This document shows, piece by piece, positions 1 through 64,000 of a DNA stretch of 64,000 nt. Made by a program: the position numbers and the translations under genes. Within the stretch, counting starts at the first letter, position 1, and every line of letters begins with the position of its first letter. Source of the DNA: a virus (Duplodnaviria; Heunggongvirae; Uroviricota; Caudoviricetes); the IMG/VR virus record IMGVR_UViG_3300014208_000001, positions 165,318 through 229,317 of that record. One strand, 5' to 3'. The notes below the pieces were generated by a model that saw nothing but the letters and a program-made list of their open reading frames with translations, ran no database searches and was not told the origin of the DNA.

Positions 1-356
1 GCTGGTTGGCTCATTGGTTGGACACCAACGAGGTTGTCAGCGATTAGCTTGGGGTAGCTTTTGCGGAGCAGTGGTAGGGCAAACCGTGTGAAGTCTGCGA
101 TGTCTGCTGTTGTGGTTTGGGTTTCTGTCAGCAGGCGGCTTTTGCCGTTTGGTGACATGTGGTTGTATTGGTTCTCGAGGATGGCGGCCATTAAACCAAA
201 TTTCTTTGGTTCAATTTCTGGACATTTGGCGAGAACTGGTGACCACTTTTTGACATATTCGTTGCGTTTTGATTCGCTGAATAGTCGTGCTTTGTGGGGG
301 TCGGCGTTGAAGTTTTCTGTTAGCGTTGATTGTCTGGAACTTCTTGTTGGTAACAT
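1..356 (-). CDS. major capsid protein, gp23-like (N-terminal ~118 aa; gene continues past window start)
   Basis: Minus ATG at 356 with an AAAGGGA RBS. Translation MLPTRSS...KKWSPVLAKCPEIEPKKFGLMAAILENQ...RKSYPKLIADNLVGVQPMSQPA matches T4 gp23 NKWKPLLEGEGLPEI...IFENQ...RRAIPNLIAFDICGVQPMNSPTG. Confidence 0.8.
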   Translation of the reverse strand, partial: MLPTRSSRQSTLTENFNADPHKARLFSESKRNEYVKKWSPVLAKCPEIEPKKFGLMAAILENQYNHMSPNGKSRLLTETQTTTADIADFTRFALPLLRKSYPKLIADNLVGVQPMSQP

Positions 357-403
357 TCTGATCCCTTTTATGACCAATTTTTCAGATTATTAGGGTATTG
401 CAA

Positions 404-1042
404 TTAGTCGAGTCCGTCGGCTATTGCGGCGATTGGGTTGCGGTTCTGGTTTTCGAGGATAGTTGGTCTCGTTGATTGGGCCTTTGCGGGCTTATTACGA
501 TTTTGGTCTATTCTCTTTGTTTGACCAGTACCTTCTGTTAGCGTTTTGGCTGGTGTAGCCTTCGATTCATTGAGTTTTCTCTCAATGGTTCGATTACGTT
601 GGAGTGCTTTTTCAGCTAGTGCATTGGCTCTATTAGCCCGTGCGATTGCTGTGTCGCGCTCCTCTTTTAGAGTTGCCATTTGGTCATGCAGGGCTTTAGA
701 ATCCTTATCGCTTTCTCCAATTGTTATGCCCTCTAACGACTGACGTATGTCGCGGAGCTTGGATAGAGCATCGGATTCCTTAAGGGCCGAACTCTTGATG
801 AGTTTTCTTTCGATAGCGGACACTTGGCTCTCAAAGAAGATTTGGACTTTGCGAGCTAGATCACGCTTATGAGTGTCGACTTCTTCGACACAGATTTTTT
901 TGGCTTCTTTGATCTTTTCTTTTAGTTCAAGATCGGCCTGTTCTCTGATATCTTTCCGATACTTTTCTAAACTCTCAACTATTTGAGATGATAAAGTTTC
1001 GGAAACACCAGCTTGTTTGAACAGTTCACGAATCTTTTCCAT
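404..1042 (-). CDS. prohead scaffold/core protein (gp22-like, coiled-coil, K/E-rich)
   Basis: A 212-aa charged, heptad-rich protein lying immediately upstream (on the minus strand) of the gp23-like gene, as gp22 does in T4. Confidence 0.45.
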   Translation of the reverse strand: MEKIRELFKQAGVSETLSSQIVESLEKYRKDIREQADLELKEKIKEAKKICVEEVDTHKRDLARKVQIFFESQVSAIERKLIKSSALKESDALSKLRDIRQSLEGITIGESDKDSKALHDQMATLKEERDTAIARANRANALAEKALQRNRTIERKLNESKATPAKTLTEGTGQTKRIDQNRNKPAKAQSTRPTILENQNRNPIAAIADGLD

Positions 1043-1164
1043 TATACTATCCTTAAGGTAATCGAAGGTTCTGTAATAACTTTGCTGGAGAGCTTATAAT
1101 TTTATTTAATTCTAAATATATATTTGAGCGAATTAAATAATTGTTATTTAATTAAACAATAATG

Positions 1165-1380
1165 CTATTTGCGAATAATAAGATACAATATAAAACATAG
1201 ATATATAACATTAATAACAGGGCAAAAAGCAATAAACAAACAGTACACCAAAACAGTAATGTCGCTAGTAACTATACCATCATTAATCATAGTATCAGCA
1301 TATTGATCAAAAAACATATAGAAATATAAACATGCAATAGCAGCTGGCAATAAGTATGAATAAAATATCATATCGATCAT
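1165..1380 (-). CDS. small 2-TM membrane protein
   Basis: A 71-aa ORF with two hydrophobic segments; no recognisable motif. Confidence 0.3.
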   Translation of the reverse strand: MIDMIFYSYLLPAAIACLYFYMFFDQYADTMINDGIVTSDITVLVYCLFIAFCPVINVIYLCFILYLIIRK

Positions 1381-2154
1381 TTGATTAAACTCTCAAAATT
1401 TCGTATTCCAATCGACATGACAAAAACACAATGGCGCATTTCATTAAATAAAATGATTATTGATGATTTGTGCGAATATTTTCCTGGATTATCTTCTAAT
1501 CCAGAATATTATAATGATTATACATCACGCGAATCAACAGTGACTTTTAAATTACTATGTAAAAACGCTATAGCATTAATGATAGAAATTGAACATATAA
1601 CAGTATCACCACAAGATACTATAAAAGTAACTATCTATGTTGATACCGTATTGGCGTCAAAATATCACAAAAATATTTTGTGCTTTAAATTATTTCACAA
1701 AAGAGCTTTTACTCAAACGCAATATATCAGTAAACAACGTTATGCACATTTCAAATTGAAAACGTATTCATTTACAGAAGCAAGAGAATTCGATGCGACA
1801 ATGTATGATAATTTCTTCGCTATGGCACGTTCTAGAGTTAAATATATGTGTCTTAATATAATGAGTAGTATTAATAATTTGATATTATTACACCACTTGC
1901 TTGAAGAAACCAAGATATTTAGACACGACAATATTGATATATATAACTTATATAAAGATTACTTATCAGAGTATTCATGTGTATTTAAAATACCATATAA
2001 AAATAATACTTATACATTAGATACTTATAGTAATAAAATTAATTTCATAGAAAATATTCAAAAAGGAGAAAATATAGAATTAGTGCGTGATATAATACTA
2101 TACCATCCACCAAAATTATTCAACTTGCTTGATATGTTATTGGAACCAAAATGA
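1381..2154 (+). CDS. hypothetical protein (plus-strand island)
   Basis: A 257-aa ORF, ATGA-coupled to the next plus-strand ORF. Confidence 0.4.
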   Translation: MIKLSKFRIPIDMTKTQWRISLNKMIIDDLCEYFPGLSSNPEYYNDYTSRESTVTFKLLCKNAIALMIEIEHITVSPQDTIKVTIYVDTVLASKYHKNILCFKLFHKRAFTQTQYISKQRYAHFKLKTYSFTEAREFDATMYDNFFAMARSRVKYMCLNIMSSINNLILLHHLLEETKIFRHDNIDIYNLYKDYLSEYSCVFKIPYKNNTYTLDTYSNKINFIENIQKGENIELVRDIILYHPPKLFNLLDMLLEPK

Positions 2155-2579
2155 CTTCATTATGTTGGTTATATGATTGTAAACAAGTAATTCATTACGG
2201 ATTACTACGAACTACAGATGTTAAATTAGATGATTATTTTTCTGGTGTATTAGATATATTAATCGAAAATACGCGGTATGGAATCACATCGTCAACAATG
2301 ATGTTTAGAAACAATGAAATAATTATTTCATTTCAAAATATATCTGAATTATTTAAAATTGAAATTAGAATTACTGCTGCCAAAATCCGTTTAAATATGA
2401 TAAATTCACACACAGATGATACATTAACTAAATTAAATGAAGACATGGTGTATTTTAACAGTGATTTAGCTGTTAAAATTTACAAATGTATCAGATGCAT
2501 AAAATACTTGTATACGGCAGTTGAATCATCTGATAATACTGAATTATTACTTTTAGGAGACAAATTAGAACTATTTTAA
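2151..2579 (+). CDS. hypothetical protein
   Basis: A 142-aa ORF with a 4-nt overlap on the upstream ORF. Confidence 0.35.
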   Translation: MTSLCWLYDCKQVIHYGLLRTTDVKLDDYFSGVLDILIENTRYGITSSTMMFRNNEIIISFQNISELFKIEIRITAAKIRLNMINSHTDDTLTKLNEDMVYFNSDLAVKIYKCIRCIKYLYTAVESSDNTELLLLGDKLELF

Positions 2580-3068
2580 TAGCTCGTATACCCCATATGC
2601 AAAAAATATGCAACACATTGATAACAATGGTATAATATGTATGTATTTTATATTTTTAGAGATATATGCTGCAATAATTTGTAATGTTGCAAACACTGAT
2701 ACACACAATTTTAATAATTCGTTTTGTAATATTGCGCTAAGTATAATAATACAACCTAATAATATGGTTATTATTATAATCATTGCTGCTTTAATGAAGA
2801 AATGATGCCTCTTATTAAATTTTTTATATGCCTCTTTAACAATATCAATGATCGAATCATCAATCAATTCTATTTTATATGGCGCTTTTTCAATTATATC
2901 ATTTATACATGAATAGCTATATGTCTCTGAAATATACAAATATCGTTCATCTACAAGAAATATTATTACAGTACTCCCGTTAAATACTTGTATAAGTTTA
3001 AGCTCACGACCATCATATATTCTGACCTTTTTAAGTTTTAATTCATTTTGTATTATATTTAAGATCAT
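2571..3068 (-). CDS. hypothetical membrane protein (C-terminal TM helices)
   Basis: A 165-aa ORF with a hydrophobic C-terminal third. Confidence 0.35.
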   Translation of the reverse strand: MILNIIQNELKLKKVRIYDGRELKLIQVFNGSTVIIFLVDERYLYISETYSYSCINDIIEKAPYKIELIDDSIIDIVKEAYKKFNKRHHFFIKAAMIIIITILLGCIIILSAILQNELLKLCVSVFATLQIIAAYISKNIKYIHIIPLLSMCCIFFAYGVYELLK

Positions 3069-3463
3069 TGGCTGACCAATGCTATTATTATAAGTAGTGC
3101 TATTTTAATAATCATTTGGATAAAACCAATGATGATTAATACTATTGAAGTATCACGTATTAATTCTACCATACGTGCACAATAATATAAATATTTAATA
3201 ATATTATATCTTCTTTTGGCTTTGTCTAGGATTAATGGATCGTATAAATTTATACCATTATTAAGATAACGGATAGCTTCGACTTCATCTACGTCTTGTT
3301 GCAATCTCTTTATATATAAATTATTTTTATCTGTTATAATGTATATATTATGTTTATCAATTATGAATGATGTTTGCAATTGTGAAGGAAATAGTGTGTA
3401 TACTCCATAAGCATGATATTCAATTCCGATATGATCAGCTATTGCTTCTATTATATCACTCAT
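3065..3463 (-). CDS. hypothetical protein with C-terminal TM anchor
   Basis: A 132-aa ORF with a 4-nt overlap on its neighbour. Confidence 0.35.
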   Translation of the reverse strand: MSDIIEAIADHIGIEYHAYGVYTLFPSQLQTSFIIDKHNIYIITDKNNLYIKRLQQDVDEVEAIRYLNNGINLYDPLILDKAKRRYNIIKYLYYCARMVELIRDTSIVLIIIGFIQMIIKIALLIIIALVSQ

Positions 3464-3626
3464 TGTCTCTTAATACTTTTAGAAATAATTCAGTTCCTTC
3501 TTTACATCTTAGTGATATTGATTTTTGAATATCTTTCTCTTCTGCCGCTTTATCACATTGTTTACATTTCCTAATATGCCATACTAATTGATACATTGGA
3601 GATTTTTCATTATATTCAATTTTCAT
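3456..3626 (-). CDS. small Cys-containing ORF (CxxC, zinc-ribbon-like), unannotated in ORF track
   Basis: A hand-translated 56-aa ORF, MKIEYNEKSPMYQLVWHIRKCKQCDKAAEEKDIQKSISLRCKEGTELFLKVLRDNE, filling the 3464-3615 gap. Confidence 0.25.
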   Translation of the reverse strand: MKIEYNEKSPMYQLVWHIRKCKQCDKAAEEKDIQKSISLRCKEGTELFLKVLRDNE

Positions 3627-3822
3627 TTTCGACGCTTTTGATTTTTAATCTTGCGGTGCCAAGTCTTAAAGCCTCTTCTATTGTTTTAGCCTGACTATTT
3701 GTTAATTTGTATTCTTTTAATGATAATTCTCCTCTAGATAATGGCTTATTTATTTTAACGATTTTGTATATTTTACGTTTCATAAATTGCACCAACACAT
3801 GAACGACATGAATGCGAACCAT
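3616..3822 (-). CDS. hypothetical small basic protein
   Basis: A 68-aa ORF. Confidence 0.3.
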   Translation of the reverse strand: MVRIHVVHVLVQFMKRKIYKIVKINKPLSRGELSLKEYKLTNSQAKTIEEALRLGTARLKIKSVENEN

Positions 3823-4022
3823 AATGTTGTTATCAACATTAACGGAAGCATACCACGCATAGCATCATATGTTCTTTTTGCTTCTTCATCTGGTAAATGT
3901 TCAACGTCCCATATTTTCCTATACAATTTAGGTCTTTTCATAGTAAACATCATTATCATTGTTATTATTGTGAACAACCCTATAAAGATTGCCGTAAAAC
4001 CATTAGCGATAACTGTGATCAT
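3780..4022 (-). CDS. small membrane protein (2 TM)
   Basis: An 80-aa ORF with two hydrophobic helices. Confidence 0.3.
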   Translation of the reverse strand: MITVIANGFTAIFIGLFTIITMIMMFTMKRPKLYRKIWDVEHLPDEEAKRTYDAMRGMLPLMLITTLWFAFMSFMCWCNL

Positions 4023-4318
4023 AAATTTCCTACATTGTTAATGTAATCAACTGCTTCGTCGGCACATACGCCACACATACTCTCTGAATATCCTTCAACA
4101 GTATATAATGTTCTCGTCAACATTGAGCATTCACATTCATGAAATCCATATTCATCGACTAGTAAATCGACTATAGCATCTTTCATCACTACGCCAACTG
4201 CCATATCCAAATCGTCTGATGTGATAGTATCATCTATATCGTTAATAAATTCTTCAAATTGGCTCTTTGTGAAATTTATTGATAATGTGACTATTCCTTG
4301 TCTTGCTCTTTTAGGCAT
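4019..4318 (-). CDS. acidic Cys-containing hypothetical protein
   Basis: A 99-aa ORF with ECECS...CGVC, overlapping the DUF433 gene. Confidence 0.35.
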   Translation of the reverse strand: MPKRARQGIVTLSINFTKSQFEEFINDIDDTITSDDLDMAVGVVMKDAIVDLLVDEYGFHECECSMLTRTLYTVEGYSESMCGVCADEAVDYINNVGNL

Positions 4319-4563
4319 CTGATAATCTCCTGTTTGTTCTTGTTGCTGTACTTTATCGCGTCATTAATTTGAGATATTGTCAAAAATGGGTAACATTCTA
4401 ATATTTCATTAACTGATAGTCCCAATATTTTATACTTATAAATCACCCAAACTGGTATACGAGTACCTTTAATTGTGGCATCACCGCCACAGACTCCTTT
4501 AATATGTGTTATTGCCATTTTACGTATCTCAAATTTTTGAAATATAAACAATACCGCAAGCAA
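4291..4563 (-). CDS. DUF433 domain protein
   Basis: GVCGGDATIKGTRIPVWVIYKYKILGLSVNEILECYPFLTISQINDAIKYS matches the DUF433 consensus (G.P.I.GTRI.V...L..G.S.EEIL..YP.LT...I..AL.Y). Confidence 0.5.
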   Translation of the reverse strand: MLAVLFIFQKFEIRKMAITHIKGVCGGDATIKGTRIPVWVIYKYKILGLSVNEILECYPFLTISQINDAIKYSNKNKQEIIRCLKEQDKE

Positions 4564-4576
4564 ATGGAGAGTATTT

Positions 4577-5023
4577 ATGACAAGTTTGTTTTATTCAACA
4601 AACCGCGATAAAGATGATATAATATGGCCGATTATAGATATGTTCGCTGAAAAAGCACGCAAATCAAATGTTACAATATCTGTCGATATAAACGATTCAA
4701 AACATATCGCTATCATATTTGATTACGGTTATAGAATTAAAATATACACCGAATTAGATAATGATGGTACAGTTCTAACACCTGTTTATAGTATTTTAAA
4801 ATCATATACATTATTGAAATTCCAAAATAGCACTTTAAAATTGCGAGCACAAACAAATAGCATATTAGATATCAATGAAAATACTGTTAATAATATAATT
4901 GATGGTTCTTTATTGCATATCGAAGCATGGACTATGTTAGATCAATTACCTATACATGACCTTAAAGAGACAGTAAATTTTATGTTTAATTTATCGAATG
5001 ATATAACACAAGATCCGTTCTAG
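4577..5023 (+). CDS. hypothetical protein
   Basis: A 148-aa plus-strand ORF convergent with the QueC-like gene. Confidence 0.4.
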   Translation: MTSLFYSTNRDKDDIIWPIIDMFAEKARKSNVTISVDINDSKHIAIIFDYGYRIKIYTELDNDGTVLTPVYSILKSYTLLKFQNSTLKLRAQTNSILDINENTVNNIIDGSLLHIEAWTMLDQLPIHDLKETVNFMFNLSNDITQDPF

Positions 5024-5664
5024 ACAATCTCATTATCTATAGCTGTTTTCGCTATACTATTTGTTATACATGGTACACATTTTTTACAATTTTTACCATT
5101 GACTGGGTTTTCGCACCACCAAACTTTATTGTGTAATTTGTATGATTTTAAATTTTTTAATATGTCATATTTATGTTGCCATTCTAATGGTGCTATTAAT
5201 TTACCAGTACCGCCTCTAATTTTTTGCATATTGTCGAACATAGCATATATTTCATGCTTATAATGCCATACGCAATCGCCATGTATATATCCAACATATA
5301 AATCTTCATATGGTCTGAGATAATTCACTGCTATTGGCAACCATATCAGTGGTTGCGATAATCCATTATTTTCGCCTATACATACGTTGCCATTGTCTGA
5401 TGCTATGGTAACTTCGAAATTATGAAAAGTCCATTTAAGTCTATTGGTATATTTTATGAATTTATTACGCGCTAATTTATTTTCTTCTGCCGCGTTAATT
5501 CGGTCATGTATTATTGATATTGTTGATACTGTTTGATGAGGTTCTAATTTATGATTACCTCTTGTAACATATTGATCATATAATAATGTGTATAATAAAT
5601 ATGTTGAATCACAACCACCTGACCATAACACTAGCATTTTGATGCGCTCCTTTGAACGCATCAA
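5020..5664 (-). CDS. queC: QueC-like PP-loop ATPase (7-cyano-7-deazaguanine synthase family)
   Basis: N-terminal SGGxDS PP-loop (VLWSGGCDSTYLL). C-terminal 4-Cys zinc motif CENPVNGKNCKKCVPC, like QueC CxxC..CxxC. Confidence 0.5.
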   Translation of the reverse strand: MMRSKERIKMLVLWSGGCDSTYLLYTLLYDQYVTRGNHKLEPHQTVSTISIIHDRINAAEENKLARNKFIKYTNRLKWTFHNFEVTIASDNGNVCIGENNGLSQPLIWLPIAVNYLRPYEDLYVGYIHGDCVWHYKHEIYAMFDNMQKIRGGTGKLIAPLEWQHKYDILKNLKSYKLHNKVWWCENPVNGKNCKKCVPCITNSIAKTAIDNEIV

Positions 5665-5674
5665 ATACAGTCAA

Positions 5675-6388
5675 TTACGAATTAAAATATTTTTTGATTT
5701 CGTCAACTAACATACTTTCATAAACCACTTTTTCAAATTGTGGTTTAATTTTTGATTTTTCATTCTTTTTGGCGAATCTATCTTTAACTGATTCTTTAAT
5801 GTGCATTATCGCGCTGCGGACGCTCGGCTCTGATACCGCGTCCCAAGTGACGAAAGTATACCCTGGTAACACTCTATATGTTTCGTGGCCATGTGCTTCG
5901 ACCATTTCCATATCACCGACGCCGCGAGATGAGATCCCAACTCTTACTTTATGCTCGAACAATCCTTTGAGCATAGCCCCACATGGCATTCTATCTAGTA
6001 CTTCGGCTTCGCCATAGACTTTGCGGCCTTCTACCCAAATATTTGTGATTAAGTGGCTTATTCTATCCATGTGAATTTTGGCGTCTGCTGGATGGTCTAA
6101 TTCGCCAACTACTGCTCGTTGTGCGACATCTTCTCTGATATCATTGACAGCGGGTACTAATACTTCTTTAGTTGGGTAGACTCTTCCATTAGCGTTTTCT
6201 TTATCACCTTCTTGAAATATACCGGTTATTTTTAGAACATTGGCACCGTTCATACTTTCTTTTATTATTTTGGTTTCTAATGGTTGAAAGACAAATGTAT
6301 CCCTAATCATTTGCATACCAGTTGGTATTTCGCCTGTTTCAGCGATTAATCCACGATTGATAATTATTTGTGATCGTGTTGGAAGCAT
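5675..6388 (-). CDS. prohead core protease, gp21-like
   Basis: NGRVYP...GELDHP...GISSRG motifs reminiscent of T4 gp21 (S77 family). Sits in the head-morphogenesis neighbourhood. Confidence 0.55.
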   Translation of the reverse strand: MLPTRSQIIINRGLIAETGEIPTGMQMIRDTFVFQPLETKIIKESMNGANVLKITGIFQEGDKENANGRVYPTKEVLVPAVNDIREDVAQRAVVGELDHPADAKIHMDRISHLITNIWVEGRKVYGEAEVLDRMPCGAMLKGLFEHKVRVGISSRGVGDMEMVEAHGHETYRVLPGYTFVTWDAVSEPSVRSAIMHIKESVKDRFAKKNEKSKIKPQFEKVVYESMLVDEIKKYFNS

Positions 6389-6430
6389 AAAATTCCTTTC
6401 GTGATAATTTATATTTGCCTATATTTTTAT

Positions 6431-6970
6431 TTAAATTAATGATATTTTCTTTTTAGTACCATTTTTATTAGAGAAAGTCAATTCATCGAATTTATATTCT
6501 TTGCCAATCAATTTATGTAATGTGATATATTTACTACCTAGTCCTGGCTTTACATATGCTAAAGTTAAGTGAGGTTTATACACATATTTATTTGTTACTT
6601 CTGTTGAATCATTAATTAATTTATTTAATTTACATAGATCTTTACTTGTTACTTCTATTTTAACAACATCATTCTCATTAGATTTAAACAATGATATTTT
6701 GCCAAGTTTGATTTTGATGGGTCCGAATTTTTTGACAATATCTGATATGATACTAGAATTACTTGTATGTATTCCGTATAATACAGTTATATGAAAATCA
6801 GTTTCTTTGCCATCCGCTGCTAAATCATCGTCGTCTATATTATCGACTAATTTTTGTAATTCTTTGATTGGATTATCTATTGATATATCTGACATATCAA
6901 CTTGTGTACTACTATAATCATACTTACTCTCGGTTATTGCTTGTAATTTCATACAATATTTTCTCATCAA
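6431..6970 (-). CDS. 2H phosphoesterase superfamily protein (LigT-like)
   Basis: Two H-x-T/S-x motifs, HITVLY and HLTLAY, spaced about 90 aa apart. Confidence 0.45.
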   Translation of the reverse strand: MMRKYCMKLQAITESKYDYSSTQVDMSDISIDNPIKELQKLVDNIDDDDLAADGKETDFHITVLYGIHTSNSSIISDIVKKFGPIKIKLGKISLFKSNENDVVKIEVTSKDLCKLNKLINDSTEVTNKYVYKPHLTLAYVKPGLGSKYITLHKLIGKEYKFDELTFSNKNGTKKKISLI

Positions 6971-7337
6971 GACTATTCGATTGTGGTGCTGTTAATCCAA
7001 AAAGCAATTCTAAAAATTTGCTTACACCACTACATACACAAAATTTAACTCCAGAAACATATTTATATTTAAATATTAATAATATCTTATCGAAAATTTC
7101 AGGATCATTGTATGATATATAATATTCCATATATCCTCTACGAAACCAATGATAATATACTCCTGATATTCTAACCGAGTCACTACCGCATAGAATACAA
7201 ATATTATTAGCATATATCATATATTTATAGAATCGTTCATAGTACTGATCATGTACTTTAACATCATAATTATTACTTTTTAATTCTTCTGCTATTAAAT
7301 GTAACATATCAAAATTCATCGGTAGTATTAATCCCAC
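6924..7337 (-). CDS. hypothetical protein
   Basis: A 137-aa ORF. It overlaps the downstream gene by 47 nt unless that gene starts at an internal Met. Confidence 0.35.
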   Translation of the reverse strand: MGLILPMNFDMLHLIAEELKSNNYDVKVHDQYYERFYKYMIYANNICILCGSDSVRISGVYYHWFRRGYMEYYISYNDPEIFDKILLIFKYKYVSGVKFCVCSGVSKFLELLFGLTAPQSNSLDEKILYEITSNNRE

Positions 7338-7677
7338 TTATATGCCCGATAAATATAACCACTTTAATCATTAAAGCGATTGGAAAAAACAACATCATTG
7401 GTATGAACCATTTATTTCGTAATCGATATTTATATATAAATTTATCTATTTCGCTAAATATATCATCATGGTATTTCACATCAATATATCCATGCGCTCG
7501 ATCCCAAAACCATGTTATCGTTTCATATTTCATTCTTAAATAATCATTTTTAATTATTAACGTTATATTATAAACAATGATTCTATTACACACATCGCAT
7601 TCACATTGGTTATTACACGTGACCCTATACTTTTTTTCTATAAGAAAATCAATTATTGCTGATTTCATAATATTCAT
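7309..7677 (-). CDS. hypothetical protein, CxxC x2 plus C-terminal TM
   Basis: CNNQCECDVCNR motif, then a hydrophobic tail. Confidence 0.35.
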   Translation of the reverse strand: MNIMKSAIIDFLIEKKYRVTCNNQCECDVCNRIIVYNITLIIKNDYLRMKYETITWFWDRAHGYIDVKYHDDIFSEIDKFIYKYRLRNKWFIPMMLFFPIALMIKVVIFIGHISGINTTDEF

Positions 7678-8213
7678 ATATCACCACTACTCACATTTTG
7701 AAGTATATTAATCAAATAGTCATTAAATCTATTGGCTTTGTTTAACAATATTGTTAATATAGCGTGGGCCATATAAATAAATATAGTAACTATAGCAACA
7801 ATACTTAATAAAGAGATCATTATGGCTGTCATACTCATTCCGGCAATAAACATTATAGTATTGATTAATACATTATTTGTGGTACCGCATACTTTTTTAA
7901 AAGCGTATATGATAAGCAACATTTTATGCTTACATATAAAATTGAGTATTTTACTATCAAATTCTATATCAGTATATTCAATACATTCACTAGTTTGTGT
8001 TAAGTCTCCATTAATAAATTTAATATTGAAGGCGTTAATCATTATAAAATTAGGCTCAATATCTATTGATATATTATTTATTCTAAAATGCTGCTTATAT
8101 CCAACACTTATTACATTATTTATGCTACGTACTGGCCAACCGCTAGTTTTTGGTTCATAAATTATTTTGTTTTCATTTAATAAGTGTTCAATTATTTCAT
8201 GTATTTGAGCCAT
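7674..8213 (-). CDS. hypothetical protein with C-terminal TM helices
   Basis: A 179-aa ORF. Confidence 0.35.
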   Translation of the reverse strand: MAQIHEIIEHLLNENKIIYEPKTSGWPVRSINNVISVGYKQHFRINNISIDIEPNFIMINAFNIKFINGDLTQTSECIEYTDIEFDSKILNFICKHKMLLIIYAFKKVCGTTNNVLINTIMFIAGMSMTAIMISLLSIVAIVTIFIYMAHAILTILLNKANRFNDYLINILQNVSSGDI

Positions 8214-8248
8214 ACTGTGTGTTTCTTTTGAATATCAATACGTAAACG

Positions 8249-8275
8249 CCAACAGCCCCGAATAGGGGCTGTTGG
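8249..8275 (-). terminator. 11-bp perfect hairpin (ccaacagcccc-gaata-ggggctgttgg) just downstream of the large acidic gene
   Basis: Read directly from the sequence. No clear U-tract on either strand. Confidence 0.35.
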
Positions 8276-8297
8276 GCATTCGAGGTTACAATTTCAA

Positions 8298-11219
8298 TTA
8301 CTTATTTTTCTTGCCTGCTGGCTTATGTTTGGTACCAGTCCCATCATCTTGTTTTGGGCTTGTGCCAATACCTTCGAGTTCTTCTCTCGACCCATCAACT
8401 TTTGATTTTGCCGGGTCTGATCTTTTATCTTCATCAGCGTGTGATGTGTATTTCTTATTGCTTGGATCGGTCATATCACGATCTTCAGCCAATCCATCAT
8501 CTTCATCATCAAAATCAGGCATTTCTGATTCTTCTGAATCATCCTCAATCGGATTCACAGTGTCAACCGGCTTCATATCGCCTTCGACACCTTCAATATC
8601 ACCTTCAACGTCAGCGACGTCACCTTCGATAGCTTCTTCGTCATCTTCAAGCGATTCAACATCACCTTCTAACTCATCGCCTTCAATACCTAATTCATCT
8701 TCACCTTCAAGATCGCCACCGAATGGTTCTTCACCACCCATCATCTCATCTTCTGGTTCTGTAATAACTTGATCACCGTCGCTGTCGACATTGACGTCAC
8801 CGTCGACACTTACACTTATTGTTCCATCACTACTGGCTGTGATTGTGGCCACAGCTTCATCTAGTAATGCACGATCTTCTTCTGTCAGAGGAGCTAATTG
8901 CTCCAAATTTTCTGATAACCAATCACAGAATGGTTGGGCATCAGCTTTAGTGACTCCAGCGGCAGCTAATGCTGACTTTCTTAGCATTTTTGGCACTGGG
9001 ACACTAATATCACCGCTTTCATTCATAACTATGGCGTCGACATTAGCCGATGGAATACCATGGTCTAGAATAAAATTGACACCATTAGCGGTACCAGCAA
9101 CACCATCTTTTTGTCTAGTTGTCCACTGAATATCTTCAGAAGTCAACTTCTCAGACAATTTATTTATTGAAGACCGCTTATAGCCAGCCTTCTTAATTTT
9201 TGGGCTCTTGTATTGGTCTTCAACGACGCCCTCATTGCCAAATTCGGCATCGTTATCACAAGAGCCATCATCGCAATCTTCGTCTTCATCGTCATCATTT
9301 TCCCAAGGTTTCCCGCTCTCCATGAAAGCTTTAGAAACTTGTTCAATGGCGAAGAATGCTTTATTAGCTGGAATTGTCACTCCAACAGCTTCTATAGCCG
9401 CTTTGGATAATTCCGTCAAATTCTCATTTATTGTTGAACCATTTATATCGTTCTCTTCAGCTAATCGACCCATCATGGTGATGATTTTGGTCAATATTTT
9501 CTTATCGGTGATGACTGGCTTGCCATAATCAAACATCTGGCGAGCTTTTGTTTGTTTAAATGCATATGGGTCAAATGATTCGCCTAGTCCTTCGTCATTT
9601 CCAAACTCGGCATTGCCTGTCTGACCGCCACCAGCGCCACCTTGTAGCATATCTGGTCCGCCACCTTCTCCAAGGTCGAATTCACCAGTATCATCGATAC
9701 CCTCATCGTCATCGATATCTAGATCATCGCCAGCGAAATCGTCTTCACCACCGCCGCCACTGGTTCCACCTATTTGAATCAATGGTGAGTTGATCACAAT
9801 TTGTGGTGGCTTATCTTCATGGTCATCACCACCTAAATCTAGATCTTCGCTAGCATCGTCATTGCCCATGTCGATGTCTTTGGCGAAATTGTCGTCACCT
9901 GGGATCGCATCGAAATCTTTGAGATTTTCATTAGCCGACAACTCTTCTTGAATTGTAGCAATTAAATCTTCTGCTTCATAAATCGATGCGTCATCGAATG
10001 CTGGTTCTCTTAATCTTGTGATTAAGTCATTTAATCTCGATGATAGATCATGCGATTCTTTAATTCTTGGCGTTCTATTTTTCAGAACGTCAAGTGTCGT
10101 GGCTAGTGCTTCTGCAGTAACTTCACGGTTCGAGATAGCTTCGAAGATCATTTCAAGGAATCTATCATATGCACCGTTAAAATCAGATGCACCACTTAAT
10201 TTATCGACATTTTCAAGTAACGTGGCATGTTCAGAAGCGATAGCTATTTTCCGCCATTCTCTGACTATTGTGTTCTTATTGACTTTCAAGTTAGTCTTAT
10301 ATAGTAGTGATGCGGTATTTTTAGCCAGATCTTCGTTAAAGCATGCTTTAGTGGCTAGGGCATTTCCGACTAATGTATCGATTTCACTTCTTTTCAGAAG
10401 TGTAAATTCCTCATTTTCTTTCAGGAATGGTCCGACTAATTTAATTGCTTCTTCTATTTTATTGTCATAAATCAACTGTGCGGTTTCGTATATTCTGTTT
10501 TGGAAACCGGTTGATTTATATGCTTCTTTTGCAGCTTCTTTCATGTGTTTGCCAATGAGCTTCTTTGAGGCCCATTTGGTAACTGGCAGCTTGATTGGTT
10601 TTCCATCATTGAATGAGCATGATAGTGTACCACCATGTTCAACAATGACTTTATTATTCAGTGACTCGACGATGTATTGAACGATTTTTTCTTTTGCTTC
10701 TGCGGAGACAGCTTGGCCACCACTGACTTTGATTTTTCTGGCAACGCCATCTCTGGTTCTGACAATACCATGTTCTGGTATTATTTTGCCAGAGAATCTC
10801 TGGCTTGCTATTTTGTCAAATGCCGATGACATACCATTTTGATTATTACTTTCTATGGCATCTATTAATTGTAGACATGAACTTTCGAATAGTGATTGTT
10901 TTTCTTCTTCTATAATTTCTATTTTGACTATATTCTCGATTACGACTCGACCGCCTTTTTCACGGCGGAAATCTGCCTTGTAATAGTCATTTGTGTCAAC
11001 ATCTTCGATGAAGAGGTCACCACCGTACTGTTGATCGCGATTAATCTGCTTTAATCTGAAAGAGGCAAGTTTCCAATTCTTGCCTATTGAAGATCCCATT
11101 TCTGAGATCTTGCTTTCAAACAGAGCTTTTTTAGCGTCAACAGATTCATTGATACTAGCCAGAAACTTACGGGAATCCATTCTAGTTGGATTCACCACCG
11201 TGTTCTGATTCTTAGCCAT
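8298..11219 (-). CDS. large (~974 aa) highly acidic protein with Gly/Asp-rich disordered segments (candidate internal head/prohead core protein)
   Basis: The likely start is the internal Met at 11219, with an AAGGAG RBS 9 nt upstream. The ORF track's start at 11381 overlaps the divergent sigma gene. Has long DDxDLGGDD / EGDxEG runs. Confidence 0.55.
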   Translation of the reverse strand: MAKNQNTVVNPTRMDSRKFLASINESVDAKKALFESKISEMGSSIGKNWKLASFRLKQINRDQQYGGDLFIEDVDTNDYYKADFRREKGGRVVIENIVKIEIIEEEKQSLFESSCLQLIDAIESNNQNGMSSAFDKIASQRFSGKIIPEHGIVRTRDGVARKIKVSGGQAVSAEAKEKIVQYIVESLNNKVIVEHGGTLSCSFNDGKPIKLPVTKWASKKLIGKHMKEAAKEAYKSTGFQNRIYETAQLIYDNKIEEAIKLVGPFLKENEEFTLLKRSEIDTLVGNALATKACFNEDLAKNTASLLYKTNLKVNKNTIVREWRKIAIASEHATLLENVDKLSGASDFNGAYDRFLEMIFEAISNREVTAEALATTLDVLKNRTPRIKESHDLSSRLNDLITRLREPAFDDASIYEAEDLIATIQEELSANENLKDFDAIPGDDNFAKDIDMGNDDASEDLDLGGDDHEDKPPQIVINSPLIQIGGTSGGGGEDDFAGDDLDIDDDEGIDDTGEFDLGEGGGPDMLQGGAGGGQTGNAEFGNDEGLGESFDPYAFKQTKARQMFDYGKPVITDKKILTKIITMMGRLAEENDINGSTINENLTELSKAAIEAVGVTIPANKAFFAIEQVSKAFMESGKPWENDDDEDEDCDDGSCDNDAEFGNEGVVEDQYKSPKIKKAGYKRSSINKLSEKLTSEDIQWTTRQKDGVAGTANGVNFILDHGIPSANVDAIVMNESGDISVPVPKMLRKSALAAAGVTKADAQPFCDWLSENLEQLAPLTEEDRALLDEAVATITASSDGTISVSVDGDVNVDSDGDQVITEPEDEMMGGEEPFGGDLEGEDELGIEGDELEGDVESLEDDEEAIEGDVADVEGDIEGVEGDMKPVDTVNPIEDDSEESEMPDFDDEDDGLAEDRDMTDPSNKKYTSHADEDKRSDPAKSKVDGSREELEGIGTSPKQDDGTGTKHKPAGKKNK

Positions 11220-11266
11220 CTCTATCGGACTCCTTGTTAAACTAACATGACTATTAATAATTTTGA

Positions 11267-12316
11267 ATGGAACGTACTCTAATGAATCCATCATACATAA
11301 TTTATGGTGATTACAATCGTAATAACGGGTCAATGCTACTACGTAAAATACGTTCCTATGCCAGATTTGAAACAGACCCATATTATTTGGCTAAAGTAAA
11401 ACAAGCAGTAGCAGAACGAGTATATTTGGACGATGACTCAACTTTCGACGCGATAATAAAGTATCAAAATGGTGATATATCACAATTAGACCCATTGTTC
11501 AAAGCATATCATTTATTAATATTAAAATTATCAGCGGGCGCATTACGAATATACAAAAAACGAGGCCAAATAGACGAAATACTATCATTATCATATTCTA
11601 CATTCTTAACATGCTTAAAAAAATACACAGTATCTGAAAAATTAAGCAGATTTTCAACATATCTATCAACAGCAATATTACATAATATAATACATTATAT
11701 ACCATTTGAACACACCAGAATACGTTATAGAATACAACACATATCAGCTTTGGATAATATAATATTAAATGATTTATCTATAAATCCAAATCAATCTATA
11801 CACGATATATTACCAGATGATACTATTAAGAAATATTGGAAACATATTAATTATTTGACAATTGTAAACGTCTACAAACAAAATCACATACCAATTAAAG
11901 TGTCAGACCAACCATTAATGCATATTGATATTGATGAGTGCTTTAAAAATTTAAATGATAGACAAAAAAGAATATTAACACGCAGATTAAATGGAGATAT
12001 ATTGCATGATATAGGTATTGATGAAAATATCACCAGAGAAAGAGTGCGTCAAATAGAGGCACAAGCATTATCAAAAATCAAAAAAATTATCGAAAGCCAA
12101 AATAGATTACCAATTAAACCGATTAAATTACCTGAAAAACAACAAGTCATACTGTTAACATATGATGAAGCTAAAAAATTTATAAAATTACATTATATAA
12201 AATCTAGAGCCGCATATATACGCTTTGCAAGAATATGTGTACAATTACCTTTAAACCCACGTTCAACTTATAAGCATTCATGGAAAGGTTGGAAATCATT
12301 CTTATCTAGGAGGTAA
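11267..12316 (+). CDS. sigma-70 family RNA polymerase sigma factor with C-terminal extension
   Basis: Region 4.2 HTH LNDRQKRILTRRLNGDILHDIGIDENITRERVRQIEAQALSKIKK. Region 2-like YKKRGQIDEILSLSYSTFLTCLKKY. Confidence 0.6.
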   Translation: MERTLMNPSYIIYGDYNRNNGSMLLRKIRSYARFETDPYYLAKVKQAVAERVYLDDDSTFDAIIKYQNGDISQLDPLFKAYHLLILKLSAGALRIYKKRGQIDEILSLSYSTFLTCLKKYTVSEKLSRFSTYLSTAILHNIIHYIPFEHTRIRYRIQHISALDNIILNDLSINPNQSIHDILPDDTIKKYWKHINYLTIVNVYKQNHIPIKVSDQPLMHIDIDECFKNLNDRQKRILTRRLNGDILHDIGIDENITRERVRQIEAQALSKIKKIIESQNRLPIKPIKLPEKQQVILLTYDEAKKFIKLHYIKSRAAYIRFARICVQLPLNPRSTYKHSWKGWKSFLSRR

Positions 12317-14152
12317 ATCATATATAGTTATCTCTGAATCATCAGCATTTTCATAATTTGCTAATTCTTCTGATATAAGCGCTTTAGCGATATTTTTAGC
12401 GCCATTAGCTTCTTCAATATCAATAGTTGATTCAATCAGCACTAATGGGTCAGAATTAGTACCATAATTCGAATCATTAATATTATTACCCTTAGACAAT
12501 GCATCTAATTCATTTATAGTCATAAAATAATCGAATCCACTATTCAGTTCGCGTTCATTTAATTTCTCTAATATCTTCTTGCTACGTAATCTTTTATCTA
12601 TACGCATCTCATTGATTACACGTTTTTCACTTGCGTAATCATATCCTTCTAACGGTGGTTCAGTATCTTCTTCAGCATCAGGTGCTAATAAATCATTATC
12701 TTGCCCTGGAATTTCGGGTGTTTCATCATCCATACCAAGATCTAATCCTCCTAAACCGCCTCCACCGCCACTGGGTGCCATAGATTCGGCTTCAACATCT
12801 TTTAAATCTTCGATTTCATCCGGGGACAAGTCAGTGAAGTGTGTGACAATCCAATCTTTGGGGAACCATCCAAGATCTTTAAGAGTCGCCATGACATCAG
12901 CTCTTGTTTGCCATGTCTCAATTCGATATAATTCTTCGAGAGCTGATGTGGCTGTTAATGTGATTTCAAATCCTTTTAGATCTTCAACAGAATAACCACG
13001 TAGTGCTAAATGAACCAGCGCGACTTTAGTTAATCCTTTTGCCACTTCTCTCTGAATCCATTGTACTGCTTTTGCAAACTCAGCGTGGCTCTGTGATAAT
13101 GATTTTTCATTCTGTTCACCAGCGCCTTCTCCTAGTCCAACTCTGGCAAATGGAATCTTAAGAGGTGCTATCATTTTCTTTTTGAAATATTCGATATCCG
13201 CTATTTGATCTAAATTTTCGGCTCCTGGTAACGAATCAACATCAGGGCCAGTACCATCAGCTCTTACAGGTAAAAAATAATCATCTTCTTGAATAAGAGG
13301 TGAATATCGCTCGTCAAATGTACCGGTCGTTGGGTTATAGAATCTCTGTCTTTTCATAGTCCTTGCAATAGCTGCTATATATTCAGGTATTTGATTAGTT
13401 GGTATATTACCAACTGGTATTTTGAATTTCCTTCTCTCAGGTGCTCTAGTAATACGATATATCAATGCACTATCTTCCATTAATCGCAATTGTTTAAATG
13501 CTTTACGTCCACCATCTAATATACTAATACCATATGGGTGATATATATTTTCAAATGAGGTTAATCTAGTATGCATCACTTGCCATGGATGCATGAATAT
13601 TGGCTCTGGGTATATTGGATCTTGATAATAAAATCCAACCAAATCACCAAATCTTGTTTCAATTCTTGTAAAATTATAGATATTCATAAATCTTAAACTT
13701 GATACACATGTTCTGTTTTCATTTGGTATTATTTCAGCGCCAAAATCGCCATATTTACATAAATATCTAATTGTGGGTCTACAATGTGTGTCCCACTGTA
13801 GAGTGTTAAAAAATAATTCTTCTAATTCTCTTTTTAATCGTTTATTTCTTGCTCTTATTATTATTGTGTGCTTGCGTTCTGAATCAACTAAACTAGCTTC
13901 GTCAGCATATAAATCTAATGCTAAACTAATTTCACCTGTTTGTGCCATTAGTTCATAATCTCTATACCTTTCTAATCTATTTATTTGAACATTGGTTTGA
14001 TCTAGAATGGATTGTTGATCCAAATCTAAATTGCCAGTATGGGCAATTCGATCAAGTTGAGTTTGGTCTTGTAATGTTCTTTCTGATTGAAATATATTAT
14101 GATTTTTAATCAGAGTTCGAACACGATCAAACACAAACCAATTGCTGGGCAT
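12302..14152 (-). CDS. portal vertex protein, gp20-like
   Basis: LIYRITRAPERR...DSLPGAENLDQI aligns with T4 gp20 VIYRITRAPDRR...DTLPGADNTGNM. AGGAG RBS. Confidence 0.9.
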   Translation of the reverse strand: MPSNWFVFDRVRTLIKNHNIFQSERTLQDQTQLDRIAHTGNLDLDQQSILDQTNVQINRLERYRDYELMAQTGEISLALDLYADEASLVDSERKHTIIIRARNKRLKRELEELFFNTLQWDTHCRPTIRYLCKYGDFGAEIIPNENRTCVSSLRFMNIYNFTRIETRFGDLVGFYYQDPIYPEPIFMHPWQVMHTRLTSFENIYHPYGISILDGGRKAFKQLRLMEDSALIYRITRAPERRKFKIPVGNIPTNQIPEYIAAIARTMKRQRFYNPTTGTFDERYSPLIQEDDYFLPVRADGTGPDVDSLPGAENLDQIADIEYFKKKMIAPLKIPFARVGLGEGAGEQNEKSLSQSHAEFAKAVQWIQREVAKGLTKVALVHLALRGYSVEDLKGFEITLTATSALEELYRIETWQTRADVMATLKDLGWFPKDWIVTHFTDLSPDEIEDLKDVEAESMAPSGGGGGLGGLDLGMDDETPEIPGQDNDLLAPDAEEDTEPPLEGYDYASEKRVINEMRIDKRLRSKKILEKLNERELNSGFDYFMTINELDALSKGNNINDSNYGTNSDPLVLIESTIDIEEANGAKNIAKALISEELANYENADDSEITIYDLPPR

Positions 14153-14190
14153 AAATAACTCCTCAAAATATATTTACAGGATGATCAATT

Positions 14191-14730
14191 ATGAATAGAT
14201 TCATCAAATTGTCTGATTTAGTAAAATTTATCGCTGATATTATAAAATACTTATCACGTAAAAAACCAATCCCCCCAGAACCAAAACCAATTCCAACCCC
14301 GGAACCACCTCCAAAGCCAACCCCAATTCCACCTCCAGAGCCAACCCCAGAACCCACGCCTAAAACACCAACCGAATTAGCGATTGATCAATTATTATCA
14401 TCACACAATAAACTACGGCAGACACCATTAACCATTAATACTAAATTAACGGCAGCAGCTCAAAAACATGCCGAATGGATGGCGTTTAATAATACATTAT
14501 CGCATGTCGGTGATAAAAGATCACAGCCATGGACAAGAACATCATGGGAAGGCTATGAAAATGGATTCGTTGGTGAAAATATCGCATTCGCTTACTCATT
14601 AGACCAAGTGATGCCAATGTGGTTACAATCACAAGGACATAGAAGAAATATTTTAGATTCTAATTATAAAAACATAGGAATAGGTATTAAAAATAATTAC
14701 TATTGTGTTGTATTTGGAGGTGGTGATTAA
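14191..14730 (+). CDS. CAP/SCP (PR-1, YkwD-like) domain protein with Pro/Thr/Glu-rich linker
   Basis: HN..R, GENIAFAYS and GHRRNIL..NYKNIGIGI motifs, plus a PEPKPIPTPEPPPKPTP linker. Confidence 0.6.
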   Translation: MNRFIKLSDLVKFIADIIKYLSRKKPIPPEPKPIPTPEPPPKPTPIPPPEPTPEPTPKTPTELAIDQLLSSHNKLRQTPLTINTKLTAAAQKHAEWMAFNNTLSHVGDKRSQPWTRTSWEGYENGFVGENIAFAYSLDQVMPMWLQSQGHRRNILDSNYKNIGIGIKNNYYCVVFGGGD

Positions 14731-15149
14731 TTAGAAGTCCATTCAGATTCTATTTTTTTATTAGACAATTGATTAAATTGATTAAATTCATCCTCACATA
14801 AATTAAATTCTATATGCCTTTTATCAATATATCTAACATTGGACATCACAACCATATCAACCATACAATAATATAATACATACGTGCCATTTAAATCTTT
14901 ACCAGACAATTCACAATATATTGATTGAGTCGGCTTAAAATTTTTTATCAATCTATTCTTTATTTCTTCTCCGCAATTTTCACAACAATCGATACTTTTA
15001 ATAATACGTTCTAATAATATTGATCTTATTTCTGGCTTATGATTTACAACATTTACTTTTCTAAAATCCATTGAATAATATGTAAATTGCGATTTAACCT
15101 CTATTTTACACAAGTCACATACTATTCCATCTTTTGATTTATTAAGCAT
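14727..15149 (-). CDS. Cys-rich hypothetical protein (CxxC ... CCxxC)
   Basis: A 140-aa ORF coupled to the terminase stop. Confidence 0.4.
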   Translation of the reverse strand: MLNKSKDGIVCDLCKIEVKSQFTYYSMDFRKVNVVNHKPEIRSILLERIIKSIDCCENCGEEIKNRLIKNFKPTQSIYCELSGKDLNGTYVLYYCMVDMVVMSNVRYIDKRHIEFNLCEDEFNQFNQLSNKKIESEWTSN

Positions 15150-18100
15150 TATTCACCTTTTCGTTTAAAATAATATTTTGGTGGTGTTACAATAGGACCA
15201 TTTTTAGACATTGGTATAGCACCTAACTGATAAGTAAATGCATCTAATTGACGCTGAATATTTTGTTCAGGCATTTCATCTGGCGTGCCAACAAATGGTA
15301 AAAATGGATTACCAGTCGCATTTACTAATTGTTTATGGTATTGAACCATTTGATCATCAGTAAAGATAGTAGGCCCAGCCAAACTAGTAAAATCAGAAGA
15401 TGATAACACCGGCCCAGCAGAAACCGATGAAAGTGCAAACGAATCATTAATAGCCACCAACGCTAACGCAAAAGCCATAACAAGATCGTCAAAATTATTA
15501 GCACCTTCTTCAGCTTCAGTCTTTCCAGTATCCCTACCAGATTTGTCTCTTTTTCTAACATACGTATTAAATTGCTTCAATAATCTCCTGCTATAAACTT
15601 TATACCCAGCATCATCTTCGTCTCTAACATAATCTATTAATAACCTGTTCAAAATCGGTTTAGATGCCATAGTAGTAAAGAAACCATATCTATCAATTTT
15701 CATAGCTCGCTGTGTACTACTCGATGGTCTAGGTTTATCATTGATGTCCTTTTTGCGCCATATATTAGGATAATTAAATTCATGTCGTAGAGCATCTATT
15801 AAATTATCACCACCATTATTGCGTTCTAATACTAACATAGCATTGTTATAATATCTTCCCAAATAATCAACAAATCGTAAAAATTGTTTTGGTAAGCATC
15901 TTACCATCATTTCAGCTACTTGTTCCATTGTTATTGCATCTAATATTTCTAATGCATGATAATCTTTACCTTTACCAGTTGCAAAGTCGACACCCATAAC
16001 ATATATATGAGGTGGTTCACCTGGTGATATTATTTGATTATTTCGCATTTTTGCTGGTTTTGCTTGTATCGGATGCTCCCACACCCACAAACCAGATTCA
16101 GATTCTTGCTCATTGAAACTTAATTCTTCTGATTCTCCTGTGCTTGGATTTGTGTATAATATTGTATTAGTGACTCTATCTGGTTCTTTCATAGTTGTAG
16201 CTAATTTAGTTAATACTGATCTAGTTATAACTGTATTACCAGAGCCAATAAATGATGCTAAAACTTCCTGGTTAAATTTCCATCCTTCACCTTTTTCTTG
16301 CAGACCGCGCCATTGTTCTTCTAACCATGGTGACCAATATGGACCATATTTATCTTCTTCTTCTTTAGTGGTACATTTTCTCAATCCGTCTCTTGGTGCT
16401 ATCCGTACTAATTCTCTACTTAAACTATCTCTATATTCAATATTCCAATCCATATCCCACCAATTAACACATATCGGATTAAATACATTATCGCCAGCTT
16501 CAGCTTCTGTCCACGTGCCCCAATACCAGTTGCCGACTCCATTCGTATTCGCGTGTACAGTGCAGTCACCGATAAAAGTGTGTGTGTTTGGTAATGTGAA
16601 ATCATATACTTCCGCTTCAGAATCTTCTAATGATTTAACCTCATTGAACCAATCATATTCTAATAATTTAATAAGAGAATCATAAGCGTCATTACCTTCA
16701 TATGAAATCTTACTCATAAACGAAGCGAGACGATCTTTAGTTATCCTTGATCTTGATCCATAAAGAACATTTGGGGCTAATCCCAATTTAGTCATTTTAG
16801 CGATTGAAAGATCAGTTGTGTCTTTTAATTGTTTTAAAAGATTCTTAACAACTGGTGGCATTAACTCAGACCAAACTGACGTCTTATTTTTTTGTAAAGC
16901 TTGTTTTCTACCCAAATCAAAACCAATAAGATCATAAAACAAATTTGTAAAATTGTTAGAAACATATAATCGATATGATTCACGAGTATCATGTGTAGTG
17001 GTCTCACCATTATTACGTTTAAATGACGTCATACCAGGCGGCGATATTTCTAAATATGTATGTATTCCATAATTAAATAATAACATCCTAACTTGTTTAA
17101 TAAGTTTTTTAGATGTAGAAGTATAACAAACTTGCCCTTTTCTCGTTAAAGCAGCACCATCACCATCAAACAATCCTCTAAGAAAATTCCTTATTATTGG
17201 TTCAGAACATTGTAATAATCTTTTTGGTATAGTTTTAAATGGTGCTATTGTACATTCAACACCAAGATATTTAAGAAATCTAACAAACATAGGTGATGAA
17301 CATACCGTAACATAATCTTGCCCTTTTCTTCCTCTATTCCAATTAATATTGCCCCAAGATTCGCATCGATCTAGAACTTTAGAATCACCACACGACAATA
17401 CCACTTCAGCAGTAATTTTACCATTTTTTCTAATTGTTTCTCTTACATGACCTTCAGCTATAATAACACCAAGCATATAAGCAATATCTTCATCCATCTT
17501 TTTTATTTGAAAAATTGGTGAGTTTAAATTATCATCTCTATAACTCTTATTACGATCTTCATAATTTAATATATCATTATTTCCGAAAACCATTTGCCCA
17601 GCTTTAACTGGCAGGAAGTCTCCGATCTGTAAATCTTGAATATATTTATTATTTATAGTCCCATTAGATGACACAACTGGCAATTTGTGTAATAATGATG
17701 CTTCGAATTCATAGCAACAAGATGTTTTAACAATTTTAGTTGCTTCTTTTGGTCTTTTATAAAATTTAGTAGCTGGTTCTAAACCATCAATCCCAACAAT
17801 ATCTGGCCCCTTATAATCAGTATGATAATAACCATCATCAAAGCCATCGTATTCATGAGGTGCTAAATCTTGTATTTCACATAAACCGTTTGCAGTATTA
17901 ATTAAAGTATCTGGTGCCACACATGTACTAATTACTATTGTACTACCACCGTGAGTCATGGTTGAATAACCGGCTGCCCACATCACATCCATATCTTGAA
18001 TAAATGCTGCTTCGTCTATTATATTCAATGATGATGCATTTGATCGTAAAACATCTGGGTGTGATGTCATAGATTTTATAACTGTACCATTAGTAAATGC

Positions 18101-19516
18101 TATTGCGTGTTCATTCCATCCTTTTCTGCCTGTGGTGCCTATACGTGGTGCCCATATATCTTGCATCCACTCTGGTAAGTTATTAAATAAGAACGCCACA
18201 TTCTCTTTCAGAAATCCTTTGGCGTCTTCATCTCTACGAGAAACGATTAATATTGTTTTATTTGGGTTGAACATCGCAAACCATAATGCGAATGCCCCAG
18301 ATACTTTCGATATACCACAGTTATGAACAACAGCCCCATCAACAATATAATTATTATATGGTGGAACATTTAAATCATAAACACATCCATCACCTTTAAC
18401 ACGTTTAATAGATTTAATATCACCTTTTTCTCTATTAAAAAAGAATCCCTTAGTTATTTGATTACGTGGCTTTTTACCATAAATACCAATATATTGTACA
18501 AATCTATTAAAATCATCTTTACCAATTATACGTAATTTTGGTATTGTTGTGGTCGTGCGTGGATAATATACAGCATTAATATTAAATCTAGTTAATAATT
18601 GCTTCAGCTGATGAAGCATTGTAACCGATTCTAATCCTATTCCAGCTTCATTACAATTGCCGCCAGAATACCATCCATCACCGGCAAACATCCTATTAAT
18701 TAATACTGCTATTGATTTATTGTCCCATTTAAACACATCGCTCGGTATTGTTTTATCAGCTTTTATCTTATTAAGTATATTATATCGATCTGCCCAACAC
18801 GTAGCAGCAACACATGTAGTTTGCAATCTATAATTCTTAGTCGATTCTGGTTTAAATCCACTCTCATGTTTTCGTATTGTTAATTGTAATCCGAATCTAT
18901 TTTTAAAACATTTTTGATATTCTAATAAATATTTCCAACATGAATTATTAAATGTGACAAATCTGCCAGTTGATCCATCAGTCAATAAGTATCCTAATAA
19001 TATTGGATCATTATGATTAGGAGTATATCCATATCTTTCAATATCATTGATTTCTATTAACTTCTTATTGCCTATCAAATCACCAGCTTTTATATATCCA
19101 TTATTTGTTAAATACTCATGGTCATATGTGGCTATTGATCTATGTCCAGATTTGGATCGCACTTCTACAAGATTATCAGAAATACCATTATTATAAACAT
19201 CATTTACTGGTACTGCTTCTATGGCGTTGGTATGATAATTTAATGTATAAACCAAATCACCTTTATTAATCTGATCTATGCGTTTTGGACCATTTGGTCC
19301 CCAAACCATTTGGTCACCAGCAAAACACTGTCTACATTTTTTAAATATATTAAATCTATGCTGTTTAAATGCATTCAACGCCATTTTCTGATAGCTGAAT
19401 AATTTAAACGGTAATATACCAGCAGACGGATGCTTTACTTTACCAAAATTCTCTAAAAACCACGATATCGATTGTCTAGATCGTAAAATAACTTGTTTTT
19501 GAGTATCATTCATCAA
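15149..19516 (-). CDS. terminase large subunit, gp17-like, interrupted by two inteins
   Basis: The extein sequence FKKCRQ/CGISKVSGAF...IIDEAAF...IVIST/TNGVGNWYW parallels T4 gp17 SRQLGKTT...IYIDECAF...IIITTTPNGLNHFYDIW. The nuclease half HALEILD matches gp17 HALHIID. Confidence 0.9.
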   Translation of the reverse strand: MMNDTQKQVILRSRQSISWFLENFGKVKHPSAGILPFKLFSYQKMALNAFKQHRFNIFKKCRQCFAGDQMVWGPNGPKRIDQINKGDLVYTLNYHTNAIEAVPVNDVYNNGISDNLVEVRSKSGHRSIATYDHEYLTNNGYIKAGDLIGNKKLIEINDIERYGYTPNHNDPILLGYLLTDGSTGRFVTFNNSCWKYLLEYQKCFKNRFGLQLTIRKHESGFKPESTKNYRLQTTCVAATCWADRYNILNKIKADKTIPSDVFKWDNKSIAVLINRMFAGDGWYSGGNCNEAGIGLESVTMLHQLKQLLTRFNINAVYYPRTTTTIPKLRIIGKDDFNRFVQYIGIYGKKPRNQITKGFFFNREKGDIKSIKRVKGDGCVYDLNVPPYNNYIVDGAVVHNCGISKVSGAFALWFAMFNPNKTILIVSRRDEDAKGFLKENVAFLFNNLPEWMQDIWAPRIGTTGRKGWNEHAIAFTNGTVIKSMTSHPDVLRSNASSLNIIDEAAFIQDMDVMWAAGYSTMTHGGSTIVISTCVAPDTLINTANGLCEIQDLAPHEYDGFDDGYYHTDYKGPDIVGIDGLEPATKFYKRPKEATKIVKTSCCYEFEASLLHKLPVVSSNGTINNKYIQDLQIGDFLPVKAGQMVFGNNDILNYEDRNKSYRDDNLNSPIFQIKKMDEDIAYMLGVIIAEGHVRETIRKNGKITAEVVLSCGDSKVLDRCESWGNINWNRGRKGQDYVTVCSSPMFVRFLKYLGVECTIAPFKTIPKRLLQCSEPIIRNFLRGLFDGDGAALTRKGQVCYTSTSKKLIKQVRMLLFNYGIHTYLEISPPGMTSFKRNNGETTTHDTRESYRLYVSNNFTNLFYDLIGFDLGRKQALQKNKTSVWSELMPPVVKNLLKQLKDTTDLSIAKMTKLGLAPNVLYGSRSRITKDRLASFMSKISYEGNDAYDSLIKLLEYDWFNEVKSLEDSEAEVYDFTLPNTHTFIGDCTVHANTNGVGNWYWGTWTEAEAGDNVFNPICVNWWDMDWNIEYRDSLSRELVRIAPRDGLRKCTTKEEEDKYGPYWSPWLEEQWRGLQEKGEGWKFNQEVLASFIGSGNTVITRSVLTKLATTMKEPDRVTNTILYTNPSTGESEELSFNEQESESGLWVWEHPIQAKPAKMRNNQIISPGEPPHIYVMGVDFATGKGKDYHALEILDAITMEQVAEMMVRCLPKQFLRFVDYLGRYYNNAMLVLERNNGGDNLIDALRHEFNYPNIWRKKDINDKPRPSSSTQRAMKIDRYGFFTTMASKPILNRLLIDYVRDEDDAGYKVYSRRLLKQFNTYVRKRDKSGRDTGKTEAEEGANNFDDLVMAFALALVAINDSFALSSVSAGPVLSSSDFTSLAGPTIFTDDQMVQYHKQLVNATGNPFLPFVGTPDEMPEQNIQRQLDAFTYQLGAIPMSKNGPIVTPPKYYFKRKGE
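16547..17923 (-). mobile_element. intein 2 (459 aa, LAGLIDADG) in terminase before the T(P)NG motif
   Basis: Starts CVAPDTLI and ends TVHAN, followed by Thr. Has MLGVIIAEGHV and LRGLFDGDGAA motifs. Confidence 0.75.
18320..19327 (-). mobile_element. intein 1 (336 aa, LAGLIDADG homing endonuclease) in terminase Walker A P-loop
   Basis: Starts CFAGDQMVWG and ends VVHN, followed by Cys. Has LLGYLLTDGS and FAGDGWYS dodecapeptides. Codon boundaries were verified on the DNA. Confidence 0.8.
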
Positions 19517-20901
19517 TTACTCCACATACTATCATTTCTATCTTTATTTACCTTCAAATATGTATCATATCTAAAAGCACTATTTTTATCATCAATATCA
19601 AGATAATGCTGTCTCAATTCTGGCCATGGAGCTTTAATATTTTTAAACATATATTCAATTTGATCTTGAAATTCTCCATATTTAATAATAAATGGCTCGG
19701 CTTCAACCCATCTAAATCCCAACTTATGGCAGTAGTCAATTATCGTATTTATTAAATTTTTAACACCATATGGTAATTTATTATAAATCGATGGTTCAAA
19801 TGATTCAAGCAATGATTTCTCTAATTCTGGCCACCGTTTAAATTGTCCAGTCTTATTAACAATATCTTCTAAATAAACTTTATCAAAATATTGTATAATA
19901 TCGCCAGAATACCACCTTATGATCAATTTTTCAAATATTGGCACTCTACCATATTTAATAGCATATTTAATAGCATATTCACCCTCCCTAGATATCAACC
20001 TTTCTAATTTAGGACATCTCTTCCCAATCATCATAGAATATATATATGCCCAACTCATTTTATTATAATTAATCAATACTTGCTCATAATCACTATTTTC
20101 TCTTCTGTAAACTTTAACCATATAATTTCTAAGCATATTTAATACATCAGTCAATGGCCCCTCAAAATCAGTAGGTTCCTGTGGTACAGATAATTCTTTC
20201 ATTGTTTTTAAAGGAAACGTTGGAACTAAATCGACATACTCAGTCAATCTGACGGCATCATCATTAACATCCATTATCTGATCAAAATCAGATGTAAATT
20301 GGATTATTGGCTTATTACCATCCCAAATTTGATATATATGATCATATTCATGTATATAAGTACCGGCCATACAATCATCACCATATGACCCTCTAGTACA
20401 CCACTTAGTCCCCTCGCCTAACTGCTTCAAAGAATCAACATTATCAATTTCAAATGACCTATAATTACCCCTAGTGGCTACTAATTCAACTCCTGGTAAT
20501 TTAGTGGGATCTAGAATATCAGATCCGCCTTTTCTTTTACTTGTCGATCCTATTAATGGTTCAATTGCATTTTCTAAATCATTTAATGTTTTATAACTGA
20601 GTAAGTCTTTATTTGGTAATCTTGGTTTAACGCTATGAAAGTTAGTTAATGTTTCTTTTATTCTTGGGCCGTCTTCTGGGAGTCTTATATTGCTTTTAGC
20701 CCATTGTCTGATGACGAATTGTGAATATTTTGGATTTACTGAGTATTTGTTTATTATTTCTTTTATTTGTTCTGGTGGTATATTATTTCTAGTTGATATA
20801 ATATTTATTAGGTCTTCTACTGTTTCTAGCAATGTTGATAATTTCATAAAATAAAATTTACTTATTCGCCATACTTTTAAAATATTTTTTGATAAGCGCA
20901 T
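19513..20901 (-). CDS. hypothetical protein upstream of terminase (position of a small-terminase gene, but 462 aa and no recognisable motif)
   Basis: ATGA overlap with the terminase start. Confidence 0.4.
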   Translation of the reverse strand: MRLSKNILKVWRISKFYFMKLSTLLETVEDLINIISTRNNIPPEQIKEIINKYSVNPKYSQFVIRQWAKSNIRLPEDGPRIKETLTNFHSVKPRLPNKDLLSYKTLNDLENAIEPLIGSTSKRKGGSDILDPTKLPGVELVATRGNYRSFEIDNVDSLKQLGEGTKWCTRGSYGDDCMAGTYIHEYDHIYQIWDGNKPIIQFTSDFDQIMDVNDDAVRLTEYVDLVPTFPLKTMKELSVPQEPTDFEGPLTDVLNMLRNYMVKVYRRENSDYEQVLINYNKMSWAYIYSMMIGKRCPKLERLISREGEYAIKYAIKYGRVPIFEKLIIRWYSGDIIQYFDKVYLEDIVNKTGQFKRWPELEKSLLESFEPSIYNKLPYGVKNLINTIIDYCHKLGFRWVEAEPFIIKYGEFQDQIEYMFKNIKAPWPELRQHYLDIDDKNSAFRYDTYLKVNKDRNDSMWSN

Positions 20902-21334
20902 CTGGAATAGTAGCTAATACTATATCATTATTTGCCATAATTGTATATGGCGAATTACTGGCATGCGCCCAATTACTTAGTTGTTCTACGCTTAATTTGC
21001 CATATACTTCAATAATTCTATTTATTAAAGCTTCAACAAATGGGTCTTTAACCATTTCAATATATTGTCTAAATTCATCGTCGGCATAAATTATATCAGG
21101 TAAATATATCTTAATTAATTTATCACCATAATTAATCAGTCTATCATAGACTATTTTACTAATCGGCCCATATTCATCGGCAAATATGCCGCACGACAAT
21201 AATGGGGTACCATTAATCGCTAAATGCCATCCATGGGCAGCATATAATAATCTTTGCAATTTTAGATTACTTATATATCCATGACCCATATAATGATGTA
21301 TAAACATATTAGCTACATGTATTGGGTCATGCAT
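20858..21334 (-). CDS. Panacea domain (DUF4065, SocA-like) protein
   Basis: KLQRLLYAAHGWHLAINGTPLL resembles the DUF4065 signature KLQKLLYYAQGWHLA. Confidence 0.5.
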   Translation of the reverse strand: MHDPIHVANMFIHHYMGHGYISNLKLQRLLYAAHGWHLAINGTPLLSCGIFADEYGPISKIVYDRLINYGDKLIKIYLPDIIYADDEFRQYIEMVKDPFVEALINRIIEVYGKLSVEQLSNWAHASNSPYTIMANNDIVLATIPDALIKKYFKSMANK

Positions 21335-21336
21335 AA

Positions 21337-21528
21337 TTAATTTTCGATTGTGTTACAATAATCTATGAAAGATTTATACAAAATCTTTCCAGTATCACAA
21401 CATTTATTATAAGTTATTTCATTAGCATTCTCGACTTGGCAAAATCTAGTCCTGCATGCAATTGCGCATTGCTTGCATTGTTTTAGATGATCGAGCCAAA
21501 TTACTCGATCATTTTTTGTATTATCCAC
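21337..21528 (-). CDS. small Cys-rich protein
   Basis: A 63-aa ORF with CKQCAIACRTRFC...CCDTG. Confidence 0.3.
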   Translation of the reverse strand: MDNTKNDRVIWLDHLKQCKQCAIACRTRFCQVENANEITYNKCCDTGKILYKSFIDYCNTIEN

Positions 21529-21537
21529 AATAATACC

Positions 21538-22008
21538 TTATATGCTTTTTGCTTTATAAAGAGCACTTACTTCGAAGAAATCTCTGGACCAATCCCATAT
21601 ATCTCTAACAAAGCATTGGAATTCAGCGTATGTCAGTGTCAATGTATCTCTAACGTCCCATTTTGCCATTGCGATAGCTGCATCATATTCATCAGAGAAG
21701 TTACGTGGGACTTTTAATTGAACATTTATACCTTCAACTAAAACCAAATAATCAGATGTCCGCATTGGATCATTTGGGTTGAATTCTTCTAACGATAAAA
21801 TACCTTTTTGAACGTTCTTTTCTAATGTGACTTTGGCTTGTTCATATGCTTGTTGCAATTTTTCGGTAGCCATTGCTTTATAGCCATCTAATGCTTCTTG
21901 ATAATTAGCTATATGTTTAGCTTTATTTTCTTCTAATATAGTAATCAATTTATTACGGTCAACTTCGATTTCTCTTTGCTTGTGGGCAGCCAGTGCGTGA
22001 TTAGCCAT
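21538..22008 (-). CDS. hypothetical protein
   Basis: A 156-aa helical ORF. Confidence 0.4.
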   Translation of the reverse strand: MANHALAAHKQREIEVDRNKLITILEENKAKHIANYQEALDGYKAMATEKLQQAYEQAKVTLEKNVQKGILSLEEFNPNDPMRTSDYLVLVEGINVQLKVPRNFSDEYDAAIAMAKWDVRDTLTLTYAEFQCFVRDIWDWSRDFFEVSALYKAKSI

Positions 22009-22099
22009 TGATCGATCCCCCTCAAATTAGTTCTTTGTTAACACCCGATTTTAAACACGCTTCCGAAAATAACGTATTAAATCGATGTAAAAATATATT

Positions 22100-22636
22100 A
22101 TGAAATTATCATTGATGTTAGAGTCGAAAGTATCAAAAGCTATAAAGCGTATGAAACCTATATTAAAAGAATTGCCAAAGAAGAAAATAAAGCATTCGAT
22201 TAATGTTGCTAATGAATTAAAAGATCATAACAAAACAGCGATATATGCCGCATTAGGACATGATTATTTGGAACGTGGCGGTAATTTAGAAGAGTTAATA
22301 GATCATTTAATATTAAATGATATCCCATTAAATGTAATACGTATTATCAAAGCACTTAGCCAAGATGATCATATTGATAGTGAGAATGAACCATTGACTC
22401 ATATATCGCATGAATTATCTCAATTGCACAATGATGATATCAAAAATACTATTATTCTTATTAAATTATCAGATAGATTAGATAATATTAAGAAAAAATT
22501 ACGAACAGGTAAACTAACAAAGAAATATATAAAAAAGAGTATTAATTTATGTGATTTCTTATCAAATGAATATACAGGATCTGATGCGATATTTTATAAA
22601 TTGATTAGAAAATTGTCTAAATATCTGAATCTTTAA
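22100..22636 (+). CDS. HD-domain hydrolase, SpoT/Mesh1-like small alarmone ((p)ppGpp) hydrolase candidate
   Basis: H...ALGHD...IKLSDRLDN follows the RelA/SpoT hydrolase pattern H..AALLHD...IKLADRLHN. Confidence 0.5.
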   Translation: MKLSLMLESKVSKAIKRMKPILKELPKKKIKHSINVANELKDHNKTAIYAALGHDYLERGGNLEELIDHLILNDIPLNVIRIIKALSQDDHIDSENEPLTHISHELSQLHNDDIKNTIILIKLSDRLDNIKKKLRTGKLTKKYIKKSINLCDFLSNEYTGSDAIFYKLIRKLSKYLNL

Positions 22637-23102
22637 GTGGTGTATTCAACATAGCATTGAGTTCTGCAATATCACCGGTATTAGTATTATTATTGGTTAT
22701 ACTAACTTTGGCTTTACCAGCTGATATTAATTTAGCACCACCATCTAATATTTTAATATAATTAGTATTAATATTAGCTTTCACTTGAATTGCTTGAACC
22801 CATGCTTCTACTAATGTAGCGTTTGGTGGTTTGCCGCCATTCACCATTTTTGTTAATTCTGTATCGCAGAAATCTATAGCTTTTTGAGCTTCGGTTCTGT
22901 CTGATCTTACTGATGATACTATTTCTAGTACACCGTCTTCATATCTTTTTACGAATTCTTCTAATATTATTGGATCTTGTGTTTCTGGTTGAATCGGTTC
23001 GCTTAATTCAGAATTCATTAATACGATTGGTTCTACTGCCGGTATAGTTGATTCAACCGGTTCATTTAATTGATTTAAAATTTCTTCTAATTCATCAGGC
23101 AT
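22617..23102 (-). CDS. hypothetical acidic protein
   Basis: A 161-aa ORF. Confidence 0.4.
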   Translation of the reverse strand: MPDELEEILNQLNEPVESTIPAVEPIVLMNSELSEPIQPETQDPIILEEFVKRYEDGVLEIVSSVRSDRTEAQKAIDFCDTELTKMVNGGKPPNATLVEAWVQAIQVKANINTNYIKILDGGAKLISAGKAKVSITNNNTNTGDIAELNAMLNTPLKDSDI

Positions 23103-23610
23103 TTTTAGCGTTTCTTATTTGTGATTGCGTACTTCTTTTATGTCCAGATTTTCCACGATGCCGCATTTGTGATGATGCGTGTTTATCATGTTTTGGAGTT
23201 ATTCTATCTGTCATATTTGGTGATGATAATGGTTGATGGCCAGTTACATTATCTATATGTTTTTCAGCAGGGTCTCGTCTAACTCGCCGTTGTACCCTAT
23301 CTAATATAGATGATTTAAATGTCTCATCTATTAATTTATCTAAATCTTCACATGTTATTGTGCCTTCATCGATTTTTTTGCTTAATTCGTCGGGTTTTTC
23401 CGAGGATTTCTCCGAGGGTTTCTCTTGTGGCTTCTCGGCTGGCTTTACTTTTTCTGGTATTTTGGGTTTCGGCGTGCTTGGCGTTTCTTTTGCCGGGTTT
23501 TCTTTTAGCTTTTTTAAATGATCGATATAATATAATTTATCATATGATGGCACATTATCATTGTTTTCAAGATCTTTAATTAGTTCGTCGATTGTCATTA
23601 AACACCCCAT
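23095..23610 (-). CDS. hypothetical Lys/Pro-rich basic protein
   Basis: A 171-aa ORF with PKPKIPEKVKPAEKPQEKP. Confidence 0.4.
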   Translation of the reverse strand: MGCLMTIDELIKDLENNDNVPSYDKLYYIDHLKKLKENPAKETPSTPKPKIPEKVKPAEKPQEKPSEKSSEKPDELSKKIDEGTITCEDLDKLIDETFKSSILDRVQRRVRRDPAEKHIDNVTGHQPLSSPNMTDRITPKHDKHASSQMRHRGKSGHKRSTQSQIRNAKNA

Positions 23611-23618
23611 AATATATT

Positions 23619-24635
23619 TTATTCATCATCATCAATACTAAAAATTGATTTAGTGTCATATTGAGCTTCACTGCGTCTATTTAATGGTGAATCAGAAAAT
23701 TCATAACTACGTAATTTTATGTATCTAAAAAAGCTTGATATTACTTGTCTATTACATCCAGTAATTTTAGCTAATTTCGATACCATTCCATCATGTGGTC
23801 TATCATCATAAGTAATTAATGTTTCTAATCCATTTATTACTGATATAAAATCTGGATTATATTTGCATATTTCTGATGCTTCTGCTACAAATCTCTCTAA
23901 AACTGATGAATTAGCTTTATGTTTATTGCCCAAATGAGAAATATATGATGTAGAATTCTTACGATCTCTTGCTTCTTTTTTAATATATGCTAATATCACT
24001 GTTCTAGCTATTTGGCTCCACATATTAAATACTTTTGATAATCCTCTATACAATACTGTATCACTACCACCATATAAATCAAGTTCTGCTTCTATTAATG
24101 GATATTTTGTTAGTTTTGTTTTACATTTAGGGCATTCATCAATAATAGTTAATAATCTATCTAATGTTATTACATCATATTCTAATGGTTTTGGATCATA
24201 TAATGATGAGTCAGATGGTCTCTCATGATGAAAGCATTTCCTGCAGTGTGGTTTGGCTCTATATTTATATAGGACTCGTTCTACTTGACACCATGCCGTT
24301 TGGAGTAAATCTCCGAATGCTGATTCTTCTCTTCCTGGGTAAATTTCATGTAATTTTTGTTTTCTTATTATTTGTCGTATTAATTCTGATGCGTGAGACA
24401 TTATATTGTCTCGTAGTGTAACACTTGTGCATCCTGTCCATAAATATTGTGTTAATAACCATTCTACATGTTCATTTATAAAATACATTCTTTTGGTCGT
24501 TCTTGGTGACGACCTATGAATTATTATATTATCATCATCATTTGAAAGTTGGGATTCTGAATCGTCTTCTAATAAAATCGGCACCATCAATTGATCCATT
24601 TTTAAACAAAATTGTCGATTTATAACCTGAATCAA
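23619..24635 (-). CDS. hypothetical protein with two CxxC zinc-ribbon motifs; possible transcription regulator
   Basis: CRKCFHH...CPKCKTK, a helical N-terminal half and a C-terminal HTH-like segment. Confidence 0.35.
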   Translation of the reverse strand: MIQVINRQFCLKMDQLMVPILLEDDSESQLSNDDDNIIIHRSSPRTTKRMYFINEHVEWLLTQYLWTGCTSVTLRDNIMSHASELIRQIIRKQKLHEIYPGREESAFGDLLQTAWCQVERVLYKYRAKPHCRKCFHHERPSDSSLYDPKPLEYDVITLDRLLTIIDECPKCKTKLTKYPLIEAELDLYGGSDTVLYRGLSKVFNMWSQIARTVILAYIKKEARDRKNSTSYISHLGNKHKANSSVLERFVAEASEICKYNPDFISVINGLETLITYDDRPHDGMVSKLAKITGCNRQVISSFFRYIKLRSYEFSDSPLNRRSEAQYDTKSIFSIDDDE

Positions 24636-26112
24636 CGATTATTTTAAGACGATTCCTGGCATGATCATATAAATACCGGTTGCACAGGAACAGAAAATCA
24701 AATACTTTACTCTTACCTTTAGTATTTATCCTTACAGCACGCCCTATCTGTTGTATAAATGTTGATTGTAATTTACCACCGGTTGCGATAATTAAATTAT
24801 CACAACCACCTTTCAAATCTAATCCTCTATTAACAATTTTACCACCAACCAACACTTTAAACTTTTTATCTTCAAAATTCTTTAACACTTCACGACGTTT
24901 TGGCTTAGGAGTCTTACCATAAATATAGTGGGCTTCAATTCCAATTTGAGCAAGCTTTTCAACCAAAATCAGACCAAGTGTTTCCCTCTCTACCAATATC
25001 ATAGTAGAATCAGTACTATAAATTTTGCATATATTTAGAATCTTCTTATGAAATTCATTATTATTAACTATAAAATCATCAATAGCCATATCATATACAG
25101 TCCTATCATCTTTAGACCCATTCTCACCAATAGACATCATATAATATTCTATTGGAATAATACGCCCAATATTTTGCAAATTACTAACAGATTCCTCATG
25201 AATAACAGACCCTAAATGGGCAGTAACTTGCATATTTTGTATCGGTTTAGCCGGATCATATGGTGTCCCACTAAATCCATATCTCCTACGACCTTTAAAA
25301 TGATTTTTAAATATTTCTTTCCATTGGCCACTAACAGCTTTATCAGCCTCATCAACAATTAACATATCAGCATTTTTAATATATTTTAATAATTTCTTAG
25401 AATTCTCTATTCTAGTAGCATATGCTACTAAAGATTTTTGATGCCTATCTAATTTCTTCTTAAAATCACTATCATCATCTGATTCATCTCTAATTGGCTT
25501 TTTAGGTTTAAATCTTGGTGGCACTAACGATTGAATAGTACCAACTACAATCGTCTCACCATTTGGTCTAGACCCAGCATAAAACATTCCTACTGTATCA
25601 ATAATATCTCTTAATTCTATACGTTTCTTTAATTGCTCAACAACAATAGTTTGATCAGCCAATATCACAGTAGGACATTGTATAACTTTGCACGTACCAG
25701 CTATTAACTCACCTTTACCAGATCCAGTTGGCGCTTTGCACAAACCACATTCAGAAGATGTGGTCAATTTTAACCAATCAACTTGATGATCATCTAATGT
25801 TATATCAGGTAAAAATTTATTATCTATAGTATCTTTATCAATAGGTGTATATTTAGGTTCTTCTCTAGCGTCAATAACTTCTAATGGTAATGCATGTTTA
25901 TCACATACACTTTTTAACATTGCAAGAAATGGTCTAGCTAATTTTCTTCTGCTTTTATTATAAAATCTATATATTCCATCCCATGCTGTTATTGTGTCTA
26001 TAAATCGTGCTTTTTTATCAGCAACACTAAATTCACGCCATAAAATATCTTCCTCATGTGTTGATATTGTATCAAAATGTATCCATTGATTATCGACAAT
26101 TATCGCGCGCAT
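24538..26112 (-). CDS. superfamily II DNA/RNA helicase (UvsW-like)
   Basis: Motif I CKAPTGSGKGE, motif II LIVDEADK, motif VI QQIGRAVR. Confidence 0.75.
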   Translation of the reverse strand: MRAIIVDNQWIHFDTISTHEEDILWREFSVADKKARFIDTITAWDGIYRFYNKSRRKLARPFLAMLKSVCDKHALPLEVIDAREEPKYTPIDKDTIDNKFLPDITLDDHQVDWLKLTTSSECGLCKAPTGSGKGELIAGTCKVIQCPTVILADQTIVVEQLKKRIELRDIIDTVGMFYAGSRPNGETIVVGTIQSLVPPRFKPKKPIRDESDDDSDFKKKLDRHQKSLVAYATRIENSKKLLKYIKNADMLIVDEADKAVSGQWKEIFKNHFKGRRRYGFSGTPYDPAKPIQNMQVTAHLGSVIHEESVSNLQNIGRIIPIEYYMMSIGENGSKDDRTVYDMAIDDFIVNNNEFHKKILNICKIYSTDSTMILVERETLGLILVEKLAQIGIEAHYIYGKTPKPKRREVLKNFEDKKFKVLVGGKIVNRGLDLKGGCDNLIIATGGKLQSTFIQQIGRAVRINTKGKSKVFDFLFLCNRYLYDHARNRLKIIVDSGYKSTILFKNGSIDGADFIRRRFRIPTFK

Positions 26113-26340
26113 TCAAAATCCTTAATTAAAATCACGTCAAATTTGTAAATACGACACAAATGTTAATATCAATATGGGTTGGGCAAATAAGCAATAATAC
26201 TAATATAGATCGCCACTATTATTATTGATGGGTATATACGTATATCAAAATTCATTTCTGCTAATCGCATTGTTACGAATATTATCGCTGCACATATTAT
26301 ATTTATTTGATATCGTTTTATCAATTATGACCTTATAAAA

Positions 26341-26374
26341 ATGAACCACACCACCGATTGGTGGTGTGGTTCAT
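26341..26374 (-). terminator. intrinsic terminator: perfect 15-bp stem, 4-nt loop, followed on the minus strand by TTTTATAA
   Basis: atgaaccacaccacc-gatt-ggtggtgtggttcat. Confidence 0.6.
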
Positions 26375-26520
26375 CCCTGCTCTCAGGGTGTCACGTGCCT
26401 CATTTCGAACTGAGGGTTTCGGCCTACGTCTACCTGTGCCTATTGCGTCATGTGCTCCTGTCGGTAAAGCATTCGCTAAACGTCACCCCACACAGGCCAG
26501 ATGGGGTCGGAGACATCCAG
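26375..26520 (-). ncRNA. GC-rich (~55%) structured 3' element / candidate sRNA between operon stop and terminator
   Basis: Sharp GC jump against AT-rich flanks, several local stems (ccctg...caggg; cctca-8nt-tgagg) and no coding ORF. Confidence 0.25.
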
Positions 26521-26880
26521 TCAAGTCTCTTTATGGGACTTGACAATTTCTTCAATTGCCAACACAATCCTAGCACGTGTCATTGGATCTGACTTCAAAA
26601 CATTGACTTGTTTCTCAATCTCACCGCCGAACCGCTGAACCAATGTTTTTGCAAGGTTCGAGCGAACTGCGGCAGCGATATGGTTACGGAATTCATCATC
26701 CGCAACCGCAGACCCGATCGCATTCTCAAGCAATTCACGAAAAGCACTGTTGTGCTTCTCAATTGCTGCAGTTAAAAGTTTGTCGATTGGGCTATTATAC
26801 CCCTTCAACTTATCAGTAACTGACTCCCTGATTCCGTCATGGATAGCACGACTAAGAAGCTCATCAGCGTTGATTTCCAT
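26521..26880 (-). CDS. hypothetical all-helical protein, last gene of the PspA/SPFH operon
   Basis: A 119-aa ORF. GC-richer than the genome background. Confidence 0.4.
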   Translation of the reverse strand: MEINADELLSRAIHDGIRESVTDKLKGYNSPIDKLLTAAIEKHNSAFRELLENAIGSAVADDEFRNHIAAAVRSNLAKTLVQRFGGEIEKQVNVLKSDPMTRARIVLAIEEIVKSHKET

Positions 26881-26910
26881 AATACCTCCTACTTTGGTAG
26901 TGAATATGTG

Positions 26911-35514: not shown

Positions 35515-35898
35515 TTACAAGCCGTTAAATGGCGACGTATGATCATTAGCTAATTTATATTCCGCTAATTTATATGCCGCAAATTGATCTAATGCTTTAT
35601 AACATGTTACAATTGCCGAGTTCACAACATTTTCAATAACGTCATTGTCTATTAATTGGATTGTATATTCTATAATTTTTGAATATGTATATGTGCCCAT
35701 TGGCGAACTATACATAATTATGATATCTGCTCCTGATATTTCTATTTGTACCATGAATAAGTGATGTGTATATAATAATATATGCATATCAGAACCTAAT
35801 ACTTCAACTATATCGAATCTATAGTGTGATTTTTTGTCTAATTCTTCTTTTATTATTTTAATTATATTGTTATGCAAGCTCACATTTGTCGCCGTCAC
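35515..35898 (-). CDS. hypothetical protein
   Basis: A 127-aa ORF overlapping the RNR 3' end by 29 nt. Confidence 0.35.
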   Translation of the reverse strand: MTATNVSLHNNIIKIIKEELDKKSHYRFDIVEVLGSDMHILLYTHHLFMVQIEISGADIIIMYSSPMGTYTYSKIIEYTIQLIDNDVIENVVNSAIVTCYKALDQFAAYKLAEYKLANDHTSPFNGL

Positions 35899-38800
35899 AG
35901 AATTTGCTGCCTATAGCTTCATTTATAAAAGATGAAAAATCTAATTGTTTGATTTTGCTATTATATTCGATGACTTCTTCTCTTGTACATGGTTCATATG
36001 GCGCTTGCTGATAACCGTGATCGGTGTGAGGAAGAAAACTTATCCCTTTTAATTTGTCTTCGAATACTTCACAAACTTCAGCTAATGTGTGGGCTTCTTC
36101 TTTTTTAAATTTTATTGTGCAACTAACTTGATTGTCTGCCCAATATGCTTGATAATCAGATGCTAACGCCATTTGACTGTACATCGAAACTTCTTCGACT
36201 GGTTTAACACGTTCATCGGAAATCGCGAATTTAGCGACCATTGTGTTTGGGTCACCAATCATTGGTTCGATATGATATCCTGCATCTTTCAAAATATCGA
36301 CTAAAATTGAATCTTTTGATAATCTCATGCGACGCCAATAATTTTTAGCTTCCGGGTAGTGAATACCAGGTGTTGCGCCAGCAACTAGACTGACCGATCC
36401 ACTTGGTTTGACCGATGTCACTTTTATAGATCCGTTCACGCATAGCCATTCACTATAAATGTTATCCCAATGTTTAATTTCTTTATAACCATTATCACAG
36501 AAATCGCGTAATAATTTTCGACGGCCAAATTTTGCTATAGCTTGAACGATTCCACTTTGTGATAAGCCTATTCTTCTATTTCTTAACATAACTTGGTTTG
36601 TGCGAGGGTTATGTGTTGGTAATAATGTAACTGTTTTGCCATATAAGTATGCATATTTAAGAGTACGCATATAATCTTCAGATGATTCATGATTGGCTGG
36701 GAAAGTTTCTACTAATGTGCATAATTCATGGTCTTCTAACGTTTGTTCGCTACATTGGCCTATTTGATATCCATTAATTACTATTTGGTTATTAATCGGC
36801 TCTGTTAAACAAAACGTATCTTGTTTGCCAATATATTCAATCGATTTCACTTTAACATACTTACCTGTGTCTGAATTATTTGATCCACAATGCTTTGATA
36901 GCCATTCTCTAGCATTTATTGATTTCCAATCTTGAATAAAACCAATTTGATCTAAAAATGCTGTTACTTGTTTCATACCAGAAATTATTAATTCCCAATT
37001 TGCCTTACGATTATATAGTTTTCGACCACCATTCCCATCATTCATAAGTTGCTTGCCAGCAGACTTTCTAAATTGCACAGTGCTAGCGATATTAAATTGG
37101 TTCAATAATAATCTGCAGTCAGACAGCAAATCACGATTAGATTGATTGATTCTAACCGAAATCGTGCCGTTATCAGATATTAAAACGCACCCATCGGCGG
37201 ACGCTAACCCTTTGATAAATGCACTAATAGTTTCCCTATCGCCATTCCATATACTAGATGGAATAGCATGCTTATTTCCGTTAACAATCCCATCGTTTTT
37301 CAACATTCTACCAAGAACATTAGATCCAACTCTGACTTCATCATGATCAAAATGTTCTTGATCTCTATGCCACCCGGCATATGCCGGCGACTGCACAGAT
37401 GATTTATTATGAATATAATATAATTCAGTTAACAATGCAGTGATACGTGGTAAAACATTTTCGACATCAGATTCATAACATGTACATTCGGCTCTGACTT
37501 GCCCATCTGATTTTGGCGATAGAGAGCCATCACCAATGCACCACCCTGCTAATTCAGCATACACAGTATTACGATATGTGCCAAAATGAACTGTCTGATT
37601 CAATGGTACCATATCACCAACTGAGAGTTCATTTAAATGAACTCTATTTTCATTGTATCTCACTCTTTTCTTACCATTTATTCTAATAGATTTCTTATTT
37701 AATTTTATAAAATTATGATTGGCTGTGGCATCAACATATGAATTATCATCAAATATCACACGCCACAAATCGATATTTTGGCCTGTTCTGTATACTTTGG
37801 TCGCTTCAACAACGCCGTTTCTGTTTACAACATTTTGACTTCCATATTTTAATATTGGATTATCAGTTAATCCATTATATTCTTGCATACCTGATTGAAG
37901 CCATAAGTCAATTAATTGGATATATCCATTAGCAGTTAATAGCTTGTTTGATCCGGCTAAACACGGATTACTTCCGACAGCCCTACCATCAACGCCAGGA
38001 TTAAATCCATCTATCATTCTACCATAATCTCGCATATTATCTAACCATATAAAACCTGGCTCACCATTTACAGCTATGCTAGCTGCATATTTAGTATAAT
38101 CCATTCCAACATGAGCAACTATCGAATTATTCGACGCCCATCTATGCGCATTTAAATAATTCCATGTTTTAACACAATAATCTAATTTATCGCCTTTAAT
38201 ACACGTATCTTCAAAATCACCATACACAGCAACATATCTATCAATATCATATAATTTAGTCGTTACTTTATAAAAGTCAGCAACTTCATCTTTTGTAAAC
38301 CCTGCAACTGGGTTTTTCATATTTATATAGTCATTGTCGTCATATTCTCCGAATGTGATTTGTGCGGTTCTACGCACGTTGCCAGCGACAACACATTTGC
38401 CAATAATATTCATTAAATCAGTTATATCAACACTCGTCAAATACCGATCAATTCGCGATTCAAGTAATTGTCTTATAGAATTATGCAACGATATTAATAT
38501 TTGCGCACCACTAGCTTTACCGCCAAATCCTTTAATATCTGACCCAGCCGGCCTAATATGATCATATTCAAATTCCATATATCCTAAATTAGGATATTTT
38601 GTATATGATTCAATAAGCAATCGTAACGATTCTACCCATGATTCACGCGAATCACCAATTACAAATGTATTTGCGGTATCATCATATGGAGAGCGTACTA
38701 ATAATTTATTCGCCCCTTTGGTATCGAATCCGACACCAACGCCGAGCATTGACATATCCATCATAAAGCAGAATGGTTCTGCTGGTTCAGTATCTATATT

Positions 38801-39256
38801 ATTAGTGGATATCATAGCGCAATTATTTAATGCTGCGCTTCCTCTACTCCACATAAATTCTGTACCCATCATCCATAGACCACGTCCTGGGGGCAAGAAT
38901 TTGAAATCCCACATTCTCTGAAACATTTCCATCGCTGATGGAACTGCTTTGTCATAACTCCATGGGATATGTAATTTTTTGCAGTGCCTTCTTTGTATCT
39001 CGTATGTGCCTTCTGTCACACGCCTTAATGTGTCTTCGAAGTTTTCTTTTGAATTGTCGGCTTTTAATCGTGAATATGTTCTGTAATAAACTATTTCACC
39101 TAATCCGTTGAATCCGAAATTAGGCTTTCTTCCTCTATATTGATTTATAAAATCTTCTGGTAATTGAAAATAATCATCTTCGACTGATGAGTAAGAACTG
39201 AAATAATTTTCTGATATTTTTTGATTCACTATTGAGGACATTAAACATTTCTCCAA
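35870..39256 (-). CDS. nrdA: ribonucleotide reductase large (alpha) subunit with one intein
   Basis: The extein is 725 aa. The intein splits the active-site motif, and the spliced product reads GSNP-CSEQ (compare SNLCSEI / NPCGE). The C-terminal tail has CDGDKC. Confidence 0.8.
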   Translation of the reverse strand: MEKCLMSSIVNQKISENYFSSYSSVEDDYFQLPEDFINQYRGRKPNFGFNGLGEIVYYRTYSRLKADNSKENFEDTLRRVTEGTYEIQRRHCKKLHIPWSYDKAVPSAMEMFQRMWDFKFLPPGRGLWMMGTEFMWSRGSAALNNCAMISTNNIDTEPAEPFCFMMDMSMLGVGVGFDTKGANKLLVRSPYDDTANTFVIGDSRESWVESLRLLIESYTKYPNLGYMEFEYDHIRPAGSDIKGFGGKASGAQILISLHNSIRQLLESRIDRYLTSVDITDLMNIIGKCVVAGNVRRTAQITFGEYDDNDYINMKNPVAGFTKDEVADFYKVTTKLYDIDRYVAVYGDFEDTCIKGDKLDYCVKTWNYLNAHRWASNNSIVAHVGMDYTKYAASIAVNGEPGFIWLDNMRDYGRMIDGFNPGVDGRAVGSNPCLAGSNKLLTANGYIQLIDLWLQSGMQEYNGLTDNPILKYGSQNVVNRNGVVEATKVYRTGQNIDLWRVIFDDNSYVDATANHNFIKLNKKSIRINGKKRVRYNENRVHLNELSVGDMVPLNQTVHFGTYRNTVYAELAGWCIGDGSLSPKSDGQVRAECTCYESDVENVLPRITALLTELYYIHNKSSVQSPAYAGWHRDQEHFDHDEVRVGSNVLGRMLKNDGIVNGNKHAIPSSIWNGDRETISAFIKGLASADGCVLISDNGTISVRINQSNRDLLSDCRLLLNQFNIASTVQFRKSAGKQLMNDGNGGRKLYNRKANWELIISGMKQVTAFLDQIGFIQDWKSINAREWLSKHCGSNNSDTGKYVKVKSIEYIGKQDTFCLTEPINNQIVINGYQIGQCSEQTLEDHELCTLVETFPANHESSEDYMRTLKYAYLYGKTVTLLPTHNPRTNQVMLRNRRIGLSQSGIVQAIAKFGRRKLLRDFCDNGYKEIKHWDNIYSEWLCVNGSIKVTSVKPSGSVSLVAGATPGIHYPEAKNYWRRMRLSKDSILVDILKDAGYHIEPMIGDPNTMVAKFAISDERVKPVEEVSMYSQMALASDYQAYWADNQVSCTIKFKKEEAHTLAEVCEVFEDKLKGISFLPHTDHGYQQAPYEPCTREEVIEYNSKIKQLDFSSFINEAIGSKFCDGDKCELA
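36755..37963 (-). mobile_element. RNR intein (403 aa, LAGLIDADG) inserted at the catalytic Cys; non-canonical C-terminus ...NGYQIGQ/C
   Basis: Starts CLAGSNKLLTANGY. Has LAGWCIGDGS and IKGLASADGCV motifs. Ends Gly-Gln rather than His-Asn, with Cys at +1. Boundaries were verified codon by codon. Confidence 0.75.
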
Positions 39257-39918
39257 TCATTAGCTAAAATTTCAGTGATGTTTCTGACAAAATTAGGATC
39301 ACGAGCTATTAACTTTGATCTCTCAACAAACAAATCAATCATAGATGGCAATAAGTGAGCATCATTTATCTTATTATCATTTAAGTATAATACAACTCTG
39401 GCGCAGCTATACGATAATGACATGTACTGTATTGATAATTTTTTGGATAAGTACAGGTTTGTGATTGCATATGATCTATTGTGCTTCTCTTTTATTAATA
39501 ATGCGGCTACGATGTCTTTTTTAAGCACACCACCGTTAGTTTTTTCAAGCAATACTGATCGAGATGAATTAATTATATTGATCAATCGCTCTGATGTCGA
39601 ATTTTCTTTTATTAATTCTTTATAAACATACTCTATTGTTGATTTCTTATTTAATGCTGATAGTCCTTTACACAATAATTTCATATTTTTAATATGTTTT
39701 ACAGCAATATGAATAAATCTATCTATCGAATAATCATCAAGACCATATTTTTCAAAATTGTTATGTAATGATAATAAATGACGCCAATGATATGTTTTAT
39801 GTGGGTCTGTATTGGCTGGAAATTTGAGCTTGTACCCATATTGTAAATACACTCTGAAGCATTTGTCCCATAATTGCATAACACGTTCATCAACCGTATT
39901 ATCAATATTCGACACCAT
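39241..39918 (-). CDS. hypothetical protein
   Basis: A 225-aa ORF, overlapping the RNR start by 16 nt. Confidence 0.4.
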   Translation of the reverse strand: MVSNIDNTVDERVMQLWDKCFRVYLQYGYKLKFPANTDPHKTYHWRHLLSLHNNFEKYGLDDYSIDRFIHIAVKHIKNMKLLCKGLSALNKKSTIEYVYKELIKENSTSERLINIINSSRSVLLEKTNGGVLKKDIVAALLIKEKHNRSYAITNLYLSKKLSIQYMSLSYSCARVVLYLNDNKINDAHLLPSMIDLFVERSKLIARDPNFVRNITEILANDWRNV

Positions 39919-39965
39919 TCCGATTTGCCTCCACGATTTAAATACGACAAAAAGAAAGATGATAC

Positions 39966-40208
39966 ATGCCCAATAACGAATCCAAAGACAATTTTGACAA
40001 TACTGAAGGTAATGATAAAATTTTAATTGGTGCTATAGAAAGTATCGCACCAATTTTAGAAAAAAGTGGATTAGAATGTATGATAATTATAAATACAGAA
40101 CCTAAACCAATAGTATGGACAGTAGGTAAACCATTTGATTTAGTTAAAATGAGTGCTCCTATTATCAGAGCACTCAAAGATGATATATTCAAATCTATAG
40201 ATTGTTAA
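39966..40208 (+). CDS. small hypothetical protein (plus strand)
   Basis: An 80-aa charged ORF. The competing antisense ORF 39938..40192 is hydrophobic and less protein-like. Confidence 0.25.
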   Translation: MPNNESKDNFDNTEGNDKILIGAIESIAPILEKSGLECMIIINTEPKPIVWTVGKPFDLVKMSAPIIRALKDDIFKSIDC

Positions 40209-40421
40209 TTATTCAAACGAATCAATATGCCATTGTATATCAGTGCCTCTGGCTGCATCTAATTTTTCGTATTCTCTATTTTTCATAGTTCTGATAGCAT
40301 GACCACAAATAATTTTTAACTGCTTAGTGTCAACATTATCTATAATTCTTATAATCTGATACATAGTATCGTCTGGTACTTTAATTCTATTAGACACTTC
40401 TTCTATTAATGAAATTTTCAT
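40209..40421 (-). CDS. hypothetical small protein
   Basis: A 70-aa ORF. Confidence 0.3.
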   Translation of the reverse strand: MKISLIEEVSNRIKVPDDTMYQIIRIIDNVDTKQLKIICGHAIRTMKNREYEKLDAARGTDIQWHIDSFE

Positions 40422-40777
40422 AATGTATCTTTAATTCCATTGGTGTCCAAACGAGTTATATCATTTTCATCGTATGTTTCATCAGAAATATAAATTTCAT
40501 ATAATATACTATCAGAAACCGCTATAAATTTATGATAAACAGTTGGATTAACTACTATAGGTTTCCATAAAGTTAAATCATATTCAACTACATGATTACT
40601 ATCTATAATCGGCAATACATTAAGTTTTACTGCACCTTTGACAAGTATAAATTTATTATATGATTTACTATGCATATGAGTAGATGAATATCCACCTTTT
40701 TTCAATTTCATATGAAATAACGCATATCCATCTGTATCGTACAATTTTAATGATGTTCCCCATGGTTTTACAATCAT
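40418..40777 (-). CDS. cupin-fold protein (ManC C-terminal cupin-like)
   Basis: VKPWGTSLKLYDTDGYALFHMKLKKGGYSSTHMHSKSYNKFILVKGAVKL resembles ERPWGSYEVL...[33 protein letters not shown]. Confidence 0.45.
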   Translation of the reverse strand: MIVKPWGTSLKLYDTDGYALFHMKLKKGGYSSTHMHSKSYNKFILVKGAVKLNVLPIIDSNHVVEYDLTLWKPIVVNPTVYHKFIAVSDSILYEIYISDETYDENDITRLDTNGIKDTL

Positions 40778-42369
40778 CGTGTAACCTTTTCATAATAGTA
40801 ATTAATCGTGCTTGATCCTTCAACAATTATTTCATTAACAGCTATTTGATACTGAACAGATACTGTGTCAGAATCAATAATTAATCCATTAGCTAAAACA
40901 TTGTCAGTTGGATTAAACAAATCAACATATTTAACACCAGACACATTTTCAATTACTTTTATAAAATTAGAAATATAAAATGGTTGGCCCATATCCCATT
41001 TGCTAATATCGAAAAAATTTTGAATGGCGGCTTCAACATTGCTTTTAACGATATTAGCGTCAGAATTAATACTAACAACAATATTAGCATTAATATCAAT
41101 TGGCTTCATAAATCCATCGTATATTACTACATCGTCTGTGGCGACATTTATACTATCTATATATGTTTTTAATCCATATTTCAAACCAGCGCTTGGCGCA
41201 ACTGGCCTATCATCATTCCCGACTGCCAATGCATATATTTCTATTCTATTGGCATTTAAACTAGTTCTAACAGCAGCTACAGCTTTACTAACGGTACCAA
41301 ACACTGGATGCGAATAGCTGATACTAGCTTGTGCATAATCTGATTCAGTCGTAATACTATTATGTATCGAAAAGTCTCTCGGCGCTCTTTTCTTAGCTTG
41401 CTCTATAGTTTCACGATCTGTGCCACCCATTGATGGCGTAATGTTACGAAATCTAACTGAGACGCTCGCGTTAGCTGGCGGCAATGGAGTTATCGGTAAC
41501 GATGAATCGATCTGTCCAACGCCAATTCTGCCTCTAATACCTCCACCAACACGATACATAATTTCAATAGTTTGTCCAGATAATGGTGCAACACCATTAA
41601 TATCATCACCAAATTTAAACACAGCACTAGTATCATAAAAAACGACTTCGACAACTTTATCAGTCGATGAATATCGTTCTATAGGATCATAAATCACTTT
41701 CCATGAATCCCTTGACGATCCTGAAATAATAGTAACATATATTGGCTGTTCTAATATATTAGTATCAGTGATGATATATTGCTGATTAGCACCCCCAGAA
41801 CTAACGAATGATACAGGTTCAACTGTTGATCCTTCTATACCATATGCAATTACACCTCTTTTATTAGCAGGAATAACGATTTTATTAGTAAAATCTAATG
41901 GTGATTTATATACTTCATATGTTATCGATGATCCATCTGGTCCATTTAATGAAAATTTCAAACCAGAATCGATTTGAATATCAGTTACTGTAGGCTGATT
42001 GATAGATATTTCAACATCAACAGTAGCTGGCGTTTGGCGTTTAAATCTTTGATTTATTAATGCCAAATGATTTACTACAGCAGCTTCTGATCTAGCTGTA
42101 CTAATAAACGCATCATCGGCTATCATATCAGCTCTTAAAGATAGCCTAGCTGTTACTGATGCTATCAATTCAGCCAGCATCATAACACCATTGCTGGCTA
42201 CGAAATCATTAAAAATATCAGGAAAATAAGTCTTAACATATTCAACAAAAGATCTAAGCGCTGTATCATAATCTAAAGCACTAAAATCAAACTTTCTTGA
42301 AGTTTGATCTGTTAATTGTACACTAAATCCTTGAGGATCAGCTGGCGTTTGAAAATATACGTCAGTCAT
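40774..42369 (-). CDS. baseplate wedge protein, gp6/Baseplate-J-like
   Basis: A 531-aa ORF immediately upstream of the gp25-like gene. Call rests on position and size only. Confidence 0.4.
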   Translation of the reverse strand: MTDVYFQTPADPQGFSVQLTDQTSRKFDFSALDYDTALRSFVEYVKTYFPDIFNDFVASNGVMMLAELIASVTARLSLRADMIADDAFISTARSEAAVVNHLALINQRFKRQTPATVDVEISINQPTVTDIQIDSGLKFSLNGPDGSSITYEVYKSPLDFTNKIVIPANKRGVIAYGIEGSTVEPVSFVSSGGANQQYIITDTNILEQPIYVTIISGSSRDSWKVIYDPIERYSSTDKVVEVVFYDTSAVFKFGDDINGVAPLSGQTIEIMYRVGGGIRGRIGVGQIDSSLPITPLPPANASVSVRFRNITPSMGGTDRETIEQAKKRAPRDFSIHNSITTESDYAQASISYSHPVFGTVSKAVAAVRTSLNANRIEIYALAVGNDDRPVAPSAGLKYGLKTYIDSINVATDDVVIYDGFMKPIDINANIVVSINSDANIVKSNVEAAIQNFFDISKWDMGQPFYISNFIKVIENVSGVKYVDLFNPTDNVLANGLIIDSDTVSVQYQIAVNEIIVEGSSTINYYYEKVTR

Positions 42370-42370
42370 C

Positions 42371-42754
42371 TTATCCCTTCATCGATAGATACTGCTCTAT
42401 CGTAACCAATTTAGTCGGATCAATCGAAAATTTAGCTAATATTTTAACATACAACTGCTTTGTCGCATAATTAGGGTCCATGACCACATTTACAGATACA
42501 ACTCTCTTATCAGAATTCTTAATACCTTCAGCCAAATCAGAAGACAATGTGGTAATAGTAATATCATCAAGAGGTTCAAATAATGATGGTATCAATAACG
42601 TGCCGAAATTCGGCCTCATAACACGTTCACCTTTAACAGTTAAAATAAACTGTAATATATCATTCTTAATAAGCTGTTCATCTTCTTGACGAGACAGCAC
42701 ATTCTGTGCTCCGCCAAAAAATGGCGGATTCATGCCAAAATATGTAGCACTCAT
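42371..42754 (-). CDS. baseplate wedge protein gp25-like (GPW/gp25 family)
   Basis: FGGAQNVL....NDILQFILTVKGERVMRPNFGTLLIPSLFEPLDD is the typical gp25 signature. Confidence 0.65.
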   Translation of the reverse strand: MSATYFGMNPPFFGGAQNVLSRQEDEQLIKNDILQFILTVKGERVMRPNFGTLLIPSLFEPLDDITITTLSSDLAEGIKNSDKRVVSVNVVMDPNYATKQLYVKILAKFSIDPTKLVTIEQYLSMKG

Positions 42755-43461
42755 CTGACCACCATCGCAAGAGATCTAATTTTATCAGTTGTCGTTGCGA
42801 TCAACAAACTGTATTGATCAGCTAATACAATCTGTTCTTGTAATTTATTGTTATAATCACTTAAACTGGAATTAAGTATATCTATACTACCTTGTATAGT
42901 ATTATCAAATTCTAATAGTACAATCAAACTAGCGATAGATCTATTTAATTCATTAATGGTACTCTGATAAGTAGAAATCAATTTTTTAGAATCAAATAAT
43001 TGTTGCTTATATGAATTTAACATATCTGATAATTGTTTGTAAGCATTATTCGCAGATGATGAAACTTTATCAGTATCAACACCATATAATGATAAATCAG
43101 AATAAAATGAATCATGTCTTATTTCCATAGATTCTGTAGTTGATATATCATTTATTTCTGTTACCGCTATATCTTCAAAAGATAATATGGTACCGGTTTC
43201 ATATTGGAGAGCATTAGTACCAGTTTCTAATCTGCTCGATTTTGATACTGTTGCAACTAACGTACCAATCGCTTTACGTTTAAAATCATATGATATTATA
43301 GGTATATCTCTTTTTTGACCATCTATGGCTTTAGGTATCTTTAATATAGTTGAATTTGATCTTGGTGGTGCGCTGTTACTTATTAAATATGTTACATTAC
43401 CTATGCCACTTATAGTTGGCAGAACATTTGAGTACAATCCAGTCGGATATTTGATAATCAT
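42751..43461 (-). CDS. baseplate-associated hypothetical protein
   Basis: A 236-aa ORF coupled within the baseplate operon. Confidence 0.35.
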   Translation of the reverse strand: MIIKYPTGLYSNVLPTISGIGNVTYLISNSAPPRSNSTILKIPKAIDGQKRDIPIISYDFKRKAIGTLVATVSKSSRLETGTNALQYETGTILSFEDIAVTEINDISTTESMEIRHDSFYSDLSLYGVDTDKVSSSANNAYKQLSDMLNSYKQQLFDSKKLISTYQSTINELNRSIASLIVLLEFDNTIQGSIDILNSSLSDYNNKLQEQIVLADQYSLLIATTTDKIRSLAMVVR

Positions 43462-43481
43462 GATCGCCTCTAATTCTATTT

Positions 43482-45572
43482 TTATACAGATGTACTTGTG
43501 CTGGTGCTTGTACTAGTATTATATGGATGCCTAACTTCATCTAATGGACATTCTTCAAATGGTCCGTTTGTGGTTTTGCCACGATCATCAGGAGACAATT
43601 GGTCTGGAACCAATATCTCATCAAGAACATTTAATGGTTCAACTTGGCCATCGGCACCAGGTATTAATGCAGCATAAATACTATCACAATGAACATCATT
43701 ACTAAACGTTGCGTCTGTTCCTCGTAAAGACATTGTACATGTACCACCTTTAAATTTAATCGATTCGTCAGCATTTAATGTTATAGAACCACCGGATTTA
43801 AAATTAATATCGCCATTAGAAATAATATCTATCTTAGTGCCAGAGTAAATCTTAACATCCCCATTATTATTATATAGTGTGATATTACGATTTATTTCAT
43901 CTATCCATACATATGCTTCTGTGTCATCGCTTGCTCTCATAATAGCTAATTTATATCTATCTGATAGCCAGACACCACGATTATTCTTACCAACCATTTC
44001 TACCCATGGGCCATCACCATCTCTAGCTTCGATGCCTTGATTATTATTATCAGCTGTTTTCAATCTTACGTATTGGTTTATATCGTCTAATTTCAAATGA
44101 TATGATGTGCTTTCTGCATCTCCAAACATTAACGGTTTTCTGATAAATTCATTATCTTTTGTTCCTTGCCATTCTGGTGCCCATTCAGTGCCCATTGATG
44201 CCGACAGCATAAGATAGCCATATCTGTCATTTAATTCTATCGATCTGCCATTAGGTGTACCCCATGATGTATGATTAGCTTCGTCATTTTCATTAAATTC
44301 CCAATAAAATCCTTGTGATACTGTTGATCTTACAGCAGCTCGCCGTCCTTTTATCAGTATACCATTGCCATGCGGCGTTTGTTCAGTACCAGCATCAATA
44401 GCACTAGAACCCCTATCATCTAACACTATTTTAAATCCATGCCTAGATACTGTCCGTATTTGTCTAGCGTCTCTGTCTTTCCATATTTCTACTTCATTTT
44501 CTACTTTATCAGATATTTCATCAATTAATTTTCTACTAATTGCTGTATCTCTACCTGGGTCTGATCCAACATCTATCATTTGCCATAACATACCACCTTT
44601 AGATCTTATTTTAATCCATCGCATATCACGTTCTGATTTTGATAAATATTTTAATCCCTCTCCATATTCATCACGAGATTTAGAATCAAATGGTAATTTT
44701 TGAGCCCATCCAGTATCTCTCATTTCAAATAAGTGACCATATCTAGTTAACATGGCGATTCTGCGTGAATCGCCTTCTGGTGTATTTTCATTTAATAACT
44801 TCTGATAATATTTCCATCTATCAGTTTCAAATTTTTCATCGTTATCAAAATCACCCTCAAATTCACCATATTCGCTATCAGATTTCCAATAATAGCCTTG
44901 ATCACTTTGTATAAAAATCATTCCATATTTCGATACACGTGCCATATATTTTTTATCTGGCTTGTTTATTTCTGGTTTATTACCTTTCGATTCGAATGAT
45001 TTACCCGATATTGCATCATGGCCTGGTGGCGGTGGTGTAATATCGTGCTCTCTAGGATAAAAACCAACTGACGACACTATATCAAGGTTACCATAACGAT
45101 CATTGGTTCCGGTGCTCATTGGGCGACGATCAGATGGCAAATAAGTTATATCATAATCATCTGGTTTTTTATCTGGCTTACCATCTTGATTCACAGATAC
45201 TGGAGATTCTGTATATAATGATGGATATGAATACATTCTACGTCTAGTCGCATTAGCAAAGCCAGTGCAAATCGGTGAATATGGGTGTCCCTTTTCAAAT
45301 TCTATTACTATTAAGTCACCTATGCATGGGTGAGTCCAGAATCCGGCTCTCTTACCACCTAAATGAAATGCTACAGTTGCCCATGGCGCTTCTTCTACTT
45401 TGATATCCCAATCATGTAATTCTGGGCATTTAAATTTTATACGATGCATATTTAATGGATCATTAGTTTCAACAACTTCAGCAATATATTGTCCACTAAA
45501 TCTATCATTTAGCGGTGTCTTTCTGGCCGCTAATACTTTATTTAAGTAAAGATCAGTGATATCAGACATCAT
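43482..45572 (-). CDS. baseplate central spike/hub protein, gp5/VgrG-like OB-fold N-terminus
   Basis: HPCIGDLIVIEFEKGHPYSPICTGF resembles the gp5/VgrG motif vGdeVlVaFe.GDpdrPiviG. The C-terminus is (TS)n. Confidence 0.5.
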   Translation of the reverse strand: MMSDITDLYLNKVLAARKTPLNDRFSGQYIAEVVETNDPLNMHRIKFKCPELHDWDIKVEEAPWATVAFHLGGKRAGFWTHPCIGDLIVIEFEKGHPYSPICTGFANATRRRMYSYPSLYTESPVSVNQDGKPDKKPDDYDITYLPSDRRPMSTGTNDRYGNLDIVSSVGFYPREHDITPPPPGHDAISGKSFESKGNKPEINKPDKKYMARVSKYGMIFIQSDQGYYWKSDSEYGEFEGDFDNDEKFETDRWKYYQKLLNENTPEGDSRRIAMLTRYGHLFEMRDTGWAQKLPFDSKSRDEYGEGLKYLSKSERDMRWIKIRSKGGMLWQMIDVGSDPGRDTAISRKLIDEISDKVENEVEIWKDRDARQIRTVSRHGFKIVLDDRGSSAIDAGTEQTPHGNGILIKGRRAAVRSTVSQGFYWEFNENDEANHTSWGTPNGRSIELNDRYGYLMLSASMGTEWAPEWQGTKDNEFIRKPLMFGDAESTSYHLKLDDINQYVRLKTADNNNQGIEARDGDGPWVEMVGKNNRGVWLSDRYKLAIMRASDDTEAYVWIDEINRNITLYNNNGDVKIYSGTKIDIISNGDINFKSGGSITLNADESIKFKGGTCTMSLRGTDATFSNDVHCDSIYAALIPGADGQVEPLNVLDEILVPDQLSPDDRGKTTNGPFEECPLDEVRHPYNTSTSTSTSTSV

Positions 45573-45886
45573 TATCCTAATAATTCTGGAAAAACAACAC
45601 GCTCACTAGGATATTTAATAATCGAACCTGTCTTGGGCCATCCAAACGGCTCAGCATTGTTATAAGAAATAATAACCCAATCTAATAATGGCGTACCATA
45701 AATTAAATTAGCTATCATATCAGCTTTGCCTTCATATTCTGATGTTACATAGAATGTCCCTTCTTTATCTGTAGTCAATTTTTGTGATAACCACGTGGGT
45801 TGTGCCCATTTATCTAAGGTTGATATACCTTGATAATTAACTAATTGTGTCTGGCGAAATCTAGAGAAATCACTAAATTGTGGCAT
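45572..45886 (-). CDS. hypothetical tail/baseplate protein (start probably internal Met MPQFSDF)
   Basis: ORF track gives 45572..45967. An internal start at 45886 removes the 80-nt overlap. Confidence 0.3.
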   Translation of the reverse strand: MPQFSDFSRFRQTQLVNYQGISTLDKWAQPTWLSQKLTTDKEGTFYVTSEYEGKADMIANLIYGTPLLDWVIISYNNAEPFGWPKTGSIIKYPSERVVFPELLG

Positions 45887-45887
45887 T

Positions 45888-46658
45888 TTAATACCAATCA
45901 ACAGGTATAGTATCAAGAAGTCCCGGTAAAGGAACAACAGGATCAGATTCTGGCTCCTCAACTTCACCCAATTGCGTCCATAATCTTAAATTAAGAGTAA
46001 CATCAGTTCTCAATGGAAAAGCATTAGCATATGTTGTTGTGCTAATATCTAAATACTCATTACCATTATTATTTGTAAAATTACCATTCGAAACAGTTCT
46101 GTCTTCTAATCCAGAATTGCTCGCAACTAACGTGTCACTATATTTAACATTAACATCAATTATACGACCGGTCATAATTGAAAAACCACCCATACCCGCC
46201 AATTTCATTTTAACAATTAATTTAGCGAACCCACCATCACCACCAATTGCTTTATCACGCATTAAAACGAAATATCCTCGTAATTTCCTTAATTGCCTAT
46301 GGATTTTTTCTGCTGTCCATCTATTATCAACTGTAGCGCCGCCGCCAATCTGATTGGTTTGTCTGAAATTAATATCATCTGAATTACTACCATGTGTTAC
46401 TATATATGAAAAATGCATACTTATATCTCTAGGGCCAGCGGTCATAAATATAGCAATAGGTTCAGCACCGCCTGGTACACCAGTATCTTTCCAATTACCA
46501 CGCTTACTATCAGTAGAAATTTTAGGCGGAAATTGAAATTCTATAACACCGCCAAGTGATTGTAATTGTGGGCTATTTGGTACTTTTAATACCAATGAAA
46601 AAGCATCTTTTACTTTTTGATCAAAAAATGTATATGACATCGTCATTATTGGACCCAA
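45888..46658 (-). CDS. hypothetical tail/baseplate protein
   Basis: A 256-aa ORF directly downstream of the tape measure gene. Confidence 0.35.
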   Translation of the reverse strand: MGPIMTMSYTFFDQKVKDAFSLVLKVPNSPQLQSLGGVIEFQFPPKISTDSKRGNWKDTGVPGGAEPIAIFMTAGPRDISMHFSYIVTHGSNSDDINFRQTNQIGGGATVDNRWTAEKIHRQLRKLRGYFVLMRDKAIGGDGGFAKLIVKMKLAGMGGFSIMTGRIIDVNVKYSDTLVASNSGLEDRTVSNGNFTNNNGNEYLDISTTTYANAFPLRTDVTLNLRLWTQLGEVEEPESDPVVPLPGLLDTIPVDWY

Positions 46659-49600
46659 CCATTAAGAGTAGAACCAAATCCAGAATGAATTTGCCTAACT
46701 TCTGACTTAGTTTTAATAGTATTAATTAATTCGTCAATTTTATCGCTACCACCAGACATATCCTTGATATATTCAAGAATTTGAACAGTAACTTCAGTTT
46801 GAACTAATATAGCATCCAACAGCTTATTTGGTGTTTCCTTTTCATCTCTTTCAAAAATTTTAACATTTGATATTGTTTTGGCTTCAACATCTCCAATTCC
46901 ATCTCTGACTGTGGCTACGGCTTTCGAAACGCTAGAACCAATAGCACTTTGAATAGATTCCATATGTGAATCAACTGTTAATTGCATATTATCTGTTTCA
47001 TCATTTATAATATCACTAATATTGGCTAAATGCTTCCTCACATCACCAACAGGTGATTTAGCATTACTTATACCTTCAGAAAACGTATCAATTAACGCAG
47101 TACCACTACTGGTCAAATCAGATAATGGGCCAGTTTTAGCATCAGAAAATGGTAAATATCTCCTAATTTCAGCCAACACCGCACCAACAGCACCAACAGC
47201 ACTACCAGCAGCAGATTTAATACCGCTAGCAAATGTATTAATCATTTTCATACCGCTATCGAACAGATCCAATTCTGACATAGCATCAAGACTACTGTGT
47301 AATAATCCAAGTGATAATGCTAATGTTGTAATACCGCCAGCTAATGCGTATGTGGCTGGCGTAGCACCAATTGCTGCAATACTAAATGCTACAATAGCTA
47401 TATTAAACGATACTATCGGCACAACCGCATAAATCATAGCTCCAGACATTGTTACTAAAGCACCTGAAAATCTAATCATTAAACCAGGTAACGCATCAAT
47501 AGAATTCCTTAATAAATCCATACTATGCGCTAATTTAGTAACTGGCGTATTAGCTAAATATGCAACAATAGCAAATGCACCAATTGCTAATGATGCTGGG
47601 ATCAGGGCTAATCCAGCCACACCTAACCCTAAAAATGATATTGATAATAATGATACAGCCGCAGACAACATCATGACTTGATCATATGGTACAGCTTTAA
47701 CAGATGCAACAAATGCTCCCAGGGCAGCTGGGATAGCTTCGATAATTCTGGCAAATTTGTCAATAACAAATGACACAGACATCATAGCGGCAGCAAATGC
47801 TATTAAAACAATAGCGGCAATGCCAAATCCAAGAGGGAAAAATTGCGCTGCGGCACCAAGTACAATAAGTGCCACTGTGACAACACCGATTATAGCGGCC
47901 ACAGCGCCAAATGATTCCCACATTTTATCGCCTAAAGATGCAATAACTTGCATAGCTTCGGCAACTATATAAGTAGCACCGGCTACGCCTAAAACTGCAA
48001 CAGTTAATGCTAATATGCCCGGCGCAACTCTCATAGCAGCACGCCCGACAGTTAGTATAGCTGTCGCGAATCCTCTTGCTAGCACAACTGTCGCTCTACT
48101 CGCCGCTATAGCCACTCGCATTAAAGCACTTGACGCGCTAGCGGCTATAGTGGTGACACCACGCATTGATGCTGCAAATAATGTAAACACTTTAACACCA
48201 ATACCGACAGCCAATAATAATGGCGTTAACACTATCATTATACCGCCGATTGCTATTGCTGTTAACGCCATCGCTTTGGTGAGATATTTGGCTGCTGTCT
48301 CTAGCCACGGAAACGCTACTTTAGCTTTAGCCCACATTGCTTGAATGTGAGCGGTCATTTGCTGTATCGTTTCCCCAGCGAATTTAATATATCCTACAAC
48401 ATCTCTCAGTGCCGGTGCAAATACTTTATCAAGTTCTATACCAACATTATGGACCCATCTAGTTAATTCTTGAATTATTAATGTCCATTGCATGTATGTC
48501 GATGCATTAGCTTCCGCATTGGTTTCGGCCAATGGCTTTTGCAAATTAACTAATTCTTTATTAAGATCTTTTACATTTTTAACATTGAATTTTATCGCCA
48601 TAGAGTTAGCGTCAAATTGTAATAAGAATTGCTGCGCATCTTGCTCTGATATACCGAATGCTTCTGATATTGCGCTCAGAGCCATTTGAGCTTCAACACT
48701 ACCAGCACCGAATTGTTTAACCATATTAGTATACCTATCTGATAATTTCGGTAATAATCCAATCATATCTTCAGTAGATTTAATATTTAATGCTTCAGGG
48801 CCAACTAACCCCATTAATTTGGCTCTTGCTTCTCCGCTTGTGACTAACCTATCGAACACGCCACTCATAGCTTCTGCACTTAAATTCATACTTTTAGCTA
48901 ATCCTGCAGCTACTATTTTTCCTCTATTAAAATCGTCTAATGATATTTTAAATGCTGCTCCTAAATTGGTAGCATTAACTGATGTATCACCCATTACTTT
49001 GTTTACATCAGCACTAGTCAGCCCAAATTTTCTTTGTGCTTCTGATACATATTGGAATGTTGCTGTTATTTGTGCTATGCCCATTCCGGCTTGGCGCATT
49101 GATTTCACGAATGTGGCGATATCATTTACTGATGTTTGTGTTGTACGTTGAAATTGTGATATTGATCCTACCAATGCGTCCATTTGATCTTTTGGCACAT
49201 TTAATTGTGCCATTGCTATAAACGCTTCTTCTGCTGTTTCTTGTAAAACATTATACTCATGAGCCATATTCATTATTGATTGTCGTATTTCTTGTTGTGA
49301 TCCATATTGTCTATAATTTATTGCGACAAATTTTTCGCCAGCTTTACTAGCCACATCTAATTCTTTGGCCAGTAATCGCAAATCATCTACTAAACTGCTT
49401 AATATTTCTTTTGTATCAACAAATGAGTCGGCCCATCCTCCAAACCCATGTGTTAATTCTTTAACAGCTATTTCTTCAGTTTTAACCAAGTCTATTTCAT
49501 CTTGATGTGCTTCATTTTTCTTTTCTATCACACCTATTAACCTAGTAATTTTTTCAAATATACCATCTATAATATTGTCTTCTTGTGCATATTGTTTATT

Positions 49601-50050
49601 TAATCCTTTTGATAATATTAATCTGCTTTGATCAGCTTTAATTAATTTAGTAGTTGTTTTGTTAATTGATTGGATTAATTCAAATGATGTATTTGATAAT
49701 TTATTATCTTTGTTATGTAAAATAATCATTTTATTTGTATTATCTAATATATCTTCATTAGTTTCTGCAACTCCTTCAAATGATTTATGCGTTAATTTTA
49801 AGATATCATTTATGGCTCCTGTGTTATCTCTTACAAGTACAGCATTCTCACTTATTTTAATAAATTGCGTGTTAGCCATCATTGATGATGATGCTATTTG
49901 ATCTATAATTTTATTTATTGATACTAATAATTCATCTTGGATCTTATAAAAAACATCTACAACATCGTCGATGTCTTTTTTGAGTTGTGACGTATCGCCA
50001 GACAATGCTAACGATAAGTTTAACGCACTCAATTCTGGGTCCATATACAA
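46646..50050 (-). CDS. tail tape measure protein
   Basis: 1134 aa. The N-terminal half is helical/coiled-coil and the centre has long Ala/Gly/Ile-rich hydrophobic stretches. Lies next to the baseplate genes. Confidence 0.65.
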   Translation of the reverse strand: MYMDPELSALNLSLALSGDTSQLKKDIDDVVDVFYKIQDELLVSINKIIDQIASSSMMANTQFIKISENAVLVRDNTGAINDILKLTHKSFEGVAETNEDILDNTNKMIILHNKDNKLSNTSFELIQSINKTTTKLIKADQSRLILSKGLNKQYAQEDNIIDGIFEKITRLIGVIEKKNEAHQDEIDLVKTEEIAVKELTHGFGGWADSFVDTKEILSSLVDDLRLLAKELDVASKAGEKFVAINYRQYGSQQEIRQSIMNMAHEYNVLQETAEEAFIAMAQLNVPKDQMDALVGSISQFQRTTQTSVNDIATFVKSMRQAGMGIAQITATFQYVSEAQRKFGLTSADVNKVMGDTSVNATNLGAAFKISLDDFNRGKIVAAGLAKSMNLSAEAMSGVFDRLVTSGEARAKLMGLVGPEALNIKSTEDMIGLLPKLSDRYTNMVKQFGAGSVEAQMALSAISEAFGISEQDAQQFLLQFDANSMAIKFNVKNVKDLNKELVNLQKPLAETNAEANASTYMQWTLIIQELTRWVHNVGIELDKVFAPALRDVVGYIKFAGETIQQMTAHIQAMWAKAKVAFPWLETAAKYLTKAMALTAIAIGGIMIVLTPLLLAVGIGVKVFTLFAASMRGVTTIAASASSALMRVAIAASRATVVLARGFATAILTVGRAAMRVAPGILALTVAVLGVAGATYIVAEAMQVIASLGDKMWESFGAVAAIIGVVTVALIVLGAAAQFFPLGFGIAAIVLIAFAAAMMSVSFVIDKFARIIEAIPAALGAFVASVKAVPYDQVMMLSAAVSLLSISFLGLGVAGLALIPASLAIGAFAIVAYLANTPVTKLAHSMDLLRNSIDALPGLMIRFSGALVTMSGAMIYAVVPIVSFNIAIVAFSIAAIGATPATYALAGGITTLALSLGLLHSSLDAMSELDLFDSGMKMINTFASGIKSAAGSAVGAVGAVLAEIRRYLPFSDAKTGPLSDLTSSGTALIDTFSEGISNAKSPVGDVRKHLANISDIINDETDNMQLTVDSHMESIQSAIGSSVSKAVATVRDGIGDVEAKTISNVKIFERDEKETPNKLLDAILVQTEVTVQILEYIKDMSGGSDKIDELINTIKTKSEVRQIHSGFGSTLNGWVQ

Positions 50051-50103
50051 TATCTCCTATTGTATATTTATTTCCCAGAAAATACAAACTTATATATTAA
50101 TTA

Positions 50104-50529
50104 TTAAAAAAGACGCCCGCCACGATTGTGATATTCATCGATAATAATGGTATCAACCATATGGTGCCTGATTTCATTTCTATACCATCCTAAGAAATTA
50201 AGAAATCCACCAACTAATGAATATGTCGGTTGTTCTTGATTAGTTTCCATAGCTAAATAATTCTTGCGCATATTAATTATTTTTTGTTTCATTTTAGCAT
50301 ATTCTGAATTATCATACCCACTAATATTATTAATCATGTATTGATGAGTATCTTCTTCTGCAGCTACTTCGCCATATGACATATTCCATATTCTCTGTAG
50401 CATCTCATGTTGATATGGCCATTCGATGAAAATACTAGTAATATCATCTGTATATGGCTGTTTAAACGGTTTTGATTTTGTACCTTTCCATTCATTGTAT
50501 CCAACACAAAATTCTGCGTCTGATATCAT
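50104..50529 (-). CDS. hypothetical protein (tail assembly chaperone position)
   Basis: A 141-aa ORF upstream of the tape measure gene. Confidence 0.3.
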   Translation of the reverse strand: MISDAEFCVGYNEWKGTKSKPFKQPYTDDITSIFIEWPYQHEMLQRIWNMSYGEVAAEEDTHQYMINNISGYDNSEYAKMKQKIINMRKNYLAMETNQEQPTYSLVGGFLNFLGWYRNEIRHHMVDTIIIDEYHNRGGRLF

Positions 50530-51392
50530 TTTTTAAAACCTTTTACTTTTAAATTCTGATAGTTTTTTATTACATCATCCCTATTTTTTGCATCGATTGT
50601 TTGTGGGTTAAATTTATCAGGATCAATAACGAATATTTTGTGAGTATTACAATAATTAATTAATAGATCTGGATATAGCTCTAAATATTGTTCAATTTCT
50701 TCAACTTTCTTTCTATAGGTTATCGCATATCTACATGCTTGTTTATACAATTTCTCATCTAATAATATTTTAATAATATCATGATTATATGGTATTTTAA
50801 GTTCTTGGAAAAATGAATTCCAGTATCTCTTGCTTTTAGCGATTGGTAGTTCGAATATTTTGGAATATTTTGGATATACTTTACATAATACAGCGACTAA
50901 TTTTGAAATATCAATTTTAGAGAATATAGTTTTACCAGCAATAAGTCTAATTAAAAATTCTATATAATATGCTGGAACATCATTTTTACTTAAATATTCT
51001 TTGGCGAAAGACCTCATACGTCCAGATGCTGTGTCATATTTTTCATTAAATATCATTTGATGATATGCATATAATGCGTATTCTCCTAATGATTCCCCTA
51101 TATCAATATCCATAATGTTGAATTTATTCTTCATAATCATGTGTCTTGTATCGCCTACTATACTATAAAATGTTACATTAATAACAGAAGCATTGATATC
51201 ACCAAATTCATTAATTGATAATGCGATATTTAGATCTTCAAAAGATATAGCTAAGAATTCAGATACAAGTGTACGCGTATCATGCCTGAGTAAAATTTTG
51301 ACATCACATGGAATGTTTATACAATCAGCTAATGCTTCAATCAGAATTCGACGATCTGTATCCAACTTTAGTGGAATTCGCGTCATAATCAT
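50526..51392 (-). CDS. hypothetical protein
   Basis: A 288-aa ORF with a 4-nt overlap on its downstream gene. Confidence 0.35.
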   Translation of the reverse strand: MIMTRIPLKLDTDRRILIEALADCINIPCDVKILLRHDTRTLVSEFLAISFEDLNIALSINEFGDINASVINVTFYSIVGDTRHMIMKNKFNIMDIDIGESLGEYALYAYHQMIFNEKYDTASGRMRSFAKEYLSKNDVPAYYIEFLIRLIAGKTIFSKIDISKLVAVLCKVYPKYSKIFELPIAKSKRYWNSFFQELKIPYNHDIIKILLDEKLYKQACRYAITYRKKVEEIEQYLELYPDLLINYCNTHKIFVIDPDKFNPQTIDAKNRDDVIKNYQNLKVKGFKK

Positions 51393-52674
51393 ACCTTGTA
51401 CAATACAAATTAGTGGTCCACAATCCGCGTGTTACAACATGATGGAACCCGTAAACTAACCAATTACCAGTCATAAACCACAAATTAGATCCACCATCAA
51501 CAGTCCCTGATGGTCTAGTCCATTTAACAAATACAGTATCTGACCCTAATCCTTCACAACTATTCCAAATATGATGACCAACACATTCGAATTTAACACG
51601 CATAGCTCTATTTGCTAATCCTAACCACAAACTTCTAGCTCGACCGTCTATATATTCATCATATCTAATACCTAAGTCGCCAGCAGAATATATTTCTGGT
51701 ATACTACTAATATTAGTATATCCAACCGTTGGATATTTATTAATACCTGATTTTGAAAATGATTGTTTATTAGTTGTGTCTGCTGTTAATTTATTACCAG
51801 TTGTATCATCATCTACTACAACTTTATTGTGTTTTTGATCAGTAATACTATCTAAATATTGCCCAGATACTCTAGATATCCCTTGAGTTATTAATTTACT
51901 TGTTAATATATTAATAGTATTATCAGCAACATATGACCAATTTAGTATTGTACTTGCTTTATTAGCTTGTCTTGTTAAATATGCACGTGGTTTACTAGGC
52001 AATTTACCTTGTTCTTTGATCGATAAATTTAACCCATTTGACTGAATCATCCAATTAGTTTTAGATTGTGTTACTGAACTACCCCATTCTAATATAGACA
52101 TTATAAATGTTTTTGGGTCTTGCCGCATCATATACCAATACGTATCAGATGAATCTTTAGTTTCTGATATATCGAGTTTAATTAATGGTGCATATTCTTT
52201 AGTCACATTTTTAATTATTTGGCTAACGCGGCCTTTGTATGCTTTACCGCTAGCATTACCCACATTTAAGAACCATGACGGTGGGTCTATCGCTGTTAAT
52301 TTTATGGATGCACTATTTTCCGATTCTCCAATGGCTTCTATATTGGTAACATATGCTATTTGAGTATCTGTTTGTATTTCATTGCTTTCAGCATTTCCTT
52401 TTATTTTGAATTTCATTTCTAATATTGATTTTCTTGATACTGAAAAATATCCATCAACTATTAAATCATCCATGTTGGCAAAGTGTGCATCTGCGAATAT
52501 TGCTTCTACTGTGTAACCACCATTCATCATAGCTTTAAAATCAAATTTTGTAAATATTGTACCCCAATTTCTGTCAATTTTTTTAACTTCTGTGCCATCA
52601 CCATTTATAAATCTAAACTTGATGTCTATTGTTGGACGATCAAGAATTGCTGGCGTCGACAAATCAATTACCAC
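51337..52674 (-). CDS. hypothetical structural protein
   Basis: A 445-aa beta-rich ORF. Confidence 0.35.
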   Translation of the reverse strand: MVIDLSTPAILDRPTIDIKFRFINGDGTEVKKIDRNWGTIFTKFDFKAMMNGGYTVEAIFADAHFANMDDLIVDGYFSVSRKSILEMKFKIKGNAESNEIQTDTQIAYVTNIEAIGESENSASIKLTAIDPPSWFLNVGNASGKAYKGRVSQIIKNVTKEYAPLIKLDISETKDSSDTYWYMMRQDPKTFIMSILEWGSSVTQSKTNWMIQSNGLNLSIKEQGKLPSKPRAYLTRQANKASTILNWSYVADNTINILTSKLITQGISRVSGQYLDSITDQKHNKVVVDDDTTGNKLTADTTNKQSFSKSGINKYPTVGYTNISSIPEIYSAGDLGIRYDEYIDGRARSLWLGLANRAMRVKFECVGHHIWNSCEGLGSDTVFVKWTRPSGTVDGGSNLWFMTGNWLVYGFHHVVTRGLWTTNLYCTRYDYDANSTKVGYRSSNSD

Positions 52675-52683
52675 GAGGTCACC

Positions 52684-52947
52684 ATGTTAATGATTGAAGC
52701 TAATTACAATTCTAAAAATATATTACTTCTCGAAATAGGTCGATCAGATACCAAATTGTACGCACTTGATACATCTAAAATACATGACACAGATAGAGAA
52801 TTAGTCAAAACATCAAAAGAAATATTAAAATCATTAGATAGCCACCAACGGTATCAATGGTTAAAAGATAATTGCAAATCATTAAAAGATTGCTATCGCA
52901 CATATTCTTTAAACAAAATGAAAATCATAAACACACATGAATTATGA
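52684..52947 (+). CDS. small hypothetical protein (plus strand, 87 aa)
   Basis: Internal Met of ORF 52483..52947, with a GAGG RBS. It lies in the gap between two minus-strand genes. Confidence 0.3.
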   Translation: MLMIEANYNSKNILLLEIGRSDTKLYALDTSKIHDTDRELVKTSKEILKSLDSHQRYQWLKDNCKSLKDCYRTYSLNKMKIINTHEL

Positions 52948-53961
52948 TCTTATTTTCTTTAATATTTTAGCATATTTAGCAAGTGATAAATACTCTTTTG
53001 ATGTTAATTTTTTAATTCCGTCATTAAATTCTTTTCGTATATCATTTAATGACATTTTGGCGTCAGTATATAATTCATTCCAATCTTTTAATAATTTACC
53101 ATCTATTTCAATTTCTGGCGGTAAACTATAATACAACTCATAATTTGATAGCACTGACTTATTTACCAATATACTCATAATACCTGCATAATCAAGATCA
53201 GCGGCCAATATAATACCATCTTTTGGTCCAATAGCTTTGATTTTCTTATATTGCCCATCAGTTACTGTAGCCCCTCCTATCGCCACTGTTTGATCGCCTA
53301 AAGTATGTGCGTCGAATATCGCTTCTACTATTATTAAATAACTAGCTGGTTCAACATTATCAAACCCATAAATATACTCACCTTTATTTGTGCCAGTAGG
53401 AAATGTGAAAATTTTCCCTAAGCATGATCTTGATTGCCAATATACTAATTCGTCATATTCATAATATGGCCATATTACATCAAATCCAGAATAATGCAAT
53501 GAATTTTCTTTAATTTTATCTGCTGTCAAACCTCTCGATTTCAACCATTTATTGACTCGTTTTGTAAAAACATCATCATTATCACTTATTAGTTTACTAT
53601 TATTAGGTAATTCTATTGAATATTTCTGTTCAACTTTCTTATCTTTTATATAATCGTATATATATCCTGCGCCTAATATTTCTTTTAATGCTTGCGAATA
53701 CGTTACTTTTCTATATAATTGGACAAATTTTATAAATGAACAATTACGTTTACCAGTTATCGAACTTGGCGCGCCCGCCCATCTTTCATTTCCTCGCCAA
53801 TCATTACATAATGCTAATTCAGTGTTTATATTAAATTTATAATGCCTATCATCATCAAATGGCGAACATATTAATAATTCTTCACCATTTTTGCGTTCTT
53901 TATATGTAAAATTCTTAGATACCCAATTTTTAATCGCTCGCGGTGGTATTTTGACTTTCAT
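52942..53961 (-). CDS. DNA primase, gp61-like (zinc ribbon + TOPRIM)
   Basis: C-terminal LSLAKYAKILKK matches T4 gp61 MRLSKYAKI. Also IIVEAIFDAHTL versus YVLEGPIDSLFI, an N-terminal CSPF...H...C zinc motif and DLDYAG. Confidence 0.75.
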   Translation of the reverse strand: MKVKIPPRAIKNWVSKNFTYKERKNGEELLICSPFDDDRHYKFNINTELALCNDWRGNERWAGAPSSITGKRNCSFIKFVQLYRKVTYSQALKEILGAGYIYDYIKDKKVEQKYSIELPNNSKLISDNDDVFTKRVNKWLKSRGLTADKIKENSLHYSGFDVIWPYYEYDELVYWQSRSCLGKIFTFPTGTNKGEYIYGFDNVEPASYLIIVEAIFDAHTLGDQTVAIGGATVTDGQYKKIKAIGPKDGIILAADLDYAGIMSILVNKSVLSNYELYYSLPPEIEIDGKLLKDWNELYTDAKMSLNDIRKEFNDGIKKLTSKEYLSLAKYAKILKKIRS

Positions 53962-54202
53962 GAAATATCGCTTTCACTCTTTCAATACAAAGCGGATCGA
54001 TTATACTTATTTCATCTCTAATATCATATCCATTTTTAATTATAATTAATTGATTATTTAAGAATATTGTATATTTAACATTTGATGATACTTTTGTGAT
54101 GCAATCAACTTTTTGCCATTGATCAGATATTTTAAAAAATGATGACTTGTACTCTTTGCTACCTGATAATGAATCATATATAGCACAAATGATTTCATTC
54201 AT
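53930..54202 (-). CDS. hypothetical protein
   Basis: A 90-aa ORF. Confidence 0.3.
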   Translation of the reverse strand: MNEIICAIYDSLSGSKEYKSSFFKISDQWQKVDCITKVSSNVKYTIFLNNQLIIIKNGYDIRDEISIIDPLCIERVKAIFHESQNTTASD

Positions 54203-54803
54203 GTGCCTGGCCCAATTGCATTATTGACCCGACAAAACTAACTACATTTCCTTTATTGTTTTTTATTACATGACAAGCACCTCTGACTTTTATTTTGCCA
54301 CCATTTTTACGATTTATAAAATATTCACCAACAAAATCACGCTCTTGATTTACAGCATCACGCCACTCTCTCCATATTCTGTCACGGTCATCTTCATGGA
54401 TACTAATTATCCATCCGCTACCATATGCCTCTGATGGCAATAAACCTGTCAAAACACACCATTGATTGTTAACATTTATACAATCACCATTATGATCGGT
54501 TTCATAAAATCCTATATTCATATGATATGATATATCATGAATTTGATTTTCTAATTTATGTTGGGTTTTATCAATTTTATCAATAACATCTCTTAATGTT
54601 AAACCATTATCAGAGTGAAATTCCTCACTGATTGATATTAATACTGGAATATATTTGTTAATTTTTCTGGCTGCTTTTAATACTGGTATTAAAAAATATT
54701 TATAAAAGAATACTATTATGACTAATATAGTTATAGCATCTGATGCCCATACCAATCCATTTTTATCTAATATATTAAGCCATCGATTGTTGAAACTTTC
54801 CAT
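54195..54803 (-). CDS. membrane-anchored PAS-domain protein
   Basis: N-terminal TM ITILVIIVFFYKYFLIPVL. PAS-like GSGWIISIHEDDRDRIWREW...GEYFINRKNGGKIKVRGACHVIKNNKGNVVSFVGSIMQL. Confidence 0.5.
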   Translation of the reverse strand: MESFNNRWLNILDKNGLVWASDAITILVIIVFFYKYFLIPVLKAARKINKYIPVLISISEEFHSDNGLTLRDVIDKIDKTQHKLENQIHDISYHMNIGFYETDHNGDCINVNNQWCVLTGLLPSEAYGSGWIISIHEDDRDRIWREWRDAVNQERDFVGEYFINRKNGGKIKVRGACHVIKNNKGNVVSFVGSIMQLGQAHE

Positions 54804-54811
54804 ATGTAACT

Positions 54812-55657
54812 TTACGAGATCGTGAACATGAACTTGCGACTTACTCGTGTTGTTCCATCTGGTATTACAAGTTTAATCGAATATTCATACGTTCCTTTTA
54901 AAAATAATGATGTATCTAGATTATATCTTAATACCCATGGATTAGTTCTATAATATCCTTGTGCTAATCCTATTGTCATTTCAGCATTATCGATTAACAA
55001 TTCATTATGCTGTGTTTTAATAGTTATAGATGGCTGCAAATATGGTATCATTGGTGCAACTAAGTTATAATTATACTCATATAACGGCAATGGCATTAAA
55101 CTAATTTCTAGTGGTTTCACTTCCGGATAATGAAAATGCAAATTCAATGGATTAAATGAAAAGTTTACAGTTTGTAACCCATCATCACATAACCATTCAT
55201 CTGGAAAAACTATAAATCTCTTACAGCACTTTAATAATTCACTCTCATGTAATGTTAAATCGCACCCACCAGTGACTTCTGATGTACCATCATTAGTACA
55301 TGGATCATTTGGATAATAATACCATACATCAATAAATGTGTCTGGGACAGATACTGTATTTGGGACATCATAATAATAATGAAATTTGCCCGTTACTGGT
55401 TCAATACTGGTAACAGGCGCTGTCCCACAATCACCAGTTTCGGTTGCTATATATTCGCGTTCTACTGGTGCTGGGTATAGCGGATTATCAACAGATATAA
55501 CTGGTATCGATGCTATTAAATTGCCTGGTGTATATTTAGTTTTATAAATTTCGACTTTATATATCGCATATGGATCTGTTGGAACGCCATTATTATAAAA
55601 TGTAACATTAAGGTCTACTTCATGACCTCTTCTACCAGATATTCTTGGATATGCCAT
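54812..55657 (-). CDS. hypothetical (possibly structural) Cys/Pro/Tyr-rich protein
   Basis: A 281-aa ORF. Confidence 0.35.
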   Translation of the reverse strand: MAYPRISGRRGHEVDLNVTFYNNGVPTDPYAIYKVEIYKTKYTPGNLIASIPVISVDNPLYPAPVEREYIATETGDCGTAPVTSIEPVTGKFHYYYDVPNTVSVPDTFIDVWYYYPNDPCTNDGTSEVTGGCDLTLHESELLKCCKRFIVFPDEWLCDDGLQTVNFSFNPLNLHFHYPEVKPLEISLMPLPLYEYNYNLVAPMIPYLQPSITIKTQHNELLIDNAEMTIGLAQGYYRTNPWVLRYNLDTSLFLKGTYEYSIKLVIPDGTTRVSRKFMFTIS

Positions 55658-55878
55658 GTGATCATGCCTTTTAAAAATTCTATTTTATTTTTAAATGGCA
55701 TAGTTATGGCTACTTGGTACCCCTCCTCTGACGTTCTTCATCTTTTTTATCCTCTTCATGGATACGATTGATCCACCAAGAGCGTTCTTCTGGTGTCATA
55801 TACCATAATTCATGCATAGTAAAATGACCATATCGCTTAAGAAAAAATTTCTGCTCTAATAACCTATTATATTCATTC

Positions 55879-56832
55879 TCATACTCGAGCGGGTTTCTTC
55901 TTACGAAAAAAGGATTCAGTCACTGGTAATGCTATACTAGAAACTTCATCACATGACGGGCAGTTAACCTCTACTGTAGCATCAAGCCCAGGTGTGTTGT
56001 CTTTAAGCCAGTCACGAATGGTCTGACGATCAGCAGACGATAACCTGTTACACACTTCACGTATTTTCATAAGATCAGAATTACCAAGAACACTTACAAC
56101 ATTATTATCAACATTAGCTAATATCAATGCTGTATTATCTTCTGAAGTCTTTTTATTAAATGTACCAGGCTTAGAGGCTCTACCAATACCAGTAGCTTTA
56201 CTCAATGATTTCTTTCTTGCTAATAATGTGATCATATCTGACCGTCTAGTAAATCTTAACCCGACAGTCACTTCACGACCAACACGTTCACTAATATCAG
56301 GTAAAACAATTTCAACTGGTTCAACCATACCCTGTTTGGCATATCTAACAAATTGTGACAAGTTAGATAGATCATAAGAATATGTTGATGATTCATTGCA
56401 ATGTGGACATTGCATTATAAATTCATAATCTTTACCATACGATATACCTCTTATATAATAAATTAGATAAGTGGTGTCTCCAACAATGAGATCTGATGGA
56501 TCAAACCCTTGTGGAAATTCACAACATGCTTTAATCATGTTGTCAATATTTTCACCAGTGGCGGCAGTTCTTTGGTTTAAAAGTGCTTGTTCAGCCATAG
56601 TTCCAATTGGTCTAACTTTAATTAGACCAGATGGCCATCCATAAAATTGACCATGGCTAGGTAATTCAACAGTCTCCAGAGGCAATAATGCATCTTCTGG
56701 CAGTTGAATAATATGTTCTAATAATTCAGCCGCTGTCGATCCAGGATCTAATTTGAGTGCTGGATCTATTTCCTTTGCAGGTGATTTTTCTGTAACTGGT
56801 GTTTCAGAAAATTTATGAATCTCTTTTGCCAT
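55879..56832 (-). CDS. hypothetical protein with two CxxC pairs (CPHC...CPSC), tail-module neighbour
   Basis: A 317-aa ORF downstream of the tube paralogs. Confidence 0.4.
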   Translation of the reverse strand: MAKEIHKFSETPVTEKSPAKEIDPALKLDPGSTAAELLEHIIQLPEDALLPLETVELPSHGQFYGWPSGLIKVRPIGTMAEQALLNQRTAATGENIDNMIKACCEFPQGFDPSDLIVGDTTYLIYYIRGISYGKDYEFIMQCPHCNESSTYSYDLSNLSQFVRYAKQGMVEPVEIVLPDISERVGREVTVGLRFTRRSDMITLLARKKSLSKATGIGRASKPGTFNKKTSEDNTALILANVDNNVVSVLGNSDLMKIREVCNRLSSADRQTIRDWLKDNTPGLDATVEVNCPSCDEVSSIALPVTESFFRKKKPARV

Positions 56833-56871
56833 TGTTACCTCATATATAAAGAGTTATCAATATTTACGCAA

Positions 56872-57447
56872 TTATGGGGTTGATTGACTACGTACACTAC
56901 CTTCAACTTCTTCTTCGGCCCAGTCATATGATAGGCTAACTTCTACAATTTTAATTTCAGATGATGTATATGATAATTCGCCGTGCCGTATCGATGATGG
57001 CCAACTATTTTTTAATCTAAATATTTGAACAGGTCCACTATCCTCACCACTATCTAAATATGATCGTAATATTGATTCCCTTTTATAACTATTAGGTGGT
57101 TTCAACCCAGCCGCTGATGTCCATATTTGTTTACGCCATTCAGTTAATATTTCGAATAAACCAGTACTATCATACCACGTTAATTTAACATCTTCCCATG
57201 CAACTGATTTAGCAAATTTATATTCTAAATTAGCTCCCATAACTTTTTCACTATTAACTATAAATGTTGGTAATGTCGCATCTTTAAGATATATCAATGC
57301 TCTATTGTTAGACCCCAATGGATCATATAAGTCAAATAATGATTCTATTTCCCATGAGTATGATGTATAAAATTCAGCTGTACTAACTGGATGGACATTC
57401 CCCAATCGTGATTCATCACCCAATTTGTCAACTCTAAATCCAGGCAT
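56872..57447 (-). CDS. tail tube protein family (gp19-like), paralog 3
   Basis: MPGF N-terminus. The C-terminus WPSSIRHGELSYTSSEIKIVEVSLSYDWAE resembles T4 gp19 LWPTNVGELQLDWDSNNEIQTFEVTLALDYWE. Confidence 0.65.
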   Translation of the reverse strand: MPGFRVDKLGDESRLGNVHPVSTAEFYTSYSWEIESLFDLYDPLGSNNRALIYLKDATLPTFIVNSEKVMGANLEYKFAKSVAWEDVKLTWYDSTGLFEILTEWRKQIWTSAAGLKPPNSYKRESILRSYLDSGEDSGPVQIFRLKNSWPSSIRHGELSYTSSEIKIVEVSLSYDWAEEEVEGSVRSQSTP

Positions 57448-57455
57448 TTTATCCC

Positions 57456-58067
57456 TTATGGATTAACATTTGGGTTTATCTCTAAAGCTTTATTATATGA
57501 TATTGTCAATGTTATACATTGGATCGATGATGATGAATAATCCAATTCATCTGGTGTAATATTCATAGGCCACGCATCAAATAATTGGTACTTCCATGCC
57601 GATTTGCCTAATCCATCTTCTAACGATATTATTAAATCTCGTAAATACCCATCAGGTTTTACTGGTTTATTTATTATCGACTTTTTAAAATCGGCTACAC
57701 CTTTGGCACTATTAACCCACTTGTATATTGTTTCAGCGGTGGTATTTACTGGAACATCTCCAGGCTTATCAACTATTTCATAAAATGTAACTGTTATTGG
57801 TTGCCATCTGTATTTTCCTGGCCTATATATTTCTTCTAAACCATTATTAATTACCATTCTATCAAATTCAATTATCGGTCTTTGTGCTCTATGTGCATAC
57901 ATTAATATTTTATCAAAATCTGATAATACTTCTATTTTATATCTATGTGACCGTATTGTTTCAACAGTATGCAATGGTAATGTTGATGTTGATAAAGTAT
58001 TATTAGTTGGTATATCGCTAAAACCACATGTACTGTCTGCTTGAGATGGTATATTGAAACCTGGCAT
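57456..58067 (-). CDS. tail tube protein family (gp19-like), paralog 2
   Basis: MPGFNIPSQ...AWPMNITPDELDYSSSSIQCITLTISYNKA. Confidence 0.65.
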   Translation of the reverse strand: MPGFNIPSQADSTCGFSDIPTNNTLSTSTLPLHTVETIRSHRYKIEVLSDFDKILMYAHRAQRPIIEFDRMVINNGLEEIYRPGKYRWQPITVTFYEIVDKPGDVPVNTTAETIYKWVNSAKGVADFKKSIINKPVKPDGYLRDLIISLEDGLGKSAWKYQLFDAWPMNITPDELDYSSSSIQCITLTISYNKALEINPNVNP

Positions 58068-58083
58068 TTCACTTCCTATAAAA

Positions 58084-58106
58084 ACGGGGGAGTATTACTC
58101 CCCCGT
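58084..58106 (-). terminator. intrinsic terminator hairpin (acgggggag-tatta-ctcccccgt) followed on the minus strand by TTTTATAGG
   Basis: Lies between tube paralogs 1 and 2. Confidence 0.5.
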
Positions 58107-58161
58107 CAATTGACTTGCCCATTATGCACATCACTTTAAAAGGAGCGGTGCAGCAAGTGTA

Positions 58162-58734
58162 TTAACATGTTGGAACATTAGCTGCCGGAACTGGTGCGGC
58201 TTGACATGTTCTAATCGCTCTATCATATCTCATCGTCACTTCAATCGTTAGTATTTCAGATGAAGTGTAATTGAGTTCTTGCCAATTTGATTGAGCAGGC
58301 CATGTACCATACATCATCCATCGTTCTGATGGCTGCCCGGCACCATTTAATAATGCCAAAGAAGCAGTACGCTTATAATTGACAGGCGCTGCAACAACTA
58401 TCGTCGACATATTGACAATAGTTTCAATCCACTGATAAATACTACGCGAAACGTCTGGATTCTGTTCAGCATCATACCAAACTAGATTAACTGGTTCCCA
58501 ATCTTGTTTACCAGCGAATCTCGCCACTTCTTGGTTATGATGCATCTCAGGCTCTTCGAATTTAATATTCGGCCTGGATGCTGATTGTAGTATTAATAAT
58601 TCAGCTTCGGTAAAGCTACCAGCGCCTTTACCAATATATTCAAAAATCCACCGATGTTTACGGCGAGTTTCTATAGTATTTGATGGTCCGCTAGTAAAAC
58701 CACCACCCAATCCACCGATATTGAATCCTGGCAC
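58162..58734 (-). CDS. tail tube protein, gp19-like, paralog 1 (GTG start)
   Basis: NQEVARFAGKQDWEPVNLVWYDAE and YGTWPAQSNWQELNYTSSEILTIEVTMRYDRA align with T4 gp19. The start codon is GTG with a GGAGG RBS. Confidence 0.7.
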   Translation of the reverse strand: MPGFNIGGLGGGFTSGPSNTIETRRKHRWIFEYIGKGAGSFTEAELLILQSASRPNIKFEEPEMHHNQEVARFAGKQDWEPVNLVWYDAEQNPDVSRSIYQWIETIVNMSTIVVAAPVNYKRTASLALLNGAGQPSERWMMYGTWPAQSNWQELNYTSSEILTIEVTMRYDRAIRTCQAAPVPAANVPTC

Positions 58735-58916
58735 TTGAAACCTCCAAATCTAACGTATTAGAAACTGAAACCAGTTTCAACGCCATTTGTCTTGGGGTTA
58801 TGTCTTCAGATTATGAAAACTGTAAGCAAAATGCTTATTACTTAATATTTGCTTAAAATGTATTAAACCTACAAATAATATCAACGTCAAATTATATAAT
58901 AATATATTATCAAAAA

Positions 58917-59426
58917 TTAATAACTATCATCACTATCGAATGCGTCATAATCATCACCAGCATCATCTTTAATATTAAATAATGCAGTCAATTCACTTCT
59001 AGATGATAAAGCAGACTTAATCATATTACGTTTATGTCCATAGGATAACGCTACCATACCTTCAGAAACAACTGGGTATAATCTATCTAAATCCTCATTA
59101 GATAAATCCTCAATTTTCACACCATTAATTTCAATATGTGAATCACTCTCAGAATTATACTCAACCTCAAAATGGTATTGTATGCCATCAATTGTCATAT
59201 TAGCAGACACACCAACATGATTATAACCACATGCTGATTCAACATCAGCCAATTTAAATTGATTATGACTATCATCGACTGATTCATCACTTAAATCATA
59301 TCCATACATTCTAGCAATGTTTTTAATATTTAATACAATATTAGTATATGCGCCGTTTGATATACTACCATTTATAAATTTATAATTAGCATCATTAAAA
59401 AGATTTTCAAAATCTTCACGTTTCAT
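58917..59426 (-). CDS. hypothetical acidic-tailed protein (start probably internal Met MKREDF)
   Basis: ORF track gives 58917..59510. An internal start at 59426 leaves an 11-nt overlap with the upstream gene. Confidence 0.3.
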   Translation of the reverse strand: MKREDFENLFNDANYKFINGSISNGAYTNIVLNIKNIARMYGYDLSDESVDDSHNQFKLADVESACGYNHVGVSANMTIDGIQYHFEVEYNSESDSHIEINGVKIEDLSNEDLDRLYPVVSEGMVALSYGHKRNMIKSALSSRSELTALFNIKDDAGDDYDAFDSDDSY

Positions 59427-59895
59427 CTGTCGAATCCAGAATGGTTTTGATCTTGTTGATAACACGTTCGTTAACAACTTTTGTAAATTGTGCTTCGATC
59501 GCTTTATCAATATACTTGGTTATATCTTCTGTGTTTAAACGCTGTGTGATCAGTTTATCAACAACAGATCGAACCACTCTATCAATATCAGAATATGATC
59601 TAACATTTCCATTAGAATCACATTGCTTAAGTATTGCTGTATGAATATTGGTTTTCATATTATCGATAACAGCAGAAACCACTTCATTGGCTAATTTCAT
59701 ACCAAACCCATCAGCCATCTGATTGGCAACACTTTTCAAATGCTTTTTGGAAAATGTATTAACGATAGCTTGCCTTAAATCAACTTCGACTTGTGTATCG
59801 TTGCCGATAAGCGATTTAAGAGCATTATAATCGAGAAAAATCCTTGTCATAGTCATAAACTCCTCACTTTTCCAGCTACTAAAGCACTGTTCCAT
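59416..59895 (-). CDS. hypothetical protein
   Basis: A 159-aa ORF. Confidence 0.35.
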   Translation of the reverse strand: MEQCFSSWKSEEFMTMTRIFLDYNALKSLIGNDTQVEVDLRQAIVNTFSKKHLKSVANQMADGFGMKLANEVVSAVIDNMKTNIHTAILKQCDSNGNVRSYSDIDRVVRSVVDKLITQRLNTEDITKYIDKAIEAQFTKVVNERVINKIKTILDSTDET

Positions 59896-60677
59896 TTTGA
59901 AACAAAATCGTGTTTGTGATTGATTATATCAGCAAAGTAATCAATCGCAAACTCTCTAAACCACCCTTTGGTTAACGTAGTACAAATACGTCGCATAGCA
60001 TTTAAAAACGCCATATTTGGATTGATATTGTCTGGAATAATATACCTTTCCAACGCGATGACAAATGCTTCTTCTCTGACTAAATTGCACTTGTCTTCAA
60101 ACGGTAAATCGCAAAACATATCATACTCTACCATAGCTCTAGATTTATCTCTTTTTATAGATTGATATAATGGAATATCATAAATAGCCACAGCAGCATG
60201 GATATCATCATGAACATATCGTCTATTAACACTACATTGGCTTTTATTAAAAAATTCATCATTAGTCATATTAAGAGAAACATTCGTTATAGTATCCATT
60301 TCACTACGGCGCACTTTATAAAATTCACTAGCGTTAACATCCATTATTTGTATATTACGTATCATATTGACATAATCTTCAATATGTTTAAACCATTTAA
60401 TATCTCTATGTAAATGAGCACGTTTAATCAGCGCTAAATATTGAAATGGTATGACTTTAACATTAGTAAAATGCGGCAAATCGACTACTACAGTTGAAAT
60501 ATCATTTAAAAAATTATAAGCATCGCAACACGAAAATTCATATTTTATTCCATTTTTCTTAAATATTTTGCCATATTTATCTAAATCATTTTGAGTTGAT
60601 AATATATCCCAATCAGATTTTGCTAATCGCATATTACGCGACCAATAAGACGCAGCACGTGATCCATACAAAAGCAT
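59853..60677 (-). CDS. hypothetical protein with minimal nucleotidyltransferase-fold signature
   Basis: N-terminal LLYGSRAASYWSRNMRLAKSDWDIL fits the GS-x(9-13)-DxD pattern. Confidence 0.3.
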   Translation of the reverse strand: MLLYGSRAASYWSRNMRLAKSDWDILSTQNDLDKYGKIFKKNGIKYEFSCCDAYNFLNDISTVVVDLPHFTNVKVIPFQYLALIKRAHLHRDIKWFKHIEDYVNMIRNIQIMDVNASEFYKVRRSEMDTITNVSLNMTNDEFFNKSQCSVNRRYVHDDIHAAVAIYDIPLYQSIKRDKSRAMVEYDMFCDLPFEDKCNLVREEAFVIALERYIIPDNINPNMAFLNAMRRICTTLTKGWFREFAIDYFADIINHKHDFVSKWNSALVAGKVRSL

Positions 60678-60686
60678 ATGGTATTA

Positions 60687-61076
60687 TTACAGACTCTCAA
60701 TTTCACGTAAAACGACATCTTTTAATGATACTAATTGATCATAAGATGCCAAATTTATAAAATGACGCATACTTACAATTTGAAATAATTCTTTAATCGT
60801 ATTATCGTTGATATTTTTAATATCAATTTCTATATCATTTCCATATCCACAAGTCGAATCAGTTGATCTAGCCGTAATGCTAATAGTTTTATCAGTTACT
60901 TTAATCGTTTCATCGGCGCATACTAATTTTAATATTTTGTTTTCAAATGTTATGTTGGCGATTTGCCAATATTTAAGTATTTCACTCAACAATGCCGCAT
61001 ACGACTCCGGTAATGGCTTACCAACCTGTGTTTCTGAATATATTACCCTTGATGTATTATACAACCACTTCTTCAT
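60687..61076 (-). CDS. hypothetical protein, tandem paralog (start likely internal Met MKKWLY)
   Basis: LPESYAALLSEILKYW and NDNTIKELFQIVSMRHF are paralogous to LPELFAAILNECMLHC and TGDTIKNLFRISELRNY in 61078..61557. Confidence 0.35.
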   Translation of the reverse strand: MKKWLYNTSRVIYSETQVGKPLPESYAALLSEILKYWQIANITFENKILKLVCADETIKVTDKTISITARSTDSTCGYGNDIEIDIKNINDNTIKELFQIVSMRHFINLASYDQLVSLKDVVLREIESL

Positions 61077-61077
61077 A

Positions 61078-61557
61078 TCACCATGCTTTTTTAGGTAGTA
61101 ATTTGGCTTTTGGGTCATATAAATGTATAGTATCAAATACGTCAAAGAATTTAATCGAATCTTCATACGTACACTTATACATAAAATAATTCCTTAATTC
61201 AGATATTCTGAATAAATTTTTGATCGTATCACCAGTCATATTAGCTATTTCAACTCTTACAATCGGAATTGAATTAGGCCCATGCATATTATATATATCG
61301 ATATATTTATCACTAATTATTACTCTTTCATCTAAACATATTATATTAATTACTTTATTATCGTATCCAGTAACTTTCTTATATAGAATACGTTCAACTG
61401 TTGAACAATGCAACATACATTCATTCAAAATAGCCGCAAATAATTCTGGTAAAACTGTTGCTCCAACATCATTAATAGATGTATATATTATTGAATCATT
61501 ATCAGTATCAGTATAATACATCCATCGCTTACGAGTGTTCATATAACTGTATTTCAA
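61078..61557 (-). CDS. hypothetical protein, tandem paralog
   Basis: See 60687..61076. Confidence 0.35.
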   Translation of the reverse strand: MKYSYMNTRKRWMYYTDTDNDSIIYTSINDVGATVLPELFAAILNECMLHCSTVERILYKKVTGYDNKVINIICLDERVIISDKYIDIYNMHGPNSIPIVRVEIANMTGDTIKNLFRISELRNYFMYKCTYEDSIKFFDVFDTIHLYDPKAKLLPKKAW

Positions 61558-61697
61558 TAACGCCGCTTCACGTAAATGACGAAATATAAATACATAATTA
61601 ACACGGACTGAGAATCACAACTTCAACCCGTGATAGATCCCAACAACAACCCCAATTATCATACCCAACGCTATAACGAGGATTGTCTTGAATCCGC

Positions 61698-61853
61698 CTA
61701 GAATAATGTCATCGGTTGATGACGTCGGCATGGTGGAGATGGAAACCAACGGTTACATACCAAGGCGACCAACAACCCAAGCAGTCCGCCAACGCCGGCA
61801 TAAAGCACGGCGAAGGCTATAACAGCGAAAATTGTTACGATGATTTGCATCAT
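61698..61853 (-). CDS. small single-pass membrane peptide (51 aa) in a GC-rich island, unannotated
   Basis: Hand translation MMQIIVTIFAVIAFAVLYAGVGGLLGLLVALVCNRWFPSPPCRRHQPMTLF. Local GC is well above the flanking genes. Confidence 0.3.
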   Translation of the reverse strand: MMQIIVTIFAVIAFAVLYAGVGGLLGLLVALVCNRWFPSPPCRRHQPMTLF

Positions 61854-61875
61854 CTCTAAATCCAACTAGCTTTTG

Positions 61876-63969
61876 CTATAGACTGCCATTCACCACAACA
61901 CCACCAGCCACTAAAACTTCATTAGCTGAGAATGATGCACTATCGCGGAGTCCGACCAAATTCAGAATTATGAATTCGGCGGCGGTTGTCGGTTGGACTA
62001 ACACAGTCACCCACAACTCTTTTCTTGCTTGTCTTTCTGGTGTATTATTCGACTCATCACAGATTAATTTGTACGCTGTAATGCCTCGTCTATTTTGAAC
62101 ATCAGACAAGTATGGGTCAAGAGTTGCAACTACTTGTCTCCACAGCACTTTATCATTTGGTTCCATGATAAAGTTTCTGAGAGATCTTTGCATGGTCTTC
62201 TTGAGGCCAGAAAACAACATCCGAACGTTGGCCCTATCGAACACCGATTCGCTTCTTAATAGTGTTCTCTGACCAAAAACAACTATTCCATCTTGTGGGA
62301 ATTTGGTAATAGCATTAACAGCATTACCAGACCCATAAAGAAGATCACGCTCGCCTTGAGATGGTGCGTATTCAACATCTCTAGCTGTTAAGAGACGACC
62401 ACGTCTAATACCAGCAGGAGCGTACCATTGTTCTGCAACTCTAGAGGTTCTAGAGTACACAGCAGTAACGTGCCCAGATGGTGGTATCCACAATTCTTGC
62501 TGCGAAAACTGGTCATAAATTTTAACCCATGACCAATATAACGCACCATAGCTGCTATTAATAGCAGCATTTAAATCAGACAGTAGAATCCCATTATGCC
62601 AATCAACAACTTGCTGTGGTCGCAAACCAAATGGCGGATCAACAATGTAAAGCACATCACCACGCGATTCACACATTTGAAGTGCTGTGCCGATCACTTG
62701 ACCACTTGAAAATCCTGGGATTGCAAGTAAATTAATATCAATCGTTTCTGGATTTTGGAAAGCATAAATGCCTGTGCTCAATGCTGGATTACCAATCACA
62801 GCGGCATCTAAATTGCTCGAGAATGCAGCGTTGGTTGGAATACCATTCGCAGAACCGGCAAATTCACGATTGGCGAATTGTGACGGCTGCCGTGGCACAT
62901 ATGATGCCAATGTTGGATCATTATCCAAAAATGCTGGGCGATCTTCCCAATTCACAAATGTGTTACCATTACGACCACCATAGGTAGTCCCAGGGTTTAA
63001 CACATCAGAGATAAATCTCGTTGAATTCTGATCGAATGACACATCATTGATCGATTCAACGACTGCGCCATTAGAATCTCTAATGGTGACGGTATATCTG
63101 CCAGCAACTTCACCAACACCAGTTGTGAATAATGATAGCGAAAGAGTATTGCTATCAATCCATGTGCCAGCAGTTGGTGCAACAAACCACCCAACAATAT
63201 TGTCATAATAGCTTGAGTCAACAGCACAATCGGCACCAGCGGGATCTGTTTCACAGCTAAGTGGTGTTGATGCGCTAGATGTACCAGCATCTGGAAGCGA
63301 TGTTCTAATATCATTAAAACCACGGTAAGCTGATTGGTATGGGCTTAAAATATCAAGCTCTTCAGCGAACCGTAACGTTTTGATATTAGAGTAATTCGCT
63401 AATAATTGTAAAGTATCGGTTTTGTGAGTTGTCGTTGTCAGTATTACCACATGTTCTTTACCAGTCGGTAATGTTATTGACAACGATTCAAAATAACTTT
63501 CAGTACCAACTGTCCCTGCAGCATCTATAACTGACGCTGTCGAAACAGTGCTTAAACTACTAGCAACCGGCATACTGAATTGAACATTAGCCGTTTCAGT
63601 ACCAATTATATTGATTGAGACTCTGTTATTCTGTGATGTGAAAACATATGGCCCATAATGAGTTGCTAATAAATATGCTCTTGGAATATCCCATTCATAG
63701 AGTTGAATTCCAAGCTCTAAAGCCCATGCTTCAGAACCGGTCATTTGTATCCATTCACCAGCGGTTCTGGTTCTTATTTGAGGAACAACTGTTCCATCTG
63801 TTAAAGTAGTCGTAGTTGCTAAGTAATCATCACCGCTGACTAACGCATTCACCGCAGCTATAAATGTCGCAGCGGTGGTGTACGTCGCCGCAGTCATTGT
63901 GTATTCAGTTGGTGTATCATTTTCAACAGCGAATTTGAATACTCTGTTATCTGGATGAACATCAAACAC
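61876..63969 (-). CDS. tail sheath protein, gp18-like
   Basis: The C-terminal domain DINLLAIPGF...YGALYWSWVKIYD...WIPPSGHVTAVYSRTSRVAEQWYAPAGIRRG is the conserved sheath signature (LLavPG ... ALYyPWv ... vPPSg..aG..ArtD...GvwkAPAG). Confidence 0.85.
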   Translation of the reverse strand: MFDVHPDNRVFKFAVENDTPTEYTMTAATYTTAATFIAAVNALVSGDDYLATTTTLTDGTVVPQIRTRTAGEWIQMTGSEAWALELGIQLYEWDIPRAYLLATHYGPYVFTSQNNRVSINIIGTETANVQFSMPVASSLSTVSTASVIDAAGTVGTESYFESLSITLPTGKEHVVILTTTTHKTDTLQLLANYSNIKTLRFAEELDILSPYQSAYRGFNDIRTSLPDAGTSSASTPLSCETDPAGADCAVDSSYYDNIVGWFVAPTAGTWIDSNTLSLSLFTTGVGEVAGRYTVTIRDSNGAVVESINDVSFDQNSTRFISDVLNPGTTYGGRNGNTFVNWEDRPAFLDNDPTLASYVPRQPSQFANREFAGSANGIPTNAAFSSNLDAAVIGNPALSTGIYAFQNPETIDINLLAIPGFSSGQVIGTALQMCESRGDVLYIVDPPFGLRPQQVVDWHNGILLSDLNAAINSSYGALYWSWVKIYDQFSQQELWIPPSGHVTAVYSRTSRVAEQWYAPAGIRRGRLLTARDVEYAPSQGERDLLYGSGNAVNAITKFPQDGIVVFGQRTLLRSESVFDRANVRMLFSGLKKTMQRSLRNFIMEPNDKVLWRQVVATLDPYLSDVQNRRGITAYKLICDESNNTPERQARKELWVTVLVQPTTAAEFIILNLVGLRDSASFSANEVLVAGGVVVNGSL

Positions 63970-64000
63970 AAATGTGTCATTGACGTCTAAATCGCCAACC

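Follow-up and report, generated by a model that had tools for sequence, protein, structure and literature searches.

In canonical inteins, the terminal Asn cyclises into a succinimide at the third step of splicing. Inteins ending in Gln splice via the standard pathway with Gln cyclisation, and the one residing in the ribonucleotide reductase (RNR) of Chilo iridescent virus (CIV) does so better with Gln than with Asn (PMC4031507). The product of this cyclisation is an aminoglutarimide, the formation of which is normally assisted by the penultimate and block F His residues (PMC8175363). Functional inteins without the penultimate His (position G:6) exist, and Cys is the second commonest residue of inteins at position F:4 (PMC4031507). 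Class 3 inteins are set apart by the lack of an N-terminal nucleophile together with a Trp(B:12)/Cys(F:4)/Thr(G:5) triplet, or WCT triplet (PMC2807308). As for RNRs, the most frequent site of contiguous inteins in classes I and II lies directly N-terminal to the thiyl-radical Cys (PMC2677866), and one allele group of RNR inteins (RIR1-l, that of CIV) is common to bacteria, phages and iridescent viruses (PMC1635734).

The window, i.e. the whole stretch of 64,000 nucleotides that was analysed here, is that of a myovirus, as told by its structural genes (Table 1). Besides the intein treated below, it contains two further inteins, both in a single ORF of 1455 aa. This ORF was read as a putative large terminase subunit on account of its sequence motifs and of its place beside the portal gene, and no family match supporting a terminase identity was found for it.

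The intein treated here is very probably a functional and mobile element of class 1, provided with a LAGLIDADG endonuclease and inserted directly before the thiyl-radical Cys of a phage RTPR-type RNR, from which it would excise itself by protein splicing. The original prediction had announced a 403-aa LAGLIDADG intein in an RNR, followed by the radical-bearing Cys and ending in Gly-Gln instead of His-Asn. All of this was borne out by the ORF, by domain and fold matches and by alignment of the host enzyme, and the coordinates that had been given were exact; the strand, which is the minus one, was absent from them.

Table 1. Features of the RNR precursor gene, of its intein and of the structural genes used to classify the window
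Feature	Position in window	Strand	Residues and evidence
RNR precursor gene	35870..39256	(-)	1128-aa ORF, predicted RTPR-type class II RNR with one intein; ORF listing
N-extein, aa 1-431, C-terminal end ...GRAVGSNP	37964..39256	(-)	Asn-Pro aligned with Asn406-Pro407 of 1L1L
Intein, 403 aa, CLAGSNKLL...VINGYQIGQ	36755..37963	(-)	precursor residues 432-834; Pfam, relatives, fold, empty alleles
Cys1, N-terminal splice nucleophile (block A)	37961..37963	(-)	present in 53/53 full-length relatives
Block B T80-A-N-H83 (Thr B:7, His B:10)	37715..37726	(-)	Thr and His in 53/53; B:12 is Phe85, not Trp
LAGLIDADG homing-endonuclease domain	36884..37591	(-)	about intein residues 125-360, approximate limits; PF14528, alpha/beta repeats of the model
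LAGLIDADG motif 1, LAGWCIGDG (Asp145)	37526..37552	(-)	intein residues 138-146; Asp kept in 49/53
LAGLIDADG motif 2, KGLASADG (Asp257)	37190..37213	(-)	intein residues 251-258; Asp kept in 52/53
Blocks F and G, TFC385LTEPINN392QIVINGYQIG402Q403	36755..36817	(-)	Cys F:4, Gly G:6, Gln G:7
Cys+1, first C-extein residue	36752..36754	(-)	predicted splice nucleophile and RNR thiyl-radical Cys; aligned with 1L1L Cys408
C-extein (CSEQTLEDHELC...KFCDGDKCELA) and stop codon	35870..36754	(-)	Glu410 and Cys419 equivalents (1L1L alignment)
T4-like portal	12302-14152		
Baseplate J protein	40774-42369		
Baseplate spike OB domain	43482-45572		
Tail sheath	61876-63969		

From the alignment of its catalytic residues with those of the Lactobacillus leichmannii enzyme (1L1L), the host protein is predicted to be a class II RNR of the RTPR type, that is monomeric and adenosylcobalamin-dependent. 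The precursor matched Pfam families PF17975 and PF21995. When the 403 residues of the intein were removed in silico, the score against TIGR02505 (RTPR) rose from 308 to 331 bits, with a single match spanning the splice junction; as the curated equivalog cutoff is 340 bits, membership of the spliced protein in this equivalog would be borderline. The spliced protein aligned without interruption with the L. leichmannii RTPR (E=1e-88), GSNPCSEQTLEDHELC of the former falling on GTNPCGEISLANGEPC of the latter. In this alignment Cys+1 coincided with Cys408 (chain count of 1L1L), and Asn406, Glu410, Cys419 and Cys119 were matched as well. Since Cys408 is established as the carrier of the thiyl radical in that enzyme, Cys+1 should be the radical-bearing residue of the phage protein. 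A C-terminal CxxxxC pair (CDGDKC) could also be read in the C-extein. The precursor itself would be unable to reduce nucleotides, because the intein keeps the Asn-Pro of the active-site loop 403 residues away from its Cys-x-Glu.

The insertion is in frame between GSNP and CSEQ (flanks ...AVGSNP and CSEQTLE...), and the codons of its downstream junction, GGC CAA TGT, specify Gly402, Gln403 and Cys+1. Base composition fails to mark it off, the GC content being 34.7% in the insert versus 36.1% in the flanking coding sequence. Other limits were considered and discarded. Boundaries moved by one residue (LAGS...GQC/S) would give the same mature protein, but the intein would then start with Leu and end with Cys; these residues are not chemically competent there, and such limits conflict with the invariant Cys1 and Cys+1. 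Likewise, no canonical His-Asn terminus is to be found nearby, the last 20 residues of the intein containing no His. An intron-like insertion, which the original prediction had named as one of two refuting outcomes, was not retained either: an Rfam scan of positions 35500-39600 returned nothing at E<=1 save one snoRNA-like match (23 bits) put down to chance, and an open reading frame runs through the whole insertion, whose fold is that of an intein.

Comparison with profile models, one of the checks proposed together with the original prediction, gave a match to Pfam LAGLIDADG_3 (PF14528, E=4e-15) and scores below the cutoffs of the standard intein models (21 bits against a cutoff of 35.8 for Intein_splicing, and 16.6 bits against 24.5 for TIGR01445). 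These sub-threshold scores are due to the Gly-Gln ending, and pipelines consequently label such genes as LAGLIDADG proteins only, which is why the metagenomic relatives bear that label alone. A phmmer search of the PDB sequences with the intein gave zero matches, and kinship with solved inteins was apparent through fold comparison. AlphaFold2, given an alignment of 22 members of the family (A1), produced a model with a pLDDT of 90.5 and a pTM of 0.90. The best solved match of this model in Foldseek was the TliVMA intein (7QSU, E=1.3e-19), followed by PI-PfuI (1DQ3, 2e-16), which is itself an RNR intein, then by PI-SceI and PI-TkoII; the free LAGLIDADG enzyme I-DmoI was matched at about 1e-8. 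The endonuclease domain displayed the traits of double-motif LAGLIDADG enzymes, namely two motifs with their acidic residues and a pseudo-dimeric alpha/beta fold like that of I-DmoI and PI-PfuI. Pfam, the 1328 relatives described below and the fold, all far above chance, established the insert as an intein bearing a predicted LAGLIDADG homing endonuclease.

Concerning splicing residues, the following hallmarks of class 1 were observed: a HINT fold (in the model), nucleophiles at positions 1 and +1, a block B Thr-x-x-His, a cyclisable terminus, and insertion without frame disruption into a conserved site of the host protein, for which relatives possess intein-less alleles. Gln403 is, like Asp, an accepted variant of the usual terminal Asn (PMC4031507). 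Cys1, Thr80, His83 and Cys+1 were invariant among the 53 full-length family members, and the +1 residue was Cys in 140 of the 142 relatives with a readable junction. Asn392 stands at the usual position of the block F His (T-H-S-F in canonical relatives). This missing His and the Cys of the same block (Cys385) had been passed over in the original prediction. Because G:6 is Gly, the block F position is Asn392 and F:4 is occupied by Cys385, help for the cyclisation would have to come from elsewhere in the scaffold.

The family was delineated by an exhaustive HMMER search with the intein among 1.84 billion representatives, which returned 1328 relatives at E<=1e-3, including 33 at E<=1e-30 (best 1.8e-170). 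Of the 150 best-scoring representatives among these 1328 relatives, 142 had a C-terminal junction that could be read. The terminal residue of these 142 best relatives was Gln in 76 cases and Asn in 66, and the commonest penultimate residue was Gly (81), followed by His (22), Ser (16) and Ala (12). Gly-Gln is the most typical ending of the intein family at the RNR thiyl-Cys site, since it occurred in 52 of the 142 relatives, ahead of GN (29) and HN (21); two distant relatives ended in Arg-Arg. The GQ/C junction was kept, together with CLTEP, in relatives of only 63-67% identity. The original prediction had called terminal Gln rare, a statement that does not hold for this lineage; inteins of the same type also occupy this site in cultured phages. 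Its analogy with the CIV RNR intein and its appeal to Gln cyclisation are, for their part, in line with the review literature (PMC4031507).

The family also appeared to switch readily between the two terminal residues. Gln (CAR) and Asn (AAY) codons are separated by two nucleotide changes, passing via His or Lys. Despite this requirement, Gln and Asn swapped repeatedly: at least 16 changes were counted on a neighbour-joining tree of 53 sequences, versus 16.7 on average when the labels were shuffled, and 18 of the 53 nearest neighbours differed in their Gln/Asn terminus, as exemplified by two relatives of 66% identity of which one ends in GQ (P0003) and the other in GN (P0004). Judging from these sequences, the terminal state carries almost no phylogenetic signal. 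Position F:4 was Cys in 82 and Asp in 56 of the 142 best relatives, and His at G:6 was encountered only in company of Asp at F:4 (22/56, versus 0/82 with Cys; Fisher p=1e-10). Since F:4 changed only about 4 times on the 53-sequence tree, this association may reflect a few clades and not repeated co-evolution.

When IMG/VR was scanned with the C-extein, 17 loci were recovered, and at most of them the RNR was uninterrupted. Three intein-less loci (L008, L009 and L011), whose C-exteins were 71-72% identical to that of the window, read ...VMGGNP/CLEQSLES..., and these and others displayed ...NP/C.EQ without insertion; in L008 and L011 the sequence of the site is ...GGCGGAAACCCA/TGCTTAGAGCAATCC.... 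Locus L010 also consisted of an ORF of 1128 aa and harboured a 400-aa intein (CFAGEM...VVEGYQVGQ/CLEQ), identity with the window reaching 63% for the intein and 65% for the extein. The extein of L010 was 77% identical to those of the intein-less L008 and L011, and L008 and L010 both originated from metagenome 3300010883. The same site was occupied in L020 by a different, shorter intein with a His-Asn end. Because close viral relatives include empty GGNP/CLEQ alleles as well as a GQ/C intein allele, the boundaries of the intein are fixed and its mobility is indicated. Presence or absence at one exact site, along with intact endonuclease motifs, is what would be expected of a homing intein. In the two closest metagenomic matches (L001 and L002) the gene seemed to be split inside the intein into two overlapping RNR genes; scaffold runs of N shift the frame there, and the split was dismissed as an assembly artefact. 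A pattern scan of IMG/VR with the intein as the query yielded no confirmed relative, a word-indexed protein search matched only two fragments, and no near-identical DNA was found in GenBank phages; the closest relatives of the intein (60-67% identity) are known from metagenomes only.

We propose that splicing would begin with an N-S shift at Cys1, aided by Thr80 and His83, which would create the N-terminal thioester. The N-extein would then be passed to Cys+1 by trans-thioesterification, after which cyclisation of Gln403 to an aminoglutarimide would free the intein. A final S-to-N shift would rebuild the GSNP-CSEQ loop, only then able to host the thiyl radical. The endonuclease, in which both catalytic Asp are kept, presumably cuts intein-less alleles, leading to the spread of the element. 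Counting against this splicing reading are the scores of the intein HMMs, which lie below their cutoffs, the absence of both assisting His, and the RTPR score of 331 versus 340 bits.

A non-canonical terminus, the loss of both assisting His and the sub-threshold scores of the intein HMMs could be traits of a decayed, non-splicing insertion that lost its His-Asn by degeneration and left the phage RNR gene dead, and the Arg-Arg ends of the two distant relatives, which are unable to cyclise, go in the same direction. Such a decay is nevertheless extremely unlikely, as the ORF runs intact over 1128 codons, no essential residue varies within the family and GQ is kept at 63-67% identity. Intein and extein have, moreover, diverged equally (63% versus 65%), and the terminus in question prevails in a family that exceeds 1000 proteins (142 junctions read); the structural model of the intein is also confident. 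A class 3-like or hybrid mechanism, which we consider very improbable, is suggested by the Cys at F:4, found here and in 82 of the 142 relatives; this residue is the obligate nucleophile of class 3 inteins, where it lies near both junctions, and Cys1 or Ser1 does occur in a small number of inteins bearing the WCT triplet (PMC2807308). Yet Cys1 is invariant here (53/53), B:12 is Phe85 and not Trp, and G:5 is Ile401 and not Thr, so that Cys385 is the sole match to the class 3 definition; in the absence of the WCT triplet, membership of class 3 itself was rejected. In addition, the +1 residue is Cys, whereas it is usually Ser or Thr in class 3 (PMC2807308), and Cys at F:4 is also common in ordinary inteins (PMC4031507).

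Another reading would add a property to the functional class 1 intein without replacing it. A disulfide involving Cys1, Cys385 and Cys+1 might delay splicing, and RNR maturation with it, until the cell is reducing, and the slow Gln step would limit off-pathway cleavage. The three Cys should come together in the active site, the Gln-terminal PolII inteins do form a Cys1-Cys+1 disulfide that has to be reduced before splicing (PMC8175363), and His at G:6 never accompanied Cys at F:4 in the family. We regard this redox gating as unlikely, since the latter association may stem from few clades and since Cys+1 is imposed by the host site in any case. Likewise unlikely is the proposal that the inteins of the RNR thiyl-Cys site constitute a sub-type of class 1 with a mechanism of its own, in which Cys385 would replace the general acid/base or form a reversible disulfide. 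Members of this sub-type would be recognised by a Cys at F:4, by a residue other than His at G:6, in many cases by the absence of the block F His as well, and by termini that change freely between Gln and Asn. Were it to exist with a disulfide from Cys385 to either Cys1 or Cys+1, the redox state of the infected cell would control when the phage RNR matures.

As a very probable functional class 1 intein, the element matters mainly for the annotation of the window: the 1128-aa ORF becomes an RNR precursor, from which a predicted mature RTPR-type enzyme of 725 aa and a free homing endonuclease would be released. A terminal Gln preceded by a small residue, far from being an oddity, is the family norm at the most popular RNR site. 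The family thus provides biochemists with a large natural series for examining what stands in for the two missing His during cyclisation, and the association of Cys at F:4 with a non-His G:6, as well as the frequent Gln/Asn switching, are points for specialists.

Finally, the window intein can be set beside known systems. A tblastn search of GenBank phages with the intein retrieved homologues at the same RNR position, with identities of 21-26%. GN ends were displayed by the annotated putative intein of SPbeta bnrdE (FSNL/CVTGET...NGIVTGN/CSEV), by the annotated intein of NrdA in the T5-like phage SelmaRatti (...NGILAGN/CVEI), by the RNR intein of Proteus phage PL1 (...AGN/C) and by that of Thermus phage G20c (...FQSGN/CAEI), the insert of which was already described as a probable intein (PMC6459318) and the host protein of which is of the RTPR type, as is predicted for the window enzyme. 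The NrdA intein of Staphylococcus phage RP15 (...NGILTGQ/CSEI), in turn, shares the GQ end of the window intein. All these cultured-phage inteins resemble the latter by their insertion at N[LP]/C.E, their Cys1 and Cys+1, their LAGLIDADG domain and their penultimate Gly, and F:4 was Cys in all of them, SPbeta excepted. They differ in that most reside in class I NrdA or NrdE, whereas the window intein resides in a predicted RTPR.

The CIV intein, compared here from reviews only, likewise has another host, a class I RNR of a eukaryotic virus; among the 216 matches of a protein search seeded with the RP15 intein, those listed being at most 617 aa long, none was named iridovirus. The PolII inteins of Pyrococcus abyssi, P. 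horikoshii and Methanoculleus marisnigri share with the window intein class 1 affiliation, a C-terminal Gln, Cys1 and Cys+1, and their Gln is cyclised to aminoglutarimide (PMC4031507, PMC8175363). Yet these mini-inteins reside in another host protein, both the penultimate and the block F His are still present in them, their F:4 residue is Ser, and they splice faster after replacement of Gln by Asn (PMC8175363). As to architecture, PI-PfuI of Pyrococcus furiosus RNR (1DQ3), TliVMA (7QSU) and PI-SceI combine HINT and LAGLIDADG domains in the same way as the window model (Foldseek E-values of 1e-19 to 1e-13, TM-scores of 0.5-0.7), at identities of 12-16%. In the light of these comparisons, the window intein is a real and ordinary element, which adds one metagenome-type member to a well-known family at the best known of the RNR insertion sites.

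The lineage of the RNR intein appears from its sequences to have colonised a second host gene, and to have done so with its Gly-Gln ending. Among its best 150 relatives in the HMMER search of the representative protein library, 142 had readable C-terminal junctions and eight of these (P0034, P0052, P0062, P0074, P0090, P0098, P0101 and P0135) occurred in a host protein other than RNR, with the junction ...NGI(I/V)TGQ↓CRC (arrows mark splice junctions). The N-terminal junction in this other host, as read in P0034, was HPR↓CFTEDQ...

The last intein residue was labile within the family. On the tree of 53 full-length relatives, at least 16 switches between Gln and Asn were counted, which is about the number obtained with randomly shuffled labels. 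Codons for Gln (CAR) and Asn (AAY) are two nucleotides apart and the intermediates, His or Lys, are non-functional; one way in which such switching may have arisen is recombination among alleles of the intein. Two relatives displayed an apparent Arg-Arg before Cys+1, namely P0088 (...NNISTRR↓CGELPL) and P0126 (...EGFTARR↓CAEIPL). A terminal Arg is unable to cyclise, and these two may be degenerate inteins or have a shifted junction.

A second intein-bearing ORF of the window, of 1455 aa (see table), is read as a putative large terminase subunit on the basis of its motifs and of its position adjoining the portal gene. Its intein in the Walker A region (CRQ↓CFAGDQ...AVVHN↓CGISK) displayed a canonical His-Asn ending, and the other one (VIST↓CVAPDT...DCTVHAN↓TNGV) ended in Ala-Asn with Thr as +1 residue. 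Together with the RNR intein, the window therefore contains three inteins.

Coordinates of the ORFs and related loci
Feature	Coordinates	Strand	Remarks
Putative terminase ORF, 1455 aa, two inteins	15149-19516	(-)	two LAGLIDADG_3 and two Intein_splicing matches
Flavoprotein domain (PF02441, CoaC-like) fused to Peptidase_M23 domain, 345 aa	33738-34775	(-)	
DFP/CoaB-like ORF	34772-35473	(-)	directly downstream of RNR gene, just upstream of flavoprotein/Peptidase_M23 ORF
L001, metagenomic relative	4409-7830		
L002, metagenomic relative	3-2953		
L020, IMG/VR relative	2164-4891		

The fusion of flavoprotein and Peptidase_M23 domains in one ORF is unusual, and this phage window carries coenzyme A pathway genes (the CoaC-like and DFP/CoaB-like ORFs).

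In L001 and L002, the two closest metagenomic relatives, the annotation shows a pair of overlapping genes in place of one, with the break falling within the intein. This split was rejected as an assembly artefact, because runs of N at this place alter the frame in both scaffolds. Long intein-containing RNRs seem to have been missed by the word-indexed protein search, where all listed matches were of at most 617 aa; full-length relatives of 800-2100 aa are present in the representative library.

At the RNR site of the window intein, L020 carried a different intein, about 236 aa long, with a canonical end (...FSANGMIVHN↓CCEQ), so that this one site is contested by unrelated inteins. Several inteins per gene were found in the close RTPR relatives P0004, P0006, P0007, P0009 and P0010, the last of which (2131 aa) displayed four insertions, among them one after LNNC (Cys119 region, L. 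leichmannii RTPR numbering) and others after ESYELC (Cys419 region). In contrast to these five relatives, the RNR gene of the window contains the thiyl-Cys intein only.

Follow-up and report, generated by a model that had tools for sequence, protein, structure and literature searches.

A Membrane-Anchored PAS-Domain Protein Family of Phages as a Candidate Regulator of Lysis

The gene and its genomic setting

The gene considered here lies at 54195..54803 on the minus strand of the window, that is, the whole stretch of 64,000 nucleotides that was analyzed. The open reading frame (ORF) starts with ATG, ends with TGA, and encodes 202 amino acids; it contains the peptides quoted in the first-pass annotation and aligns with its family from end to end. 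An identical protein is on record from Ga0376277_0000214, a 355,863-bp JGI metagenomic phage contig. The gene set of the window's contig includes a sheath, three tube paralogues, a T4-type baseplate hub, and a gp5/VgrG-like spike; the window is phage DNA, and the PAS gene sits inside a tail/baseplate module. The DNA belongs to a jumbo phage whose tail is contractile and whose GC content is 34%.

The tail-module context is set by the T4-type baseplate hub gene (55879..56832, minus strand; PF12322, E=2.6e-16; phrog_150). Between the hub and the PAS gene, a 281-aa ORF without an assigned function (54812..55657, minus strand) ends 8 nt before the PAS start codon. On the downstream side, a 90-aa ORF with no transmembrane (TM) helix and no family match (53930..54202, minus strand) begins with its ATG inside the PAS gene, sharing the last 8 nt with it, and translational coupling of the two is likely. 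The next gene of the same-strand array encodes a DNA primase (52942..53961, minus strand; PHROG match to phrog_47, E=2.8e-26). Among these neighbors (the hub, the 281-aa ORF, the 90-aa ORF, and the primase), no lysis gene was seen adjoining the PAS gene of the window. Promoter-like sites near the gene were no more frequent than expected (39 versus 33.7 +/- 6.6 in shuffles).

Two modules in one membrane protein

The gene product is a single-pass inner-membrane protein of two modules, residues 1-94 and 95-196, and we hold this architecture, together with the family assignment, with high confidence. The first module, which we call the N-module (54522..54803, minus strand), was delimited by hidden Markov model (HMM) and AlphaFold2 and comprises a short outside tail of acidic/neutral character, one TM helix, a basic stretch, and a linker built as a helix, an "NG..LRD.ID.I" turn, and a second helix. 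The AlphaFold2 helices in this part span residues 14-49, 52-63, and 70-94. The TM helix itself (residues ~17-42; 54678..54755, minus strand) was placed by Kyte-Doolittle hydropathy and its charge flanks; the 19-residue maximum of 2.43 falls at residues 24-42, and no comparable segment occurs in the rest of the protein, which bears out the single N-terminal TM helix described in the first-pass annotation.

The second module is a PAS_3 domain (residues 95-196; 54216..54521, minus strand), assigned by Pfam, AlphaFold2, and Foldseek against the Protein Data Bank (PDB) and predicted to be cytoplasmic. The Pfam match to PAS_3 (PF08447) covers residues 109-193 with an E value of 5e-14 and 52.8 bits against a gathering cutoff of 25.6; the PAS (35.2 bits; cutoff, 22.6) and PAS_9 (29.1 bits; cutoff, 27) profiles also score above their cutoffs, and the PAS matches span residues ~95-195. 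AlphaFold2 with a 28-sequence alignment gave a mean pLDDT of 89.9, with strands and helices following the PAS order; this model was taken in place of the single-sequence prediction (pLDDT of 51), which was not usable. Foldseek matched the model to PAS/LOV domains in the PDB at an E value of ~1e-8 with target-normalized TM-scores of 0.78-0.84. The PAS fold that had been proposed from the letters is therefore confirmed, and both profiles that had been named as its check, PAS_3 and PAS_9, are among those that match.

What might such a domain bind? The LOV motif GxNCRFLQ, with its flavin-binding Cys, Arg, and Gln, is absent: the alignment to CagFbFP reads GSG-WIISIH, so that NCRFLQ of LOV domains becomes SGWIIS in the window protein. 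The proximal His of heme-PAS domains of the FixL/DosP type is likewise missing from the F-alpha helix (residues 137-153, DDRDRIWREWRDAVNQE), and among 100 family members no position shows His conservation of at least 60%. The PAS residues that are conserved in the family are the generic PAS_3 set. LOV and heme-PAS identities were thus ruled out by sequence signatures, and with both signatures absent, nothing points to a flavin, heme, oxygen, or redox role; the earlier proposal that the protein reads host redox or oxygen state loses its footing accordingly.

In sequence and fold, the PAS_3 domain matches short PAS/LOV proteins and the membrane-proximal PAS domains that bacterial sensor histidine kinases carry. 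The likeness extends to an N-terminal cap helix that follows the TM segment and leads into the domain, and dimerization is probable. The window protein differs from them in having no DHp/CA kinase, GGDEF, EAL, or HTH output. The Pfam scan of all 202 residues found no kinase, GGDEF, EAL, or any further domain beyond PAS, and the C terminus lies only 6 residues beyond the PAS domain, which leaves no place for the HisKA/DHp and catalytic ATPase that follow the sensor in a histidine kinase. It also lacks a LOV, heme, or other recognizable cofactor signature.

The N-module and its PAS-less relatives

The full architecture of TM helix, motif, and PAS domain occurs in about 100 distinct phage proteins of ~200 aa, which we refer to as fused. 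An index-based homologue search with the window protein alone returned only itself, and an exhaustive search was needed to find relatives: among the best 150 phmmer matches, 27 proteins of 170-225 aa align end to end. A profile of the N-module recovers 1,490 proteins at an E value of <=1e-3; they form two size classes, one that has PAS and one that lacks it, the latter comprising many proteins of 63-136 aa. An HMM built from 72 of these stand-alone proteins only scores residues 23-90 of the window protein at 31.6 bits, whereas the best of 2,000 linker shuffles reaches 8.6. By this sequence comparison, the N-module is homologous to a large, phage-restricted family of PAS-less proteins, which share its topology and its helix-motif-helix linker. 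The stand-alone proteins (PHROG 9869, 404, 3534, and 4153) are mostly unannotated; instead of PAS, their C-terminal part is a short coiled-coil tail that often carries H.xWHL.

The linker motif of the family, EF.PNGG.SLRD.IDRIE, is 85-100% conserved at P, N, G, G, S, L, R, and D. In family alignments, the window protein carries a divergent copy (residues 58-78, ISEEFHSDNGLTLRDVIDKID; 54570..54632, minus strand) that reads S-D-N-G-L-T-L-R-D and departs from the family at its best-conserved positions, either by substitution (P to S, N to D, and G to N) or by a one-residue deletion, with which the reading is compatible. Because these positions are altered, the function of the window protein may have diverged. 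Directly C-terminal of its TM helix stands the basic flank KAARKINK, and an excess of K+R on this side of the helix is found in 96 of 100 fused members and in all 75 of 75 stand-alone members. Based on this charge bias, we predict that the N terminus lies outside and that the linker and PAS domain are cytoplasmic; any sensed cue would therefore be intracellular.

Several lines of evidence place the family in phages. A degenerate DNA scan with the strict motif pattern gave 10 matches in IMG/VR versus 1 in 185,579 species genomes, and that single match is identical to an IMG/VR provirus. With a relaxed motif, an N-module ORF was present in 120 of 120 loci, and the neighborhoods of family members that were inspected are all phage. 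Among 50,697 deposited phage genomes, sequence searches with the window DNA, the window protein, or a consensus-like fused member found no counterpart; the stand-alone consensus found no match there, and gp22 of Gordonia phage Finkle, a stand-alone relative, matched only itself. Searches of the literature on PAS domains in phage, holin, or jumbo-phage contexts turned up no account of such a protein.

Neighbors of the two forms

The 87 immediate neighbors of the stand-alone form, drawn from 47 clusters, include the Pfam families CHAP (5), NLPC_P60 (4), Amidase_2 (3), Glyco_hydro_25 (2), VanY (1), and Phage_holin_9 (1); endolysin families stand at the top of the PHROG ranking of these neighbors. 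Detection of peptidoglycan hydrolases from seed sequences was insensitive and recovered only the NlpC/P60 set. An endolysin occupies exactly position -1 in seven clusters, and about a quarter of the stand-alone genes, but not the window gene, lie directly beside an endolysin gene. Gp22 of Finkle and gp25 of Microbacterium phage Theresita are found within lysin A cassettes. These observations point to the PAS-less form as a lysis-cassette protein, often encoded immediately downstream of the endolysin gene. Given that the N-module is conserved in phages and exists alone beside endolysin genes, residues 1-94 are likely the effector part of the window protein and not a mere anchor. The first-pass annotation had described a protein with no output domain; this holds for an enzymatic or DNA-binding domain and fails to the extent that the conserved N-module is itself the probable effector.

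A lysis gene is recognizable near the fused genes in only 3 of 32 lineages, and their usual neighbors are replication, nucleotide-metabolism, chaperonin, or packaging genes, with Cpn10 adjoining two members. The fused member L015 comes directly after an Amidase_2 endolysin gene, whose product has an N-terminal TM segment of its own; in L007, L010, and L027, the fused gene is preceded by an HNH endonuclease gene and, before that, by an Rz-like spanin; and L020 stands five genes ahead of an Amidase_2 gene. Two neighbors of fused genes carry the PHROG label "endolysin; inhibits RNA polymerase," which was rejected as evidence of lysis: the proteins are dATP/dGTP diphosphohydrolases (DUF5664), and the label is therefore misleading. 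No conserved partner gene was found beside the fused genes, where recurring neighbor pairs are lineage specific; a downstream neighbor that is conserved in three lineages (L030, L034, and L038) matched nothing in the PDB or in phage genomes.

Comparison with known lysis regulators

The closest parallel to the N-module is offered by LysF1b, its D29 homologue LysA2b, Ms6 gp5, and Waterfoul gp32, single-TM lysis regulators (DUF2746) of actinobacteriophages. LysF1b and LysA2b have one TM helix in an N-out/C-in orientation and are required in mycobacteriophages for efficient, timed lysis that is triggerable by energy poisons, and their gene may stand apart from the lysis cassette, at a site that follows the tape measure gene (PMC13056207; bioRxiv 10.64898/2026.08.27.747656). 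The window protein resembles this class in its single N-terminal TM helix, its predicted N-out/C-in orientation, the basic residues after the helix, and the helical cytoplasmic part that follows. The pattern N-x-x-x-x-[LM]-R-D-x-[ILV]-D-x-[IV] also recurs in both, 20-30 residues after the TM helix (Girr, TNHTDNMRDDLDEI; Finkle, NSHDSNLRDDVDRV; the family, PNGGSSLRDAIDRI; the window protein, SDNGLTLRDVIDKI). Like LysF1b, the PAS-less relatives of the window protein are located in lysis cassettes, and the tail-region setting of the window gene has a precedent in D29 lysA2b, which lies away from the cassette. The two differ in that LysF1b has a helical tail with 30-50% charged residues where the window protein has a PAS domain, and the DUF2746 phages are siphoviruses of Actinobacteria, whereas the phage of the window is a contractile-tailed jumbo phage with 34% GC.

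At the level of sequence, the link is remote. Pfam DUF2746 does not match the N-terminal 96 residues of the window protein even at an E value of <=1, and it meets one stand-alone relative at an E value of 0.09. Finkle gp22 is a Pfam DUF2746 member that scores 27.6 bits with the family HMM, and its BLASTP alignment with Girr LysF1b (gp35) takes in both the TM helix and the motif (E=3e-4). Scored directly, Girr gp35 receives 0.7-9.9 bits from the family HMMs, values that fall inside the span of the shuffles or at its limit (0.7 and 2.9 bits with the fused or stand-alone N-module HMMs, inside that span). The direct HMM link of the family to Girr LysF1b is thus not significant, and the connection to the tested protein therefore runs through a three-step chain. 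Gene neighborhoods and the literature nevertheless suggest that the PAS-less form is a member, or a near relative, of the DUF2746/LysF1b class.

Single-TM holins with a large soluble regulatory domain, namely T4 gpt (class IIIa) and phiKZ gp142 (class IIIb), offer a second parallel (PMC12894885). The soluble domain of these proteins controls when lysis occurs, and their phages, like that of the window, have large genomes in which the lysis genes may be dispersed. Class III holins are N-in/C-out, which is opposite to the orientation predicted for the window protein, and, unlike the PAS domain, their soluble domain is periplasmic in T4 and N-terminal in phiKZ. The window protein has no Pfam holin match, gpt/RI structures are not among its top PDB fold matches, and the best T-type holin in BFVD is not significant against its model (E=1.5e-2; TM-score, 0.26). 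Identity with the T4 holin T was thus ruled out by topology, Pfam, and fold. BFVD also contains proteins of similar structure from Cellulophaga phages phi19:1 and phi18:3, which may be members of the family.

Weighing the explanations

In total, the observations outlined above are, in our estimate, best explained, with a probability of roughly 40%, by a membrane module for lysis regulation in which a PAS domain has taken the place of the charged tail. An alternative in line with the first-pass annotation is a PAS sensor or adaptor that stands alone at the membrane and has no part in lysis; the N-module would only anchor, and the PAS domain, on binding a ligand or partner in the cytoplasm, would relay a signal to another phage or host protein. 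The genuine PAS fold, the lack of a catalytic output, and the placement of most fused genes among replication, nucleotide-metabolism, or chaperonin genes rather than lysis genes, two of them beside Cpn10, all accord with such a role, and signaling by protein-protein interaction is possible. Yet the linker motif is the most conserved part of the family, more so than a plain anchor requires, and is common to PAS-less proteins encoded beside endolysin genes, and no partner gene is kept beside the fused genes; we consider this alternative somewhat less likely than the lysis-regulator reading. It is improbable that the protein is a dominant-negative decoy, which would pair at the membrane with the PAS domain of a host sensor kinase, c-di-GMP enzyme, or Aer-type receptor and block host signaling. 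PAS domains often dimerize, PAS-only inhibitors exist in eukaryotes (IPAS and AhRR), and the top-scoring sequences matched by the PAS part are cellular multi-PAS signaling proteins. The identity to these cellular domains is only about 25-39%, though, which gives no sign of recent capture from a host target; moreover, the same residues are kept across very different phage types with probably different hosts, and the conserved N-module would be left unexplained.

We see a small chance of some other membrane role, such as superinfection exclusion, anti-defense, or control of membrane stress or energy state during infection. The protein is a small, single-pass phage membrane protein, and other genes in the window specify a TM-anchored homologue of PspA/Vipp1 and a small protein with two TM segments, so the phage appears to manage the host membrane. 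Against this, the protein matches no anti-phage or exclusion family (PADLOC not covered), specific support is absent, and the endolysin association of the stand-alone relatives goes unused. Finally, the position of the gene might suggest a baseplate or tail component of the virion, given that the PAS gene is packed closely with the hub, tube, and baseplate genes in a single minus-strand array and that no minus-strand terminator-like site was found between it and the tail genes. This is very unlikely: other members of the family sit by Thy1, DNA polymerase, clamp loader, portal, or capsid genes, the TM helix is hydrophobic with a positive-inside charge pattern, and the primase in the same array means that the array is not purely structural.

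Returning to the lysis-regulator reading, we posit that in the fused proteins a PAS domain was substituted for the charged helical cytoplasmic tail of a LysF1b-type regulator. In this model, the N-module would act in the membrane on a holin-like partner or through its own oligomerization, and the PAS domain would govern the N-module by dimerizing or by binding a cytoplasmic ligand or partner. An intracellular condition would thereby be coupled to a late event at the membrane, most likely the timing of lysis. We speculate further, on what we regard as rather long odds, that these proteins are sensor-gated lysis regulators in which the PAS domain responds to a cue from metabolites, energy, or redox state, or to a signal made by the phage, and shifts the oligomeric state of the LysF1b-like module.

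Significance

The timing of phage lysis is understood for only a few model holin-antiholin systems, and, to our knowledge, little is known about inputs from cell physiology to lysis timing apart from T4 lysis inhibition. If the sensor-gated version of the model were true, membrane permeabilization would be advanced or delayed by the state of the infected cell, and the protein would, for the first time, connect a lysis clock to a classical sensor domain. The comparison would also tie the recently described LysF1b class to the far larger and more conserved PNGG.SLRD.IDRIE family in uncultured phages. Should the link to lysis fail, the family remains a conserved, uncharacterized membrane-signaling module of phages. 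As it stands, a widespread, phage-restricted family that joins a module of the lysis-cassette type to a PAS domain is a concrete candidate for a physiology input to lysis.

Gene, product, and genomic setting

The minus-strand ORF at 54195..54803 (202 codons, ATG start, TGA stop) is a real gene, and its product is a membrane-anchored protein with a predicted cytoplasmic PAS domain that belongs to a sizeable, phage-only family. The peptides quoted in the first-pass annotation are all present in the translation, and the two elements proposed there, a single N-terminal transmembrane (TM) helix and a PAS fold, hold up. In a 19-residue Kyte-Doolittle scan, the sole strong hydrophobic segment spans residues 24-42 (2.43). 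The annotation had staked its proposal on a PAS profile match; Pfam PAS_3 matches at E=5e-14 (52.8 bits against a cutoff of 25.6), PAS (35.2 bits) and PAS_9 (29.1 bits) cover the same region (residues ~95-195), and the Pfam search returned no domain besides these. AlphaFold modeling of the single sequence was poor (pLDDT 51); given a 28-sequence family alignment, it reached pLDDT 89.9, with helices at residues 14-49, 52-63, and 70-94, followed by the PAS domain at 98-196. A Foldseek comparison of this model with the PDB retrieved PAS and LOV domains (E~1e-8, target TM-scores 0.78-0.84).

The gene is surrounded by same-strand genes for a tail sheath, a T4-type baseplate hub, a gp5/VgrG-like spike, large baseplate proteins, and three consecutive gp19-type tail-tube paralogues (56872..57447, 57456..58067, and 58162..58734, minus strand; Phage_T4_gp19/Phage_TTP_2). 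An upstream 281-aa ORF of unassigned function ends 8 nt before the PAS gene begins. On its downstream side, the PAS gene shares its final 8 nt with the start (ATG) of a 90-aa ORF, and that ORF also overlaps the gene for a DNA primase (52942..53961, minus strand; phrog_47, E=2.8e-26) inside the tail/baseplate array. An 87-aa ORF lies on the opposite strand by the primase gene (52684..52947). Within the array, no minus-strand terminator-like sites were found, and promoter-like sites near the PAS gene were not above chance (39 observed versus 33.7 +/- 6.6). There is no compositional break, as the gene has 27-31% G+C and its neighbors 25-37% (window, 34%). The identical protein is recorded on a 355,863-bp JGI metagenome contig and a 38.8-kb Logan contig. 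Compared with the sheaths of deposited phages, the tail sheath reaches only 30-36% identity, and a DNA search with the PAS-gene region found no match among 50,697 phage records.

A conserved module joined to a PAS domain

A word-indexed homologue search with the window protein returned only itself; exhaustive phmmer returned 13,978 proteins at E<=1e-3. Most of these are multi-PAS signaling proteins aligned on the PAS part alone, but 27 among the top 150 have lengths of 170-225 aa and match end to end. The alignment of these fused proteins runs from an N-terminal hydrophobic helix through a basic stretch, the motif EF.PNGG.SLRD.IDRIE, and a further helix to the PAS domain, with the PAS-side consensus GNGW...IHPDDR..V..EW...R.F. 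Identity at the motif positions is 85-100% across 100 distinct members, a conservation at least equal to that of the best-conserved PAS positions. The window protein is atypical (S-D-N-G-L-T-L-R-D-V-I-D-K-I-D versus P-N-G-G-x-S-L-R-D-x-I-D-R-I-E); a one-residue deletion together with substitutions accounts best for this divergence. Predicted structures in BFVD match the whole model of the window protein (E 6e-12 to 5e-7); they are of 182-219-aa proteins of uncultured Caudovirales phages that carry the automatic name "PAS domain", so UniProt already contains fused members. Cellulophaga phages phi19:1 and phi18:3 supply more distant matches over the full length. No fused member was found by tblastn of deposited phage genomes, no PHROG family corresponds to the fused protein, and full-text literature searches turned up no publication on PAS domains in proteins of phage lysis or of jumbo phages.

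The first-pass annotation also held that the protein has no output domain. This is correct in that Pfam finds no known one, but residues 1-94 (the N-module: TM helix, basic stretch, and helix-motif-helix linker) form a unit that is conserved and restricted to phages. When IMG/VR was scanned with a degenerate DNA pattern for the family motif, 10 loci were found; four encode fused proteins of ~200 aa, and the others encode the TM helix and motif without PAS in 87-122 aa (250 aa in one). Across 185,579 species genomes, the pattern matched once, in Actinosynnema, with a sequence identical to an IMG/VR provirus. A relaxed scan yielded at least 120 loci, with an ORF matching the N-module HMM in all 120 listed, and a PAS-side scan contributed 12 further loci encoding PAS proteins of fused size, and 9 of these also match that HMM. 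An N-module profile retrieved 1,490 proteins (E<=1e-3); of the top 120, 75 are 140 aa or shorter and 42 are 180-235 aa with PAS. An HMM built from 72 stand-alone proteins only scores window residues 23-90 at 31.6 bits, against a mean of 0 and a maximum of 8.6 when the TM helix was kept and the linker shuffled 2000 times. Given the motif scans and this score, the statement on output needs amending.

Based on the positive-inside rule, we predict that the short N terminus is outside and that the linker and PAS domain are cytoplasmic, because the C-terminal flank of the TM helix is the more basic one. In the window protein, KAARKINK follows the helix and the charges before it cancel; averaged over 100 fused members, K+R rises from 0.49 in the N-flank to 3.37 in the C-flank, and the C-flank value is the higher one in 96 of them and in all 75 stand-alone members.

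The PHROG matches of the stand-alone proteins (phrog_9869, 404, 3534, and 4153) are all families lacking a tested function. Variants also occur: one gene (L014, 9816..10568; coordinates with L numbers are local to each phage locus) has a C-terminal extension of ~170 residues that is not PAS, a length that, as for some other N-module variants, may be an overestimate given that ORFs were called from the longest start. A subgroup (L131, L160, and L119) carries a conserved insert, F.DEWYG...PG...RL, between TM helix and motif.

Elsewhere in the window, the minus-strand gene 26911..27645 encodes a 244-aa protein in which an N-terminal TM helix is followed by a region (residues 44-243) matching Vipp1/PspA (IM30; phmmer against the PDB, E=2.7e-6); we predict a phage-encoded membrane-stress or membrane-remodeling protein. 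The adjoining minus-strand ORF 28223..28522 encodes a small two-TM protein, probably ~76 aa from an internal Met, that by eye alone looks like DUF350. Its weak score with the stand-alone HMM (9.3 bits) is probably due only to its hydrophobic helix.

The PAS domain

The conserved PAS residues (E101, D103, G106, N112, G128, G130, W131, V143, W147, R155, F157, V173, and G192) are the generic PAS_3 set. The earlier suggestion of redox, oxygen, or cofactor sensing finds no support: the LOV motif is absent, the F-alpha helix contains no His, and no His is conserved across the family. Among structural neighbors in the PDB, flavin, heme, and cofactor-free PAS domains are mixed without a clear ranking, and nothing points to a particular ligand. 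An identity of just ~25-39% to cellular PAS domains gives no indication that the domain was captured recently from a host.

A possible role in lysis

Is the N-module part of a lysis system? At 70% identity, the family genes of 159 loci cluster into 47 stand-alone and 32 fused lineages. Cell-wall hydrolase domains top the Pfam list for the 87 immediate neighbors of stand-alone genes (CHAP 5, NLPC_P60 4, Amidase_2 3, Glyco_hydro_25 2, VanY 1), which also includes LysM, CW_7, and Phage_holin_9; endolysin families come first among PHROG matches, and an endolysin is the immediately preceding same-strand gene in seven lineages. Cultured-phage homologues annotated "membrane protein" lie in the lysin A cassette, namely, Gordonia phage Finkle gp22, which has a precomputed Pfam DUF2746 match, and Microbacterium phage Theresita gp25, which adjoins an annotated holin. 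At two loci (L012, 1672..2160; L013, 6889..7371), the stand-alone gene sits between genes for an NlpC/P60 endolysin and a DUF1003 membrane protein (E~1e-20), and the three may form a lysis unit.

A 2026 paper places LysF1b of mycobacteriophages Girr and NormanBulbieJr in DUF2746 (PMC13056207; see also PMC9339283). LysF1b has one TM helix, N-out/C-in; it supports cyanide-triggered lysis, and when it is deleted, plaques are small, lysis loses its sharpness, and the burst is tenfold lower (PMC13056207). The gene for its D29 homologue, LysA2b, lies downstream of the tape measure gene, outside the lysis cassette, and replacing LysA2b with LysF1b alters triggering time (bioRxiv 10.64898/2026.08.27.747656). 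In the published sequences, taken from the paper's supplement, Girr gp35 (LysF1b) has TNHTDNMRDDLDEI at the same distance from the TM helix as in the N-module family, and BLASTP aligns Finkle gp22 with it from TM helix through motif (E=3e-4). The path from the window protein to a tested LysF1b is a three-step chain, plausible but not proven, because the family HMMs give Girr gp35 only 0.7-9.9 bits, which lies inside the range of the shuffled controls or at its margin, and the window protein's N terminus does not match the Pfam DUF2746 model. Lysis proteins that combine one TM helix with a large soluble regulatory domain are already known (PMC12894885): the domain is periplasmic in T4 gpt and N-terminal and cytoplasmic in phiKZ gp142. 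Both proteins are opposite in orientation to the window protein and lack similarity to it.

Most fused genes have no lysis gene nearby. Their surroundings weaken a lysis role without overturning it, and they count in favor of the main rival, a tethered PAS adaptor with no part in lysis, to which we give a somewhat lower probability than to the lysis-regulator account. Only one endolysin occurs among 106 neighbors within two genes (32 lineages), the L015 Amidase_2 directly upstream (915..1622), which has its own N-terminal TM segment. This pairing recalls phage Mu, in which a membrane-tethered endolysin is matched with a single-TM "releasin"; the L015 hydrophobic N terminus may be of the signal-anchor-release type. 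In L007, L010, and L027, an Rz-like spanin gene (phrog_1152, E=2e-15) lies two genes upstream of the fused gene, with an HNH endonuclease gene between, and in L020 an Amidase_2 gene is five genes downstream. Scattered lysis genes are common in large phages (PMC13056207). Other neighbors encode ribonucleotide reductase, Thy1, dATP/dGTP diphosphohydrolase, clamp loader, DnaB, PhoH, Cpn10 (twice), portal, terminase, and capsid proteins.

Chaperonin genes (Cpn10, Cpn60) lie beside or near fused genes in three lineages (L005, 10672..11145; L026, 6838..8778; L023, 637..2310), which may reflect either common descent or a functional connection. A recurrent protein of ~210-240 aa (33-42% identity) is encoded just downstream in L030 (6304..7023), L034 (1696..2328), and L038 (6675..7304); it has no PDB or deposited-phage match. 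Two neighbors matching PHROGs 2252 and 5033, "endolysin; inhibits RNA polymerase" (L031, 6496..7272; L033, 9080..9478), were rejected as lysis genes, as Pfam and deposited annotations identify dATP/dGTP diphosphohydrolase (DUF5664); this label can mislead lysis-gene searches.

The most economical account of this architecture, to which we tentatively give a probability of about 0.4, is a LysF1b-like single-pass lysis-regulator module in which a PAS domain replaces the charged cytoplasmic tail. With such a swap, a sensor or dimerization domain would control a membrane effector.
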